A stretch of DNA of 63,602 bases, counting the filler, from Globobulimina sp. (lineage: Eukaryota): the NCBI GenBank assembly GCA_003354225.1. It is 38 parts of 38 records of this genome, joined end to end, with 100 filler letters (N's around TTAATTAATTAA, not from the genome) between each part and the next. Parts side by side here need not be neighbours in the genome. Positions count along the whole stretch, not along the records: positions 11,747 to 13,323 come from PIVH01014604.1; 37 more parts are not named here. One strand, given 5' to 3'. The notes below the pieces were generated by a model that had not been told where the DNA came from, did no database searches, and saw nothing but the letters and a program-made list of their open reading frames with translations. Shown one piece after another: positions 1-63,602 of this stretch (positions are counted from its first letter, which is position 1; each line of letters opens with the position of its first letter). The position numbers and the translations under genes are program-made.

Positions 1-1059
1 TCCCAATCCAGCCATAGGATACAGCCATTTTGTATAATGGATCAAAAAATGGAAGTAAAAGCCTACGTTCTCACCGTAATAATCACGGATCGCGTCGCAA
101 AATGCTAAGTTTACCGAAGGTGTTCGACATTTTAAGCGCTGCGCGTTTTGCTGTTTATACAACGGTCGCTCCGTAGGACCTTGATGCAAAGCAAAAAAAT
201 GCATCAATGGATGATGTTTGTTGCTTAAATGTTTGGTGACAATGAAGTTAGCACCGCCTAATACCACATCATCCGTCAACATCTCGTACAAAATGCGCAA
301 ATATAAGCGATGGGTCATGATGCTGCCATGCTGTCTGTAATATACTTGCGAGCTGATACTCGTATTGTATTCAATGTGGATGTTGTCCCAGTCGCTGGTT
401 TCCAATTTGTTAAAAGGTTTATCCCGATCGGGCACAGCGAATGTCTTCGACTCAGAGGCGTCGATTCGAGTACGTTGCGCTAATTTAAATTCGGGGAATT
501 CGTCGCGACTGAACATTATGGCCGAGCGCGCATCAATGGGTACGTCAATTTTGTGCTTATCGGCCCAATCCTCGGCCACTTTGTTCGTGGTCGCAATGAT
601 GACATAAAAATATTTCTCAATACGATCAGATTCTATATGGTAGGAAATGTTGGCGCTTTTGAAGTGTGACAATAAGTCATACGGCCCGTTGGACTCAGGA
701 GCTACACCCAGCGCTTGTTGCAAATTGGCCTCCCAGCCATCGTCGGTATACTCGTTTCTACCGCCTTTTAGGTCGGGATGCATGTCGATTTGTAAGGTGT
801 TGTCGGCGAAGGTGATTAAATATGGAGCGGTTTTATTGGAACCAAAGCCATATTCTTTCTCTTGCTCAAACACTAAGCAATATCCTTGCGTGGGGATTAG
901 ATTTAATATCCCGCCGTGACCTGCGATGCCTTGACTACTGGCACTTGAATCAGTGCTTCCGTAATTTGGGATATCTTGAGGTTCTGACACTGCTTTTTCT
1001 TCTTCTTTTACTTTTAATGGGAGATCACTGGGCTCGCTTTGTTTAGCCTCTTGTGACAT
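1..1059 (-). CDS. Anoctamin/TMEM16 family protein, N-terminal part (runs off contig; absent from ORF track)
   Basis: Manual translation from ATG at 1059 is open to base 1: MSQEAKQSEP...GYCLVFEQE...YVIIATTNKVAEDWADKHKIDVPID...HFFALH...DAIRDYYGENVGFYFHFLIHYTKWLYPMAGLG. This matches the anoctamin IRxYFGEKIALYFxWLxxYTxWL motif. Confidence 0.88.
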   Translation of the reverse strand, partial: MSQEAKQSEPSDLPLKVKEEEKAVSEPQDIPNYGSTDSSASSQGIAGHGGILNLIPTQGYCLVFEQEKEYGFGSNKTAPYLITFADNTLQIDMHPDLKGGRNEYTDDGWEANLQQALGVAPESNGPYDLLSHFKSANISYHIESDRIEKYFYVIIATTNKVAEDWADKHKIDVPIDARSAIMFSRDEFPEFKLAQRTRIDASESKTFAVPDRDKPFNKLETSDWDNIHIEYNTSISSQVYYRQHGSIMTHRLYLRILYEMLTDDVVLGGANFIVTKHLSNKHHPLMHFFALHQGPTERPLYKQQNAQRLKCRTPSVNLAFCDAIRDYYGENVGFYFHFLIHYTKWLYPMAGLG

Positions 1060-1128
1060 AGCTTTTTAGTTTTTGAGCATTTGTAATTTACAGTGGTCTA
1101 GTCCTAAAAACAGTGGTTGATCCAAACA

Positions 1129-1578
1129 ATGGGTAACACCCTCAGATATTGCACAGATACACCGACTGATGACCTACAAAAACGGTCGAATAAGATATCA
1201 AGAAAAAGTTTGTTTGATGCAACAGTCGAAGGATATTGTTTGGTATTCAAACGTGAAACAGATTTCTGCCAATTACAAGTAATCCGTAATAAGAATGCAA
1301 AAGCAGATATTTTAAGGGTAAACAAAGAAAAATTCAACGAAAAACACAAAAATAAAGCTGATATATATTGGAATAACAAAGATAAATATTTTGCGAATAT
1401 GGAAGATTTATTGCAAAGTTTACGTGAAACCAAAGATACCAAAAGAAAAAAATATTACGTCCAATATAGAATAATCGAATCAGAATATGACGAGGAACAT
1501 ATTTATGTAGTTATCTCTGCGCAAGAATCATTAATTGAAAAATGGGCAGAAGAGCGACATGTTCATCTTCCAATTAAT
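1129..1578 (+). CDS. Second anoctamin-like paralog, N-terminal fragment
   Basis: Shares GYCLVF and YVVISAQESLIEKWAEERHVHLPIN with the divergent neighbour (YVIIATTNKVAEDWADKHKIDVPID); truncated at contig end. Confidence 0.65.
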
Positions 1579-1678
1579 NNNNNNNNNNNNNNNNNNNNNN
1601 NNNNNNNNNNNNNNNNNNNNNNTTAATTAATTAANNNNNNNNNNNNNNNNNNNNNNNNNNNNNNNNNNNNNNNNNNNN
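1579..1678. other. Artificial contig spacer (44 N + TTAATTAATTAA + 44 N); first of 37 identical spacers
   Basis: Identical 100-bp block every ~1.68 kb with stops in all six frames; contigs decrease monotonically from 1578 to 1575 bp. Confidence 0.99.
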
Positions 1679-1799
1679 TTTATTTTATTTTTTTGTTGCT
1701 CTGAAGCGATATTATATCGTAATGCTTTTTTTATATGTATTTATTATGGATTACACGTCTATGTGTTTTGTTTTATGTTTTTTGTGTTTCATTGCCATT

Positions 1800-1867
1800 A
1801 TGATAACCGTTTGTTGAGTAAAAAAGCAGTTTTTTCGTTTTTCGCACACGAATTTTTGTTTACTTTT
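1800..1867 (+). repeat. Dispersed 68-bp repeat, identical to 22630-22697
   Basis: ATGATAACCGTTTGTTGAGTAAAAAAGCAG...TTTACTTTT occurs identically in two unrelated contigs. Confidence 0.9.
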
Positions 1868-1961
1868 CGCACACGTAGAGCCTCACGCATCCGGCGCAAA
1901 TCCCCATGGACATGCTGACCCAAATCTTTTGCTAGAAATCTATGGATTGTTCTGTAAACAG

Positions 1962-2969
1962 TTACAATGTTAATGTCAAGATTAAAGGTTTATGATCCGA
2001 GCCAAAACCAATGCCATTGGCCACATCAGAAACATAATTTTGCAGCGTTTTATTCACAAAACAATGATCCAACCTTATCGGTGGTAGCATAAAATATCGG
2101 TTTGGAAACGACTTTAAATATCTTTTCCCACATAAATGAAACACACATTTCATATCTATTTTTCTATATTGTTTTATCCAAAAATTATATTGTGTCGTAT
2201 TAAAATCACCCGCAACTAACAATCCTTTATTTACATCATTTCCAATATTTTCTTCTTTTATAAGCTCAAATATTTTGGATTGATGAGAATTAAAATATTT
2301 TATATACGCTCCATCTTTAGATATTCGAGGTGGCGGTATATGAATATTATAGATTTGAATTAATAATTCATTTTTCATTCGAACCAATGTTTTGCAATAT
2401 GGAAAACCATCAATTTCAAATATTTCAGCCTGTATCAATTCGTATTTACTAAATATTGCTATTCCAAATCCATCTCTTCTTACTTGCTTTATATGAAATG
2501 GATACATATTTGGACATAAATTGAATTTATTAAATGATTCATCCCAAATGTAACTGAATTCTTGCAATAATAAAATATCCGCATTAATCGATATTATTTC
2601 CTTTGTAATCGGCACTGGATTTGTATGGACATTTAAGAGGTTACATGAAAATATCACAATCTTACATGACTGGTCAGTGCTTGTCGCTGTGTGCAGTTTG
2701 CGATTATGTAGCCATGGTTTGATTCGATCCACAAATTCAGGATAAATTGCTGTTAAATGGCTGATGCAAATATAACATGAGGATATGACCATAAATAAAT
2801 CATCAATGTGATGCATGAATGTTAATACAAGAATCATGCATTGAATCAAATATTCATAAAATAAAAACTGGTTTATCCATATTAAATACATGTGTGCATC
2901 GTATGTTTGTGGTATTAATCGTAATGTTACAGTGATAATATGAAAGAGAGTCACTATTCTACAAAGCAT
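1962..2969 (-). CDS. Membrane-anchored endonuclease/exonuclease/phosphatase (EEP, YafD-like) protein
   Basis: Motifs SCNLL, LLLQEF, AGDFN, RLDH and SDHKP; hydrophobic N-terminus; no introns. Confidence 0.85.
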   Translation of the reverse strand: MLCRIVTLFHIITVTLRLIPQTYDAHMYLIWINQFLFYEYLIQCMILVLTFMHHIDDLFMVISSCYICISHLTAIYPEFVDRIKPWLHNRKLHTATSTDQSCKIVIFSCNLLNVHTNPVPITKEIISINADILLLQEFSYIWDESFNKFNLCPNMYPFHIKQVRRDGFGIAIFSKYELIQAEIFEIDGFPYCKTLVRMKNELLIQIYNIHIPPPRISKDGAYIKYFNSHQSKIFELIKEENIGNDVNKGLLVAGDFNTTQYNFWIKQYRKIDMKCVFHLCGKRYLKSFPNRYFMLPPIRLDHCFVNKTLQNYVSDVANGIGFGSDHKPLILTLTL

Positions 2970-3031
2970 CCAAACTAGGAGGGGACAGGCCCCAAAAACC
3001 CAAGAGGAATTGATTTCTTAAAGTTTTGAAG

Positions 3032-3256
3032 ATTCATGCATCACATTGATGATTTATTTATGGTCATATCCTCATGTTATATTTGCATCAGTCATTTAAC
3101 AGCAATTTATCCTGAATTCGTGGATCGAATCAAACCATGGCTACATAATCGCAAACTACACACAGCGACAAGCACTGACCAGTCATGTAAGATTGTGATA
3201 TTTTCATGTAACCTCTTAAATGTCCATACAAATCCAGTGCCAATTTCAAAGGAAAT
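3032..3256 (+). repeat. Inverted partial copy of the EEP gene (matches 2596-2820)
   Basis: 225-bp inverted match with 5 substitutions, 4 of them synonymous. Confidence 0.9.
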
Positions 3257-3356
3257 NNNNNNNNNNNNNNNNNNNNNNNNNNNNNNNNNNNNNNNNNNNN
3301 TTAATTAATTAANNNNNNNNNNNNNNNNNNNNNNNNNNNNNNNNNNNNNNNNNNNN

Positions 3357-3514
3357 CCATGTTTTGCCTAACAAAAAAAACAATATTCAACTACACTGTG
3401 TTTACATAAAAAGTAGTGGTTAAACAGTAAATATACTGTTTGTCTATTTGTTTTTTCAGAGAAAAACAATGGAAGAGGATATTGTTTTTTTGATAGGCAA
3501 AACATGGGGTACCC
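3357..3514. mobile_element. MITE-like element with ~30-bp terminal inverted repeats (left end cut by contig edge)
   Basis: CCATGTTTTGCCTAACAAAAAAAACAATAT at 3357 pairs with ATATTGTTTTTTTGATAGGCAAAACATGG near 3479-3507. Confidence 0.55.
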
Positions 3515-3663
3515 AAAAATGTTTTGATACGCGATATGAAACTCTGTTTCAAATTTGCATACAAATGATACAACAAAGCGACTGAGAATTGGATCTGACA
3601 AAAAATTTAGCAAACAAAAAATATAATACATTTTGTATATAAATATAATATATATATGACATA

Positions 3664-4934
3664 TCATCTAATTTGATTATTTGCAATAACTGTAGTCTCA
3701 AAACTTATTTGTTGAACATGTGAATGTGTATGTTTTATTGATGCGTCTTTTGTTTGGATTGTTTCTTCAATGATATCCTGATTATCCTCAACATCTTGTT
3801 TATTATCGCCAGCTGATTGATTATTACTCGATGGTTTATTAGTCGCTGAATTTACCACATTTCCCAATATTCGCAAATCGTCCACGTCCATAACTGTCGA
3901 TTTACAGCAAATACAACACATGTAATGACACTTTAATTTGTATAATAATTTTAAAAACGATTTATATTCGCAAGTATTATGATTTTGCATTAAAAATACA
4001 CTTAAACTCCATGCAATGGATTGTATTCCCCACACTGTCCATGTCATGATATTTAAATAAATTGTATTATGTTGAAACACATTATAAAGCAATGAAATTA
4101 GAAATGATATAATCACAGTTGATTCGTATAAAACCGTCAAAATTATGATGCGATTTAAAATATTTCTGAAAAACAAATACAAACAATTTAGTTAGTTTAA
4201 ATTTTCAGAGTCAGAAAATATTACAAACAGTTGTGACGCTTAAAATTTAAAACGCGTTTTTTATTTATTGGCGCGCGCAAATTTTTATTTTTTTTAAATA
4301 TCTCAAAATCTCAAAAAAAAGACAACATCTGATTTTTTTTGGAGGAATGTGAATAACACCTTATTCTGTGATAAATTTCAACATTATTTTTTTTATATTT
4401 CGCAAACGATATTAATTTAATAATATACAACAAAAATGTGAGAGCATCCCAAGATAAATAGGTTAACCATGCGATATTTGTAATTTTGCCAAACCATCCT
4501 AACCCAAAATATAACGGATAATATTGGCCTTTGTTATTTATACCACATTGAATATGCCCTTCAACAAAGAACCATGGATATACGGTTACCGTTAAACTGA
4601 TAATAACGCCAACAAAATACATAAATATAAATAATATATTTGGATAACCAGCATTTGAATAAGTTTTTTCTTTCGAGAAACAATAATATAATCTTTGTAT
4701 TTGATAAAAACCAATAAATGTACCTTGTAAACCGGATGGAAGGAAAAATATTTTGGGGCAAAAATGACAAAAAAATGGGAAAAAACGAAGACATAAAACA
4801 AGACCCCATAATATGCCTGAAATCATACATAATTTTGCCCACAGGTTAAGATATTTTGATAGAGATGATATTTTTGTTGATGATTGTCTTTTTTTTAATT
4901 CTTTGCGCAATATAAATGCATTAATTAGCATGAA
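3664..4934 (-). CDS. Orphan 7TM (GPCR-like) membrane protein, 5'-partial, intron 4166-4359
   Basis: Multiple TM segments; GT-AG splice joins YHRIR|NILNRIIILT in frame; Cys-rich juxtamembrane tail. Confidence 0.7.
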
Positions 4935-5121
4935 NNNNNNNNNNNNNNNNNNNNNNNNNNNNNNNNNNNNNNNNNNNNTTAATTAATTAANNNNNNNNNN
5001 NNNNNNNNNNNNNNNNNNNNNNNNNNNNNNNNNNTGTGTGAAGTTTTCACTTCCATTGAACTATATCAGCAGACAATCGAAACATCAGAAAGATGGAAGT
5101 ATTCTTTCTATGATTCCATGA

Positions 5122-6612
5122 TTATAACGGCCGCACTTCAATCAAATTGTTATTTGACTCGTTGTTGTTGAAATGGCCCCACACCACACACTCGCAAGCA
5201 TGCCGCAAATGGTTTAGTTCGTCCTGCGACATTTTGCGGTCTGATAAGCGCGGGAAGCGCTCACTCAATTTCCTCACTAACTGATTAGAGTAATCGCCCA
5301 ATATTTTGCCATACCGATCCTCGAACTCCTTCCTCACGATCAATGCAGTCACATTGCACGACGTGTTTAATATATATTTGTCCGTAGCTTTGGTCAATAT
5401 CTCGTAGTTCTTATAACTATAATCAGTCAACAACTCGTTCTTATTTATATTGATATTGCTGTTGAAATTGCTGCCGACATTGTCATAGCCACTGTTGTAC
5501 GATGAGATATATTTAGCGTTGACTTTCATCGTCAACTTTTCCAAAATGTCCTCAAACCAAGTCAAGTTAAAGCGAAATTCGAACCATTTATTCGCGATGG
5601 GACATTGGCAAAATTCGTTAAAATGTTTATGACAGCACACCACCGACGCATCGCATTTACAGCGCACGCAGCCAATATAGATGCAATGATTACATTTGAC
5701 GCACTCTGCGTCTTCGTGCTGTCTCCGTCGTTTCTTTTTCTTAGGTTCCTCGCCATTGCCATCCGCATTGCTTTCGTCGTCTGAATCGTCAAACTGTTCT
5801 AAGTTATTATCATCGTACTTCATGCGGCCCGTACCATCCTTTTCTAGTTCTAAATAGTTCAAAGTGTCCAAGTTATCCAAATTGTCAAACAACAACAAGT
5901 CGTCCTTTGCATTCTGAGTCTTGATCTTGACCCATTGGCCGGGATCATAGTCCCAGGGACGGCCACGGGTCACATTGGCCGACAGCATGGTTTTAATGAA
6001 TTCGTAATGCGACTTATAGATAAATAAGAAACTCTCAAATAGCCATTTCAGAGTATTCAAATCCAAGATCTCGATCCGTTGGCACAGATTGCATATCAGC
6101 TCATTATGCGCGAACGCCTGCCGCCGGCCATACAGTCGATAGCGTTCAGCGCATTTCAAGCCAAAGGATAGCCATTCGGCAGTGGCAAAGTTGACTGCTT
6201 CCGCCACATTAAAACCTACATTGAAGCCGCAATGATAATTCTGCGGGAAAGTCACGATGAATTCGCCAGGGAGTTGGCGAGCTTTATAGATGGGAATGCC
6301 ATATTTCTTGTGCAGCACCAGCGGAGAGACCAACGTCACCAAATCAAACTGCTCGAAAGTGCCATTGAGAAACTCCTTCATGGCATCCTCCGCGATGCCC
6401 GCATGTAACGGAGGAATGCCGTACCATTGCTTGGTGTTACCGTAATGATTATAATTGACGCTGTACGAATAATGGTCTTCGTAATGCCAACCAAATGAAG
6501 TGAATAACATTCCAACGTAGATCCAGGGATAAGTCATGCCGGAAATGTCGCGATCTAAATGTTTCAGGATATTCCCCTTCGCATTTTTGATGTTCATTAA
6601 GTTAAAGTCATG
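5122..6612 (-). CDS. JmjC histone demethylase, KDM5/JARID1-like, internal fragment
   Basis: ISGMTYPWIYVGMLFTSFGWHYEDH, QLPGEFIVTFPQNYHCGFNVGFNVAEAVNFA, followed by a C5HC2 zinc finger. Confidence 0.93.
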   Translation of the reverse strand, partial: HDFNLMNIKNAKGNILKHLDRDISGMTYPWIYVGMLFTSFGWHYEDHYSYSVNYNHYGNTKQWYGIPPLHAGIAEDAMKEFLNGTFEQFDLVTLVSPLVLHKKYGIPIYKARQLPGEFIVTFPQNYHCGFNVGFNVAEAVNFATAEWLSFGLKCAERYRLYGRRQAFAHNELICNLCQRIEILDLNTLKWLFESFLFIYKSHYEFIKTMLSANVTRGRPWDYDPGQWVKIKTQNAKDDLLLFDNLDNLDTLNYLELEKDGTGRMKYDDNNLEQFDDSDDESNADGNGEEPKKKKRRRQHEDAECVKCNHCIYIGCVRCKCDASVVCCHKHFNEFCQCPIANKWFEFRFNLTWFEDILEKLTMKVNAKYISSYNSGYDNVGSNFNSNININKNELLTDYSYKNYEILTKATDKYILNTSCNVTALIVRKEFEDRYGKILGDYSNQLVRKLSERFPRLSDRKMSQDELNHLRHACECVVWGHFNNNESNNNLIEVRPL

Positions 6613-6712
6613 NNNNNNNNNNNNNNNNNNNNNNNNNNNNNNNNNNNNNNNNNNNNTTAATTAATTAANNNNNNNNNNNNNNNNNNNNNNNNNNNNNNNN
6701 NNNNNNNNNNNN

Positions 6713-7589
6713 TATAATTGTGTGCAATTTTTATCATTTGAATTCTAAATTTCTCAAAATAATTATTGATTGACTTTCTATTTGCATAATTATCAATATT
6801 TTGTAATAAAACAGCTACTGAATGTTGTTGGTTATTATTTTTAATTAATTTGTCAAATATTTGATATGAAACAAATGCATCTTCAGCAGCATACATAATT
6901 TGTGTTGTAGATAATTGATAATTCTCCCAGTTACTTAACGTTATATTTTTTGTTTTATATTCCATATCAAAGTCCAATGTTTTTTTACATAATTTCTTTA
7001 AACCTAAATATTTTTCTGGTTTTTTACTCAAATTAAAATTTAAATGATTTAAATCGATGCATTTTACAATATCAATTTTATGATCTACAAAAAATTTTAT
7101 TTTATCATCAATCACTCCAACACCGCATTTTATGATATTTTTGTTTCTTAAAATGTTTAATAATCCTGAGTCAAAAAACGATTTTGAAACATTTTTCAAT
7201 CGGTTTACTTGTATTAAAATTATAATATTTTCGTGCGCAATTTGAAACAGTGAGATTTTATTTTGTTTTCTACGTTTAATAAAATTAGGTTTCCATTCAC
7301 AATCAATTCCTAAATATAACGGATTATAATCTAATAATTTATTTACTGCAAATATCAGCGATCCAATATCTGATACTACGTAAACAGGAATGTTGTTATA
7401 ATGTCTTGTTGGGATTAAATGAATTTTATTATACATTTTTATCTCACCATCTGAAGACATAATGGGTGCATTTGGTAATGCTGGATATATTGATTCCGTA
7501 TACAAATTATCACCTTGCTTCAATTTATTGCATCTTGCAATCCAATTGCAATGATAATGGTTGTGTTTGCTCGGATTAACTCTATGCAT
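6713..7589 (-). CDS. DEDDy 3'-5' exonuclease (WRN-exo/EXD2-like), 3'-partial
   Basis: LGIDCEW (ExoI), KCGVGVIDD (ExoII), SNWENYQLSTTQIMYAAEDA (ExoIII). Confidence 0.88.
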
Positions 7590-7926
7590 TGTTTACTGGC
7601 TACTGCACACTCACGAAAACTGTGTCTTCACTCTTCATCCATCTCACATGGACGTACGTCACAGTACGTGCCTATATGACAGTATATGTACAGTTTCTGC
7701 ATGGAATACATCTATATGTACCCGTATATTTGCAGTATCTACATCTAAGATGTACCATAGATCATAGATGTACCGATATGTAATTTACTAATCTGAATCA
7801 GCACAACGTCAAAAACAAAATACAATGCGGATATATATCCTTACAAAAAATAGTATATAAATTAAATTTTATAATATCACACAATATAACAACAAATACA
7901 TATAAAGTTAAATTAACAAATATCGA

Positions 7927-8289
7927 TCAGTCCCTAATTCGATTTCTTTTGGCTGCGTAAAGACATAGATTCATAAAACATTTATTACAACAATTGCACA
8001 ATGAGATATATAATGGATAACCGAATGGAATCATCATGATCACACAAACGGAATTGATTAAACTATCAATACTCGCCATATTCATCGGTATCAGCAATGT
8101 CAACCTTGTTTGTGGCAGGAAAATAAAACGAAATGAACACCAAAAAAATGTCACCAACGCAACCGAGCTGGACGTAATAAACACCAATACAGAATTCCTT
8201 GCAGTCACTTGCAAAAAATCTAATCGCACCTTCTGACTATGTTTTTTTTTGGTTCTGACACTATTTCGGCGTACAATTGTTGGTGGTGC
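7927..8289 (-). CDS. C-terminal part of orphan 7TM protein
   Basis: Two TM helices and the DSLINSVC-x6-F-x4-Y-x3-C-x2-C motif shared with the 12055 gene. Confidence 0.65.
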   Translation of the reverse strand, partial: APPTIVRRNSVRTKKKHSQKVRLDFLQVTARNSVLVFITSSSVALVTFFWCSFRFIFLPQTRLTLLIPMNMASIDSLINSVCVIMMIPFGYPLYISLCNCCNKCFMNLCLYAAKRNRIRD

Positions 8290-8390
8290 TNNNNNNNNNN
8301 NNNNNNNNNNNNNNNNNNNNNNNNNNNNNNNNNNTTAATTAATTAANNNNNNNNNNNNNNNNNNNNNNNNNNNNNNNNNNNNNNNNNNNN

Positions 8391-9039
8391 TGTCCACTGT
8401 GAATACATAATATACGACACTCATAACGAGATAGGCGGCACCAGGTATAACCATACACACTCTCCAAGCGGCACTGTTGGACAAACCATATTGATTTACA
8501 AAGTGTGTGTATAATAATGGCATAAGGAAATTAGCACAGCCACCACCAAAATTGCCCCATCCTGCTGACGTTGCATTGGCTGTTCCAACCACTTTGCCAG
8601 CAAACATTGCAGTTGTGTGGAACTGAGTTATCACAAAAGCTGAGCCGAGGACGCCAATCAGTAGCGATACTATGATAAAACCAGTGCGTGATTGCACCCA
8701 CGCCATGCCTGCGACGGGCAACGCACAAACTAATAACAGTACAACGTAGCTTCTTTTTGGACCAAATTTATCACATAAATAACCAATAATAACTCTGAAA
8801 ATAACAGTGGATGCTACAGAACAACCACCAGCAATGGCGCGGTCTGTATCGGATAATCCTAGATCTTGTTTGATTTGAGGATATAAATTAGCGGTAGCGA
8901 ACCAACCAAAGAAGCATAGCCAGAAAGAAAACCAAGTAATATGGAACACTCTTAGCTGTATTGCTTGGCAATGACATAGCCATAATCGGGTTGCTTGACC
9001 GAATTGGTTAGTGGGTATTAGTTTGCGTGGGCAGCACAT
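8391..9039 (-). CDS. NRT2: High-affinity nitrate/nitrite porter (NNP/MFS), N-terminal half
   Basis: RVFHITWFSFWLCFFGWFA, GYLCDKFGPK, FVITQFHTTAMF, GTANATSAGWGNFGGG (nitrate signature). Confidence 0.93.
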
Positions 9040-9171
9040 TTGAGCTCATTACTTGATGATAACGAAAGAAGGGATTTTTCGGATTACTAAAACTTCATCA
9101 CTCGCCAACAGCTTTCATAAACAATACAGTGTTTCCCACAGACACTCGTAAATATTATAATTTCAACAACC

Positions 9172-9519
9172 ATGCTTTATTTCATTGGCAATAATGAGTA
9201 TGGTGAATTTGGTGATGGTGATACAAAAGACATTAAAAAATTAAGTGCGCCAAATTGGAACCAAAACCAACGAATTTCACAGATTTATAATGGATTTGGA
9301 TTCAGTATTTATCAACATCCAAACAATATATTTTATTCTGCTGGAACTAATGAGTATGGATCATGTATTCAAGAAAAGAAAGAAAAGGAAATGATGAAAG
9401 CATGCAATATCAAATCATTACAAGGCATCGCAGTTAAATCCATATTTTGTAATCCAGTCTCATTGCATGGATTCATATTAACAATTATAGCTACTTCAGA
9501 CACTCAAGTTTTAAGATAA
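9172..9519 (+). CDS. RCC1-like repeat protein, N-terminal fragment
   Basis: GNNEYGEFGDG and YSAGTNEYG repeats; ends abruptly. Confidence 0.55.
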   Translation: MLYFIGNNEYGEFGDGDTKDIKKLSAPNWNQNQRISQIYNGFGFSIYQHPNNIFYSAGTNEYGSCIQEKKEKEMMKACNIKSLQGIAVKSIFCNPVSLHGFILTIIATSDTQVLR

Positions 9520-10068
9520 ATTGCAAGGAGAAATATTTTAAATTATATTAAATAGAATATATAAATGAACAGAAAGAGTTTGGTCAACGTTTTTCACGTT
9601 TGCAGGTAAAGTCAGTGGGATCCAAACCAAAGACAATGATGACCAAAAGTAATTAGTTTAAATATCTGTACATAATATAAATAAACTAAAACTTTGGTTG
9701 TCAGAGTCTTCGACCAACCGTCGTAGCGTACTACACGATCTCACTGACGGACAGCGCACTTCAGAAATCAGAGGACTAGGTCAGACTATATAAATCACTG
9801 TGTTCACCACTGATTTTTGTTCTGAGTGCCTATCAAAAACGGTTTTGTAACCCATGATATGAGATGCCCGTCACATGAAACTTGTTTTAGATTTTGTCCA
9901 ATAGAATGTGCTAATCTGAAAAATCAAAATGACCATAACTTTCGCAATAATGATGCAATCCAAATTCTNNNNNNNNNNNNNNNNNNNNNNNNNNNNNNNN
10001 NNNNNNNNNNNNTTAATTAATTAANNNNNNNNNNNNNNNNNNNNNNNNNNNNNNNNNNNNNNNNNNNN

Positions 10069-11646
10069 TTCAATGTAATTACGTGCTTATCGTGTTTTGC
10101 ATTGATTATTGTTTCTACGCAATTCGTTCGAATGAAAGTAGCCCAGAAAGAGAAATTACAAAATGCGATGTTAGCGTCCAAACAAAAAATGGAGACAAAA
10201 CTAGAAATGGCTGGTCTTACCATTGAGAATCAGGAAGAAGATGAAAATCGATGGATATTTCAGGATGAGGTCGATTTTCAAGCACTTATATCGACTCCCG
10301 ATGGTTTGTTGGCATTTCTTAGGTTTTTAGCTAAGGAATATCAACTTAACTATTTGGTGGTATGTCATATTTTGCGATTTTGCGTGCACTGTACAATATA
10401 AATCATATGACACAGTTTGCTATGGAAGTGACGCAATATAAATCCTATGTGATTCCAGAATTAATGAGAAGACACAAACACTTTGTACAGGAATTGGAGA
10501 GTTCAATGATAGAATTTCCATCCACGATGCCCGAATCCACCATAATATATCCCGGAAAAAATAAGCATACCTCAGAACGCAGACAGTTTATGGATTTATA
10601 CGAAAAATACATCGATGAAAATGCGGAATGGAGAATTAAAATATCATCAGAATTAACCAATGAAACGGTAGAACTATATCGACGATGTCAAATGCGAAGG
10701 ACTCAAGCAATCAGTATTTATAATCCCAAATCGCCGCGCAGTACAATGCTACAGCCACTACAACACATTGATGAGCAGCAGCCAATCACCCAAATTGCCA
10801 CTCTCAAAACCACGCCATTACGGAATTCAGGCGGTTCCCAATCAAAAGCGGAGGTTGGAAGGGTGGAGAAAAAAGACCTCAAAGCCATGGTGGAATCGCT
10901 GGATGGCGCTCTAAACGATGTCATCGATACACTTAAAAAAGCGTTTGCGAAGTACAAGGAAACGCAAGTTACGTTGGAAAACATTGTTTTTCGTACAATA
11001 TAATGAATGTATTTGTATATACCTCAGGAGTTTTCGTCGTGGTTTGCTAATTTGTATCCCAGTGACCGAGGGGTAATAACTCGGATGTGGCGGATCCGGC
11101 AAATAGCGCATGAGACTGTGATTAAACGCGATAATATGACGGATTGTAAGACGTGGACCTGCAAACATTGCACCTTGGTCAATAGAGCAATATACGTGGA
11201 TAATCGGGTGAGATTACCCAAATCCATATGTATGTGCTGCGGACATAAGAATAATGAAATCGGTGTGTTGGTGCGTACACAGACATTAATGCCCAATGTA
11301 TTTCGCCATTTGACGCACAGTCGAATGAGTTCCTTGTTTGCAGCGGAGAAACATACAAAAAAATCCATGACTGGTTCTGGGCTGTTGGGCATTGCCAATG
11401 ATACGATGCATTCGTCCATGGATTCATTTGATACAGAATTTAAAGATGAAATGCATGAAATTATACGATGTGACGGTATGGATGCTTTAATGGAAGTAGA
11501 TTTGGACGAGAATATTGTGAAGGAATGGGCTAAAATCAGATTAGAAATTATGCAGAATGAGGATGATAATACTTGTGACGGTGCAGACTGTGATTATATT
11601 GATTCATGTACACAAGTACAGAAATTGCACTTTGTGATGAAATGTT
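10069..11646 (+). CDS. TM-RGS domain protein with RanBP2-type zinc finger; introns 10360-10415 and 10968-11027
   Basis: TM helix, then FQALISTPDGLLAFLRFLAKEY|FAMEVTQYK...LYEKYIDENAEWRIKIS (RGS), then WTCKHCTLVN...CMCC. Both GT-AG introns join three ORFs in frame. Confidence 0.8.
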
Positions 11647-11746
11647 NNNNNNNNNNNNNNNNNNNNNNNNNNNNNNNNNNNNNNNNNNNNTTAATTAATT
11701 AANNNNNNNNNNNNNNNNNNNNNNNNNNNNNNNNNNNNNNNNNNNN

Positions 11747-11965
11747 AGCAATGATGGCATCCATTGGAATATCATCAAACATCATAAGAATGATACTACA
11801 CTAAACAAAGCAAAACAATCACATACATGGATAATTAGTGATTGTATTGTATCATATCAAATGTTTAAAATCCAAATGACTGCAACAAATTCATCTGGTA
11901 ATTGGTTTCTATGTGGTCAGGCTTTTGAAATATATGGCCATCTAAGTGGCACACTGAATAAATGA
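11747..11965 (+). CDS. C-terminal galactose-binding-like (F5/8 type C-like) domain fragment
   Basis: SNDGIHWNIIKHHKND...FKIQMT...FEIYG ending in TGA. Confidence 0.6.
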   Translation, partial: SNDGIHWNIIKHHKNDTTLNKAKQSHTWIISDCIVSYQMFKIQMTATNSSGNWFLCGQAFEIYGHLSGTLNK

Positions 11966-12054
11966 ACCAAAAGTGTTTTCAACTTATACACAAACTCGCA
12001 CCCTGATATGAGGGCGTTGCGTTTTTCATTCCCAAATAAAACTTACTTCAAACT

Positions 12055-13169
12055 ATGCAATTCGTGTTGTTTTTCGTTCATTTTGGATCGGGAATATTTT
12101 GTTTCCTTATTTCATTAATCTTGTGGTTTTACTATCTTGTACAGCCAGCAATCAATGCATCAGAATCTAGCCCTATTCGTTTGTTGGCAGTGACGACTGT
12201 TATTGTGTATTGTATTAATTGTTGGACATTGACATATCGAATAAAACTTCTTGACTCAGAGCAACAGCCATCAACACGCATACAATGGAATATAGCATAT
12301 ATAACATTCGGGGTTTGGAGATTAGCGCAATCATTAACATATATTATCTTCATTTTAAGGTTAAAACAAACTTTCAAAGGCACAAAATATTCGTCATATG
12401 CATGTACTTATAATTTATTGTATGTAACAAGCATTTTATTCGCAGTTCCTGAGCTTGTCAAAGATATAATATACCAATGCTTTGCGCCATCATTGGCCGT
12501 AAAAGATTTAGTAATTGTCTGCGAATTCATTATATCCGCTATTATTGATTTAGTTCTATCCGTTGCGTTGTTATATTTATTCTTAAGAAAATTATACTCT
12601 TTGAACTTAGATATTGCTTATTTACACCGTGCAAAACTGAATACCCATAATTTAGAAAAATATATGAAAATAAATCATATCATTGCCAAAATATCACTGT
12701 TGACCCTTTGGAGTGTGACATCCACTCAGATATTAATGGCGTTATTTTGTCTCGTATTTATGTGGCATTATGATAAAGGAAACTCAATGTTGGTGATTGC
12801 ATATATTTGGAACATTGTATGGTCATTGGATTGTTGCATTAAGTAATATTTTCCCATCAAAACGCAAACATCACAACATGTACAAAACTGAAGAAACTAA
12901 AGGAAATTTAAAACGAAATGTCTGTGTTTTGATGGGAAAATATTACTTATAATAGTTGTGTTTGTATATTCTGGAGTTTTGATTTTGCAGTATCATGGTA
13001 TTTCTGCTTTTGTAGAAAATGTCATAAGCGGTGTGTTCGCTGTTGCACAGAAAGAGGAATCTATGATATTGAGCGATTATTGTCATATTCAGCACTAAAC
13101 AAACAAACAGCAAGTTCTATAAACGATTCATATCGCGCTCAAGTATTGATAGGCGATCTAATAAAATAA
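12055..13169 (+). CDS. Orphan 7TM protein; exon 1 12055-12842, exon 2 12956-13169
   Basis: Splicing gives DCCIN-CVCIFWSFDFAVSWYFCFCRKCH, which aligns without gaps to the paralog motif at 7927-8289. Confidence 0.8.
12843..12955 (+). mobile_element. TIR-bounded intron (introner-like MITE), copy 1
   Basis: 29-bp TIRs at 12843-12871 and 12918-12946 (27/29 match). The GT donor is the first 2 nt of the TIR; the intron ends in AG 9 nt after the right TIR. Confidence 0.8.
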
Positions 13170-13498
13170 TGTCTTAAATCACGTACTAATATTTGTTTTT
13201 TGTTTTTGTATAGTTTAGTTTAGCCCAAACATCTCCGTAAGCTGCATCATACCATCAAGCCACCTCTCCGTAAGCTGGTGCGAGTCAATATATTCTGGCA
13301 ATCCCACATAACCTTTTGAATGTNNNNNNNNNNNNNNNNNNNNNNNNNNNNNNNNNNNNNNNNNNNNTTAATTAATTAANNNNNNNNNNNNNNNNNNNNN
13401 NNNNNNNNNNNNNNNNNNNNNNNAGTTCTTTACATTCCTTTTTATATCGCTTGATATCAATTTTTGATTGCAACAATTGTTCATGTAATGAGACAATA

Positions 13499-15000
13499 TC
13501 ATCTCTCCAATCCTGTTGTGACTATTTTGTATACAAAACATATGGAAATATATATGATTCTAACCTGTGTTTCTAAATTTTGACTCTTTTGCAATGATGT
13601 AATTGTATGTTGCAATGATTTTATTTTAATTTGTGCATCAAAGTCAATGTCGATTGTGTCTGTTTGCATGCAGTGATCCTGGACATTACGTCTTCGTTTT
13701 TCTGCAAACTTATACGTATTTAAAGTGGTACGAATGCTGAGCAGTTCTTGTTCGATTTCCACATATTTTGTCTTTTCATCTGCAATATGTTGTTGTAAGC
13801 GTTGATGTGCAACTTGCAATCCTTGATATTCTCCATCAAATATATCAATATTTTGAATCACATTCATCAATAAATGATTAATTTGATCAGAACAGGCACC
13901 GATTTTAATATGTTGCAATTTACATAAATCCTCAATCTTTTTTAGTTTCAATGTGCTGCGTTGCGACGACTTTCCAAATGACACACTGCAGACAGATTTA
14001 ATTTTATTTATGTATTCATTCAGTTCACGTACGAGATAATGCAGTTTTTTCTTAGACTGCGCCATTTCTAATCGATCTCGTTGTTTTTTATTATTATCAG
14101 TGGACATATCCGTCATTTCATATTCCCTCAATTTCTTATTTTCTTGTTTCAAATTATTTATTTCATTTTGCAAACCCGCCACATCCGATGCATTACCAGT
14201 AATTAGCTGTACTTTCTGCGGTTTGTACGGCACCTTTGTACCAAATGCATTATGATAATAAATATCAATTTTGTCCACCAATTCCTGTAACGGTTTTATG
14301 TCATAAACAACGGTAATCTTCGTTTGTTCGATGGATAATTTCTTTTTTAAATATCGAATTTCAGCGTCTTTGCTCGCAATTTGCAATATTAACTCATCGA
14401 TTTTGCGGTCATTTTTCGTGATATCAATCACTTGTCCTTTGATGTTGGCTGCTTTCTTCATATTTAAATATTGTTTTAATTCATTTATTCTCTTCTCCCG
14501 CGATGAGATAGTTTCTTGTAATTCAATTTCAGATTGCGATGAAACTCGCAATTTTATCATTGCATTGGACTGAGCTCGTCGCGATTTGGTCAATTCCTTA
14601 CACAATGTAGCTACAATTAATTTGGTCGATGGTGTCTGCGAAGTTTCGTCATTATTCATACTGAATAATTTTATCGTATCCTGCAGATGTTCAATGACAA
14701 ACTTGTGCGATTCCATTTCCTTTTCATTGTCAGATAGCTCATATTCTAACTGCGTGACCTTTGTGCGTAAGGTTTGTAAATGAATATTGGAGCGCGAGAT
14801 TTCCTGCGTCTGTGCTTCAACGGTTTGTTTCAATTGATTTAAATCCAACGAATCCGTCCAAGGACGCACTTTTTGGCAAACTTGTTCCATTTCGATCTGG
14901 ATTTGCTGAATTTTGTGTTGATGCTGTTGCTGATTATTCGCAATTTCGCTGTTATGACTTTGAATTAATATTTCTCGCTATTTGCCTCTTTGTGGCCGCA
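13499..15000 (-). CDS. Long coiled-coil protein, internal fragment
   Basis: 463+ aa heptad-rich ORF; probable intron donor near 13565. Confidence 0.7.
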
Positions 15001-15911
15001 NNNNNNNNNNNNNNNNNNNNNNNNNNNNNNNNNNNNNNNNNNNNTTAATTAATTAANNNNNNNNNNNNNNNNNNNNNNNNNNNNNNNNNNNNNNNNNNNN
15101 GTATCAAGCCTCGCCGGCAGCCAGCCGCGCACACACACAAAGTCTGGAGGTCCAGGGGGATAAGCAAGTACCCCCCCTCCCTTGAACACGAATGCTATGA
15201 CCTCGACTGCGTAACTTTTTGTGTGTACTTGGGAGGAGATGAGAATTATGAGACATTACAGTCGCCATTTAGGATTTGAGAATTTTAGGAACAGCAGGAA
15301 GAGATTACGTGTGAAGCAGTGTTTTTATTTCAACATTTTAAGCTAGTCAAAACTAGATATTAGTGTTACTAATCCAAACCAAACTAGTCCAAAATCTCAT
15401 ATGAGTCCACATTCATTAGCATATTCCAGTCAAACTATACAAAACAACACGAGATTGATAATAAATTCAAGTGGTGGATACTGGAGAGTTGAGAATTAGA
15501 AACAAAAGAAACAGCGAGCACAGGATTATCATAAGTTCATAACCAATCTAGAACTTTTCATAATTACGATCTTTTCAGGTATACAAAAAAAAACAGAGTT
15601 TAATAAAAAACAGAGTTAAAGCAATGAAATGTATACAATCCAATGGACTGGAATATACGTTTAGTTTATACACAATATCATATATCATTATGTTCAAAAG
15701 CCAGTGTCGTTAAACCTTGATCGTACCCACACAGTAAACAATATAGCGAGTCCAGTTGCAAATATACTTTTGAAATAACCCCATTCCACTTAGAAAACAA
15801 TAAAACAAAACACATTATAAAACTCTTTTACATGTACACAATAGTGACAGTACACTGCTTTTACAAATATATATATATATCAGTTTTATAATGTGTTTTA
15901 TATTATATATA

Positions 15912-16514
15912 TTATCTACACTCACTTCGCAAACCGATTATCCGCAAACCCAACGGATACTGTCTTAATTCTTTCGAAAATCTTTCTATTTTTATATTAT
16001 CCATCATTTGTTTCAATATCATTGTCTGTAACTGCAAGGAATCCATATTTGCTTCATTCCCATCAATCGCGTCACTCCTTGCAATTGCTATATTTTCCTC
16101 ATTATTCTCTTCCTGCTCTTGATAATCAGCAGGAACATCAGCAGAGGAAACGCGATGAGGTAACACTAAAATACTGCTATTATTCATACTGTCATATCCA
16201 TGATGGATCATATGCATTGCAGTCATCCCTGCATTTTGCGAAGGTACTGGTTGATAGGAAGCAAGTCTTTGTCTATTCTCATTTTGCTCCGTTCCATTCT
16301 CCGCATTGGCAGTTTTAACATTCTGTTTAATTATTTCCTCATCCTGCCATCCCACATATTGTTGCAGCGTCATTGGTATTTTATGGAACTCAGTGTTCAA
16401 TCTCGCGATGGGATACACCAACGCCATAATCCTTATGATGCTTAAACCCGCGACAAAGGATATTTGTATTGGATTGGTATTGCACCAGGTCCATAATTTC
16501 GGTTTATCCGTCAT
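15912..16514 (-). CDS. Hypothetical membrane protein fragment
   Basis: 200-aa ORF with one TM segment and an acidic/polar tail. Confidence 0.4.
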   Translation of the reverse strand: MTDKPKLWTWCNTNPIQISFVAGLSIIRIMALVYPIARLNTEFHKIPMTLQQYVGWQDEEIIKQNVKTANAENGTEQNENRQRLASYQPVPSQNAGMTAMHMIHHGYDSMNNSSILVLPHRVSSADVPADYQEQEENNEENIAIARSDAIDGNEANMDSLQLQTMILKQMMDNIKIERFSKELRQYPLGLRIIGLRSECR

Positions 16515-16778
16515 CCAAATATTATTCTTATCTCCCGATTAGCGGTCCAACCAAATCCGTTAGAATCAGATAATTCTCAACGATTTCATTGTATATGAGT
16601 TTTCGGGACGGACAGGTTCTCTTCTCACCTCTTCAGTATACAGCTTGGATTAGAGAAAACAACCGGAAACGGGAGGANNNNNNNNNNNNNNNNNNNNNNN
16701 NNNNNNNNNNNNNNNNNNNNNTTAATTAATTAANNNNNNNNNNNNNNNNNNNNNNNNNNNNNNNNNNNNNNNNNNNNC

Positions 16779-17864
16779 ATAACCCAAGAACTATCACATT
16801 GGAAAGGTTATAATCCAAACAAAAGAAAACCCAAAAATGCTGTGCTCTGCCAAACCTTTCGAGATTATTTCCAGAATGCAAAGCATTGGTACGATGTAAA
16901 AAAAATCAAGACAATAACCAATCAATTCTTCATTCCCATTATTAACATAATCCATAAGGTTGTTTGTCTGTATATGTATACAAAAAAACTGAATTTAAAC
17001 ATGTACACAAAATAACATGTACAGTTTACACAAAAAGCAGCAACGGAATTCTTCTGTAATCGCTTATTTCGTCATCAAACATTGTACAGCAAATATTTAT
17101 ATGCTTTGGTATGCTGTGTGTTGCTCGAATACTGCCTGATCGATTATATATTTTTATATACACAGATATTGAAAGGATTATTGGAGGGAATGATGCAAAT
17201 TCCAAACACAAGACCGTTATATTTAATTCCCGCGCAATGTTATTCATTTTTTACAGTGGGAAATGACACCAATTTAAAAGTTAAAACCCCTTTACATAAA
17301 TGGCGTGAATTGACCCACTGCATGTTTTTATGTAATATAATTCTATGAACAGGTTAGCGACAATAAAACCCGCCGCGATTGTAATCACAACCAAAAACGC
17401 ACCGTCATCCGTGCCCAAACCGTACAATTAGTAAATGCGCAATATACAATTTGTAAAAAAGAATTTGAAGAAACATTATTGCAGTTACATTATGAAGTGG
17501 ATAATTACCATTTTAGCAATGCAAATGCTTCAGATAATGTATATTATAATAATTACAATAATAGCAATAATTATTGTAACAACACAAATTGTAATTGTTT
17601 GCCAGGTTTGATCCATTAAAATCTGTATATTAATGTCAATATTAATATTACTATGCAGCATATAGTCCGATTCCGATGCCTATGCATATGGCTTATACCA
17701 ACCATAAAGGGAGTAATGTCCGCGTCAAAGACAAACGTCACAGTCCATTATTACCGTATAATTCTAATATACCATCAGCTGTATATCCTGGTTTAGCAAC
17801 ACCTGTTAGTTTGCCTACTTTACCTAGTTATGCACCAGCTGCTGATTGTGATTTTAATGGCTAA
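16779..17864 (+). CDS. Hypothetical protein, 5'-partial, five exons
   Basis: Four short GT-AG introns (near 16959, 17109, 17280, 17605) join exons into one frame ending ...ADCDFNG*. Confidence 0.6.
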
Positions 17865-18454
17865 TTATCTGTGTTTCCGAAAGAGTTATAACAACACCGT
17901 GTAAAATATGGGTGATATTTCATCGATCATCAACACTACGTAGTAATAATTTGGATTGTTTTAATTCTTTTTGTTTAATTAAACTATATTTTTATTTCAC
18001 ACACATTGCTCCAACTAGTTCGTATTCAAAATCTAAATCAAACAATTACAGATCGAACATGTAAAAAAAAATACAAACAACAATTGGTTCATTTTTTATT
18101 AGGTTGGCAAATTTTGTACACAATAAATAGAACACTTTTGATGAAAGGTCCTCATGCTCTTTTTTCATAAAAAATAATAAAATTAACGGAATAATCTATG
18201 GCATTAACAAAATCACGCAAACCTAGTGGGGTAAAAGTAACGTTTTTTGGCTTAGTTTCGTTTCGTTTCATTTCAACGATTAGCAAAGTTTTTGGGTTAG
18301 CTAGAGTGGTTTTGAACTAGTATTCGAAGTTGACCTAGGTCATGGAATACTAGGNNNNNNNNNNNNNNNNNNNNNNNNNNNNNNNNNNNNNNNNNNNNTT
18401 AATTAATTAANNNNNNNNNNNNNNNNNNNNNNNNNNNNNNNNNNNNNNNNNNNN

Positions 18455-18764
18455 GCATAATAAATATTTAAATTGTTTATACGAAGAAATACCAAAATCA
18501 AGCATAGTTTCTGGAAATGATAATGTTTTGTATATTGATGAAATGGATAGAATTAAAAATGTTGCACATTTATTGTATGAAAAATACATTAAATACGATT
18601 CTGAATTTGAAGTGAATATAGCTGCGAAATTAAGGCTAAAATATATTGAATTGGATGAAGGGAATTGGGATATAGAGGTGACAGAGTTTGTGAGTGTGTT
18701 CGATGCAGTGTTGAAGGAAATGTTTGGTTTTATGAAGAATTCATTTACAAGATACTATCAGTAA
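18455..18764 (+). CDS. RGS domain, C-terminal fragment
   Basis: LYEKYIKYDSEFEVNIA...VFDAVLKEMFGFMKNSFTRY. Confidence 0.8.
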
Positions 18765-18982
18765 TAATTATAATTATTCATTATATGATGTGTTGTGCTG
18801 GAATGATCGATTAATATTATCACTAATATTAAGTGATCTTGTTTAATTTTATTTTAATTGGAAACCTTTTTCTCAGTTCCGAATTTATGCAAAATATTCA
18901 AACGTTTCTAGAATATTTACACAAACCCGCCCCACTAAGATTAAAAAATCAGTTGAAAACATTCCTGTAATTATTATTCAGA

Positions 18983-20031
18983 ATGGGAAATGAAGCCTGT
19001 AATGAATCACCATCAAAACCGAATAATAATAGTCCAAGCCCCATTTTGATTGGTTTAGAAGCAGAACCAGTGCCATCGCCTCACACAATCTGCGATAACA
19101 ACAACAATTATATGGCTCACCAATATGGTAAACATCAACAGAAACATCGTGCGACCATCACGCATCTGCGACAATACCGCAATCGCAATCGACCGCATGA
19201 AGCCAGATTAAGTTCAAGATTGTCATCCAAACTAAGTGTAACAAGTCCATCCCTTCCAGATACACCAGATTCAGCATTATCATCTTTTACATGCAGCCCA
19301 ACAATATTCGAATCAAAACATAGTAGAAGGCATAGTTCATTCTCCCACGTTTATAATGGCATCACCGGCAGCCACATCAGCAGCAGAATCAGCAAAATAG
19401 CTGCAAAATTCTGGCAACATAACATAGCGACTTTGCAAATGGAAAAACAATTAGTATGTACGCCTATATCTGTATATGCATTGGCACAATACGCAAATAT
19501 ATAAAAATAGGAAATTGCGCATGCGATATGTTTCGGAGCGTTGTCAGACAACACAGAAATGGGAGGAATTATGAAGAGTCATCTAACAAACAGCAATAAA
19601 AAAAGTGAAGCGATGAGTTATAAATTCCTAGATATGATTGGATGGTTACTTCGGTATCTAATTAGAGATGATATTGATTTATATTCTATGCTAACTAAAT
19701 TGGGTATATTTCATCAGAAAATTGGTGTTAAAATCAGTCATTTTGGTATGTTGCTTGAATCAATGCATGCAGCGTTTGCTCATTTTTTCCCTCAAACATT
19801 TACCATTGAAGTTAGGTATCTTAGTCTCTATATTTTATATTTTATGACAGCAAAATGATGCTTTTCAAAGGTCAAATATGCACTGGATGAGATATTCAGC
19901 CTCGCGGCACAGATTATGACTGGCCAAGATTTAAAAGGTTCGCCCTTTTTAGACGATATCACGAAAACGTTTGAAAATGAAAATGATATTAAGTTCCTCG
20001 GCAATGTGGACGTTTGCGTAAAATCAAAACC
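18983..20031 (+). CDS. Globin-domain protein with Ser/Pro-rich N-terminus; introns 19454-19510 and 19811-19870; 3'-partial
   Basis: Spliced product contains KFLDMIGWLL...LTKLGIFHQKIGVKISHFGMLLESMH...FTIE|VKYALDEIFSLAAQIM (globin E-H helices, proximal His). Confidence 0.75.
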
Positions 20032-20131
20032 NNNNNNNNNNNNNNNNNNNNNNNNNNNNNNNNNNNNNNNNNNNNTTAATTAATTAANNNNNNNNNNNNN
20101 NNNNNNNNNNNNNNNNNNNNNNNNNNNNNNN

Positions 20132-21436
20132 TATTTAGTATTATATAAAAATCCGCCAACAGAAAATGCCATACAAGAAAGGAAAACGTCGAATTTAAAT
20201 GGTGACAATGCCGTATTTGTACCATCAAATTTAGATAGAAAATATTTGAAAAACATCCAAATTACATACATAAATCGTAAATTGGCCGCATTATTTGGGA
20301 TGAACAATGCAGACAAATATATTTTGGATCTCTGCTCAAATGATGCATTAAACAAATATCCAAAAGCATCATTTTATTCGGGAAGCACTCCGCAAAAAAG
20401 AGGAGGTGCTGCATATGTTGGTACTATGGGGGATGGCCGAGTTATTACAATTGGTCAAATATATGACACTGAAAATAATATTTGGGAGTTACAAATGAAA
20501 GGATTTGGCAAAACAAGCATAGCCAAAGAAATGTTTAAACACAAAGACGGAAAATTATCATTGAATGAGTATACCAAAGAGCTGCAATGTTGGAATGAAT
20601 TGAAGACATTAAATATTCCAACTTATCAGATATTAGCTGCAGTTACATTGAATGGCACAGTTCAAAGAAAAGACAAAAGAAAGCGAAAAAAGCTAAATAA
20701 ACAAGCAATGATTGGAATAATTCGTTGTGCAAAATGTTGGTTTAGAGTGGGACATTTTGAATATTTATATTATTCTGATAAGTCTAATAAAAGTACAATG
20801 CTTTGGATTATACGCTATATAAATGATGAAATATTGAGTGGAAATGTTGAGGAGAATGATATGTTGAATATTTATGATAATATATTTACAAAATCAGGAT
20901 ACGATTATTCGCAAAGATTGCAAGAATGGATGAAACAGAGAGTGTTTTTAAAGAAAGGTGAGATTGAAATAGATGATGGAAACAATGGTGAAAATGATGA
21001 ATTGGTAGACACATTTTTGTATAATGTATTAAAACGGAATGCTTTTATGATGGCAACATGGATGATTCATGGTTTTGTGCATGGTATGATGAGATCGGAT
21101 AATATCCATATTTTGGGTATAACATTTGATTTGGGATCGTATCATCTATTAAAAGGTATTGGTGATATCGATCGCGATAATAAGTTATTTGCAGAATTGA
21201 AAGAATTTCAACCCGGAAATGTTGAGATGTATCAATATCAATATCAGGCCGAGTGTTTAGCGAATTCAATGAAGAGATTAGCAATTTGTTGTTCTTCATT
21301 GGTAAAAGATATAAGTGTTCTACAAGGAACATTGTATAAATACTGGATCATGTTTTGGTATTTTACTACCTCTAGGGCTTTTGTAAGCTCAAGTTCGTTA
21401 GAAGTAAAACAGTTTTACTGGCGTTTTTTTTGGTAA
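20132..21436 (+). CDS. SelO/YdiU family protein adenylyltransferase-like, divergent, partial
   Basis: MGDGRVI, WELQMKGFGKT, LNIPT, WFRVGHFE, WMIHGFVHGMMRSDN, TFDLG. Confidence 0.85.
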   Translation, partial: YLVLYKNPPTENAIQERKTSNLNGDNAVFVPSNLDRKYLKNIQITYINRKLAALFGMNNADKYILDLCSNDALNKYPKASFYSGSTPQKRGGAAYVGTMGDGRVITIGQIYDTENNIWELQMKGFGKTSIAKEMFKHKDGKLSLNEYTKELQCWNELKTLNIPTYQILAAVTLNGTVQRKDKRKRKKLNKQAMIGIIRCAKCWFRVGHFEYLYYSDKSNKSTMLWIIRYINDEILSGNVEENDMLNIYDNIFTKSGYDYSQRLQEWMKQRVFLKKGEIEIDDGNNGENDELVDTFLYNVLKRNAFMMATWMIHGFVHGMMRSDNIHILGITFDLGSYHLLKGIGDIDRDNKLFAELKEFQPGNVEMYQYQYQAECLANSMKRLAICCSSLVKDISVLQGTLYKYWIMFWYFTTSRAFVSSSSLEVKQFYWRFFW

Positions 21437-22449
21437 AGATAATAATACAGAGAAACGGCAACTCCTTACTCAATAATAGTTTTTAACCTACAAATCACAT
21501 AATGGGTACTTGTTGCAGTTGCTGGGTGATTGCGTGCCGTGCCACATCAGAGTTTTCTACTATAATATTTTGTATTTGTTAATTAACCAATTTTGTGCAG
21601 CACTGTCTTTGATTATAAATTGCTTTGATTGTAATAATTTTTCAAATTGAGTTATATTTATTTGATTGTGTTGATTGTTCATGTTCGAATTCTGGATCAT
21701 TCCAATGGNNNNNNNNNNNNNNNNNNNNNNNNNNNNNNNNNNNNNNNNNNNNTTAATTAATTAANNNNNNNNNNNNNNNNNNNNNNNNNNNNNNNNNNNN
21801 NNNNNNNNCGTATCCAGTGCGCAAACAATTGAGATCACCAAAAAAAATGAGAAATAAATTGAAAAATATATTAATGTTAATTTTAATGAAGTATCCATTT
21901 TAATGAGGATAGTATCAGTATTAGTATAGGAAGTAGTACAGGTTCACGAGTTAGACTTGAAAAACTAACCTGTTTTTGTGTTTATGAAATGTTTTCAGGA
22001 TTGGAAAGGAAATTTCAAGGCGGAGAAAAAAAGTTCACAATAATAAATACATTGAACCAAATACTAAAAACATACCGAAAATTCAATTAATTATAAATTT
22101 GTTCTGACTTTGTTCTGGATTTGCAAACTCAAGACAAAGTTATAACAAACCCAGAACAAACACAAGACGAACCTATAGCAAACCGTTTCTGGATCTGAAA
22201 AGCGTTTCTCAGATAATTGAATAAAATGTATACAACTTATCGACCAGGGGGGAGGGTTATCTTTTGGAATATATCGTTCAGTTAGAAATGTATGATTTTT
22301 GGCTTAACAATTTTTGGCTTACAAGCTAGGCAATCGCACATCCACATTTACTTTCTTCAATTGTTGTGTCTGTTGTTGTATCGAATGGAAGAACTTTCGT
22401 CTCTACAAACGAAAGATGTCAATTTACATTCAGTAATAATAACATTAAA

Positions 22450-22576
22450 GTAATGTAATATTTCCAGTCAAAACACGAACAAAATATCGATTCAAAAAAA
22501 AACAGAACAAAAAACAAATACAGTATCGAACAATCGAACATAGTTCGTGTTTTGATTGGAAATATTACTCATTAAG
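22450..22576 (+). mobile_element. TIR-bounded intron (introner-like MITE), copy 2
   Basis: 26-bp TIRs at 22455-22480 and 22543-22568 (25/26 match), homologous to copy 1. GT..AG removal joins MEELSS...ITL-N-DLKDDIIKK in frame. Confidence 0.7.
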
Positions 22577-22629
22577 CGATTTGAAGGATGATATCATTAA
22601 GAAAACTGATAATCATAATACGTATTCAA

Positions 22630-22697
22630 ATGATAACCGTTTGTTGAGTAAAAAAGCAGTTTTTTCGTTTTTCGCACACGAATTTTTGTTTACTTTT
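22630..22697 (+). repeat. Dispersed 68-bp repeat, identical to 1800-1867
   Basis: Exact match between unrelated contigs. Confidence 0.9.
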
Positions 22698-22914
22698 TGT
22701 TTACTTTTTGTGAGTAAAATTGAAAAAATATATCATTGAGTTAAAAAAATATCACATGATTTAGACAAAAACATAGACAAATACACAAAAAACCAAATAG
22801 CAAACATAATAAATATAGACAAGCATACTATTAATGCATACAAAATGAACAAAAATCCGGGTAAAAAAAACAAAAAACTGCTTTTCAGCGCACAGATATA
22901 AACAAACCTCCCCA

Positions 22915-23197
22915 TAATATTCTATATCCATAGATGAAGCGGCTTCGCCGCTTGTCACTGATACCAAATATATATATTATAAAATAATTCTATGGTACAT
23001 ACATGAAGCGGCTTCGCCGCTTGCTATAATACCAAATATTAATAAATATAAAATATTCTATGCTCATAGATGATGCGGCTTCGCCGCTTGCCATAAATAC
23101 CAAATATAAATGTTATAAAATAGTTCTGGTGCGAATGTATCCATAAATGCCAATGTATTTCTATGGCCATTTCTTCGCTTTCCATTGATACCAAATG
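22915..23197. repeat. Tandem ~68-bp repeat, 3 good + 1 decayed units, each with a GC hairpin
   Basis: A(A/T)GCGGCTTCGCCGCTT at 22937, 23006 and 23073, flanked by TTCTAT and ATACCAAAT. Confidence 0.85.
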
Positions 23198-23246
23198 TAA
23201 CGAAATTAATATAATCTAATTAATATAAGGGGTTGTTCTTATATTG

Positions 23247-23385
23247 CGCAATAACAATTGGACCTAGGATCTAGGCCATCCTTAATTGCAATAGACTAGT
23301 TTAAAGGAGCGTAGTGGGCGCATGTCTAGGGATCCTTAATTGCAATATCATGGTACCTAGGTCCTAGGTCTCAATTGTTATTGCG
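23247..23385. mobile_element. MITE-like foldback element with ~30-bp TIRs
   Basis: CGCAATAACAATTG-GACCTAGGATCTAGG pairs with CCTAGGTCCTAGGTCTCAATTGTTATTGCG; internal direct repeat ATCCTTAATTGCAATA. Confidence 0.6.
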
Positions 23386-23677
23386 NNNNNNNNNNNNNNN
23401 NNNNNNNNNNNNNNNNNNNNNNNNNNNNNTTAATTAATTAANNNNNNNNNNNNNNNNNNNNNNNNNNNNNNNNNNNNNNNNNNNNTATTTATATGTAAAA
23501 TGACATAATAAACAATTACTTACATATTTTGTAGCACATTAAGTTTTTAATTGAGTTGAAAACCTTGATATCGTTGCTGAACGACTGAAATGGCACTGAA
23601 TTAGTGACTTTACTTTCTTTTCACTTAAATGCACTAACTCTTATATAATTTAATATGAATTAAAGTATTTTTACAAA

Positions 23678-24493
23678 TTATAATTTTGATTTGAAACAAA
23701 TTTCATTAACAACAGCAGTAACAACATGCCAATTTGCTTTGAGATGGAAGAGTTGCTTTGGAAACCATGGGATATTTTCCTTTTTTTGCTTTTCTATTAA
23801 CTCCTTTACATGTTTTCTATTTGCAATTCGATGATAATGCTCAAACAAAATTGGATAACTTGTTCCAATCATCACTTTAAATGCGTTATCACCAAATAAT
23901 TCATTCAGACCATCCAATATATTAAATACAGCTAAATCCGCTTGAGATATTCGATTAGCAAAATAAAATAATTGGTCTTTGCTTACAGTCAATGGTTTTT
24001 CTAATATATCCAACCATATTTTAAATCTTCCATTAATAAATTCTGCGACCTTATTTCTATCGATATCTGTGCCCAATGTAGCTGTCAATGGCCCCGCCAA
24101 ATCATAAATATTTGTAAATAATTCATTACAGTGTGCAACAATCATTTGTGCTCTGTAATGGTCCTCGATCCTATCTGGCCGCAATCCAATTTGTTCACAA
24201 ATATAACCAACACAATGTTCTGTTTGACAAATTATTATTTCTTCATTTTCTTCTGATTCATTTCGTTTATTGTGAATAATAAATGGCACTGCCATTGGTT
24301 GGAAAATTGCATGATTTGCTTGTGTCAGTTTGCCAAAATAATTTGAACGTATTTTCGACCGAACTAATTCTGCATCAATCACTAATTTGTATGCAACTCC
24401 AGCTTCTGCAAATAATAATTGAATGAAGTTACCACGATTTTTTAGTCGCCAATACCATAACTCCCATTCTGGTTCGCTTGCTAATGAAGGCAT
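23678..24493 (-). CDS. Glutathione S-transferase
   Basis: WELWYWRLKNRGNFIQLLFAEAGVAY, AVPFI, ICQT, FYFANRISQADLAVF. Confidence 0.88.
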   Translation of the reverse strand: MPSLASEPEWELWYWRLKNRGNFIQLLFAEAGVAYKLVIDAELVRSKIRSNYFGKLTQANHAIFQPMAVPFIIHNKRNESEENEEIIICQTEHCVGYICEQIGLRPDRIEDHYRAQMIVAHCNELFTNIYDLAGPLTATLGTDIDRNKVAEFINGRFKIWLDILEKPLTVSKDQLFYFANRISQADLAVFNILDGLNELFGDNAFKVMIGTSYPILFEHYHRIANRKHVKELIEKQKKENIPWFPKQLFHLKANWHVVTAVVNEICFKSKL

Positions 24494-24539
24494 ACTGCAC
24501 AAAAAAAAAGTTTTAATTAGTAAGTTTCACTCGATCAAC

Positions 24540-25062
24540 ATGTCAGAACTTACTAAATTTGTAGCAGTCACCTCAGGATTGTTGACATCTGCGTTAGTTT
24601 CATTACATTTGAAATTTGGAGTGCGACTCAGAAACGTGCGTTTTGCTTGTGATGATTTGAAAAAAACGGAAAATAATAATAATATTGCATTGCCGTCAAC
24701 ATTTTCAATTTTATCTCAAAACATTTGGTGTTCGTTTATCTGCGGAGGAGCGGATAGACGCAAAAGATTGAAATTATTGATGGAGAATATCAGTGAAGGT
24801 AATCCAGATATTATTTGTTTGCAAGAAATGTTTATTTTTGCATTAGGTCCATTTCTGATTTGTGGTGATTTTGAATATTTGCATAATGAATTGGTAAATA
24901 CATTTGGTTATAAATATTATTCCGATGCAAAACAAACATTGCCGAAACTCTTTGGAGGAAATAACGGTTTAATGATATATTCAAAATATAAATTGGATTG
25001 TTGTGAGTCGTATGCCTTTAATACAGATATTCGCAGATTATTATCTGCCAAAGGATGGATAT
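24540..25062 (+). CDS. EEP-family phosphodiesterase (neutral sphingomyelinase-like), 3'-partial
   Basis: LSQNIW, PDIICLQEMF, NNGLMIYSKY, LSAKG. Confidence 0.75.
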
Positions 25063-25162
25063 NNNNNNNNNNNNNNNNNNNNNNNNNNNNNNNNNNNNNN
25101 NNNNNNTTAATTAATTAANNNNNNNNNNNNNNNNNNNNNNNNNNNNNNNNNNNNNNNNNNNN

Positions 25163-26363
25163 GGCAAAAAGCGAGCATTAGAAACTTATTATCTAATATG
25201 GACCATATGTTTCATTATATTGATCATTGTTTACAATGGCTGTAGAATGGTCAATGTGTTTCCCAATCACAATCCAAAAAGTATTTACAGCAACGTTCCT
25301 CCCACTTTTGTCTTACCAACAATCAAACAAAACAAACGTTTGTTGGCTCATACCGCATCAACAACCTATGACTTAGTACCATTATCACGACATAATCCAA
25401 ACACAATGATATTTGTTAAAACACACAAAACAGCATCCTCATCATTAACAAATCTGTTGCATACACTCACTGTGCGACACAATAAATCATGTCCGATATT
25501 AGACAATCAATACGCAGGTGTTACCTTTGATTTTACTAAAGATAATGAAAAAGAAATAATAACAAATACAAAAACTTGGAACAATAATACGACGTTAGAT
25601 ATGTGGATGAATCATGCACTGTTTAATCCATATTTATATGAATTAATACCAAACTCACACGAACAAATATTAACAATTGTTCGTAATCCAATTAACTGAT
25701 CGTTTTTTATCCGCATGGACAAAATATTGGGCTTCAAACAGATACAAAATGAACATATCAACATTTGTCGATAAATCAAGCAAAGGAATAATGAGAAACG
25801 CAAACTCAAACAAACGAACAGAAACGAAGTTGAATTCATTATGTAGAGAGATTATACCATATTATGTGGATACCGGTGTTGATAAATACAATAGTTGGAA
25901 ACGAGTAAAATCAGGCGATTTTTTAGTATTAATTGCTGATCGATGGGATGAGTCATTATTGTTATTAAAATATGCATATAACCTGGAATGGAAAGATTTA
26001 TTTTTTAAGAAAATGACTAAAACGCCGTGGAAGATGTCATTGTCGCACAGAGAAAAAAGCAAACTGACAATGCAAGTTACCGATGATGAAAAAAGTAAAT
26101 TAAAGAAATTAAATGATTGCGACTGGAAGTTATATAATATTGCTATGAAAATATTTGAACAACGACTATATGAAATATATAAAGGGAATGTAAGCAAATT
26201 ACAACAAGAAATTGAAATTATGCATAAAGTACAATCGGAAGAATTTAATGAATGTTTTACTGGATTTAGTAGACTCACTCATTCAACTCAACAAAAACGA
26301 ATCTGCCAATCATATTTGTTGGATAATAGAGATTGGAATAAATGGGCAATGGAGCTAAGATGA
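25163..26363 (+). pseudogene. Galactose-3-O-sulfotransferase-like gene with a frameshift near 25691
   Basis: IFVKTHKTASSS (5'-PSB). LTIVRNP and DRFLSAW (3'-PB) are split across frames by about 4 extra nt. Confidence 0.75.
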
Positions 26364-26839
26364 GATTAATTGTCAACGATTAATACATTTTCTTTGTACA
26401 ATTTTTTATTTTTTTGATTGTTTGTTTTTTTGTCTCAGCAGAATTTACAAAAAGAAGTATTTTATACTGTTTCTGTAAAATCTGTCCATGTAATGGTGTT
26501 TGTACCAAACTTTATTTTATTGAATATTACTAGCTACTAGTACTAATATTTAAATTTAAATCTGTTATGGATATTTTTGATTACAGTTCACTGTTTTTTT
26601 TTAATTTAAGTTTTTTTTTACTCCTAACTCCTGTTCCTCAACTCCATGTCTTCTCAGATGCAACACATTTGTATGGCACATTTGCTTATATTATTATCAT
26701 TCATCATCAACACTGTCCACCCTCAACGACCTCCTCCAANNNNNNNNNNNNNNNNNNNNNNNNNNNNNNNNNNNNNNNNNNNNTTAATTAATTAANNNNN
26801 NNNNNNNNNNNNNNNNNNNNNNNNNNNNNNNNNNNNNNN

Positions 26840-28416
26840 GATTTTGGAAATTATCCCTTCACTAAATCATTAGAGACAGATATGTGGAAAAGTATCGCGA
26901 ATGATGATTATCTTAATATTATTGTACGAGATCCAGTACAAGGCGTCGGTATATTGTCAAATTGGGAAGATTTAGAAGAGTTTAAAAATGTTTGTAGCTT
27001 AGCATTAACATATAACGAAAGTTTAGTATACACTGAGTTTTCCGGTCGTTTTCCGATCATTTCTGATCCGCACAAATAATACAAATAAGGCAAATTTATG
27101 GAGAAATTCCATTTAAGTCAGGATGAAATGGAACAATGTAAGGAGAAATTAAATGAATTCACCATTGTTATCAATAAGCCAGGAGCCTGAGATTGATCCA
27201 CTTGTATTGAACAATCATTGATCCGGTGCTGGTCTCTATAAAATGGTAAGCGACGGCATACGCAAAGGAGAATGTATTAAATACATCAGAGTTTCCATCT
27301 GCTTAGAGGTTCTTCAGATTAGCGTCAAAAATTTGCAAGGATTAGATTACAGCGTAAGCTGGATTAGCTAAGATTGCTTAGAGCTAAGCAAAGATTAACT
27401 TTGTAAGCTGAGTGTCAGATTATCTTTGTAAGCTGAGTAAGATTAACAGCCCCCCCCTTAAATACTAGCTCAAACTTTCTCTTAAATAAACAGCCCTCCC
27501 TTAAATAAATGTCGCAACACGAAGAAAAACAACAGTCACGAGTCCCAACATCGGGTCAAAAAAGATGCCGAGATAATGACGAGTATTTCGAATCACTTGG
27601 CCCAGTCAAGAAACCAAAACTAAGTAAGAAAAGAACAAAATTAGCAAAAGGTGATAATGACACAATAAAATATCAATTAGCTGCAGGTTCATACAAAATA
27701 ATAAAATATTCAGAAGATGATAATAATAGTAATTATAAATATGCATCATGTGTAGTCGATGCAAGTAATGAATTAGAATATGCAAAATTATTTGATGTTA
27801 AGGATTATGATAAAACAGCACATATAAATTTAATAATATCAATTGGTGCAACCCCATATGTATTCATCTGTGATAAATGCTATGAAGATGGTATTATTCA
27901 AATATGGAAATATATGACATCATCAGGAAATTTAGCAACACACCAAACAAAGAAACATGCATTGATTACAACTACATTGAAGTGGAAAAGAGAACATAGA
28001 ATGCAAATGTTACAGCCAACAATTGAATACGTTTCGTGGGACAGAAAATCATTTAATGGTTTAAAAGGCGATGGTTTAAATCAGATTCTTACCGCCGCTT
28101 ATAACTTAGGATGTCAATTGGCGAAACCAGTTACAACATTAAGTATGTTTTCCGGTAACTTCTCTGTTTTTATATGACACACTCACAAATATACAGGTGG
28201 TTTATTATTTTGCCCAACAGTGATATCCACGCGAGTTAGAGAAAATGGTCAAGAGATTGAATCGCAACGAAGAGTATTTTATCGAAACTATTTTGGCGAT
28301 TTTGGAAATTATCCCTTCACTAAATCATTAGAGACAGATATGTGGAAAAGTATCGCGAATGATGATTATCTTAATATTATTGTACGAGATCCAGTACAAG
28401 GCGTCGGTATATTGTC
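26840..28416 (+). mobile_element. Internally deleted hAT transposon on a self-closing contig (119-bp terminal direct repeat; 1458-bp unit)
   Basis: 26840-26958 equals 28298-28416; transposase N-terminus present; CAGAG-start candidate end near 27287 followed by short subterminal repeats. Confidence 0.7.
27509..28416 (+). CDS. hAT (Hermes-like) transposase, N-terminal part; intron 28155-28196; continues across the overlap to 27079
   Basis: BED-like finger FICDKC...NLATHQTKKH, DRKSFNGLKGDGL (Hermes DNA-binding-domain-like), CPTVISTRV, TDMWKS (first catalytic Asp). Confidence 0.72.
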
Positions 28417-28680
28417 NNNNNNNNNNNNNNNNNNNNNNNNNNNNNNNNNNNNNNNNNNNNTTAATTAATTAANNNNNNNNNNNNNNNNNNNNNNNNNNNN
28501 NNNNNNNNNNNNNNNNGAAGGGACGTAAATCAAAAGAAAAACACGAGAAAAAAAAAGAAATCATCTAAAAAAAAGAAAAAAAAAAAACCCAGCAAAACCA
28601 AAAAACACTTAATTAAGAATATTGTCAATCAATATATCAATGATAATGATAATGAAAATGACGAATTCGAGGATGAATAT

Positions 28681-30092
28681 ATGATATCAACATTGTCGCC
28701 ACGCTTTCCCAGCAAAAATGTAGAACAATTTTCATTTGCTAACAATAACAAAACAAAAAGCAAAACCAATACACATCATTTACATAAAGAGACTCCTGTA
28801 TGGCGGGTAAGAAAGGACGGAACATTGCCATTAAAGACATCCCGTTCTTCACCGCCCGATCCAAACACAAACAATACTAACAACAAAAAGAAAGCACATT
28901 CCTTGATGCCAAATAGTTTGCCGTTGCCAAGATCCTCCGCCACCGCACTCACTTCCACTTCACCCAATAGCTCCAACTCAGTATCACATACATTATATTA
29001 TAAAAAAGAGATGATCTCAAAAACGGATAAATCTTTTTGGCCGTATTATAGGTTAATATCTGATATATCACGCTGTGATTCACAGCAATTATTACGATCC
29101 ATCGATAACATATATGGTTTAGACTCGTTACAAAGTGAGTTATCTCAATTTATCATCACCAAATTACGACATTCCTTAAACCTCAATGCCGGAGGTTTAT
29201 TATATTTGAGTCCAAAAGAATTGATGCAAGAGAATGGCAACAATATATTTGAGGTTATGCGGAATAATGTGCCTTCCTTACCACACCCTTCATTTATGAG
29301 TGACAAAGTGAATGATAAGCAAAAGCGTAGCAAGCCCTGTCACAAAGACAAGAGTAAGAATAATTCGACAATCAGCGACTCGGTGACCTCGCCACTGGAT
29401 GAAAAGGAGTATGGCTTAGATATAGATATAGACAAAGATAATATGCATAATATCAATTTAGAGCTAGAGCGGCTAATTTGTAAGAAAGCGATTGGATATC
29501 GGATCATATCCTGCTTAGACGAGAAAAGCTTCATTGTGAGTCACAATGTGTCGAGACAGTTTTTGTATGTTTGTAGATTGCCAGAGAGCAGATCGCATTT
29601 AATGATTAGAATTGGAAAACTAAAGGATAAGATTGGTCCGATTTCAGTGTGTGACTTTATAAAGAATAGAATCAGCCAATTGAGCTATATACAATTGTTG
29701 CATTTAGTGATTGATAAACCAAAGTGGGACATTTTAAAGGTTTTACTGTCAAAGTTATTGCATTTACGACAGTTAGATCTGATGCTGCCCGGCTTGCAAA
29801 GCAACTATATAATGCCCACCAAAATGTTAAGCAAAAAATGCAAAATGTCGCAATTGAAAATATTACGGATTAGCGGGCCAAGAAAATTAAAATTATCGCA
29901 ACAATATCCCGATATTTCGTATTTAATGCGGGATTTTTTAAAGAAAATATCCATGCCAAATCTAAATGAATTGTGGTTAATGAGAGTCGCCTCCAAAGAG
30001 AAGAATACCATTCGTAAATTTTTAAATGAGTATAAAAGCACATTAAAATCATTAGAATTCGAATTATCGATTTCAATGAATAACTCGCTCAC
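28681..30092 (+). CDS. Hypothetical protein, low-complexity N-part and LRR-like C-part, partial
   Basis: LRQLDL, LKILRI, LNELWL and LKSLEF repeats. Confidence 0.6.
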
Positions 30093-30194
30093 NNNNNNNN
30101 NNNNNNNNNNNNNNNNNNNNNNNNNNNNNNNNNNNNTTAATTAATTAANNNNNNNNNNNNNNNNNNNNNNNNNNNNNNNNNNNNNNNNNNNNAT

Positions 30195-31766
30195 TCCATT
30201 GTGGCTAAAACGAGTTTGATTGATTTTTATTTTCATTTTGGATGCATTGAGAAAGCTGAAAATATATTCAAGTCTATCCAGGCCAATACAATTGATATCA
30301 TTGCAGTCAATGCAATGATGACGGGATATATCGCAGCTAATATGTATGATAAAAGCTTATTATTATATAATAAATATTGTGATTTACATAATGATGCATC
30401 GTATATCTTAGGAGTAAAAGCCTGTACATTATCAAATAATTTCATTCAGGGAAAAGATATTCATTCCACAGTGATTGATTCAAAACATTATACATTGGAT
30501 GTAAAGAATGTATTAATTGACTTTTATGGCATATTTAAAGATATTACTAATGCTTTGCTGATATTTAACTCAATTCCAAATCAACAAAAAGATATAATAA
30601 CTATCAATTCTATGTTGAAAGCATATTGTAATGTTGATTCAAATGAAGAATGTTTACAATTATTTCAAAATTTAAGTACTATTAACAATAAATTGATGTA
30701 CGATGTTATAACATTTTCAACCGCATTAAAAGCCTGTACTCAAAGTACAGATTATCATTATGGAGAAAATATTCATAACATGCTGAAATATGAAAAATAT
30801 AAACATTTATTGCATGACAATATGATTCAAACAAGTCTCATAAACATGTACGGTAAGTGTGGAATGTTGGATCAATGTAAACAAATATTTGATAATAACA
30901 CGACGGAAAAGAAAGAACTGACATTTTGCAACGCCTATTTGAATGCGCTTGGAAGGAGTGGCGATATAGAAAATGTAGAACATTTATTTCAAGAAATGAT
31001 AGCAAATAATAATATTGCAACAGATGCGAAAACATATAAAATATTAATCAACAGTTACAGTCATAGTGGTTATCCAGAAAAGGCCCAAAATATTTGGTTA
31101 CATGAAATAAAAGATGAAAATATTAAATATGATCCATTTGTGGTGTCCACATTAATCGATTGTTTCTCTCGAACTGGAATGATATTGGAAGGGTATGAGT
31201 TGTTGTTACAATATGAGTTTTTCACCAAAAATATCAATTTGGACGATGTCCACCAACAAGTTATGTGGACTTCGTTGCTGAGCGGCTGTAAGAAACATAA
31301 TGATACAGTTATGGCGGAAAAGATTGATAAAGAAATGAAAGATAGAATGTATTTTTCCAAACAAACAAAGGATGAAAACGAGACAACAGCAGAGCCAGAA
31401 GAGCCGGCAGAGCCCGCTGAGGATATAATGGATAAAGAGGAAGTTAATAAAATCAGGAATGATTCAACAAGTGATACGATGGGAACAGCCTCAATTTTAA
31501 TGTCAAATATATTTGGAGCAGGCGCGGATTTTGATAAAGTGAATGAGATTCGAGCAGAGATGAAACGGAGAGGATGGAAGAAAAAGCCTGGATTTTCAGA
31601 GATTGATGTTTATGGAACTTTGCACAGATTTTATGCCGGCTGGGGATATCGGAGAACAGCTGAATATAAAATAATTGATAAAAAGTTAGAATATATAAGT
31701 GGAAGAATGGATGAATTTGGATATAAACGAGATTACAGCGCAATTACGCGGCAATTAAAAGATTAG
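30195..31766 (+). CDS. PLS-like pentatricopeptide repeat protein with E1/E2/E+ extension, 5'-partial
   Basis: Repeats such as TSLINMYGKCGMLDQCKQIF, then WTSLLSGCKKH, ILMSNIF, MKRRGWKKKPGFSEIDVYGTLHRFYAG (PG box) and MDEFGYKRD. Confidence 0.9.
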   Translation, partial: SIVAKTSLIDFYFHFGCIEKAENIFKSIQANTIDIIAVNAMMTGYIAANMYDKSLLLYNKYCDLHNDASYILGVKACTLSNNFIQGKDIHSTVIDSKHYTLDVKNVLIDFYGIFKDITNALLIFNSIPNQQKDIITINSMLKAYCNVDSNEECLQLFQNLSTINNKLMYDVITFSTALKACTQSTDYHYGENIHNMLKYEKYKHLLHDNMIQTSLINMYGKCGMLDQCKQIFDNNTTEKKELTFCNAYLNALGRSGDIENVEHLFQEMIANNNIATDAKTYKILINSYSHSGYPEKAQNIWLHEIKDENIKYDPFVVSTLIDCFSRTGMILEGYELLLQYEFFTKNINLDDVHQQVMWTSLLSGCKKHNDTVMAEKIDKEMKDRMYFSKQTKDENETTAEPEEPAEPAEDIMDKEEVNKIRNDSTSDTMGTASILMSNIFGAGADFDKVNEIRAEMKRRGWKKKPGFSEIDVYGTLHRFYAGWGYRRTAEYKIIDKKLEYISGRMDEFGYKRDYSAITRQLKD

Positions 31767-31876
31767 ATNNNNNNNNNNNNNNNNNNNNNNNNNNNNNNNN
31801 NNNNNNNNNNNNTTAATTAATTAANNNNNNNNNNNNNNNNNNNNNNNNNNNNNNNNNNNNNNNNNNNNATATATAA

Positions 31877-31940
31877 GTGATGATAGCTCAATGAGAGCAT
31901 CCTATTGAATAAGATTTGGGTCCAAATCCCAATCATCACA
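31877..31940 (+). tRNA. tRNA-like / pseudo-tRNA (anticodon arm degenerate, no variable loop)
   Basis: Acceptor stem GTGATGA/TCATCAC, D-stem GCTC/GAGC, T-stem TTGGG/CCCAA, followed by T6. Confidence 0.5.
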
Positions 31941-32309
31941 TTTTTTATTTAATTTTGTGATTCAGCCAATTTGTGTGTTTATCACGTACAAGTTGCCTTT
32001 TTCGTTTCTATTTTACCAGCTCTAGAGCTGGTAAAAGTGTTTTTCGTTTCTAGTTTCTAGTTCTAGGCGATGTAAAGTGGCACTTTTTGGCTCGGTAATG
32101 TCTTAATTACTGCGTTTTTTTTGGTAAAGTTGCATATGAATAATATACTATTGTTTTTCTGTTTTTGTGTTTTTCTGTTTTTGTTTTTCTGTTTTTGACC
32201 TTTTTTCACCTTAAAAGTTTTCAAGATGCCGTCATTCTGCTGTATAAGCTCACGTTTATTGCATTTATAATATAGGAATTTTGCTCAGTTAAAGCGTGCT
32301 GAAATAGCA

Positions 32310-33132
32310 TTGGATCATAATTACTTTTCAAAAGGAATTGTATCAGATGATCATGCCTGGTTTTGTGGTTTAACAATAGATCATCATTTGAATATGGGTC
32401 ACAAATCAATAAATTCAAATACTAGAATTGGTCAAATGCAACAAGAAGATATCAACCAAGATAGAACCAACTGGCATTGCATTTGCTATCGTAAATCTAA
32501 ATTCAACGCAGTTGGTCGAGGATATTATGCGATTACTTCCATGCGATTGGCACAATAAAAACAAAACCTTACCATCCTCCATACCATTGTTTGAGCAAAG
32601 TCAACAATATTTAGCTGCATATGTCCGTGGTGTTTCTGATGCAGATGGGTCATTCCGTTTTGATTTCAATCGAGGACGAATTACTTGGGCTTTTCAAAAA
32701 CAAAGCGAGGAATTTGTAGAAAGCATCCATACACTGATTTGGAGCGGTTGTAATGTTGATACACATAAAAGGAATAATATTACAAAGAATGGAACAAAGG
32801 TAACACATTTATGTATTAGTAGACAATCTGATGTAATTGATTTTGCTCAATGGATATATTGTGGTTTTGATGAAAATATTGTTTCAATGTTGCCACGCAA
32901 ATTCAAGAGATGTTTGTTGCTGAAACAAATGTTGGAGAGTACTAGTGATATTAAAAGCCTTGAAAGATGTGACATGGCAAGAAAACTTGCAGAACAGGAA
33001 TATTTTGAAAGGATCAAAATTCATAACCAATTTGTTCAATGGATGCATGAAAATAATCAAAATTTTAATTTTCAAAACACGTTTCGAGATCGTGTTCATT
33101 TGATGAAAGAAAAGTATGAAAAGAGCACATAA
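32310..33132 (+). pseudogene. LAGLIDADG homing endonuclease-like gene, first motif eroded and frameshifted
   Basis: DHNYFSKGIVSDDHAWFCGL in one frame; AYVRGVSDADGSF...SEEFVESI...FAQWIY...LPRK in another. Confidence 0.7.
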
Positions 33133-33295
33133 GAGCGAGTACTGTCACGTACACAAAAACCCGAAAAGTGAAATCGTTGCTTTTTTGCATGCTCTACAAC
33201 AGCGCTAATCACATACAGTACCCTGAGGCTTCATGCGTTAGCACCGATTCGTTACCAAACAAAAAGCGCGACGAGGGATCTACAAACTGCATCGG

Positions 33296-33444
33296 GAATT
33301 TTTGTTGTTCCTCGGCAGAATTGCTCTCGCTCCCTAACAGGGAAATCACTTGGATGTTTTCTTGAAGCAAAGCCATCAGAAATCCCTCCAAAATGTCAAA
33401 ATTGGCTTTATCCCGTAGCACCGTTTTGATGGCCCAATCAAAAC
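33296..33444 (-). CDS. Fragment of bacterial Rpn/PD-(D/E)XK nuclease family putative transposase
   Basis: FDWAIKTVLRDKANFDILEGFLMALLQENIQVISLLGSESN is the typical N-terminus of this bacterial family. Confidence 0.75.
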
Positions 33445-33544
33445 NNNNNNNNNNNNNNNNNNNNNNNNNNNNNNNNNNNNNNNNNNNNTTAATTAATTAA
33501 NNNNNNNNNNNNNNNNNNNNNNNNNNNNNNNNNNNNNNNNNNNN

Positions 33545-35120
33545 CCTCCGCCTAAAACTGTCAGTCAAAATCGTGGCCGGAGCGGTTCCGGCCGTGGGTA
33601 TGGTCATGGCAGAGGTGGTAGATTTCGTAGTCATGGTGGTCGTGTGAATCAAGTAGACACTTCGAACACTTATAATGAAGGTGCCTTCACAGCAGTTTGT
33701 GGGGTTGAATTTCAAAAAGACAAGAAGTATTGGGTGATTGATTCCGGTGCAACTAGACATATGACAGTTGATAAAAATGTTCTGTTTGATTATCATTTAT
33801 TGTCTGTTCCCGAATCTGTGTCCATTGCTGATGGTACTAAATGTAATGCTTTAGGTGTTGGTAAATGTGTAATGTATATACATGTTAGTGATACCAATTC
33901 TGTTAAATGTACTTTACATGATGTACTGTATGTCCCCAATTTGTCAAGTAATTTTTTCTCTGTACGTGCTGCAACACTTTGTGGCAATATTGTTGAATTT
34001 GGTCATTCCAAATGTTGGATCACAACTTCCAAGCAACAGTTAGTTGCTACTGGTCACTTACAAGATCAAATGTATGTTTTGGATTGCCAATCAGTGGAAC
34101 AAGTGAAACCTGATCAAGTGTGTGTTGCAACGACAGAAAGTCAAAAATTGGACTTATGGCATCAACGGCTCGGTCATATTGGTTGTCAATGACTCAAAAA
34201 TGCAGTGAACAAGAATCAGCTCACTGGCATTGACATTCCTTCTCAACAACTCAGTAAAGGAACCTTGTCATTTTGTGATGGCTGTGCCGAAGGAAAAATT
34301 ATACGAAAGCCCTTCAAGCCTATCGGTGAAATCAGATCAACGAGAATCTTAGAACTTGTCCACAGTGATGTTTGTGGTCCAATGAATGTTCAATCACTAG
34401 GTGGAGCAAGATATTTTGCGACATTTACTGATGATTTCAGCCGAATGTGTCAAGTTCACTTTATGCGAAACAAGTCTGAACTTATGGAGAAGTTCAAGTT
34501 GTATGAAGCTTCTGTCTACAATGACTGTGATTGGAAATATCGCATCAAACGCTTCCGTAGTGACAATGGAGGAGAATACACTTCGAAAGAATTTGAAAAT
34601 TATTTGAAGTCGAAGGGGATAAAGCATGAAGTCACCACACCATATACTCCTCAACAAAATGGTGTCGCTGAGAGAATGAACCGAACACTCCAAAATATTG
34701 CCATTGCTCAGGTGTCACATGCCAGTTTGTCGAAAGGTTTTTGGGCAGAGTCAATTGAAAATGCCAATTACATTCGAAATCGGGTGCCCACATCGACTAC
34801 ACAAATGACACCTTATGAACGCTGGTATGGTCGGAAACCAAATGTTAGCTACTTCAAAGTGTTTGGTTGTGTTGCATTTGCTCTCAAACCTGATGTGAAT
34901 CGGAAGAAGTTTGACATGAAATCTGAAAAGCTTCGATTTATTGGATATCCTCGTGGTTCAAAAGGATACAAATTGTGGGATGGAACCAAACATCAAATTG
35001 TAATTCGACGTGATGTGTTGTTCAATGAGAACGAGTTTGATCTATCCAAATGGAGTCCAGTTGATCCCGGTGATCCTCCTGTTGACAGACCTATGGTAAT
35101 TGTACCACCTGCTCAAATAC
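33545..35120 (+). mobile_element. Ty1/copia LTR retrotransposon gag-pol fragment with an in-frame TGA at 34190-34192
   Basis: WVIDSGATRHM (protease), LWHQRLGH, HSDVCGP, RSDNGGEY, QNGVAERMNRTL (integrase). Confidence 0.95.
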
Positions 35121-37449
35121 NNNNNNNNNNNNNNNNNNNNNNNNNNNNNNNNNNNNNNNNNNNNTTAATTAATTAANNNNNNNNNNNNNNNNNNNNNNNN
35201 NNNNNNNNNNNNNNNNNNNNCCACTACAGCCGAAAATGAAAAATGTTTCTACATAATGTTCCTTTTCCATCCCACAGTAACTATGCTCTGCAAACTGCAA
35301 CAAAATACAACAGAGTGACTAAGACTAATCGCGAATATATTAAACTGATGAAAGATATGGAAATATCACAAATGGATCCACCACAAATGATATGTTTTGC
35401 ATTTAATAGTTATGACAGCATCGAATAATTTAAACCTAGTTTTATTAGGATTTAGCATGTTCAGACCATTAATCTGTTTATACGTAAATATATTCTATAG
35501 CAAATCATCGATAGCAAATAAAACATGTTTGTGTTTGAAATGGCCACAGAGGCAAACAACACATACAACAACACAAACACCAAAAAGCAAATATCGCATA
35601 CAATCTAAATACAAAAGAATTTTTGGATTAATGCCATTTATTTGATATGGCAGTGGATATCACAGCATCATACAATGAGAAAGCTGTTCTATTTTGGAAA
35701 GAATATAAATATATTATACAACAAATTGAATTATATGATGGATGATGGGGATCGCCATTGCAAGGCGCCCAAGAAATACCTTTCGATTCTGAAGGGTATA
35801 GAGACTGCGTCACAAACATTACGACAAAATCATCATCCATTGACTAATGAATGAATATTTGTTTAAAATTGATCCTAGCAATACACCAATTTTACAGGAA
35901 TTAAGAAGCTTTTTAGCGGATTTAGCCGTTCATATCAAGTACGAATATGCTAAAAATCATTGCATATTTTTCAAAAGACAAAAAATCATTAAAAAAATTA
36001 TTAAATATCAAATAACTCGCAAAAACACAAAAAAAACAAAAAAAACTCGCAAAAACACAAAAAACTCACTAAAAAACCACTCGAACTAAAAAACCACCCC
36101 AAAAGTCCAAAACAGACAAAATAAAAACAAAAAAAACAAAATTAATCACAAATACAGTAGTGTTCCCGATAAGAGATACGCATATTAGTACTAATATATA
36201 TATATTAGTTGTACTAATATATTTATAAAATGGAGGACCTGTCACGCATAATATATACTAATATATCTAATATATAATATATCGGATGTATCCACACCAA
36301 ACGGACCTAATCATAAATGCCTCATAACACAGCATCTCAAAGAGAAATTTGATTGAAATTAATGAAGTAATCAAGTCATCGGAATTGTGTTTTTGTGGCG
36401 AAATTATTTTTATTCTGATGCAATGTTGAACATTTGGATACATCCGGGAATGTACAAAACAATCCAACCATAAATGCCTCATAACACAGCATATATATTT
36501 AACTTCGAATAGTGATAAATCAAAAACTATTTTTGGAGAAATATTGATATAACACACCAAATGCAGTGGGTTTATGTTATTTAGGCAAGCAATATATGGC
36601 GAATTCATCCGAGTCGATTTTCAGGGTGATATCTGCAATTTTCCATTTAAAAACTGCATTTTCCCCTTTAAAATGTTTTTTTTGAATATAAATCTCGTAA
36701 TATCTGATTGCATACAAAGATGAATTTCCACAACATTTTCCTACTTTTCCTCTCACATTTTTACGACTATCATGTATGACAGATTTTTTCGAAATGNNNN
36801 NNNNNNNNNNNNNNNNNNNNNNNNNNNNNNNNNNNNNNNNTTAATTAATTAANNNNNNNNNNNNNNNNNNNNNNNNNNNNNNNNNNNNNNNNNNNNGTTT
36901 ACTGGAAGAACAAGAGTGTGATAAAACTTTTGCTCACAGGATGTTGATGCGCAGAGCGGGATAAATGAGACATTGTTAGCATGGCTGTTAACATTCAGTG
37001 ATATTATTGGCATTCATAATGGTATCTGAGGGGGTTAACCAATGTGAGATATTTATCATTTTCAATCTTCCTCTTTACTAATCCAATCCATCCAAATCTC
37101 TCCCTCAAATCTCCAATCCTGAATCCTATCAAATTCAATATCAATCAATCCAATATAAATCAATAAATCAATACAATGTATTTAATTTTAAAATTAATCC
37201 AATTCATTTTTATTCCAATCCAAATCCAATTTCCACTCATTTATTTGCTTGAAATTTGGTGGTGTTGACTATCACCAAATGTTTACCATTTCTCATTCTC
37301 AATTCATTCATCTGTTGAATACCAATTACTGGATTGTTTCCTTTTCTTTTTGGCATGGTTGTATCTTCTCGAACTGATTGGAAATTCAAGACTGTTTGAC
37401 AAGTTTCCGAAAAAATCAGCTATGTAAAACACTAGTCAGTCAATCATCA

Positions 37450-38472
37450 ATGTCAACAACCCGTTCACCAGATTGTGTGGATAGCAATTTTAATTTTAAA
37501 CACGGATGGAGTTATACCGGCATACTGGTTGTTATAATATGCGGTTTATGTGTATTTATAGATGCAATTCGACATCGTGAGAAACGTAAAGTGCCCGGCA
37601 AATTAATGATGTCTCGAACCTTTGTAGATGTATTATGGGCACTTATTTTTTTTTATATGATATCTGATGTAGATTGTGATTTTGTGTTTGATCACCCGAA
37701 AACATGTGATTTCCTCGGTACATCGTTTACATTTTTATTTTTGCTCTCTTTGATGTATTTTTCAGGCATTTGTTGGGATATGTACTTCACATTGGTCAAT
37801 CCCTTCAGACGGCCCATCTCCGACTCGTGGCAATTGCACTTATTCTCCATCGTCGTCTCATGCCTTTTATCCCTCATTGTCACAAATACAGACAGGATTA
37901 CCAGATCTGTTGGACCCAAAACACCTCCACCGAGACCTCGCCAAATAATTTGATCATATTATATCTGCCATTGGGCACTGTCATTGTCGGCGGTCTATTG
38001 GTTACAATCTGGGCAATAAAACGACTAAAACAAAGAATGTTGGAGGAAACCTTCGAACTCCGCTGGTCTGTCATCAAAAGACAGATTGCCATCGTTTCCT
38101 TGTTTACAATCAATTATGTGATTGCGGGATGTATTTGGTGGCCCATTGTATGGATCACATTTACACACAAATATGGAGCGTATGGCGCAAACCCCACAAA
38201 ACAACCGTATTTGTTAAGTGTTACTATTGTATTAACCGTCGTATTTGATTTAATTGCATGGATTGCAAAAGATTCATTTGCCATATATTGTAATAAAATA
38301 TTTAAAAATCCCATCAAATCTATGATCACATCATCCACTCACACGCAGCATTCACGTGCGCCTATTATTCAATATTATGTTAACGATAAAGCAGAGCCAT
38401 TATTGTTAAACGAATCGAATAGTGTATCATTAGCACCTCACTCTCACTCTCAATCACACTCTCCCTCTGCGT
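37450..38472 (+). pseudogene. GPCR-like (cAMP-receptor-like) 7TM gene with a frameshift near 37885
   Basis: TM1-4 in one frame (CDFLG, MYFTLVNPF); YRQDYQICW and TM5-7 in another; no intron at the switch. Confidence 0.65.
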
Positions 38473-38572
38473 NNNNNNNNNNNNNNNNNNNNNNNNNNNN
38501 NNNNNNNNNNNNNNNNTTAATTAATTAANNNNNNNNNNNNNNNNNNNNNNNNNNNNNNNNNNNNNNNNNNNN

Positions 38573-40148
38573 GGCTGTCGCATTTCGAAAAGGTAATGAC
38601 TGAATTGCTACGTGCAAAATATCACAATCATTGGTACAAAGATGACCCATCGCGCGGCAGTGGTTATAGAGCCATCTCCAACGAGTATTCCCTCGATCCG
38701 ATCTTAGACAAAGCTGCCAAAGCCGTCTCTCACTCTCTACCAAAGGTACTGTACAACCCTCATTTCCATGCACGAGCACAGCAAACACAAACCCATAAAA
38801 ACAGAACTTAGCGCGCAATGTGTTAACCTCAGACGATCGGTGGTTAGTCATGTTTGTAAATCCCGGTGAGGTGATAGTCCGCGATAAAAAATTTCAGGAA
38901 ATTGCCATTTACGACCAACAAAATCACATTTACAACAAATCCGTCTTATTGGCCAGCTCCCGCAAGAAACGCCACTTAGCCGACCGCGACCCACACAATA
39001 GAACCTACAGCAAATCTGATGACGACACACTCCAAAACGCGGCCGGCGACGCGGACACAAACGAGACCGAAACCAAATCGGTGGGCGAGGACAAATCGAG
39101 CGGCGACATCGATTATAGGCAGTTATTTTTGCAAAACATTCACAACGCGGCCCGCAGGAACAAAGAGAAGGAGATCGAAGCGCATGTACAGGCTTTTAAG
39201 GAGGAAATGCGTTTAAACCATTACAACAATCGCAAGAAATTTGGCCCGTATGATGACGACGAATCGTATTGGAATAAACACAAACACACTCCACATTCGC
39301 TTAAGACCTCGCCCAAGGCGGCCTCGCTCAGTGCGTCGTCGCAGAAAAGAGCGAATCTGGCCACTCCCTCCTCCTCCTCCAAACACGCACAGTCACAGTC
39401 ACAGTCACTGTCACTGTCACCGTCGCAAAACGAAGAGAGTGCGTTCGAGGAATTCAAAGAGGACAAAGCAGGCAACAATATCCTACATATTATGGACGCG
39501 TTACCCGATTTGCACAATGGATATGAGGATTACATGACGCACGTAAACGCCATCAATATCGACACCAATCATAGCAATTATGGCAAACATTTAAAGTCCA
39601 TTTTGAAATCCTGCACGCAGTCACTACGCAACAATCAGTTGCAATGTAAGCATAAAAATGGCGTCAAGCACAAGAATGGCACCACGGCCGGCAATAAGAA
39701 AGCCAATTACAGGATTAGTAAGAATGGCGAATATCCCATCTTGTTCCCGATGAGCTATGCCTCGCCGTCGCCGTCGCCCTCCATCTCGCCGCATGCCTCG
39801 GCCACACCGCCCCATCACGAGGCCCATTCCCACATAATTGCGCAATTAAAGGATTTTGAATTACGTATGAATCAGTCGTCCGACGATGACGATGCTATTA
39901 AGTCGCAATCGCAGCAATCTGATATTGTGTTAAATGCAAATGCTACCTCTACGATATATGGTAATTCAAAGTTAGATAACTCCCAAATCCTACAACAAAT
40001 CCCCCCTATTTTTTATATTTCAGTACGTGTATTTTCGTCTACATTTAAATTTATTTTGTAATATATACAGACTCTCCAACTCCGCCAATCAATGACTATT
40101 TTGATGATCCAATCATAGCAATATAACCTATTATTTTTTACGCTTTTT
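38573..40148 (+). CDS. BTG/Tob family protein with long low-complexity tail; intron 38746-38804 and probable intron near 40023-40070
   Basis: Box A KYHNHWYKDDPSRGSGYRAI and DPIL; box B LVMFVNPGEV. Confidence 0.8.
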
Positions 40149-40345
40149 NNNNNNNNNNNNNNNNNNNNNNNNNNNNNNNNNNNNNNNNNNNNTTAATTAA
40201 TTAANNNNNNNNNNNNNNNNNNNNNNNNNNNNNNNNNNNNNNNNNNNNTGCTTATTCATTCATAAAAACAACAAAAACAAAACACAAAAACAAAAAAAAC
40301 AAAAACAACAAAAAAACAATTTAATACTTTTTATTTAAGAATACA

Positions 40346-41824
40346 TTATAAAAACAACAACAAAACAGCACCAATCATTGCTAAAACAGCCACTTTTTTC
40401 GCTCCCACACCATCACATTCAAATTTCTTATTACATTCATACGCATCATTCCATAATCCAAGCGAATATTTAGTCCAAGCATAGTCTTCATCAAATTTCA
40501 ATTGCAACGCTTGCTTCGTCTCTTTACTCTTATCATCATCGGCCATATGGCTTTTCACTGCCGCATAATAGCGACAATCGCACGCGGTCACCCACTTCCA
40601 ATAATCGCCAATAATATCGCAGACCTCGTACTTATCCGCAGGTAAAGCCTTGCCACACTTCAAATATTTAATAAAATCACTATTCCCCACACCATGGTCG
40701 CCATAGTCGCACTCCATTCTCACCGCCAATAGATCCGCAGCCACGCTATTCGAGTCACAGTCGTTCCACTCACTTTGATCATTGCAATTATCCGTTGTAC
40801 AACAAGAAAAGTTCATATTCACTTTATAAGTCTCACCCAACCACTTATAATTGACACAATCGTACGATTTCACCGTAAAACTCGAGCCTTCGTTATACAA
40901 ACAAAGCGTTCCCGCATCTTCCAACTCAGTTTTACTAAACACCGCTTCGCAAAGATAATTCTGCACACAATCCCAGTTCCCCGCATCCTCAATGTCTTCC
41001 TCCACACACACGACATCCGGGTCATTCTCTGCCGTCATGTCAATTTTGCGGAAACCGCAGTAAGTATCAAACGTGTCATCCCAGCACGTTTGCACATCAT
41101 TAGGCCCATCGGGCACATCCCCGTTACTCTCTTGCATACATTCTAATAAATCATCACTTGCCGTACAATCCGCCTCGTCGCGTTCTTCAGCATCATAGGA
41201 ACTGCAGGCCCGATGTTCAAGATTAACATTATTTATATTCGCTGCCACACAGTCACAATCTACGCAATCATACAACGCATAATCAAACGTACCATCGTCA
41301 GTGTCATACACCGCTTCGTTCCATTCCAAGCCTTTCCATAAATCCGTTAACGAATACGTGCCGCAGGCACAATATGGACAGCTACAAAAATCGTTGTTTA
41401 AGGCCCAGAGATCCGTGATGGACTCATCCGTAGTGTTCCAACAGTCCGCTAACGAATTTGCACATTCATCTAAAAATAAATATTTTAAATTCTCGTTATC
41501 GGTCACATTGACTAAATTTGCGCATTCTAAGCCGAAGCTGGAATTACAGCGACAATATTGGCAATCCACGCCATCGTCGTAAAAAAAGGTGTCACCAAAA
41601 TCATAGTCAGTGTTATCGGACGGGTCTGGCGAGGAACACTCGCCCGTTGGGGCCATCGTTGGCGAGGCGGTCATGTCTGGACATTGGATGTTACTTTCTT
41701 CCAATTCGTCGACTGAATTATAGCCAAAGGTGGACTCTTGGCTGCAATCTCTGGCATACACGTCATCATTGTTGTCATCGTTGAAGAATACGTTACATTC
41801 ACATTCGTAACAGATTTTTACCTC
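40346..41824 (-). CDS. Cys/Asp-rich extracellular protein with C-terminal GPI-like hydrophobic tail, 5'-partial
   Basis: CQYCRC and CVDCDC modules, CCTTDNCN, terminal VAVLAMIGAVLLLFL. Confidence 0.75.
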   Translation of the reverse strand, partial: EVKICYECECNVFFNDDNNDDVYARDCSQESTFGYNSVDELEESNIQCPDMTASPTMAPTGECSSPDPSDNTDYDFGDTFFYDDGVDCQYCRCNSSFGLECANLVNVTDNENLKYLFLDECANSLADCWNTTDESITDLWALNNDFCSCPYCACGTYSLTDLWKGLEWNEAVYDTDDGTFDYALYDCVDCDCVAANINNVNLEHRACSSYDAEERDEADCTASDDLLECMQESNGDVPDGPNDVQTCWDDTFDTYCGFRKIDMTAENDPDVVCVEEDIEDAGNWDCVQNYLCEAVFSKTELEDAGTLCLYNEGSSFTVKSYDCVNYKWLGETYKVNMNFSCCTTDNCNDQSEWNDCDSNSVAADLLAVRMECDYGDHGVGNSDFIKYLKCGKALPADKYEVCDIIGDYWKWVTACDCRYYAAVKSHMADDDKSKETKQALQLKFDEDYAWTKYSLGLWNDAYECNKKFECDGVGAKKVAVLAMIGAVLLLFL

Positions 41825-42199
41825 NNNNNNNNNNNNNNNNNNNNNNNNNNNNNNNNNNNNNNNNNNNNTTAATTAATTAANNNNNNNNNNNNNNNNNNNN
41901 NNNNNNNNNNNNNNNNNNNNNNNNAACTGCGCCAAATCAATGTATAAAATATGTGTTTGTTTATTTGTTTGCACCCGAAATTTCGGGCTCAAACAATAAA
42001 ACTAATTTGTTTACTAAAATGGATCGATTGTACCGGTCCAAAACAAGCGCATATTGTGATAGGATAAATAGTTTTAATAGTTGTATAGGATAAATATAAT
42101 GATATAATGATAAATACAGAGCCATGAAAGTTGACAGAGCCATGAAAGTTGATGAAAGTTTTAAATAACTAAAACAGAAAAAACAAGTCACAAAAACAA

Positions 42200-43120
42200 T
42201 TATATAACCGTAGGTTTTTGCTCTCCATAAATTTGAAACAATTGCTGTTGTCTTTCATGTGTGAAAAAACCATGTTCCATCAGCCATTTCTGTGCCATAA
42301 TGCTCGCTGGATCTTCTTCAAAAAGAGAAGAATAAAAAATTGCCGCGCCACTAAAATCAAAGTCACATAAATGCAATTGGCCAGGTTTAAATTGTGGAAA
42401 TTCACGTTTCCGCAATAAATGTACTAAATTTATATTAATTTCTGGAAAATAATTTTGTTGATGATATATATTCATCGCATCCAAGTCATTTAAATCAAAA
42501 AATTGATGCTGCATAATTTCATGTTCAATTTGTTCGTCTGTGCGATGTAAAATGTCCTTCAAAATATCACATTCTGCACTTAATCTATTTTGTGAAATAT
42601 CATATTGTGCGCAAGTTGAACGGATTGTAATGTAATGATTTCCATGCATTTCAAGTATCATTTGGTCCATAAATATCATATTTGCTATTTCTTGCTCCAT
42701 ATTATTATCATTCGCATATATTTTATACTCATTTCTTGCATCCAATGCAACTTTCCAATAACCTTTGTTTTTATATTTTTTGTTTTTTATTTTATTTATT
42801 ATATATGAAGGCATTTTGATATATCTTTTTTGTGTATCACGGAAAGATACAATTTTTTCAATAGGCAGAAATTCAAATAAATCTGGTTGTAGTAAATAAT
42901 AAAATTCAGTTGTAATGTCTTTTTTTGTCATTGATAATTTCGAGTCTTTTCCAATGATTTCAATAATTCGTAGTTTTAGATGTGTTTTGATGTTATTTTG
43001 TCCATAAAATATTTTGTCAGATGCTAGTTTACCGACATTGGCCACAGTTGTTTGCTTTTGCGCAATGCTCTCGATGAGTATGAACTGTTGTTGCGCTGAG
43101 AGGTTCTTATTTTGTGTCAT
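42200..43120 (-). CDS. Hypothetical protein
   Basis: Complete 306-aa ORF; family not recognised. Confidence 0.55.
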   Translation of the reverse strand: MTQNKNLSAQQQFILIESIAQKQTTVANVGKLASDKIFYGQNNIKTHLKLRIIEIIGKDSKLSMTKKDITTEFYYLLQPDLFEFLPIEKIVSFRDTQKRYIKMPSYIINKIKNKKYKNKGYWKVALDARNEYKIYANDNNMEQEIANMIFMDQMILEMHGNHYITIRSTCAQYDISQNRLSAECDILKDILHRTDEQIEHEIMQHQFFDLNDLDAMNIYHQQNYFPEININLVHLLRKREFPQFKPGQLHLCDFDFSGAAIFYSSLFEEDPASIMAQKWLMEHGFFTHERQQQLFQIYGEQKPTVI

Positions 43121-43984
43121 TATCTAAGCTAAGTCAAAATTAAAAAAATCGATAAAGTTGTCAAATTCGATAAAGCTCAGATTTTGTGAAAACATTTAAC
43201 TTAGTTTGTCCAAATTCTAAACATGATATTTGCAATCTAGGGAGTTTGTAGATATCGACACAACTTTCAAGTGTTGAAAAAAATTGAATATTCGATGAGC
43301 TATGCTCCATTCAAAAATTTTCTGAATTGAGCATTTTTTTGAGTTTTGAAACTGAATATAATAACTGTGCTATATTCCTAAGAATATCTGGACATTTATC
43401 AGTGAATAATAAATGCAATATATTCAAATACTGAAAGCAATATTGTTTGTCATTATTTTCGCAAAATGTCATAAATTTATTATAATTATTGCTTATAATT
43501 NNNNNNNNNNNNNNNNNNNNNNNNNNNNNNNNNNNNNNNNNNNNTTAATTAATTAANNNNNNNNNNNNNNNNNNNNNNNNNNNNNNNNNNNNNNNNNNNN
43601 CGACTGGTTCAAGTTCAACATCACGGTCACGATCGCGATCGCGATCACGTTCACATAAAAAATCAAGACATAAACGGAGATATAAACACTCAAAAAACAG
43701 AAAAACAAAAACTCAAAAATCTGATTTACAATAAAATATATATTTTGTTTTTGACATATAGACTTTTAAGTATTTTACTTTTTGATTTATTTGATTTCAG
43801 TCATCGTATCCCATTGCTACGAATTTGTGTCATTCCAATGTCGCATGATTCGCATCCAATTGCTGTGAATTTGCGTCCAATGAATGATTCGCAGGCAATG
43901 AACAAAGCAAACAATAAATTAAAATCCAATCCGTTTTTACTGACAAACAATGTCAGAATTTTCTGAATAAATATGATGATGCAA

Positions 43985-44270
43985 ATTGGGCGCATATTTT
44001 GAGTGTGTTATGATGGTGATATTGGGCGCATATTTGAGTGAGTTATGATGGTGATATTGGGCGCATATTTGAGTGTGTTATGATGGTGATATTGGGCGCA
44101 AATTTGAGTGAGTTATGACGGTGATATTGGGCGCATATTTGAGTGAGTTATGATGGTGTTATTGGGCGCATATTTGAGTGAGTTTTGATGGTGATATTGG
44201 GCGCATATTTGAGTGAGTTTTGATGGTGATATTGGGCGCAAATTTTGAGTGTGTTAATATTGATGGTGTT
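43985..44270 (+). repeat. Tandem array, ~8 x 35 bp
   Basis: Unit ATTGGGCGCATATTTGAGTGAGTTATGATGGTGAT with few variants and no spacers. Confidence 0.95.
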
Positions 44271-44646
44271 ATTCTGTGCTTGTTTCGCTCGTATTGTTAT
44301 TTATAATGTCTCAAAATCTGCAAACCAAAGAATATAATAACGTAATATTATTACATTACCTGTTTCAGCTCGCATTACGACATTAAACTGTGAGCGCAAA
44401 AACAAAGTTTTAGCTAAAAGATTTAAACAAACATCAAAAAGATCATGCTTGCTAAAGAAACATATTTTAACAATGGAACAAGAATATTGTATTCCGCAAA
44501 TTATTTATGGCGTTTTGGAAACGATTATGGAATTATGATGTGTTTTAATATTAATAGCTCCAAACTGTGCCAAATTAACACTGAGCACTCGTTAACGTCT
44601 GTAGAATGTGTTAATATTAATAAAAAAACATAAATAAAATTATTGT

Positions 44647-45176
44647 ATGTATAAAGTTAAAGACCCTGGCTTTGCCGAAAATTATCTTCAACAAAATGGT
44701 GGTGTGGCAAAACCTTTTGCTTCATTTAAAAAACCAAAACCTTCAATTAGCAAAACTGAAATGAAAGAAGCCGAAGCGAAAGAAAGTTATGTTTCGTCAT
44801 ATTATTTTGTATGTTCTACATGTGTGATGAATGTGAATTACTATGTACAGGTTATGAACAATTACAATCTAAACTTGAAGCAGCAGAAAAAGAAAACTGT
44901 GAAATGAGAGAACAAATAAATAGAAGCAAACGAAGTGGTGATTATGATGATAGATATCATGGGCATAGATCCCGTGGGCATAGATCTCGACATAGATATA
45001 AAAAACGTAGACATCGTAGATATGAACGTTATTCTGATTCAAGCTCCAGATCGAGTTCGACTGGTTCAAGTTCAACATCACGGTCACGATCGCGATCGCG
45101 ATCACGTTCACATAAAAAATCAAGACATAAACGGAGATATAAACACTCAAAAAACAGAAAAACAAAAACTCAAAAA
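44647..45176 (+). CDS. Small basic coiled-coil + Arg/Ser/His-rich protein; intron 44786-44850; ends across the overlap at 43732-43734
   Basis: Spliced EAKES-YEQLQSKLE...SRSRSRSRSHKKSRHKRR...TQKSDLQ*. Confidence 0.55.
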
Positions 45177-45276
45177 NNNNNNNNNNNNNNNNNNNNNNNN
45201 NNNNNNNNNNNNNNNNNNNNTTAATTAATTAANNNNNNNNNNNNNNNNNNNNNNNNNNNNNNNNNNNNNNNNNNNN

Positions 45277-46303
45277 GCGGAGGACCCCGCACTTATTAAA
45301 TCCACATTGTCCACGTATTCATTTGTTTTGCTTTTCCCTTTTCTCCGTACACTTTCCTCTTGTTTTAATTGCAAAAATTCTTCATAAATCTCACATTTTT
45401 CTCTTTTATCCTTCTCATACAATTGCTTGGTTATTTCCTTTGAATTATAATATTTCTTCACTGATTTATGCAAACCTTTGGAATACATTTCAATCACAAA
45501 TGCGTTATCTCTGGCCAGTTGACCCCAATTTGGATTATACAGAGTAGCACAGCCCCATAAAGCGCCCAATCCCACTGCCACGAAAAGTGTTTGGTACCAA
45601 AATAAAACACCTATATACAGTTAACAGTTACATATACATTGAAATTTCTTGCATTTTCAGTACGAGTTACAAAATATAGGCAACCTTCAGATGCGATTTT
45701 AGCGACAACATATCCGCTACATAAGCCAGCAGTGGCTCTCATGTATGGATTTGTGCCCAATGGGAAGCCAAACAAAGCACAGAATGCAGATTCAACCGCC
45801 AATGTAGTGCCACATAGCAATGATAACCGAATGCTCCATTTTCCAACCTCTATAAATAAAGAAGATGCCCACGGATAATCACCGAAATTATTCCACAGTT
45901 TCAATGGGCCCCATTCGTACCATTGGTATGGTTTATAATCATTGGAATATGGCAACCTCACTCTGGTATCAATTGCTTTTGGCAATGTACTGAAGCGTGT
46001 GGTGGCAACTCCTGGTGTTGACAGTGATTGACCTGCAGTGGAGATGAGATTATTTTTTTCCAATAATTTCAACTGAACGGCAAGTGGTTGTTTTCTGACC
46101 CACGCTCTATATCTATGTTGGCGATAAAATGATGCAAACCCGACACCGATACCTGCTATGGCTCCGGCACAGGTCCAGAAAAACATATAATGGCCAATCT
46201 CTCCATCGAGGAAGGTACATCGTGGTTTGTTTTCAAGCTCAGATAATGGGTACGGTAAATTTTTAGATACCGTATCCATTAAAGTGACATCCGAAGTTGT
46301 CAT
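45277..46303 (-). CDS. Tim17/22/23-family-like membrane protein; intron 45611-45684; 3'-partial
   Basis: Four Gly-rich TM segments (GAIAGIGVG, CGTTLAVE, ATAGLCSG, VGLGALWG). Confidence 0.5.
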
Positions 46304-46361
46304 GAAGATGCTCGAGGAAAACAACTAAAAAAAAAAACTTTAGGTCAAAAATACATTCATC

Positions 46362-46852
46362 ATGCTTTCCTTCGTTTGTTTATTTTTTGCTGTGCGAGCA
46401 GTATTTAGTGGCCTTTTGCCTGCACCGCGGTCATTATATGTCAATCATAAACCAACGCACGAAGCGCATGGACCGATTGAACGTAAACATTTGCCGATTG
46501 TTGAGGTATTTGCAGCTGACGCAAGTGTTAAACTCCCTATATTTTCATGGCAATTATATGATGATGATGCAATTGGTGATGATTTGTACAATATTTCGCA
46601 AAAATATTATGAAATCGAATTGTATCACGAATATTATATTAGCAATGAGAACAATATCATTGACCGACAATTAATATGGAAATCCAATCAATTAGAATCG
46701 CGTCATCATTTTTGTAATTTGGACGAGTTAAACAAATTAAGTGCGGTAAATATCAATTTTGATCAATATAAATGGAAAATATTATCATATCGCGTCCGTT
46801 CAGCCTTACAACATAAAGATAAACCTGCATTAATTACAAAATGGTCCAACTT
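46362..46852 (+). CDS. Secreted protein resembling the N-terminus of GH78 alpha-L-rhamnosidases, partial
   Basis: Signal peptide, PIFSWQL, QKYYEIEL, IWKS, YRVRS, KWS. Confidence 0.55.
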
Positions 46853-47061
46853 NNNNNNNNNNNNNNNNNNNNNNNNNNNNNNNNNNNNNNNNNNNNTTAA
46901 TTAATTAANNNNNNNNNNNNNNNNNNNNNNNNNNNNNNNNNNNNNNNNNNNNCGGGTTTGGGCTTAAATGACTATGACAGCGATATGCAGGTTTGTCTGT
47001 ACTGTACCTTGATTTGTCTGCGTTTTTATGAGCAGAATGTTGCATTTCTGCACAGAGTGAG

Positions 47062-48527
47062 ATGAGTGCGACCCCACAACCCGCAGATATTCAAAATGCG
47101 ATCATCCAACAGTTTATCCCCAACGCCATCACATTGAACAGCAGCGCCATTCCAAACATGTCCATTCAAGCAATAAAGGAAGAGCCGAAACTGAATGCGA
47201 TCCAATGTGAGATATCCAATGATGCCGACGACGAAGTGTCATCTCCCGGAAGTATGTCGACCTCGACCGACAACGACACGGTGGGTGGCAGCGGCATAAA
47301 AACCTTAACTCCGACACCCCACAAACCCAACAATATCAGCACACAGAGGTCGTCGCAAATCATCATCCCTTCGCCGGTGGAACATCTGCGAAGCATCAAA
47401 GTGCATAATATGACGCCTACGGTGAAGAAAGTGCGCAAAAAAGCAAACAAACGGCAATCGTGGACCGACATCGCCATGGAGAAGATCGAGGTGTATGTGA
47501 ATCACGATGCTAATAATCGCGAATTCAAAATGATGCAACCCATCAATCAGCAGCAAGGCGTCCAAAATATGATTAAAGAGTACCGCAAATCGCTCGGTCA
47601 GAACGAGCTGAAGGATACGTTGGAGGTTTTAAGGAAGGAATTTGATGGCGACGAGGATGAGGATGAAGAGGACGAGGAAGAGGAAGAAGAAGAGGAGGAT
47701 GATATTATTGATGTGAATGAACAGTCTGACGATGAGTTTTTCGACGACGAGGAATTGCGGGCAGCTCAGGCCAAATATATGTCGTTCAACGGACAGAGCA
47801 TAGCAAGCAAACCAAAGCTGAACACCATGGACAGCAATGACACCACCTCATCGCGACAGGTCCTCAAAGAAAACAGCAGCAAGAACGCGTACCAAATATC
47901 CAACGATTACACCAAGAAAATCATCCACGAAGAATCGCGCAATCGGCGGGGCAGCAGCAACAAAAGCAACAGTAATCACAGCAAACACTCCCAACATTCC
48001 TCGCATCGCTCCCATCGCAGCAACCAAAGCAACAGCAATCACAGCAAACATTCGCATCATTCCAACCATCAACGAGACCGAGACAGAGACAGAGACCGCG
48101 ATGGTCGCAAAACAAACAAATTAGAATCGCAGTATGGTATATTAAGTAATTCGACCACCCGCTCCAATAAACGCAACCGCCGCAGCAGCGACTCTGAGAC
48201 CGGCCTAATCCGCAAATTTACGAATGACACCACGCCGTCCACCCATCGGCCGATGCAGCCCAACCACTATCAATACAGTAACAACTCCGTGCAGTCCAAG
48301 CACAGTCACAGACAGCACACCGACCGGCGTTTGGAGATGAAATATTATCACAGCAATTCCTCGCATTCGCGCTCCAGTTCGGACTTTATAGGCAGCCACA
48401 ATTTGAGTTATAAGCCGCCGCCAAATGGCAACGCCAATAATCAGCGCTATAACTACCAAATTGGAGCAGTGTACGATATGGAGGAGCAAAGTGACAATAA
48501 TTCCACCCATAGCTCGGCGAGGAAATA
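47062..48527 (+). CDS. Low-complexity (acidic tract, Ser/His/Asn-rich) protein, internal exon
   Basis: Long ORF preceded by a short GT-AG intron. Confidence 0.65.
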
Positions 48528-48627
48528 NNNNNNNNNNNNNNNNNNNNNNNNNNNNNNNNNNNNNNNNNNNNTTAATTAATTAANNNNNNNNNNNNNNNNN
48601 NNNNNNNNNNNNNNNNNNNNNNNNNNN

Positions 48628-49084
48628 ATCACTACATTTACACTCAATGTTTTTATCAATCCACCACCACATACAACAGATCGAAATAGTTAATTATATA
48701 TAATGCACATTGTTTTCATATTGTGTGGTATATATTGAGCGGAATAGATAGCTGCCCCCTTTTTTTGTTATTATATATAGTATGCTTTTGATTGTTTGTC
48801 AAAAGAAATGTATATAGCTGTCAGACGTGACCTGATTGCTGAAATTTTGTGATGTTCCTAACAAAGCGAATGAAATTAATATTAGATTTGCTTCATATAT
48901 TTCTGCGATATTTACCGTTATAGCATTGATTTACGCGTTAATTATGACTGAACCAGCACTAATCGCAGAGAAATATCGACAAGAGTTGGGATATGAAAAC
49001 AATGTGCATTATATATAATTAACTATTTCGATCTGTTGTATGTGGTGGTGGATTGATAAAAACATTGAGTGTAAATGTAGTGAT
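48628..49084. repeat. Perfect 94-bp inverted repeat (48628-48721 / 48991-49084)
   Basis: Exact reverse complement starting at the contig edge; probable amplification foldback. Confidence 0.85.
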
Positions 49085-49751
49085 GATGAAAAATTGTTTT
49101 GTGTTGTTTTGTGTTGTTTTGTATAATTATCAAGGATTAGTCTGTACATATATCATTATAAAGACACAATATCATCTTGAGTGATATTTGAATGGTAATT
49201 GACATAATAAAATGTGTTTGATTTTCACCATTATATAATATATATTTGTTTCTTTTGTTAATAAATCATAATGGATAGTTTCATTTAATACATCGTTGGG
49301 TATATTACCAAAAACTTTAACACTTTTTGAAACATTCAACATACTATCCTATACTATCCTATACTAATACAAATCTAGCACATTTGTGAAGTCAACATAT
49401 CAATCTCCAAAGGACTATTATTGTTCGTCTCGCTTTATTCTCAGGTGGTAGTTATCTCACATTAATTAAAGTCGAATTGGAACTGAAACAGATACAACTG
49501 ACACATGGATGAATCTGCTCCATATTCAAACGGATTGATTTCAAGTTTAGCATTTATGATTAATATACGAAACATATTTAAACCACATTCTCTAGAAAAA
49601 CAGAGCAAATCCTGTACAATATTACTATTTAAATATTACGCAAGAAATAAAAGAGAAATATGCAGAGTCACTGTCAGTATCCACTTGCTGTGAAAGTACA
49701 ATTAATAATGGCGAATCGATAAATAATTGGTACAATAATACAATCATTTCA

Positions 49752-50202
49752 ATGGATAATATCAATGTTTATTGTGACCAATCATCATTGGATACGATTT
49801 TATATATTTTATATCAAAAGAGAGGAAATGCAAATTTGCTCGATTCTGTGGATGAAACCATTTTGTGTCCAGATCAAAGTAAATCATATCTCAACTTACA
49901 AAAATATGTCAATGGTGAATATATAATTGGTGTCGGTGGCTATGCGTTAGATAAAGGACCGTATTTTATTCAAACAAAATGTAATCATTATTCGTTTCCT
50001 ATCACAGAACAACAATTTGATCCATCCACAAAGACTAGTAATGTGTCTTTAGAATGCGACACAATGTTAAAAAATCAACAACTAACTCAAACGGAACCAG
50101 TCACATATTATAAATTGAATATTACACAAAACACATATTTACCAATTAATATTTTAGCGTTTCCAAACAGTAATAATAGCTTCACACCGTATATATATTT
50201 GA
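49752..50202 (+). CDS. Hypothetical extracellular protein fragment
   Basis: Open frame with DTILYI and GEYIIGVGGY beta-rich motifs. Confidence 0.4.
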
Positions 50203-50302
50203 NNNNNNNNNNNNNNNNNNNNNNNNNNNNNNNNNNNNNNNNNNNNTTAATTAATTAANNNNNNNNNNNNNNNNNNNNNNNNNNNNNNNNNNNNNNNNNN
50301 NN

Positions 50303-51829
50303 GTCTCCAAACCGTGCCTATGTTTATAATTCAAATGGATGTGGATCTCAGCCTGCGTGGTATGTGGACTATGTGCAAATCTATTATAAGTTTGGATGAG
50401 TTTCTACAATATATCACATGAAAGGGAATGTTCTCAACCAATGCCATTGCCATTACCAACATTTACAATCGCAGAAGCAGTGAATAAATACAATAAATTA
50501 TATGAACCAAGCAAGCCATACATCAGCTCAATATTTGGCAAATGGCATTTAGGAAACTTTTTTAATAAATCCACAGGACATAGCAATGTGAGTAGGCCTG
50601 ACCAGCATGGATTTGATCATTGGTTTTGTACCGAAGCCTCAGCGCCGAGCTGTACGCCAAATTGTGGGTGTTTCCCACCACCATATGATTCGTGCATCAC
50701 TGGCCATTATAATCTAAGCAAGCCGTGGTGTACTAATTATTGGTTTGCAGACAATTTGACCGCCACCGGCGTAATGAATGTATCCTACAGAATCAATGGG
50801 AGTCAATCTGTCGACGCAGTATTCATCATTGATCACTTTGAAAGTTGGTTAGATGGCATAGATTTGAGTAAGAATAATATTCTGGTTATGCTATGGCTGC
50901 ATTCTGTGCATAATCCATGGACAGCTACACCAGAATGGAGAGCTGGCTGTGCCAATGGTACTCATTGTAATATTTCCAGATTTGCTGGCAAAGGACAACC
51001 TACTTCGGAGCAGTTGGACTATTTTGGCGATGTTGCTTCCATGGATACGCAGATTGGACGGGTTCGCAAGATATTGCAAACTAAAAATATTGCGCAGAAC
51101 ACATATTTATATTTTACTTCTGATAACGGGCCAGGTACAGCAATATGTGCTGCATAATTGGTGTGTATGCAGTAAATATATAATTTGATTGGAATGAAAT
51201 AAACAGAACCAACAGGCTCCGCTGCTGCGGGTATACCGCATTGGGGCAATGAACAGTGGCCAGGTTCGACCAATGGTTTTCGAGGAAGGAAAGGAGATGT
51301 TTGGGAGGGCGGAATTCGCGAAGCAACGATCATTGAATGGCCAGATGTGATAAAGTATAATAAATTGAGTGCGTTTCCCATTGTTACTTATGATTTGTTA
51401 CCGACAATAATGGATATTTTAAATGTAACCTCGGATAATGAGTATGTTGTTGATGGGGAAACATTGTATCCAATGTTATTAAGCAACGGCGAGATGACGA
51501 ATCGTACAAAGAATATGGGCTGGATACTCAACAAAGGAGCTGCGTATCAAACAAATGAATGGAAAATTGTTAATAATTCGGCACATTGCAATAAAACAAA
51601 GGGTGAATGTGCTCCGGCTTTGTATAATATAATAAGTGATCCTTTTGAACTATATAATGTTACTAAAGCAAACCTGGATTTATATGTTAAATTAATGGCG
51701 GAGTTTATTGAATGGCAAAATAGTGTTGGAAGCTCACAAATTAATGAAAGTGGATGTGGCGTAAATAATGTTTACTTTAATAACCACGGGGAATCTGACT
51801 TTGATAGAATGTTGTACTACTACTACTAA
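50303..51829 (+). CDS. Arylsulfatase, 5'-partial, with intron near 51135-51226
   Basis: FGKWHLG, GFDHW, MDTQIGR, FTSDNGP, FRGRKGDVWEGGIR, DLLPTI, LYNIISDPFE. Confidence 0.92.
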
Positions 51830-52257
51830 GCATAGTTTATTTAAAACTTTTACAGTCGACACATCTGTCGACAAGCANNNNNNNNNNNNNNNNNNNNNNN
51901 NNNNNNNNNNNNNNNNNNNNNTTAATTAATTAANNNNNNNNNNNNNNNNNNNNNNNNNNNNNNNNNNNNNNNNNNNNGGAAAAAGGAATTGAATTAATGC
52001 GGATTGAATATGCCATAAATGAAGGTGCCAAAACGACGCGGTTGTATAGGATGCGGCTTTATGGCGATCCACATCTCAATTGAATGAGCTTTGCAAATAT
52101 GTTATTTAAAGTGTATCTATTATTTTATTTATACTAATACATAGTTTATCGATATATCACCCCCGTTCGGATACCCCCTCTCCCCTTGAATAAAATGTGG
52201 TTATCTTTCATTTTGACAAAGCAAAGTACAGTACACTCAAAGTATACTCAATGTCAA

Positions 52258-53552
52258 ATGAATTTAGAGTGTAATTGCATCCCGCGCCGTGTGGGTGTAG
52301 TGGATCGATATGTACCAATCTTAGAAAATCCTGTGAATAAAATCCTAATATTAGGAAGTGGTTCGGTAGGGAAATCTGCTGTATTTAAATCAATCAGACG
52401 CATTCACATCGATCATTTAAGTGATGCAGAACTATGTGAAGGTCGGAGCGTTATCAGACAAAACTTGGTTGCTGGAATATTAACATTATTAAAGAAATCA
52501 CAAGAACTATTTGAAAGTTACAATGAATTTGATGAGGAATATAACAATACAGATGCTATCATTCATGGTTATGAAGGATTGGCAGATAGAAATTTATTGA
52601 AATGCTGGGTAGAGTTTACTGATGACATTATGAGAAACATACAATTGATTGTAAATTATGGCAGTGAATCATTTGCGCAGGTTTTGGATTATAATGACAT
52701 TGCACATTTAGGAGTTGCAATTCATGAAATATGGAATCTATTACCTGTGCAACAAACGTTTTTACTTCGATTGAAAAGATATTACTCCTTTGTAGAAAAT
52801 ATGGATTACTTTTTCGATAAAAGTGTCGATACAATGTCAGAGACTTATATCCCAACAGAAGAAGATATGCAGAAACTAAGGGTAAGAACTACAGGATCTA
52901 TAGACTATCAATACGAAGATGATAAAAATAATACATTTCAAATAATGTATGTGATGATAACATATGTAAACCAATAATGTACAAACAACCGCTGATCCAA
53001 TAATAAAATGTGTTTGTTCCTTTTATTATATTCCTTTTATTATTTGATAAACTCAGCTGTTTGTGCATTGATGTTTGATTACGATGTAACTTAAGAGATG
53101 TTGGTGGAGAACGAAATGAACGCAAAAAATGGATTCATAGCTTTGAGAATGTAGCCTGTGTATTGTATGTAACTGCATTGGATCAATTTTGTAAATCTTT
53201 GTTTGAAGATGAAAAGCAAATTGGTTTATTGGAGAGTTTGGATTTATTTTATGAGATTTGTAACAGGAAATGGTTTAGAAAAAGTGTAATTGTATTATTG
53301 CTCAATAGAACGGATTTATTCCGTAGCAGTTTGGCCATAACTCCATTAACATTTTGTTTTGGAGAGGAGTATAAAGGCCGGAATTTTTGTGATCAAATTA
53401 CTGATGCAAATGATGTAAAATCTGCATTAAGCCTTGTCACAAAAATATTGATTTATTTTATTGATTTGGACAATAATAAAAAAGATAGTACATTTAATAT
53501 ACCACGGGATGTGATACAAATCATTGGCAGATATATACATGAATTGCGGGAA
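52258..53552 (+). CDS. Divergent heterotrimeric G-protein alpha subunit; intron 52947-53095; partial
   Basis: KILILGSGSVGKS, RVRTTG, DVGGERNERKKWIHSFENV, LLLNRTDLF. Confidence 0.9.
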
Positions 53553-53652
53553 NNNNNNNNNNNNNNNNNNNNNNNNNNNNNNNNNNNNNNNNNNNNTTAA
53601 TTAATTAANNNNNNNNNNNNNNNNNNNNNNNNNNNNNNNNNNNNNNNNNNNN

Positions 53653-55227
53653 TAGTCTGTGCAGAAGAGGTCCGCTTAGATTTCATATTATCATCTAACC
53701 GTAATTTCAATTGCTTGGTGATATATCCATCAATGATCTCTTTATTCGCTTTTTTATGCCATAATAATTGGAATAAATGCGCACCAAACATGGTGCTGAT
53801 ATTTGCATCAATATCACATTCAATCAAACTGGTCGCTTTATAGCATTTTAAATACGCTGAATATACCAGCTTTGTCTCAGTGGTTAATCCGTATTCAATG
53901 TCTCGTTCATTTTCCATAATTTGTTTCAATGATTCAGAGGATACTTCACTTTTTATCATGCTCTCAGCGCCATATTCTTTCGTCCAGACACTGCAAATTA
54001 TCGCTTTCACAATTTCATCCAACACATTATGGCTGGATTTCATATGCAATGCGTAGCTTAAATGGGTTAAATTTATGCTACAATTTTTATTTTTTAAAAT
54101 CTGTTTAAATAACGATAAAACCTCACGGCGTAATTTAAAACTGCCGAACTTAAATACTTTAAATAAGACATTAAACCATTGGGCACTGTCATAGCTGGAT
54201 ATTTGTTTTCGTGCCAAATGGTGCTCTTTCTCATCATCCTGCAACTTATCATCGTCATCTTTTGGTTGTGGCACATTGTCCATGCCATCCATTTTGAAAA
54301 AAAATGGTGCAACCAAGGAATGATTGGAAAACAACATAGATAATAAATGCAATGCTTTATAAGCAAACAAATGCACACAATCCAAGGCACTGTTTTTTAT
54401 TTCAAATTTGTGTGCATAAATCTCCATAATCTGAGACTTTGATAATGGCATAAAATAATGTCGAATATCCCTAATCATTCCATCAAATACATGTCGACAC
54501 ACAATGCTTTGTGCACTATCCCCTTCCAGCTGTGTCCTGGATAATTTGTTGCATAGTTTGCCGATGTTATAAAATTGCGTAGGTGGCGGACATATGCCTC
54601 CTTTAAATGTCATTTCTCGACAATAATCGCCATTTATTACAATGCATATTTTATTATCTCGCAAAGTAACCACAATATGCCACCATTTACCAAAACATTC
54701 GCTCGTTTTTGCAGGTAATGGGCATAACAATTCGACGATTTCATTTGCTTTATTCGCTGCTATAATGCTAAAGGATACAGCTATGGAAGGATGAGAGCCC
54801 ACAAATAATATCGCTGGATGCATATGACCCTTTTTTCCGCGATAAATTAACTGTTTTCCCCAGGCACATCGCATTATCTTTGTATCGCGAGGTTTAATCC
54901 AAAACGAGATACTAAAATTGTACACAACTGACGGTGCATCAAACGCATTTAATAACGTAATCGAATCTGATTTCTTCTCATTTGCATCCAATGCCGGTGA
55001 GCTTTGATGACTGTTTGGTTTCAATATATTTGCTTTTGATAATGCTAAATATCGCCCTTGAATAAGTAAATTCTGTCTCGTTGTGTCTATATAGGCTCTA
55101 TGCGGTGATTTATCCCCAACCGATGTCTCATTACCTAAAATAACCAGTGGTTCCTGTACTAAATCATCGATTTTAATATCCATGAATATCGATGGTTTAT
55201 CAATGGCGAGATTTAAATTCAATGATT
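53653..55227 (-). CDS. Large protein fragment with LamG/concanavalin-A-like domain
   Basis: FSISFWIKP, GKWWHIVVT, IVING, FDGMIRDIR. Confidence 0.75.
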
Positions 55228-55586
55228 NNNNNNNNNNNNNNNNNNNNNNNNNNNNNNNNNNNNNNNNNNNNTTAATTAATTAANNNNNNNNNNNNNNNNN
55301 NNNNNNNNNNNNNNNNNNNNNNNNNNNGGTATGTAAACGCACTAAACTGTACGCTTCCTATTGCTATGAAATCACCGCATCACACACTTGTTACACAACA
55401 CAAAAGGTTGCGTTGGTGGTCGGGATAATCACTTTAATGTTAACTCACGAACGGAGTCTATTATCCACAATGAAAACAAGTTATGAATTTATGAAGGAAC
55501 TCTCGGAAGGTTACCATGCTGGGTATGACCATTGCACTCAATTTATGAATTTTATTTTATGATTTGTTTAATTAGCAAATATAAAT

Positions 55587-56902
55587 ATGAAAATTACAAA
55601 TAACTCACTCAGAATCGCTGAAATTGTGCGAAAAACGGGTGGTTCCGCCGAAATGGATAAACAATTAAGTGAGTTTGTGCAAACAATGCATGCATTGCCA
55701 TGGCGCCAACTGAGAGAACGCATCGACCAGCAACAATTAGAAGAATTATTCAAAGTGTTGGTGAATGTGCCGCAAACCATTGACAAGGCTCAGGACATGG
55801 CATGGAGTGTTTGTGTCGCTCTAAGAAGAATATTCGGTCTTACTGCTGATTATTGTATCCCTTCGGAAAGACATGCACCTTCGAAGATCATTGTTGATTT
55901 TAAGGATCCAAACGGCGCTTTGTATGCACAACATGCACATTTGATGTTTGATTTGAAAGGGGAATATTTGGAGAAAGGTTTATCAGAATGTGTTGAGAAT
56001 TGGCATAAACAAATACAAGATCAAATTGTCAACTTACTGCCAATAAATGGTGACAGGAATAGATTACCCGATGATACCACATTGAATTATTATAAATCCT
56101 TATCATCACTGATTGCGATTAAACCGCGCGTATTTGAGAAATTGATGATTCATCAATATAACCAGGAGGTGAATATTTGGTCAACCTTGTTTGGAATAGA
56201 TATTATGTTAATTAATAGATTTGTTCTGCACAATGATCCTGATTGGCATATTGATTTTGTTCAAATCGCAAATATACAAACATTCCCGATGGATGTGGTT
56301 ATTTACAATCCAACAGATATTACAGCGACTACTCCAAATATCCATATTCTGGTAAAAAGTAAGTAAACTATATATATATTCTTTTTTTTTCTGCAATCAA
56401 TGTTGTTTGTGTTATAACAGCGATTAAAGTCAGAGATCCAGTGTTTGATATGTTTTCTGAATTTCATATTTTTGCAGCAGAGCAACGTGTGTTGAATGAT
56501 ACTGAACGGCTACAAACGTACCGTTCGATAGAATACACACATATTGATTCGCCTTTTATTCGTCCAGATCAAACTCATAAATTTTTCAAACGAGATCAAG
56601 CGAGAAAGAAAACTATCACAATGGATAGAGTCAGAAAGCAATGGACAGTCAAAATTAAATCTGACACTGAATGTTCATTTAAAGCATCGATGGACAAACC
56701 ATTGCATAAGAAAACATCGTGGCAATTTTGTAAGGAAACACAAGAAGAAGTACCTCCCATCATTTTTTTTGATGAAATTAAAGTTATGATTGCAGACAAT
56801 AGCGATGCGTCTGGCACGTATAAACTAAATGATAATCCATTTGAAATTGGGTATTTTGCTCAATATGATCCAAATACAAATTTGATATTTGTAATGAAAA
56901 AA
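55587..56902 (+). CDS. Hypothetical multi-exon protein fragment
   Basis: Two long ORFs separated by a short GT-AG intron near 56358-56420. Confidence 0.55.
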
Positions 56903-57002
56903 NNNNNNNNNNNNNNNNNNNNNNNNNNNNNNNNNNNNNNNNNNNNTTAATTAATTAANNNNNNNNNNNNNNNNNNNNNNNNNNNNNNNNNNNNNNNNNN
57001 NN

Positions 57003-58046
57003 ATGGATTGGTTGGGTTGCTTACATTTTACAACCTGTATATTATCTGTATTCATTGCTTGGTTATTCCCCATTTTAGCATTACTTACAAGACAATATGC
57101 TCTTTTTCCATATGTAACCTCTGCTTTGTATCTATTTGTATTTTTATTTGTTGTAACTGGGCTGTACCATAGTTTGCGGCCGACATGGTCTTACATCAAT
57201 ATTCATATGCAATCAGATTGTAGCAACAAAGAAAAAACAGATTCAAATCAATATCCGTTAACAAAATGTGACACAAATGTATACAAAGCACACTCGTTGA
57301 TACAAAACGATAATTGCAACTCGTTGATAATATGTCAAATTGCCGATCCTCATATTGGACCTTTAATGACAGTGCAAAGATTGAAGAAGCTCTGTACTGA
57401 AATCGTATTGAAAGAGCCAGATCTTGTATTATTAACTGGTGATTATTTCACTGCAGAGGCACATTGCGATGGTATTTTGGTCGATGCATTATCGCCATTA
57501 AGAGATATTGCTAAGAAATGCTTTGCCTGTCTGGGTAATCATGATATGGAATCTGGAGTGGTTCAACAACGAACCCTTCGTGAAATAAAATCGTTGGGAA
57601 TTATGGTATTGAGAGATGACAGTTTTATATTTAAATCAAGAATAGGACCGATACAAATCATTGGATATGATTATTGCGACTGGAGATATGATGGGCGTGG
57701 TGCTCTAATGCGCAAAGTGTTGGTAAGAGATAACTGTCCCACTCACTGTTTAAATCGAAGGATTGTGTTATTGCATGATCCGGGTGCATTTAAGGAGTTT
57801 GTCGGTGATGAGAGTTTGATGGTATTCAGTGGACATACACATGGTGGACATGTCGGATTTGTTCATTTTGGCATAAATTTTACTTTTCTCCGATGGGTTA
57901 CTGGTTTACCGGATAATGGATTATGGGCAAAAGGAAATTGTCACTTGTATGTTCATAAAGGACAAGGTTCGCGAGCGTTGATGGGGAACTATGTGATTCG
58001 TTGCGGTGTTCCAACTGAACAATCCTGTGTTAGAGTGACTTGGTGA
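57003..58046 (+). CDS. Transmembrane metallophosphoesterase (YkuE/TMPPE-like)
   Basis: ADPH, LTGD, LGNHD, LLHDP, SGHTHGG. Confidence 0.92.
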   Translation: MDWLGCLHFTTCILSVFIAWLFPILALLTRQYALFPYVTSALYLFVFLFVVTGLYHSLRPTWSYINIHMQSDCSNKEKTDSNQYPLTKCDTNVYKAHSLIQNDNCNSLIICQIADPHIGPLMTVQRLKKLCTEIVLKEPDLVLLTGDYFTAEAHCDGILVDALSPLRDIAKKCFACLGNHDMESGVVQQRTLREIKSLGIMVLRDDSFIFKSRIGPIQIIGYDYCDWRYDGRGALMRKVLVRDNCPTHCLNRRIVLLHDPGAFKEFVGDESLMVFSGHTHGGHVGFVHFGINFTFLRWVTGLPDNGLWAKGNCHLYVHKGQGSRALMGNYVIRCGVPTEQSCVRVTW

Positions 58047-58106
58047 AATGCATAATTAAAGCAGCAAAAAGATTTCATAAACTTAGTAAAACGTAGTAAA
58101 CTATAC

Positions 58107-58577
58107 ATGGCAGAGCAAATTCCATCTTCCCACCTCAATGATGAACTATTTGCATTTGAGACAAAAAACTGTTGCAATACACCAAAGGCGCGGAGAATAT
58201 TATTCATACTGTACGATATATTTTCATTCATTGTGTCATTATTGGATCTTATCACTGATATAATAGTGTTGATCAATTTTTATATTTTAGGAAGAATGAC
58301 TTTTTTTTACGCATCGCTATCCATACTACTTTTAGCTCAGTTACTGTATGTAATTGTATTTATGCTGCGATTTTCCAAAGCCATCGATGGCTGGAAATCT
58401 GGTGTCATTATATTTGTTTTGTTGCTGCCATTTGCTCCGATTTTATCCATTATACTCTATTTTGCAATGGCGGATGAAACTTGTTTAGCGACGTTTATTG
58501 AACAACTTTTCGAAAACGTTAAATGTGACTGCACCGCGACCGGCAATTCTCATTCGATGCGGAATAAAAAAAAGGCA
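58107..58577 (+). CDS. XK-related-like multi-pass membrane protein, 3'-partial
   Basis: LLDLITDIIVLINFY...FFYASLSIL hydrophobic pattern. Confidence 0.55.
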
Positions 58578-58786
58578 NNNNNNNNNNNNNNNNNNNNNNN
58601 NNNNNNNNNNNNNNNNNNNNNTTAATTAATTAANNNNNNNNNNNNNNNNNNNNNNNNNNNNNNNNNNNNNNNNNNNNTTTATGGCATGTGGAATACATAC
58701 TGATAATTTTTTATCTGAGAAAATACTCGCTTCTTGAGCCATGATAAGAGTGTAGACAGTGACAAAAAACTCTCTTTACAAGGAAA

Positions 58787-60252
58787 TCAAAAACTTTCTG
58801 GGCATGTAATTCGATGATAACAATGAACTCTTTCATTGGTATATTGTGGCAAACGAATGCTGGTATTTTGTAACCACAAATCAATAATTTCACCATCCAC
58901 TCTGCACCAAGCCGCACTCAACATTTTATTTACTTTGATCTTTTCCTGTTTTATAGGTATTCCATAATCATATTGACTGTCATGATCCTGATATTTTAAC
59001 ATTAACTCCCTTTCTTTGACATGTTTGCAAAACCAAAACAAAACGCTGTCCATCATAGCAGTTTTTTGACTCACTTTAACAAACAATCGTTCCCATCGCA
59101 TATCCTTATTAATATTTGTTGGATTCCATGGTCTTTTATATTTATCAGCCCCTTCAAATACGGTCACTTCCTTCCAATTCGATGTCACTAATTCATTCAA
59201 TACAATTTCTTTGCTTATTTTCAATTGACGCCCTTCATTTATCTCTATTTCACCAACCAATAAATCAAAATGCGTCGATGGAGCCACATCGGGCCCATAC
59301 ATTACCCATTGCTGATCCAGTCGTAATAGCTCACCAATGTTCCCACCATCCGGTTTAGCAAATAATCGCAATTGAGAGTCGCCCAAATTACTCATAACTA
59401 AATATATTAAAAAAAATATACTTACACACTGGTTGAATTTGGTTGGAATGGGACTCAATAAACAAATATCTTTGGATGAACGTATCAATCCAATATTGGA
59501 TCTTTCTTCTTTTGATATGATTGGAATATCCCATAACAATGAATGCTCTGTCTCTATAATCTCGGAGTTATTGTCATTTCGTTGCGGATTGGAAACATTT
59601 TCAAACATTTTCAAACTCCGCGCACTCTGAATAATTAATCCACGGATTTTAAGTTTCATTGTATTTAAAATGGGTGTTTTTATGATAAGTTTTTCAAATA
59701 AATCCCAAAACGACGATGGAATGAATAATACCATGGATGCCGCTGCAGATAAACCAATGTTTTCGATACGAATAAATATATTAAAACCAATTTGTATGGC
59801 ATATAAAATGAGTAATATTAATATTTTTATATAATCCCATTTTATGAGCAATATTGCGATGGGCAAAACAGTTTCCATTACGATGGTAATTCGACATAAT
59901 AAAAATGTAAAGAATGGATATCCCGCTAAATACATTCCGAAATCAGTACTCATTGTATATGCTGCCATGGCGTTGTGAACTGCACTGCATTTATGCCAAT
60001 ACCATGTTTGTTGTGAACCATTCAAACGGTTTAACATTATAAATGGATAAATTATCATTGACTGGATCAATATGGCCGCCGTTGCATAGGAACGAACAAT
60101 TGAATATTTATGCGATCTCATTGGTAATTCATTTGTTTTATTGCTATTTCCCTTCTTCTTCTTATTTTGTTTGTTATTTTTTGCAATAAACATTGCTAAG
60201 CATGGTTTACGTTTATTTTCCATATGCCCAGCACCGAGTGAGGCGCAGGTAC
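58787..60252 (-). CDS. HTTM-domain membrane protein, 5'-partial
   Basis: ATAAILIQSMIIY, TDFGMYL, VMETVLP, FIPSSFWD, LRLDQQWVMYGP. Confidence 0.7.
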
Positions 60253-60600
60253 NNNNNNNNNNNNNNNNNNNNNNNNNNNNNNNNNNNNNNNNNNNNTTAA
60301 TTAATTAANNNNNNNNNNNNNNNNNNNNNNNNNNNNNNNNNNNNNNNNNNNNGATCATCCCAAAAAAACCAACTAAAAACTAAATAATTTGGCTTCCATA
60401 AAAGTACTGAATAAACAGATATGATCTTAATTAATTAAATTAAGTATGTACCTACAGTATACCCACAAAGTTACTAAAGGGAACCTACATAAAGGTCGAT
60501 TTGGAATGGCTCAAGATAGTTAACTACACTAATAATGGAAATTTTTACTCAGTACCTGCTGAGCCACTAAAATTTAACTAATAAAATTAAAAAATTTTAA

Positions 60601-61927
60601 TTACTGGATGGCTATCAAACATTCCCATAAATCAGTCATTTTCGTTCCATACCAATACATGTCCTCAACAGTCAAACCTGGGTGCTGTTCTATTAAGTTC
60701 TCAACCTTCTTAAGGGTTATATTGGTCTCCTCAATATAATCACTTATTTCGAAACGTCTTTGTATGCTTGTTACCTCAGACTGTAGTGTCTCATCAGTAT
60801 AATCTCTGTATGGTCGTATGAAGATTATATTATCTGATTGTTTTGACCACATAGGTACTATTTGTAGACCTCGCTTTTCAAACCCTGCCTTTAAAATTGT
60901 CATATCGGAGACAGACACACAAGCACCAGGTTCCACGACATACAGTTTTTTTCTCTTAATTGGAGTTGTATAGGTCTCTATAAGAAGGGTATCTTTTAGG
61001 GCAATAGAGTAATAAATTGACATCTCCCAATCAGTCTGCGCGGAAACTTCAGCAGTCTGAGGATTGGGCAATATCTGTGATGATTGAGTTACCATTGATT
61101 TAGTCTCTTCTAAATGATTTTTAGGTACCACGATAGGGGGGGCGTCATTACTCACTTTAGGAGGTTTTAGCTCGATTTTAGACTTTAAGGGTCCCGTGCA
61201 TAAATAACGCCAATGACCAGCGATGTTACATTTATTGCAAACATAAGGTGGGTCAGGAATAGGGTATTTTAGCGAACGACGAGCGCGTCTGTCAAGATAA
61301 AATTTTTTTTTCTTGACAGATTTATAACGAAAATTTTCCCATGGTGTAAATTTTTGACGATTTTTTTGGAATTTTCGCACAGGAAGTGACGCATGATTGA
61401 CGCTATAGGTGGTGGGGGGCGCAGACATTTTAGGGTCAAACTGTGTACTATCGTTCACATTAATAGTAGGAAAAAATGAGGAATTAGGTGTTGTATCATC
61501 ACATAGTATGTAACGAATTTTCCTCTTTTTACTACAAGTTTGATCCCTCTCGGATATATGGTCATTTCTCTCTGAATAAACCTCACTTTGTAAATATGAT
61601 GACACATTACTCTCCCCTACCGAGTGTGATTGTTTGGAATTTGATGGTATACATTTATTAAGCACTGAATCCAATGGTAACTTACATGACTCAGACTGAA
61701 CTATTGTTTGTTCATAATGGTTGATTGATGTGTTATAATCAGGTTGAATAAACAGTGCAGTTGATTGGGCCACAGGAGAACATTCAACTATAGTAGTGTC
61801 TCCTGTGTCAGAGAGCATAACCTCATCAGTTTCCAACTGGGGTAACTCCTGATTAATCCATTGTTGCCATTGTCTCTCTATAATTTGTGGTTGAATTGAT
61901 TGTTCTATAGAGTGGTTATTTAGCCCT
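60601..61927 (-). CDS. CCHC zinc-knuckle protein (possibly retroelement ORF1/gag-like), partial
   Basis: PPYVCNKCNIAGHWRYLC. Confidence 0.5.
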
Positions 61928-62500
61928 NNNNNNNNNNNNNNNNNNNNNNNNNNNNNNNNNNNNNNNNNNNNTTAATTAATTAANNNNNNNNNNNNNNNNN
62001 NNNNNNNNNNNNNNNNNNNNNNNNNNNTAGTAGTGAGGTAGCGCGAGCGCCAACCTGCTTTAACACATAAATTGCGTCGACTGTTGCAGTACGATGACAT
62101 ACAACAAGAGAGAATATCAAAGGTAGATGGAGTGCAATATCCAAAGAACAAACTCTCACAGAAAAAACTGTTTGATCCCGTTTCTGTTCAACCAGGTATG
62201 TAAAGAAAATAAAACAAATAAAAACACAAATATGTCAATAAACATAAACTCCTTCAAAATAAATATTAAATCAGCACTTATTCAACAATATAATTATTTG
62301 TATCAAAAAAACTAATAATCGCACCATAGACAAGTAATGGTTGAGAATTGCATCCATTTTATGCTTAATTTGCTTATTAAATAGAATCTCACGTTTGTTT
62401 AAAATTATTAAGTTATTTCCGATGTTAATTTGAGAAAAGAAAACTGCTGAGCTAAAACTGCAATATGCTCTCTGATTAAGTAGTGTCAATTCTGCAACTT

Positions 62501-63602
62501 ATGGGCTGTTCGATAAGTGCTGCAAAAGAGCTCTCCGATACGTCAACATCTGCCGTTTTTTATCCAAGGAAAAGTAAGTCACAATTATTAGTAACCGGAT
62601 ATGTTAGAAACGCTATTTCTCAATACATCCATAGAGATATTGTTAATATCATTCGTGCATTTCATCATTCACTTCTATTGGAATTATATTCTATTGGGGC
62701 AAACAAATATGGCCAACAAGGAAATGGCCGAAATTATCCTATTAACAAAATAACAAAAATCAAAACATTTAAAAAAACAATCAAAAATATTGTAACTTGT
62801 GGTGGTTATTGTGGTGTAGCTGCATATATTTTATTTGATGATAAAACATATGAATGTTGTGGTTATAATAGATTTGGTGTATTAGGTCTTGGACATTATA
62901 ACAATATTAATATGTGGCATCAAATAAAAGATATGAAAATTAAAAATATTTATTCATCACCAAATGGATCACATCATTCATTTTGTATTTCAAATGAGAA
63001 TAAATTATATGCTGTCGGACGGAATTATAATAATCAATTTGGTATCCATCATTTATCAAATTCTGGAATGGATTTATCAAATAATAATAAATGGACACAA
63101 ATTAATACTCATTATCGAAATCGAATGTCGATTCAAAAAGTAGCCACAGCCAGGCAATATACAACATTTTTAAGTACAAATGGCAAGATATATGTTGCGG
63201 GTAAAGACGATGGTGATGGTGGTTTAGGATTAGGTGAATATATTAAATCATCACCAAATATTCAAGAAATTCAAACACAAATAAAATTTAAGGATATATA
63301 TTGTGGAATGAGACATACATTGGCTATTGATGATAATTATGGTGTTTGGTCATGGGGAAATGGAAGAGGTGGTCAATTAGGTCATGGCGATTTTAATAAT
63401 AGATATTCAGCAAAAAGAATAAAATATTTTATTAAAAACAATATTAAAATTGGTAAAATATGTTGTGGTGCTTATCATAATATATTATTATCATTAAATA
63501 ATAAAGTTTTGATCTTTTTGTGTTTTGTCATATAGATATATATTAATAAATAAATAAGATATATTGTTTTGGATGGAATGAGTTATTAACAAACCTGGAA
63601 CA
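62501..63602 (+). CDS. RCC1-repeat protein with MGC N-terminus, 3'-partial
   Basis: GANKYGQQG, GYNRFGVLGLG, CGMRHTLA, WSWGNGRGGQLGHG, CCGAYH. Confidence 0.9.

Follow-up and report, generated by a model that had tools for sequence, protein, structure and literature searches.

We found that a 113-nt segment at positions 12843–12955 of a window of 63,602 nucleotides (the whole stretch of Globobulimina sp. DNA analysed here; assembly GCA_003354225.1) is, with a probability that we put at about 70%, an introner-like element: a U2-type intron, located within the last hydrophobic stretch of a membrane protein, that derives from a member of a dispersed family of terminal inverted repeat (TIR) elements with the capacity to form hairpins.

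The window consists of 38 separate contigs of 1575–1578 bp, arranged in order of length with N44-linker-N44 spacers between them, and is not one locus; adjoining genes in it are therefore not real neighbours. GC content along the window varies between about 28 and 42%. The contig carrying the segment (PIVH01014604.1) occupies positions 11747–13323, and the rest of the window is unlinked to it. Its plus strand contains an open reading frame (ORF) of 268 codons (12040–12846; methionine at 12055), which is ended by a TAA at 12844–12846, just where a preliminary description of this DNA had placed the stop, and a second ORF in another frame (12933–13169). We assigned exon 1 of a multi-pass membrane-protein gene to positions 12055–12842, from the ATG to the first two bases of an asparagine codon, and exon 2 to positions 12956–13169, which supply the third base of that codon and 70 codons for a Cys-rich C-terminal part ending with the stop codon at 13167–13169. 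Homolog P0003 begins at the methionine equivalent to that at 12055. In a crude hydropathy scan, the protein showed about seven hydrophobic stretches, with the splice junction falling in the last of them. The number of stretches agrees with the earlier designation of the ORF as 7TM, but Pfam gave no family match and the protein atlas returned only unnamed clusters; the 7TM assignment is plausible but unproven.

Excision of positions 12843–12955 joins AA to T to form the asparagine codon, and reading proceeds in the frame of the ORF at 12933–13169. A search with exon 1 among 1.84 billion representative proteins gave 51 homologs at E ≤ 0.001, 13 of them at E ≤ 1e-10, as compared with 3 in an earlier word-based search. 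Because only matches extending to at least residue 261 of the query (268 residues) inform on the junction, 17 of 53 homologs were selected and aligned together with a paralog encoded in the window. All 18 sequences were gap-free over the junction of the exon-1-plus-exon-2 translation, where exon 1 ends with SLDCCI and two bases of the Asn codon and exon 2 opens with CVCIFWSFDF; homolog P0005, for example, has IDCCINCICIFWSFDF in the junction columns. The unspliced read-through form, with its immediate stop, was matched by none of the 18 aligned sequences. The window paralog (7930–8289, minus strand) is uninterrupted at the intron site, which would argue for intron gain over loss. The preliminary description had based its reconstruction on the alignment with this paralog (given as 7927–8289), and the alignment is indeed gap-free, but the paralog lies on the minus strand and by itself shows only weak similarity (35% over 31 aa, tblastn E = 0.52), so that the database homologs carry the support. 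The wording 'intronless' agrees with the genomic paralog of the window; the other homologs are in part transcriptome-derived proteins, which are uninformative on introns: the database homologs are continuous ORFs, of which four of the ten looked up come from a transcriptome-based set and the others are of unknown molecule type.

Sequences lacking the segment were found in public sequencing runs. Ten public runs were listed, eight of which contained part of the contig, and we compared contigs of four runs (X1, X3, X6 and X7) with the window; the kind of run is recorded as '?' for X1 and was guessed for X6 and X7. Run X1 contained a 1090-nt contig, 99.7% identical to the window, in which 12013–12842 was joined to 12956–13215. 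The joint skips exactly the 113-nt GT..AG segment, has 255 nt on its shorter side and shows no letters common to both sides. The contig is thus collinear with the window from 12013 to the end of exon 1 and extends beyond exon 2 to 13215, its ends lying 42 nt upstream of the ATG and 46 nt downstream of the stop codon. Its three differences from the window (at 12111, 12291 and 12333, where the window allele has T, T and A, respectively) are all at synonymous third positions. Although the run comprises just 190 million letters, this contig reached a word depth of 82.9, with flank depths of 11.8, 0 and 15–42; from the depth, the flank depths and the contig ends, we infer that it represents RNA. 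The same 12842/12956 joint was present in one 118-nt contig of X6, and a second X6 contig and a 401-nt contig of X7 carried it together with a synonymous T>C at 12956. The joined form was thus seen in three runs from three studies. The X6 and X7 contigs are only about 90–96% like the window and therefore come from close paralogs or relatives. As the organism label of X1 differs from that of the probable source runs, the X1 contig may represent an allele that never held the element; the joint carries no duplicated target, however, which argues against the joined form being merely an empty transposon site. In run X3, the probable DNA source (depth about 5), contigs end at 12831 and resume at 12976, covering neither the element nor a joint, and are thus uninformative. 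The element interior (12860–12912) was covered by none of the runs compared, and filled DNA together with joined RNA of one individual was found in no run. The junction that the preliminary description had proposed to verify by RNA-seq is therefore present in contigs of X1, X6 and X7, but none of the listed runs is on record as RNA. The spliceosomal intron proposed there is in agreement with the joined form in three runs and with the restoration of frame and alignment against 18 of 18 sequences, and we regard it as highly probable that 12843–12955 is a real intron.

The intron (plus strand, phase 2, 28% GC) begins with GTAATA and ends with TAATAG, its GT being at 12843–12844 and its AG at 12954–12955. 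It is made up of a hairpin repeat and a 9-nt 3′ tail. The repeat finder reported an inverted repeat between 12840–12871 and 12918–12949, in which 30 of 32 nt are paired (94%) with 46 nt between the arms. The left arm (12840–12871) carries the donor GTAATA from 12843 onward, its three outermost paired bases being exonic. The A-rich loop (12872–12917, 46 nt) is followed by the right arm (12918–12949), which contains TTTTGAT (12927–12933), and by the tail (12947–12955), which extends 9 nt past the conserved repeat core and ends in the acceptor. The terminal 21-mer (12843–12863) has a perfect reverse complement at 12926–12946; with as many as 3 mismatches allowed, no further match exists in the window, and none of 100 shuffles gave any. 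The predicted RNA fold of the region has a free energy of −42.1 kcal/mol (z = −5.3), and none of 200 shuffled sequences was as stable. These data bear out the anatomy given in the preliminary description, namely a 113-bp GT..AG segment that consists almost entirely of an inverted-repeat element, with a donor supplied by the left TIR and an AG 9 nt beyond the right one; the 29-bp TIR matching at 27 of 29 positions reported there is also correct, and the repeat reaches 3 bp further outward, into the exon.

To compare the splice signals, we used two ordinary introns of the window that are supported by homology. A Pfam scan of 146 ORFs of at least 75 aa, out of 244 of at least 60 aa, revealed that a G-alpha domain is distributed between two frames and that a sulfatase ORF terminates where another frame opens; domain continuity defines introns of 149 nt (52947–53095) and 72 nt (51135–51206), respectively. 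An SelO-like ORF in the window had a single database match. The 113-nt intron resembles the two ordinary introns in size and in its 28% GC. Both of these homology-supported introns have the pentamer TTGAT, with its A positioned 17 nt (G-alpha) and 18 nt (sulfatase) from the AG. In the inverted-repeat element, and likewise in its second copy described below, TTGAT lies in the right arm, with the A 23 nt (copy 1) and 21 nt (copy 2) from the AG, and the acceptor is the next AG in both. In copy 1, the candidate branch-point adenosine is A12932, which lies 23 nt before the last base of the intron, and the right-arm TTGAT may accordingly be regarded as a putative branch site. As TTGAT occurs at a frequency of 0.0027 per nt, its presence at branch distance in four of four cases is unlikely to be due to chance, but only two of these are independent reference introns.

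A second copy of the repeat was found on an unrelated contig (21809–23385), at positions 22450–22576 of the plus strand. A per-contig inverted-repeat scan gave arms at 22455–22482 and 22541–22568 (26 of 28 nt paired, span 114 nt), and the predicted RNA fold reached −41.6 kcal/mol (z = −7.7). The four arms of the two copies share about 28 conserved positions, and where the copies differ, the two arms of a copy have changed in concert. No alignable sequence was detected between the two interiors, the similarity being confined to the arms and the short tails (9 nt in copy 1 and 8 nt in copy 2); the kinship of the copies is thus based on about 28 nt per arm. The inverted-repeat spans of copy 1 (110 nt; 104 nt from its GT to the end of the right arm) and copy 2 (114 nt) are both A-rich and contain no ORF. 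At the left end of copy 2, the first bases are duplicated in tandem (5 nt). Copy 2 is a candidate GT..AG intron of 127 nt, for which splicing is predicted from the GT at 22450 to the first AG past the right arm, at 22575–22576, 8 nt after the arm. Its excision opens an ATG-to-stop ORF of 75 codons, for which no homolog was found; as a background, frame restoration was obtained with 299 of 7111 GT..AG pairs of 100–140 nt in the window (4.2%). A stop-to-stop frame of 96 codons (22449–22739) crosses copy 2. If 22449 and 22569 are taken as the ends of copy 2, the hexamer CATTAA stands on either side of it as an exact 6-bp direct repeat (22443–22448 and 22570–22575, plus strand); at one register, a 6-mer match would occur by chance with a probability of 0.0004. 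From this repeat, copy 2 looks like a TIR insertion with a target-site duplication (TSD). The hexamer CATTAA also lies directly to the left of copy 1 (12837–12842), where it encodes conserved residues. Its occurrence to the left of both copies suggests a preference for this target, although no corresponding repeat follows copy 1 on the right. The second copy supports a dispersed repeat, as the word 'family' in the preliminary description had implied, and we are fairly confident that the 113-nt segment belongs to a dispersed inverted-repeat family.

The search for further copies gave no additional member. A blastn-short search of the window did not find a third copy, the short matches inspected being due to chance, and the known copy number is two in about 59.9 kb, distributed over the 38 unlinked contigs. 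A hairpin intron candidate at 22648–22888 was not counted, as the TTGAT motif is absent and its host ORF is doubtful. Scans with the arm pattern returned 113 loci in metagenome contigs, 89 in prokaryote genome contigs and 6 in viral contigs. None of the metagenome matches among the loci listed had an inverted partner within 400 nt, and the same was true of 0 of 95 prokaryote and viral matches among the loci listed; foraminiferal genomes are probably absent from these collections, and we take the matches in them to be chance occurrences. The autonomous transposase that the preliminary description had suggested looking for was not encountered, as Pfam detected no DDE-type enzyme among the 146 ORFs of at least 75 aa in the window; the only mobile-element domains in these ORFs were pieces of a Ty1/copia-type integrase and Exo_endo_phos (endonuclease/exonuclease/phosphatase family).

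How the element came to its place can be addressed from its flanks. Copy 1 shows no target-site duplication: the joint has no common letters, and the best match between the left flank and the tail is 5 of 9. If the element had been excised with one TA duplication, the resulting frame would be one that none of the 18 aligned sequences has, and a TTAA duplication, worked out by hand, leads to the same frame shift; under either model the ancestral exon would have exceeded the spliced message by 5 nt, with a shift of the frame. Excision of the type seen for ciliate IESs is rejected, as it gives the unsupported frame of the TA case. A 9-bp duplication that mutated later to yield the AG is unlikely, as the flanks match at 5 of 9 positions compared with 30 of 32 for the arms. 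Simple duplication models thus fail for copy 1, which is seamless. This bears on the alternative that the whole GT..AG unit, hairpin plus tail, was copied seamlessly, via an RNA intermediate or some other route without a transposase, a course suggested for the symmetrical (stw)introns of Hypoxylaceae (PMC8469720) as well as for fungal introner-like elements. Such copying would account for the absence of both common letters at the joint and a flanking direct repeat in copy 1, and for the similar tails of 9 and 8 nt that follow the right arm in the two copies; the Hypoxylaceae introns, as described in that source, also combine terminal inverted repeats of 45–55 nt and seamless integration with the absence of duplications. 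On the other hand, conservation of the arms alone is the usual MITE pattern and is not what is seen in copied whole introns, the CATTAA to the left of copy 1 as well resembles a target-site preference, and the exact 6-bp direct repeat at copy 2 (0.0004 per register) would have to be a coincidence. We consider seamless copying possible but not the likelier course, and slightly favour a DNA-level TIR element. The preliminary description had spoken of an intron-generating family of DNA transposons; the repeat is dispersed, but copy 1 lacks a TSD and only two copies are known, and systematic intron formation by the family is possible, though somewhat less likely than not.

Three other readings attribute a lesser role to the element as a source of introns, and the evidence argues more strongly against them. 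If a MITE insertion had simply disabled the gene, this gene copy would be a null allele or a pseudogene, contigs with the joint would stem from never-filled alleles or paralogs, and the GT and AG would be fortuitous. The element interior was indeed seen in no run, none of the runs could be identified as RNA from the same individual, and the paralogous family is large enough (51 homologs at E ≤ 0.001) for one dead copy to be tolerated. Nevertheless, an insertion whose limits are defined by the joint would start with GT and end with AG with a probability of only about 0.003, and a TIR transposon would leave a duplicated target, which the joint does not have; moreover, both exons are intact, the differences from the X1 contig being all synonymous, and a branch-like motif lies at the right distance from an acceptor that is the first AG beyond it. 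We judge such a disabling insertion to be quite improbable. Alternatively, an old ordinary intron could have had its 5′ end mirror-copied by a fold-back duplication, or a repeat could have landed inside it, making the hairpin secondary. The extension of the inverted repeat 3 bp into the exon (12840–12842) is what a mirror copy would produce. The same arm sequence occurs on an unrelated contig, however, so the arms were not made locally, and the genomic paralog of the window has no intron at the site. As only 9 nt lie outside the repeat, compared with 72 and 149 nt in the ordinary introns, an older intron is unlikely, and we hold this origin to be highly improbable. The hairpin might, finally, have been kept for a function of its own, as a precursor similar to a tailed mirtron or of siRNA that is set free by splicing. 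A stem reaching from the donor to 6–9 nt before the acceptor has the geometry of a 3′-tailed mirtron, and the arms are still paired through concerted changes between the copies, but pairing of the arms would be no less expected in any TIR element of recent origin. The sequence also gave generic matches to plant miRNA precursor models with long hairpins, which were all below threshold; the best Rfam match scored 36.7 bits as against a gathering score of 98, with no matches at gathering. We therefore rate a retained function of this kind as extremely improbable. The reading that we prefer remains that of an introner-like element derived from a dispersed TIR family.

We propose that splicing of such an element could proceed as follows. 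The element would have entered a coding exon without an intron. GTAATA at the start of the left arm would serve as the donor, and the right arm, the complement of the left, would supply, about 23 nt before the 3′ end, TTTTGAT as the branch motif. With no AG between this motif and the acceptor, splicing would run from the first base of the element to the first AG past the right arm, removing 113 nt and restoring the conserved frame. One arm sequence could in this way provide the donor at the left end and, as its complement, the branch motif at the right end. Given the complementarity of the arms, inversion of the element would leave the donor and the branch motif that it offers unchanged. It counts against splicing that the donor is enclosed in a stem of 32 bp (−42 kcal/mol), where the binding of U1 would be expected to be impeded. 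We consider it tentative, and rather unlikely, that an active, orientation-independent introner family exists in Foraminifera in which a terminal repeat of about 28 nt provides a donor and a complementary branch site and the next AG is used.

The features of the element can be compared with those of introners and hairpin introns in other lineages. Introners with TIRs and TSDs have been described in Micromonas pusilla (IE1) and Aureococcus anophagefferens (Huff et al. 2016, as presented in PMC11282704; Gozashti et al. 2022, PMC9860276), in agreement with the examples that the preliminary description had named. According to these sources, such introners are, like the present element, short non-coding TIR elements that constitute nearly the whole intron, bring the donor and have the acceptor at or just past the far end. 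Copy 2 comes close to the IE1 geometry given in PMC11282704: its AG is formed by the last A of the right direct repeat and the next base, and the intron of 127 nt equals the element of 121 nt plus the direct repeat of 6 nt. The present element differs from the Micromonas and Aureococcus introners reported there in that copy 1 lacks a target-site duplication, the known copies number two rather than hundreds to thousands, the arms are longer (28–32 nt), the right arm seems to bring the branch motif, and the lineage is Foraminifera.

The symmetrical introns of Hypoxylaceae, as portrayed in PMC8469720, share with the present element the canonical U2 type, long terminal inverted repeats and a near-complete hairpin, and copy 1 resembles them further in being seamless at a new gene position without a flanking duplication; missing flanking duplications were taken there to exclude DNA transposition. 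In that account, similarity among the fungal copies extends from end to end; here it is restricted to the arms and the short tail. Copy 2, moreover, has a flanking direct repeat, and a nested-intron (stwintron) organization is absent here. Introns that resemble MITEs and have hairpin ends have also been described in Fritillaria borealis and Amoebophrya (PMC11282704, PMC7789003). In the descriptions cited, these carry inverted repeats at their ends and direct repeats at their junctions, are predicted to form stem-loops and occupy lineage-specific positions; the present copies are similar in their arms and predicted hairpins, copy 2 also in its direct repeat, and the position of copy 1 may likewise be lineage-specific. 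They are, however, mostly non-canonical (AG-AC, AG-AT and others) and are associated in these descriptions with altered spliceosomes, whereas copy 1 is plainly GT..AG with ordinary-looking signals.

In the two introner surveys, of 2022 (PMC9860276) and 2025, Rhizaria and foraminifera are not mentioned in the main text, and the sole foraminifer name found in their tables is Reticulomyxa filosa, with zero introners in both; a rhizarian genome paper of 2026 likewise saw no sign of introners. Of ten homologs looked up, four carry the EukProt label Bolivina argentea and six are unnamed ENA or Logan proteins. This supports the assignment of the organism, on the basis of its encoded proteins, as a foraminifer or a close relative of one, as the preliminary description had supposed in calling it a probable foraminiferan. 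Since TIR or hairpin introns are known from Micromonas, Aureococcus, Fritillaria, Amoebophrya and Hypoxylaceae, the present element is of a known kind in a new lineage.

The origin of new spliceosomal introns has long been a matter of debate, in which introners provide the best-documented answer. The two copies known here hint at, without proving, the making of new introns by mobile DNA in this little-studied group. If an orientation-independent introner family does exist there, it would give Rhizaria their first described case of a mobile element generating introns, and a donor and a branch signal residing in a single repeated arm would represent a compact case of a selfish repeat that neutralises its own insertion. 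Foraminiferal genomics, with assemblies still in fragments of about 1.5 kb, would gain a concrete thing to count.

Two ordinary introns in the window, both supported by the continuity of Pfam domains across them, share a candidate splicing signal: one of 149 nt in a G-alpha gene (52947–53095) and one of 72 nt in a sulfatase gene (51135–51206). As both introns (n = 2) have TTTGAT 17–18 nt upstream of the AG, we propose this motif, from the sequence, as a candidate branch-site consensus for Globobulimina sp.

A GT..AG stretch of 241 nt was also observed at 22648–22888, 72 nt 3′ of copy 2, the second member of the hairpin-forming repeat family studied here. It carries a 21-nt inverted repeat (19/21 matches) a few bases inward from either end, and may represent a hairpin intron of another kind, but the ORF that would host it is doubtful, and the TTGAT motif, which precedes the first AG after the right arm in both copies of the studied family, is absent from this stretch. 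A 151-nt hairpin element at the start of a contig (3357–3507), with arms of at least 23 nt (22/23), showed no sequence kinship with the studied family. Two long fold-back repeats extend up to contig ends, one with 228-nt arms matching at 97% (2596–2823 and 3029–3256) and the other with 94-nt arms matching at 100% (48628–48721 and 48991–49084); each could be a chimera produced during amplification or assembly, or else a large palindromic element. A tandem repeat at 22930–23110 comprises three units, each about 60 bp long and containing a short hairpin rich in GC.

The window (1–63602) is made up of 38 unlinked contigs of 1575–1578 bp each, ordered by size and joined by N44, a 12-nt all-frame stop linker and N44. 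Arguments from neighbourhood across any linker are therefore void.

The gene interrupted by copy 1 (12040–13169) and its paralog at 7930–8289 (minus strand) belong to one family of multi-pass membrane proteins that end in a Cys-rich tail. This family had 51 matches at E ≤ 0.001, and four of the ten homologs looked up were labelled Bolivina argentea. Since a Pfam search assigned it to no Pfam family, this could be a receptor-like family specific to foraminifera.

Other coding regions include a Ty1/copia-type retrotransposon fragment (33545–35119) with Pol beta-barrel, GAG-pre-integrase, integrase core and retroviral SH3-like domains, in two ORFs separated by one in-frame stop, and two endonuclease/exonuclease/phosphatase-family ORFs (Pfam Exo_endo_phos; 1965–3017 and 24423–25061). 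An ORF spanning an entire contig (30195–31763) encodes PPR repeats together with an E motif (Pfam PF20431, E = 4e-07). The best-known proteins with this architecture are RNA-editing factors of plant organelles, and its occurrence here is notable for a foraminifer.

Follow-up and report, generated by a model that had tools for sequence, protein, structure and literature searches.

A small family of hairpin elements in Globobulimina that probably works like an introner

Can a short hairpin element that has landed in an exon be removed again as an intron? The question is raised by a locus at position 22449 of the window, by which we mean the whole stretch of 63,602 nucleotides of Globobulimina sp. 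DNA analysed here, that is, 38 contigs of ~1.6 kb joined by N linkers. An earlier note had described the segment 22450..22576 as the second window member of a family of terminal inverted repeats (TIR), coinciding with a phase-2 GT-AG intron, and had taken the family to be numerous. We searched the assembly (70.2 Mb in 48,370 contigs, from a eukaryote with spliceosomal introns) with DNA and pattern searches, and the candidate loci were then inspected individually. We find a family of elements with defined ends and locus-specific target-site duplications, copies of which lie in unrelated genes in a GT-AG geometry that restores the reading frame. With a probability of roughly 0.65, this is a family of non-autonomous hairpin DNA transposons (80-171 nt), small and for the most part old, whose insertions into exons would become introns by the mechanism proposed below.

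The copy at 22449 and its host frame

The locus consists of the following features:

22385..22449, plus strand: candidate host exon 1, from the ATG at 22385, 21 codons; the frame is open for 54
22443..22448, plus strand: left target-site duplication CATTAA (5-bp core ATTAA), exonic
22449..22569, plus strand: hairpin element, 121 nt, non-coding, with AGT...ACT termini (AGTAAT...ATTACT)
22450..22576, plus strand: predicted GT-AG intron, 127 nt, phase 2
22450..22454, plus strand: tandem duplication of GTAAT, with the donor GT left outside the predicted stem
22455..22480, plus strand: left inverted-repeat arm (donor side)
22543..22568, minus strand: right inverted-repeat arm (acceptor side)
22552..22556, plus strand: branch-point-like TTGAT, a putative branch point with its A 21 nt upstream of the intron end
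22570..22575, plus strand: right target-site duplication CATTAA, intronic; its final A and the host G at 22576 form the predicted acceptor AG
22577..22629, plus strand: coding-like start of candidate host exon 2
22630..22697, plus strand: first part of a dispersed repeat not related to the element, with the same sequence as window positions 1800-1867; it scores as non-coding, and the host frame enters it

The segment that had been noted is that of the predicted intron; the element itself runs from 22449 to 22569, with AGT as its first and ACT as its last bases. The repeat had been described accurately. Its arms agree with each other at 25 of 26 positions, and the copy at 12843, with arms that match at 25/27, does belong to the same family. 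Between the two copies there are 22-23 identities, that is, the arms pair better within each copy than across copies. Both copies are preceded by CATTAA(A), and their terminal AG lies 8 and 9 nt past the right arm. The 127-nt segment folds with z = -10.4 relative to dinucleotide shuffles. Excision of 22450-22576 changes ...ITLK* to ...ITLNDLKDDIIKK, just as had been claimed, and the joined frame, MEELSSLQTKDVNLHSVIITL-N-DLKDDIIKK, has 75 codons. If the alternative donor GT at 22455 is used, the stop remains and the frame is not restored.

The intron had been made to depend on a host ORF that is transcribed or conserved. Once joined, the frame stays open over 54 codons on the exon 1 side and 53 on the exon 2 side (p = 0.003 against 2000 shuffles of the flanks, either strand). 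For the 115 unique exon bases we obtain a score of 6.7, which equals the coding median and is higher than all 2000 draws from an in-sample non-coding null. On the other hand, we were not able to find a homologue of the host frame among longer proteins, a Pfam family or a paralogue in its own genome, either as DNA or as protein. The ORF appears coding, and its conservation finds no backing among homologues or paralogues. The frame reaches the repeat 17 codons into exon 2. Likely, we see the start of a real gene that was later disrupted or that continues past the contig.

Sequencing runs were consulted for this contig only. Among the 15 of 26 contig joints listed from four of the seven runs with this contig, none of which is on record as RNA, there is no joint of 22449 to 22577. 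Runs X2, X3 and X6 do not cover 22339-22603, which has no bearing on expression. Run X1, a contig of which bridges 22257-22576, contains no empty allele of the copy, and neither an empty allele nor a spliced read was seen for any other member of the family. The bridging contig ends exactly at the acceptor G 22576, where a variant or a read error is possible.

Potentially, the family is real and this copy is nevertheless an ordinary mini-transposon, never spliced, in non-coding DNA or in the stub of a dead gene. A host frame lacking homologue, paralogue and family would be expected in this case, and the contig is indeed a patchwork of high-depth repeats. About half of the family loci are non-coding, one-armed or rearranged, and by base composition alone a G follows the duplication at about one in six sites. 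Against it stand the significant frame restoration and the two unique exon pieces, both of which are coding-like in the joined frame. Moreover, the ATG lies 65 nt upstream, which can be compared with 26-40 nt at L010, L012 and L014, and the copy retains its donor, its branch-point-like motif and its AG intact. We consider a never-spliced copy unlikely, though worth bearing in mind, and rate it as rather probable that the 22449 copy is spliced out. Taken alone, this copy would be of little weight.

Members, target sites and size of the family

Family arms occur on at least 20 contigs of the assembly and have the consensus AGTAATATTTCCAGTCAAAACACGAAC. The members are L001 (the 22449 copy), L004 (the 12843 copy), L002, L003, L005, L006, L010-L014, L016, L018, L019, L024, L025, L074, L169, L170 and L171. 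In a weight-matrix scan the 27-nt arm was specific, with 0 matches in a reversed control. As in MITEs, the elements are short (80-171 nt), non-coding and bounded by terminal inverted repeats (arms of ~27 nt). Their interiors are of low complexity and rich in short GAACAAA-like runs. Copies L013, L019, L171 and probably L018 are non-coding, L003, L006, L016, L024 and L025 have one arm, and L074 is rearranged and lies inside a frame with no nearby AG. An Rfam search gave hairpin matches only, far below the gathering scores.

The right end of the element is fixed by L169 and L170, which share 97% identity over 127 nt and have unrelated right flanks, since they diverge exactly after ATTACT. A single CAP-Gly gene (homologue P0004) is split between the left flank of L169 and the right flank of L170, and in the right flank of L169 a hydrolase gene ends, on the opposite strand. 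This flank swap implies that contig C10, which carries L169 at 9838-9990, joins two copies by misassembly or recombination; L170 lies on C9459.

To align the flanks, as the earlier note had suggested, we compared the five bases before the element with the five before the acceptor G (at L171, with those directly after the element). A 5-bp duplication is perfect in six of nine scored copies, or 6/13 two-armed copies: ATTAA (L001, where C extends it to 6 bp), AACAA, TAATA, ACAAA, AATTA and AATAA. The non-coding L171 is among these six. In five of them the length is 5 bp; L001 has 6 bp. Imperfect duplications are found at L012 (4/5), L004 (3/5) and L018 (3/5). With the final A excluded, 31/36 bases agree inside a locus, compared with 41% from one locus to another (p = 1.1e-5; 362,880 permutations, 9 copies), where the registers of L001, L004 and L170, with fillers of 1, 2 and 15 nt before the right duplication, were chosen post hoc. 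The same test on seven copies gave p = 0.0004. The two-armed copies L002, L013, L019 and L074 show no duplication and were excluded from the permutations. Thus the alignment yields a locus-specific target-site duplication of 5 bp, as in MITEs.

Of the supposed target preference one part stands: all nine left junctions, in plus-gene orientation, read A directly before AGT. CATTAA as a fixed target does not stand, since it is the duplication of this locus and other loci have ACAAA, AACAA, TAATA, AATTA or AATAA. We also tried a TA duplication, as for Tc1/mariner, and an AG duplication; each fits one copy only.

Next, how large is the family? Two copies among 38 small contigs had been read as the sign of a high-copy family whose RNA hairpin, kept by compensatory change, brings donor and acceptor together. 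The first half of this reading concerns copy number. By contig depth, which is a rough measure, run X1 covers 22286-22603 including the element 5-8 times, as against ~10,000 times for the neighbouring repeat at 22074-22280 and ~6 for single-copy sequence. End-to-end element patterns gave 7 and 3 matches versus 20 and 17 in controls, i.e. no enrichment, and a two-mismatch 16-mer search of the assembly stayed at chance (84 versus 78 in the control); among 48 of its places that we inspected, L074 was the sole true copy. We also scanned 72 further contigs (535,789 bases), which are long and so probably repeat-poor, with a weight matrix and found three arm matches, namely one two-armed copy and one chance match in a gene. 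The density of the window predicts ~18 copies for these 536 kb; one was observed. Note that the repeat at 22074 has only two matches in the same 536 kb despite its very high read depth, so the assembly contains too few of the truly high-copy repeats and young copies of the family could be missing. Taking the ~20 loci together with these figures, we estimate that the family has some tens of copies and no more than a few hundred, and the high copy number of MITEs is not what we find.

Several other loci were discarded. L102, L103, L104 and L105-L108, which apart from L104 came from the end patterns, have no family arm or perfect duplication, and L007-L009, L015, L017, L122 and L172-L174 are chance matches or unpaired.

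Candidate introns in unrelated genes

Eight copies break coding frames in GT-AG geometry, in all three phases:

phase-2 candidate introns: L001, L004, L011, L012
phase-1 candidate introns: L014, L169/170, L005 (L005 by its right end only)
phase-0 candidate intron: L010
12842..12947, plus strand: second window member, L004
12843..12955, plus strand: L004 candidate intron in a membrane-protein gene, 113 nt, phase 2; its boundaries match the uninterrupted proteins P0001 and P0002

The phase 2 of both window copies is not a rule, as four candidates are in phase 2, three in phase 1 and one in phase 0. The host genes are not paralogues: they encode zf-MYND, UAA, His_Phos_1 and CAP_GLY proteins as well as proteins without a family. 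For example, L004 spliced in silico reads LDCCINCVCIFWSFDFA, where P0001 and P0002 have LDCCINSFCLFLSFDFA. Removal of the CAP-Gly copy restores the four-residue GVEL-GKNDG spacing seen in P0004, and its boundaries are fixed exactly by homologues. L011 separates two open stretches of a zf-MYND gene, 207 and 161 codons long, which splicing would join (shuffle p < 0.0005); its upstream exon has no homologue among longer proteins. L014 lies upstream of a UAA-transporter frame, L005 upstream of a histidine-phosphatase frame that matches from profile position 3, and L012 allows a plausible four-exon gene model without a Pfam match. Frame restoration is not significant at L010, L012, L014 and L018 (p 0.17-0.35).

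The eight candidate introns share their end motifs. Their interiors align among L012, L169 and L170 only, and other pairs match at one arm (at a nominal database size). We also see that L001, L005, L010, L012, L014, L169 and L074 lie within ~190 nt of a start codon, and that L013 and L025 are located just upstream of genes.

If the elements had instead entered or inflated short introns that were already there, GT and AG would be inherited from those older introns. There are loci that suit this idea: L002 is nested in a 200-nt intron (of a gene that we take to be sulfatase-like, from its motif), and 15 additional bases precede the acceptor of the CAP-Gly copy. P0001, P0002 and P0004 are uninterrupted at the intron positions and may derive from transcripts; that the genomic sites lack introns is therefore not proved by them. 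The position of the splice sites speaks to the contrary. The GT belongs to the inverted repeat, the left duplication is exonic and its match abuts the acceptor G, so that at L001, L010, L011, L012 and L014 a prior intron would have had no space. We therefore hold prior introns to be improbable.

The stems bear on the second half of the high-copy reading. They are strong in six of seven copies (z -3 to -10), and the two arms of each window copy are each other's closest match, as a hairpin under selection would have it. However, the donor-side arms decay just past GTAA, and the acceptor-side arm is nearer to the consensus in six of the seven scored copies, with one tie, which is not what a hairpin kept to approximate donor and acceptor should look like. 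The arm variants TCCAG, TGCAG, TTCAG and CCACTC recur at several loci, as expected of subfamilies; the likeness within copies is explained by this without any compensatory change, for which the earlier note had proposed a test. Together with the copy numbers, this makes a high-copy family with a selected RNA hairpin very improbable.

What the copies do have in common is TTGAY, found 20-24 nt before the intron end in 7/7 scored copies; the branch-point consensus is YTRAY. The pattern fits a branch point under selection and a hairpin that decays. In the young L169, though, the arms are unequal already, and asymmetry may thus go back to the master element.

The mechanism that we propose would work as follows. 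The element inserts into an exon at NNNNA followed by G, and 5 bp of the A-ending target are duplicated. Nucleotides 2-3 of the element would then serve as the donor GT(AA), the arm at the far end would provide the TTGAY branch point, and the final A of the right duplication would form the acceptor with the next host G. Removal by the spliceosome would keep the length of the mRNA, the first A of the element replacing the host G in the exon. As the element ends are symmetric, intron function would be possible in either orientation. At 22449, the insertion would have occurred 65 nt after the probable start codon and changed ITL-S-D to ITL-N-D, in a host gene that may be broken further along by later repeats.

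The modelled empty sites predict S>N at L001, R>K at L011, A>T at L014 and in the CAP-Gly gene, and a silent change at L010. This G-to-A recoding is unconfirmed by homologues. At the L004 junction P0001 and P0002 have Asn, where the model requires an ancestral Ser, so L004 does not fit the recoding. The junction residue of the CAP-Gly gene is uninformative, being Pro in the closest homologue; 95 motifs in 150 proteins show D 48, E 11, N 11, K 9, A 1 and T 1 here.

Relation to known elements and to other repeats of the window

The transposon origin of introns is established. In the accessible portions of the literature, the rhizarian genomes that were checked are reported to be without introners: this holds for Reticulomyxa filosa, Bigelowiella, Paulinella and Plasmodiophora (Gozashti et al. 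2022, PMC9860276), for Reticulomyxa filosa again, with 0 introner families (Gozashti 2025, PMC12130899), and for two cercozoans without introner signal (PMC13746701, PMC12730881). In the available supplements of 2022 and 2025 (PMC9860276, PMC12130899) Reticulomyxa filosa is the sole foraminifer that we found. A report of foraminiferan introners was not found in the literature searched, mainly open papers without preprint supplements. The Globobulimina family, on comparison of its sequences, is a real and small TIR/TSD family that probably works like an introner. A small, diverged family of this kind would show that introns can be gained through low-copy elements, which surveys by similarity could miss.

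The closest parallel, by description and not by sequence, is the second mode of introner-like class 13 in Polarella glacialis, with 182 introns in the accessible part of the preprint (Roy et al., bioRxiv 10.1101/2020.10.14.339549). There, too, nucleotides 2-3 of the element serve as donor, the acceptor consists of the last duplicated A and a host G, and the mRNA length is unchanged. Judging from that part, class 13 differs in its 4-nt duplication, GC donor, first base G (GGC start) and unaltered exon; the Globobulimina family has 5 bp (6 at L001), a GT donor, an AGT start and a predicted exonic G->A, and eight candidate introns instead of 182.

Introners with TIRs and target-site duplications, as far as the available text of the sources describes them, include IE1 of Micromonas pusilla, those of Chrysochromulina and others (Gozashti et al. 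2022, PMC9860276; review PMC11282704). Like these, our elements are short and non-autonomous, bring their own 5' splice site, co-opt the 3' site at the insertion point and are present inside and outside genes. Unlike these, the AG of our candidate introns straddles duplication and flank, and the copies are few and diverged, with mostly unalignable interiors. As given in the accessible text, introners are called from at least four introns that are alike to near both splice boundaries (BLAST E<=1e-5), with non-paralogous hosts, splicing, a new position and a similarity that is not due to low complexity (PMC9860276).

A further lead, and a lead only, is Maverick/Polinton, described in the available text as having (AGT)2//(ACT)2 or (AG)3//(CT)3 ends, a 6-bp duplication and viral-type genes (PMC8097293). 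The AGT start, the ACT end and the 6-bp duplication at L001 are similar; the AGTAAT//ATTACT ends, the mostly 5-bp duplications and the absence of genes place our elements outside this group as so described. Tentative, and on balance doubtful, is the more far-reaching reading that this is the first introner family of Foraminifera or Rhizaria, that donor and branch point come from its symmetric AGT...ACT ends in either orientation, at the price of one G->A per gain, and that it is maybe still mobile (the 97% pair), maybe by a Maverick-type integrase.

The window contains further repeats. Around the 22449 copy, 22074-22280 is a dispersed repeat of very high depth, found in all four runs compared, and 21862-21967 and 23187-23385 are more high-depth repeats (~1,000-2,700 in X1), the latter rich in short palindromes such as CCTAGG. 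Three tandem units of 67-69 nt, each with a GCGGCTTCGCCGC hairpin, occupy 22916-23130; they are directly joined to the repeat of 22630-22697 in contigs of X2 and X3, so both are probably parts of one element. Elsewhere, a 228-nt inverted repeat, 97% complementary, is found at 2596-3256 at the end of contig 2, and two contigs (26840-28416 and 43601-45176) have the same 119 nt at both ends, as circular or tandem assembly units. Finally, from their motifs, we take 33545-35120 to contain a copia-like integrase frame and 31869-33444 a LAGLIDADG-like frame.
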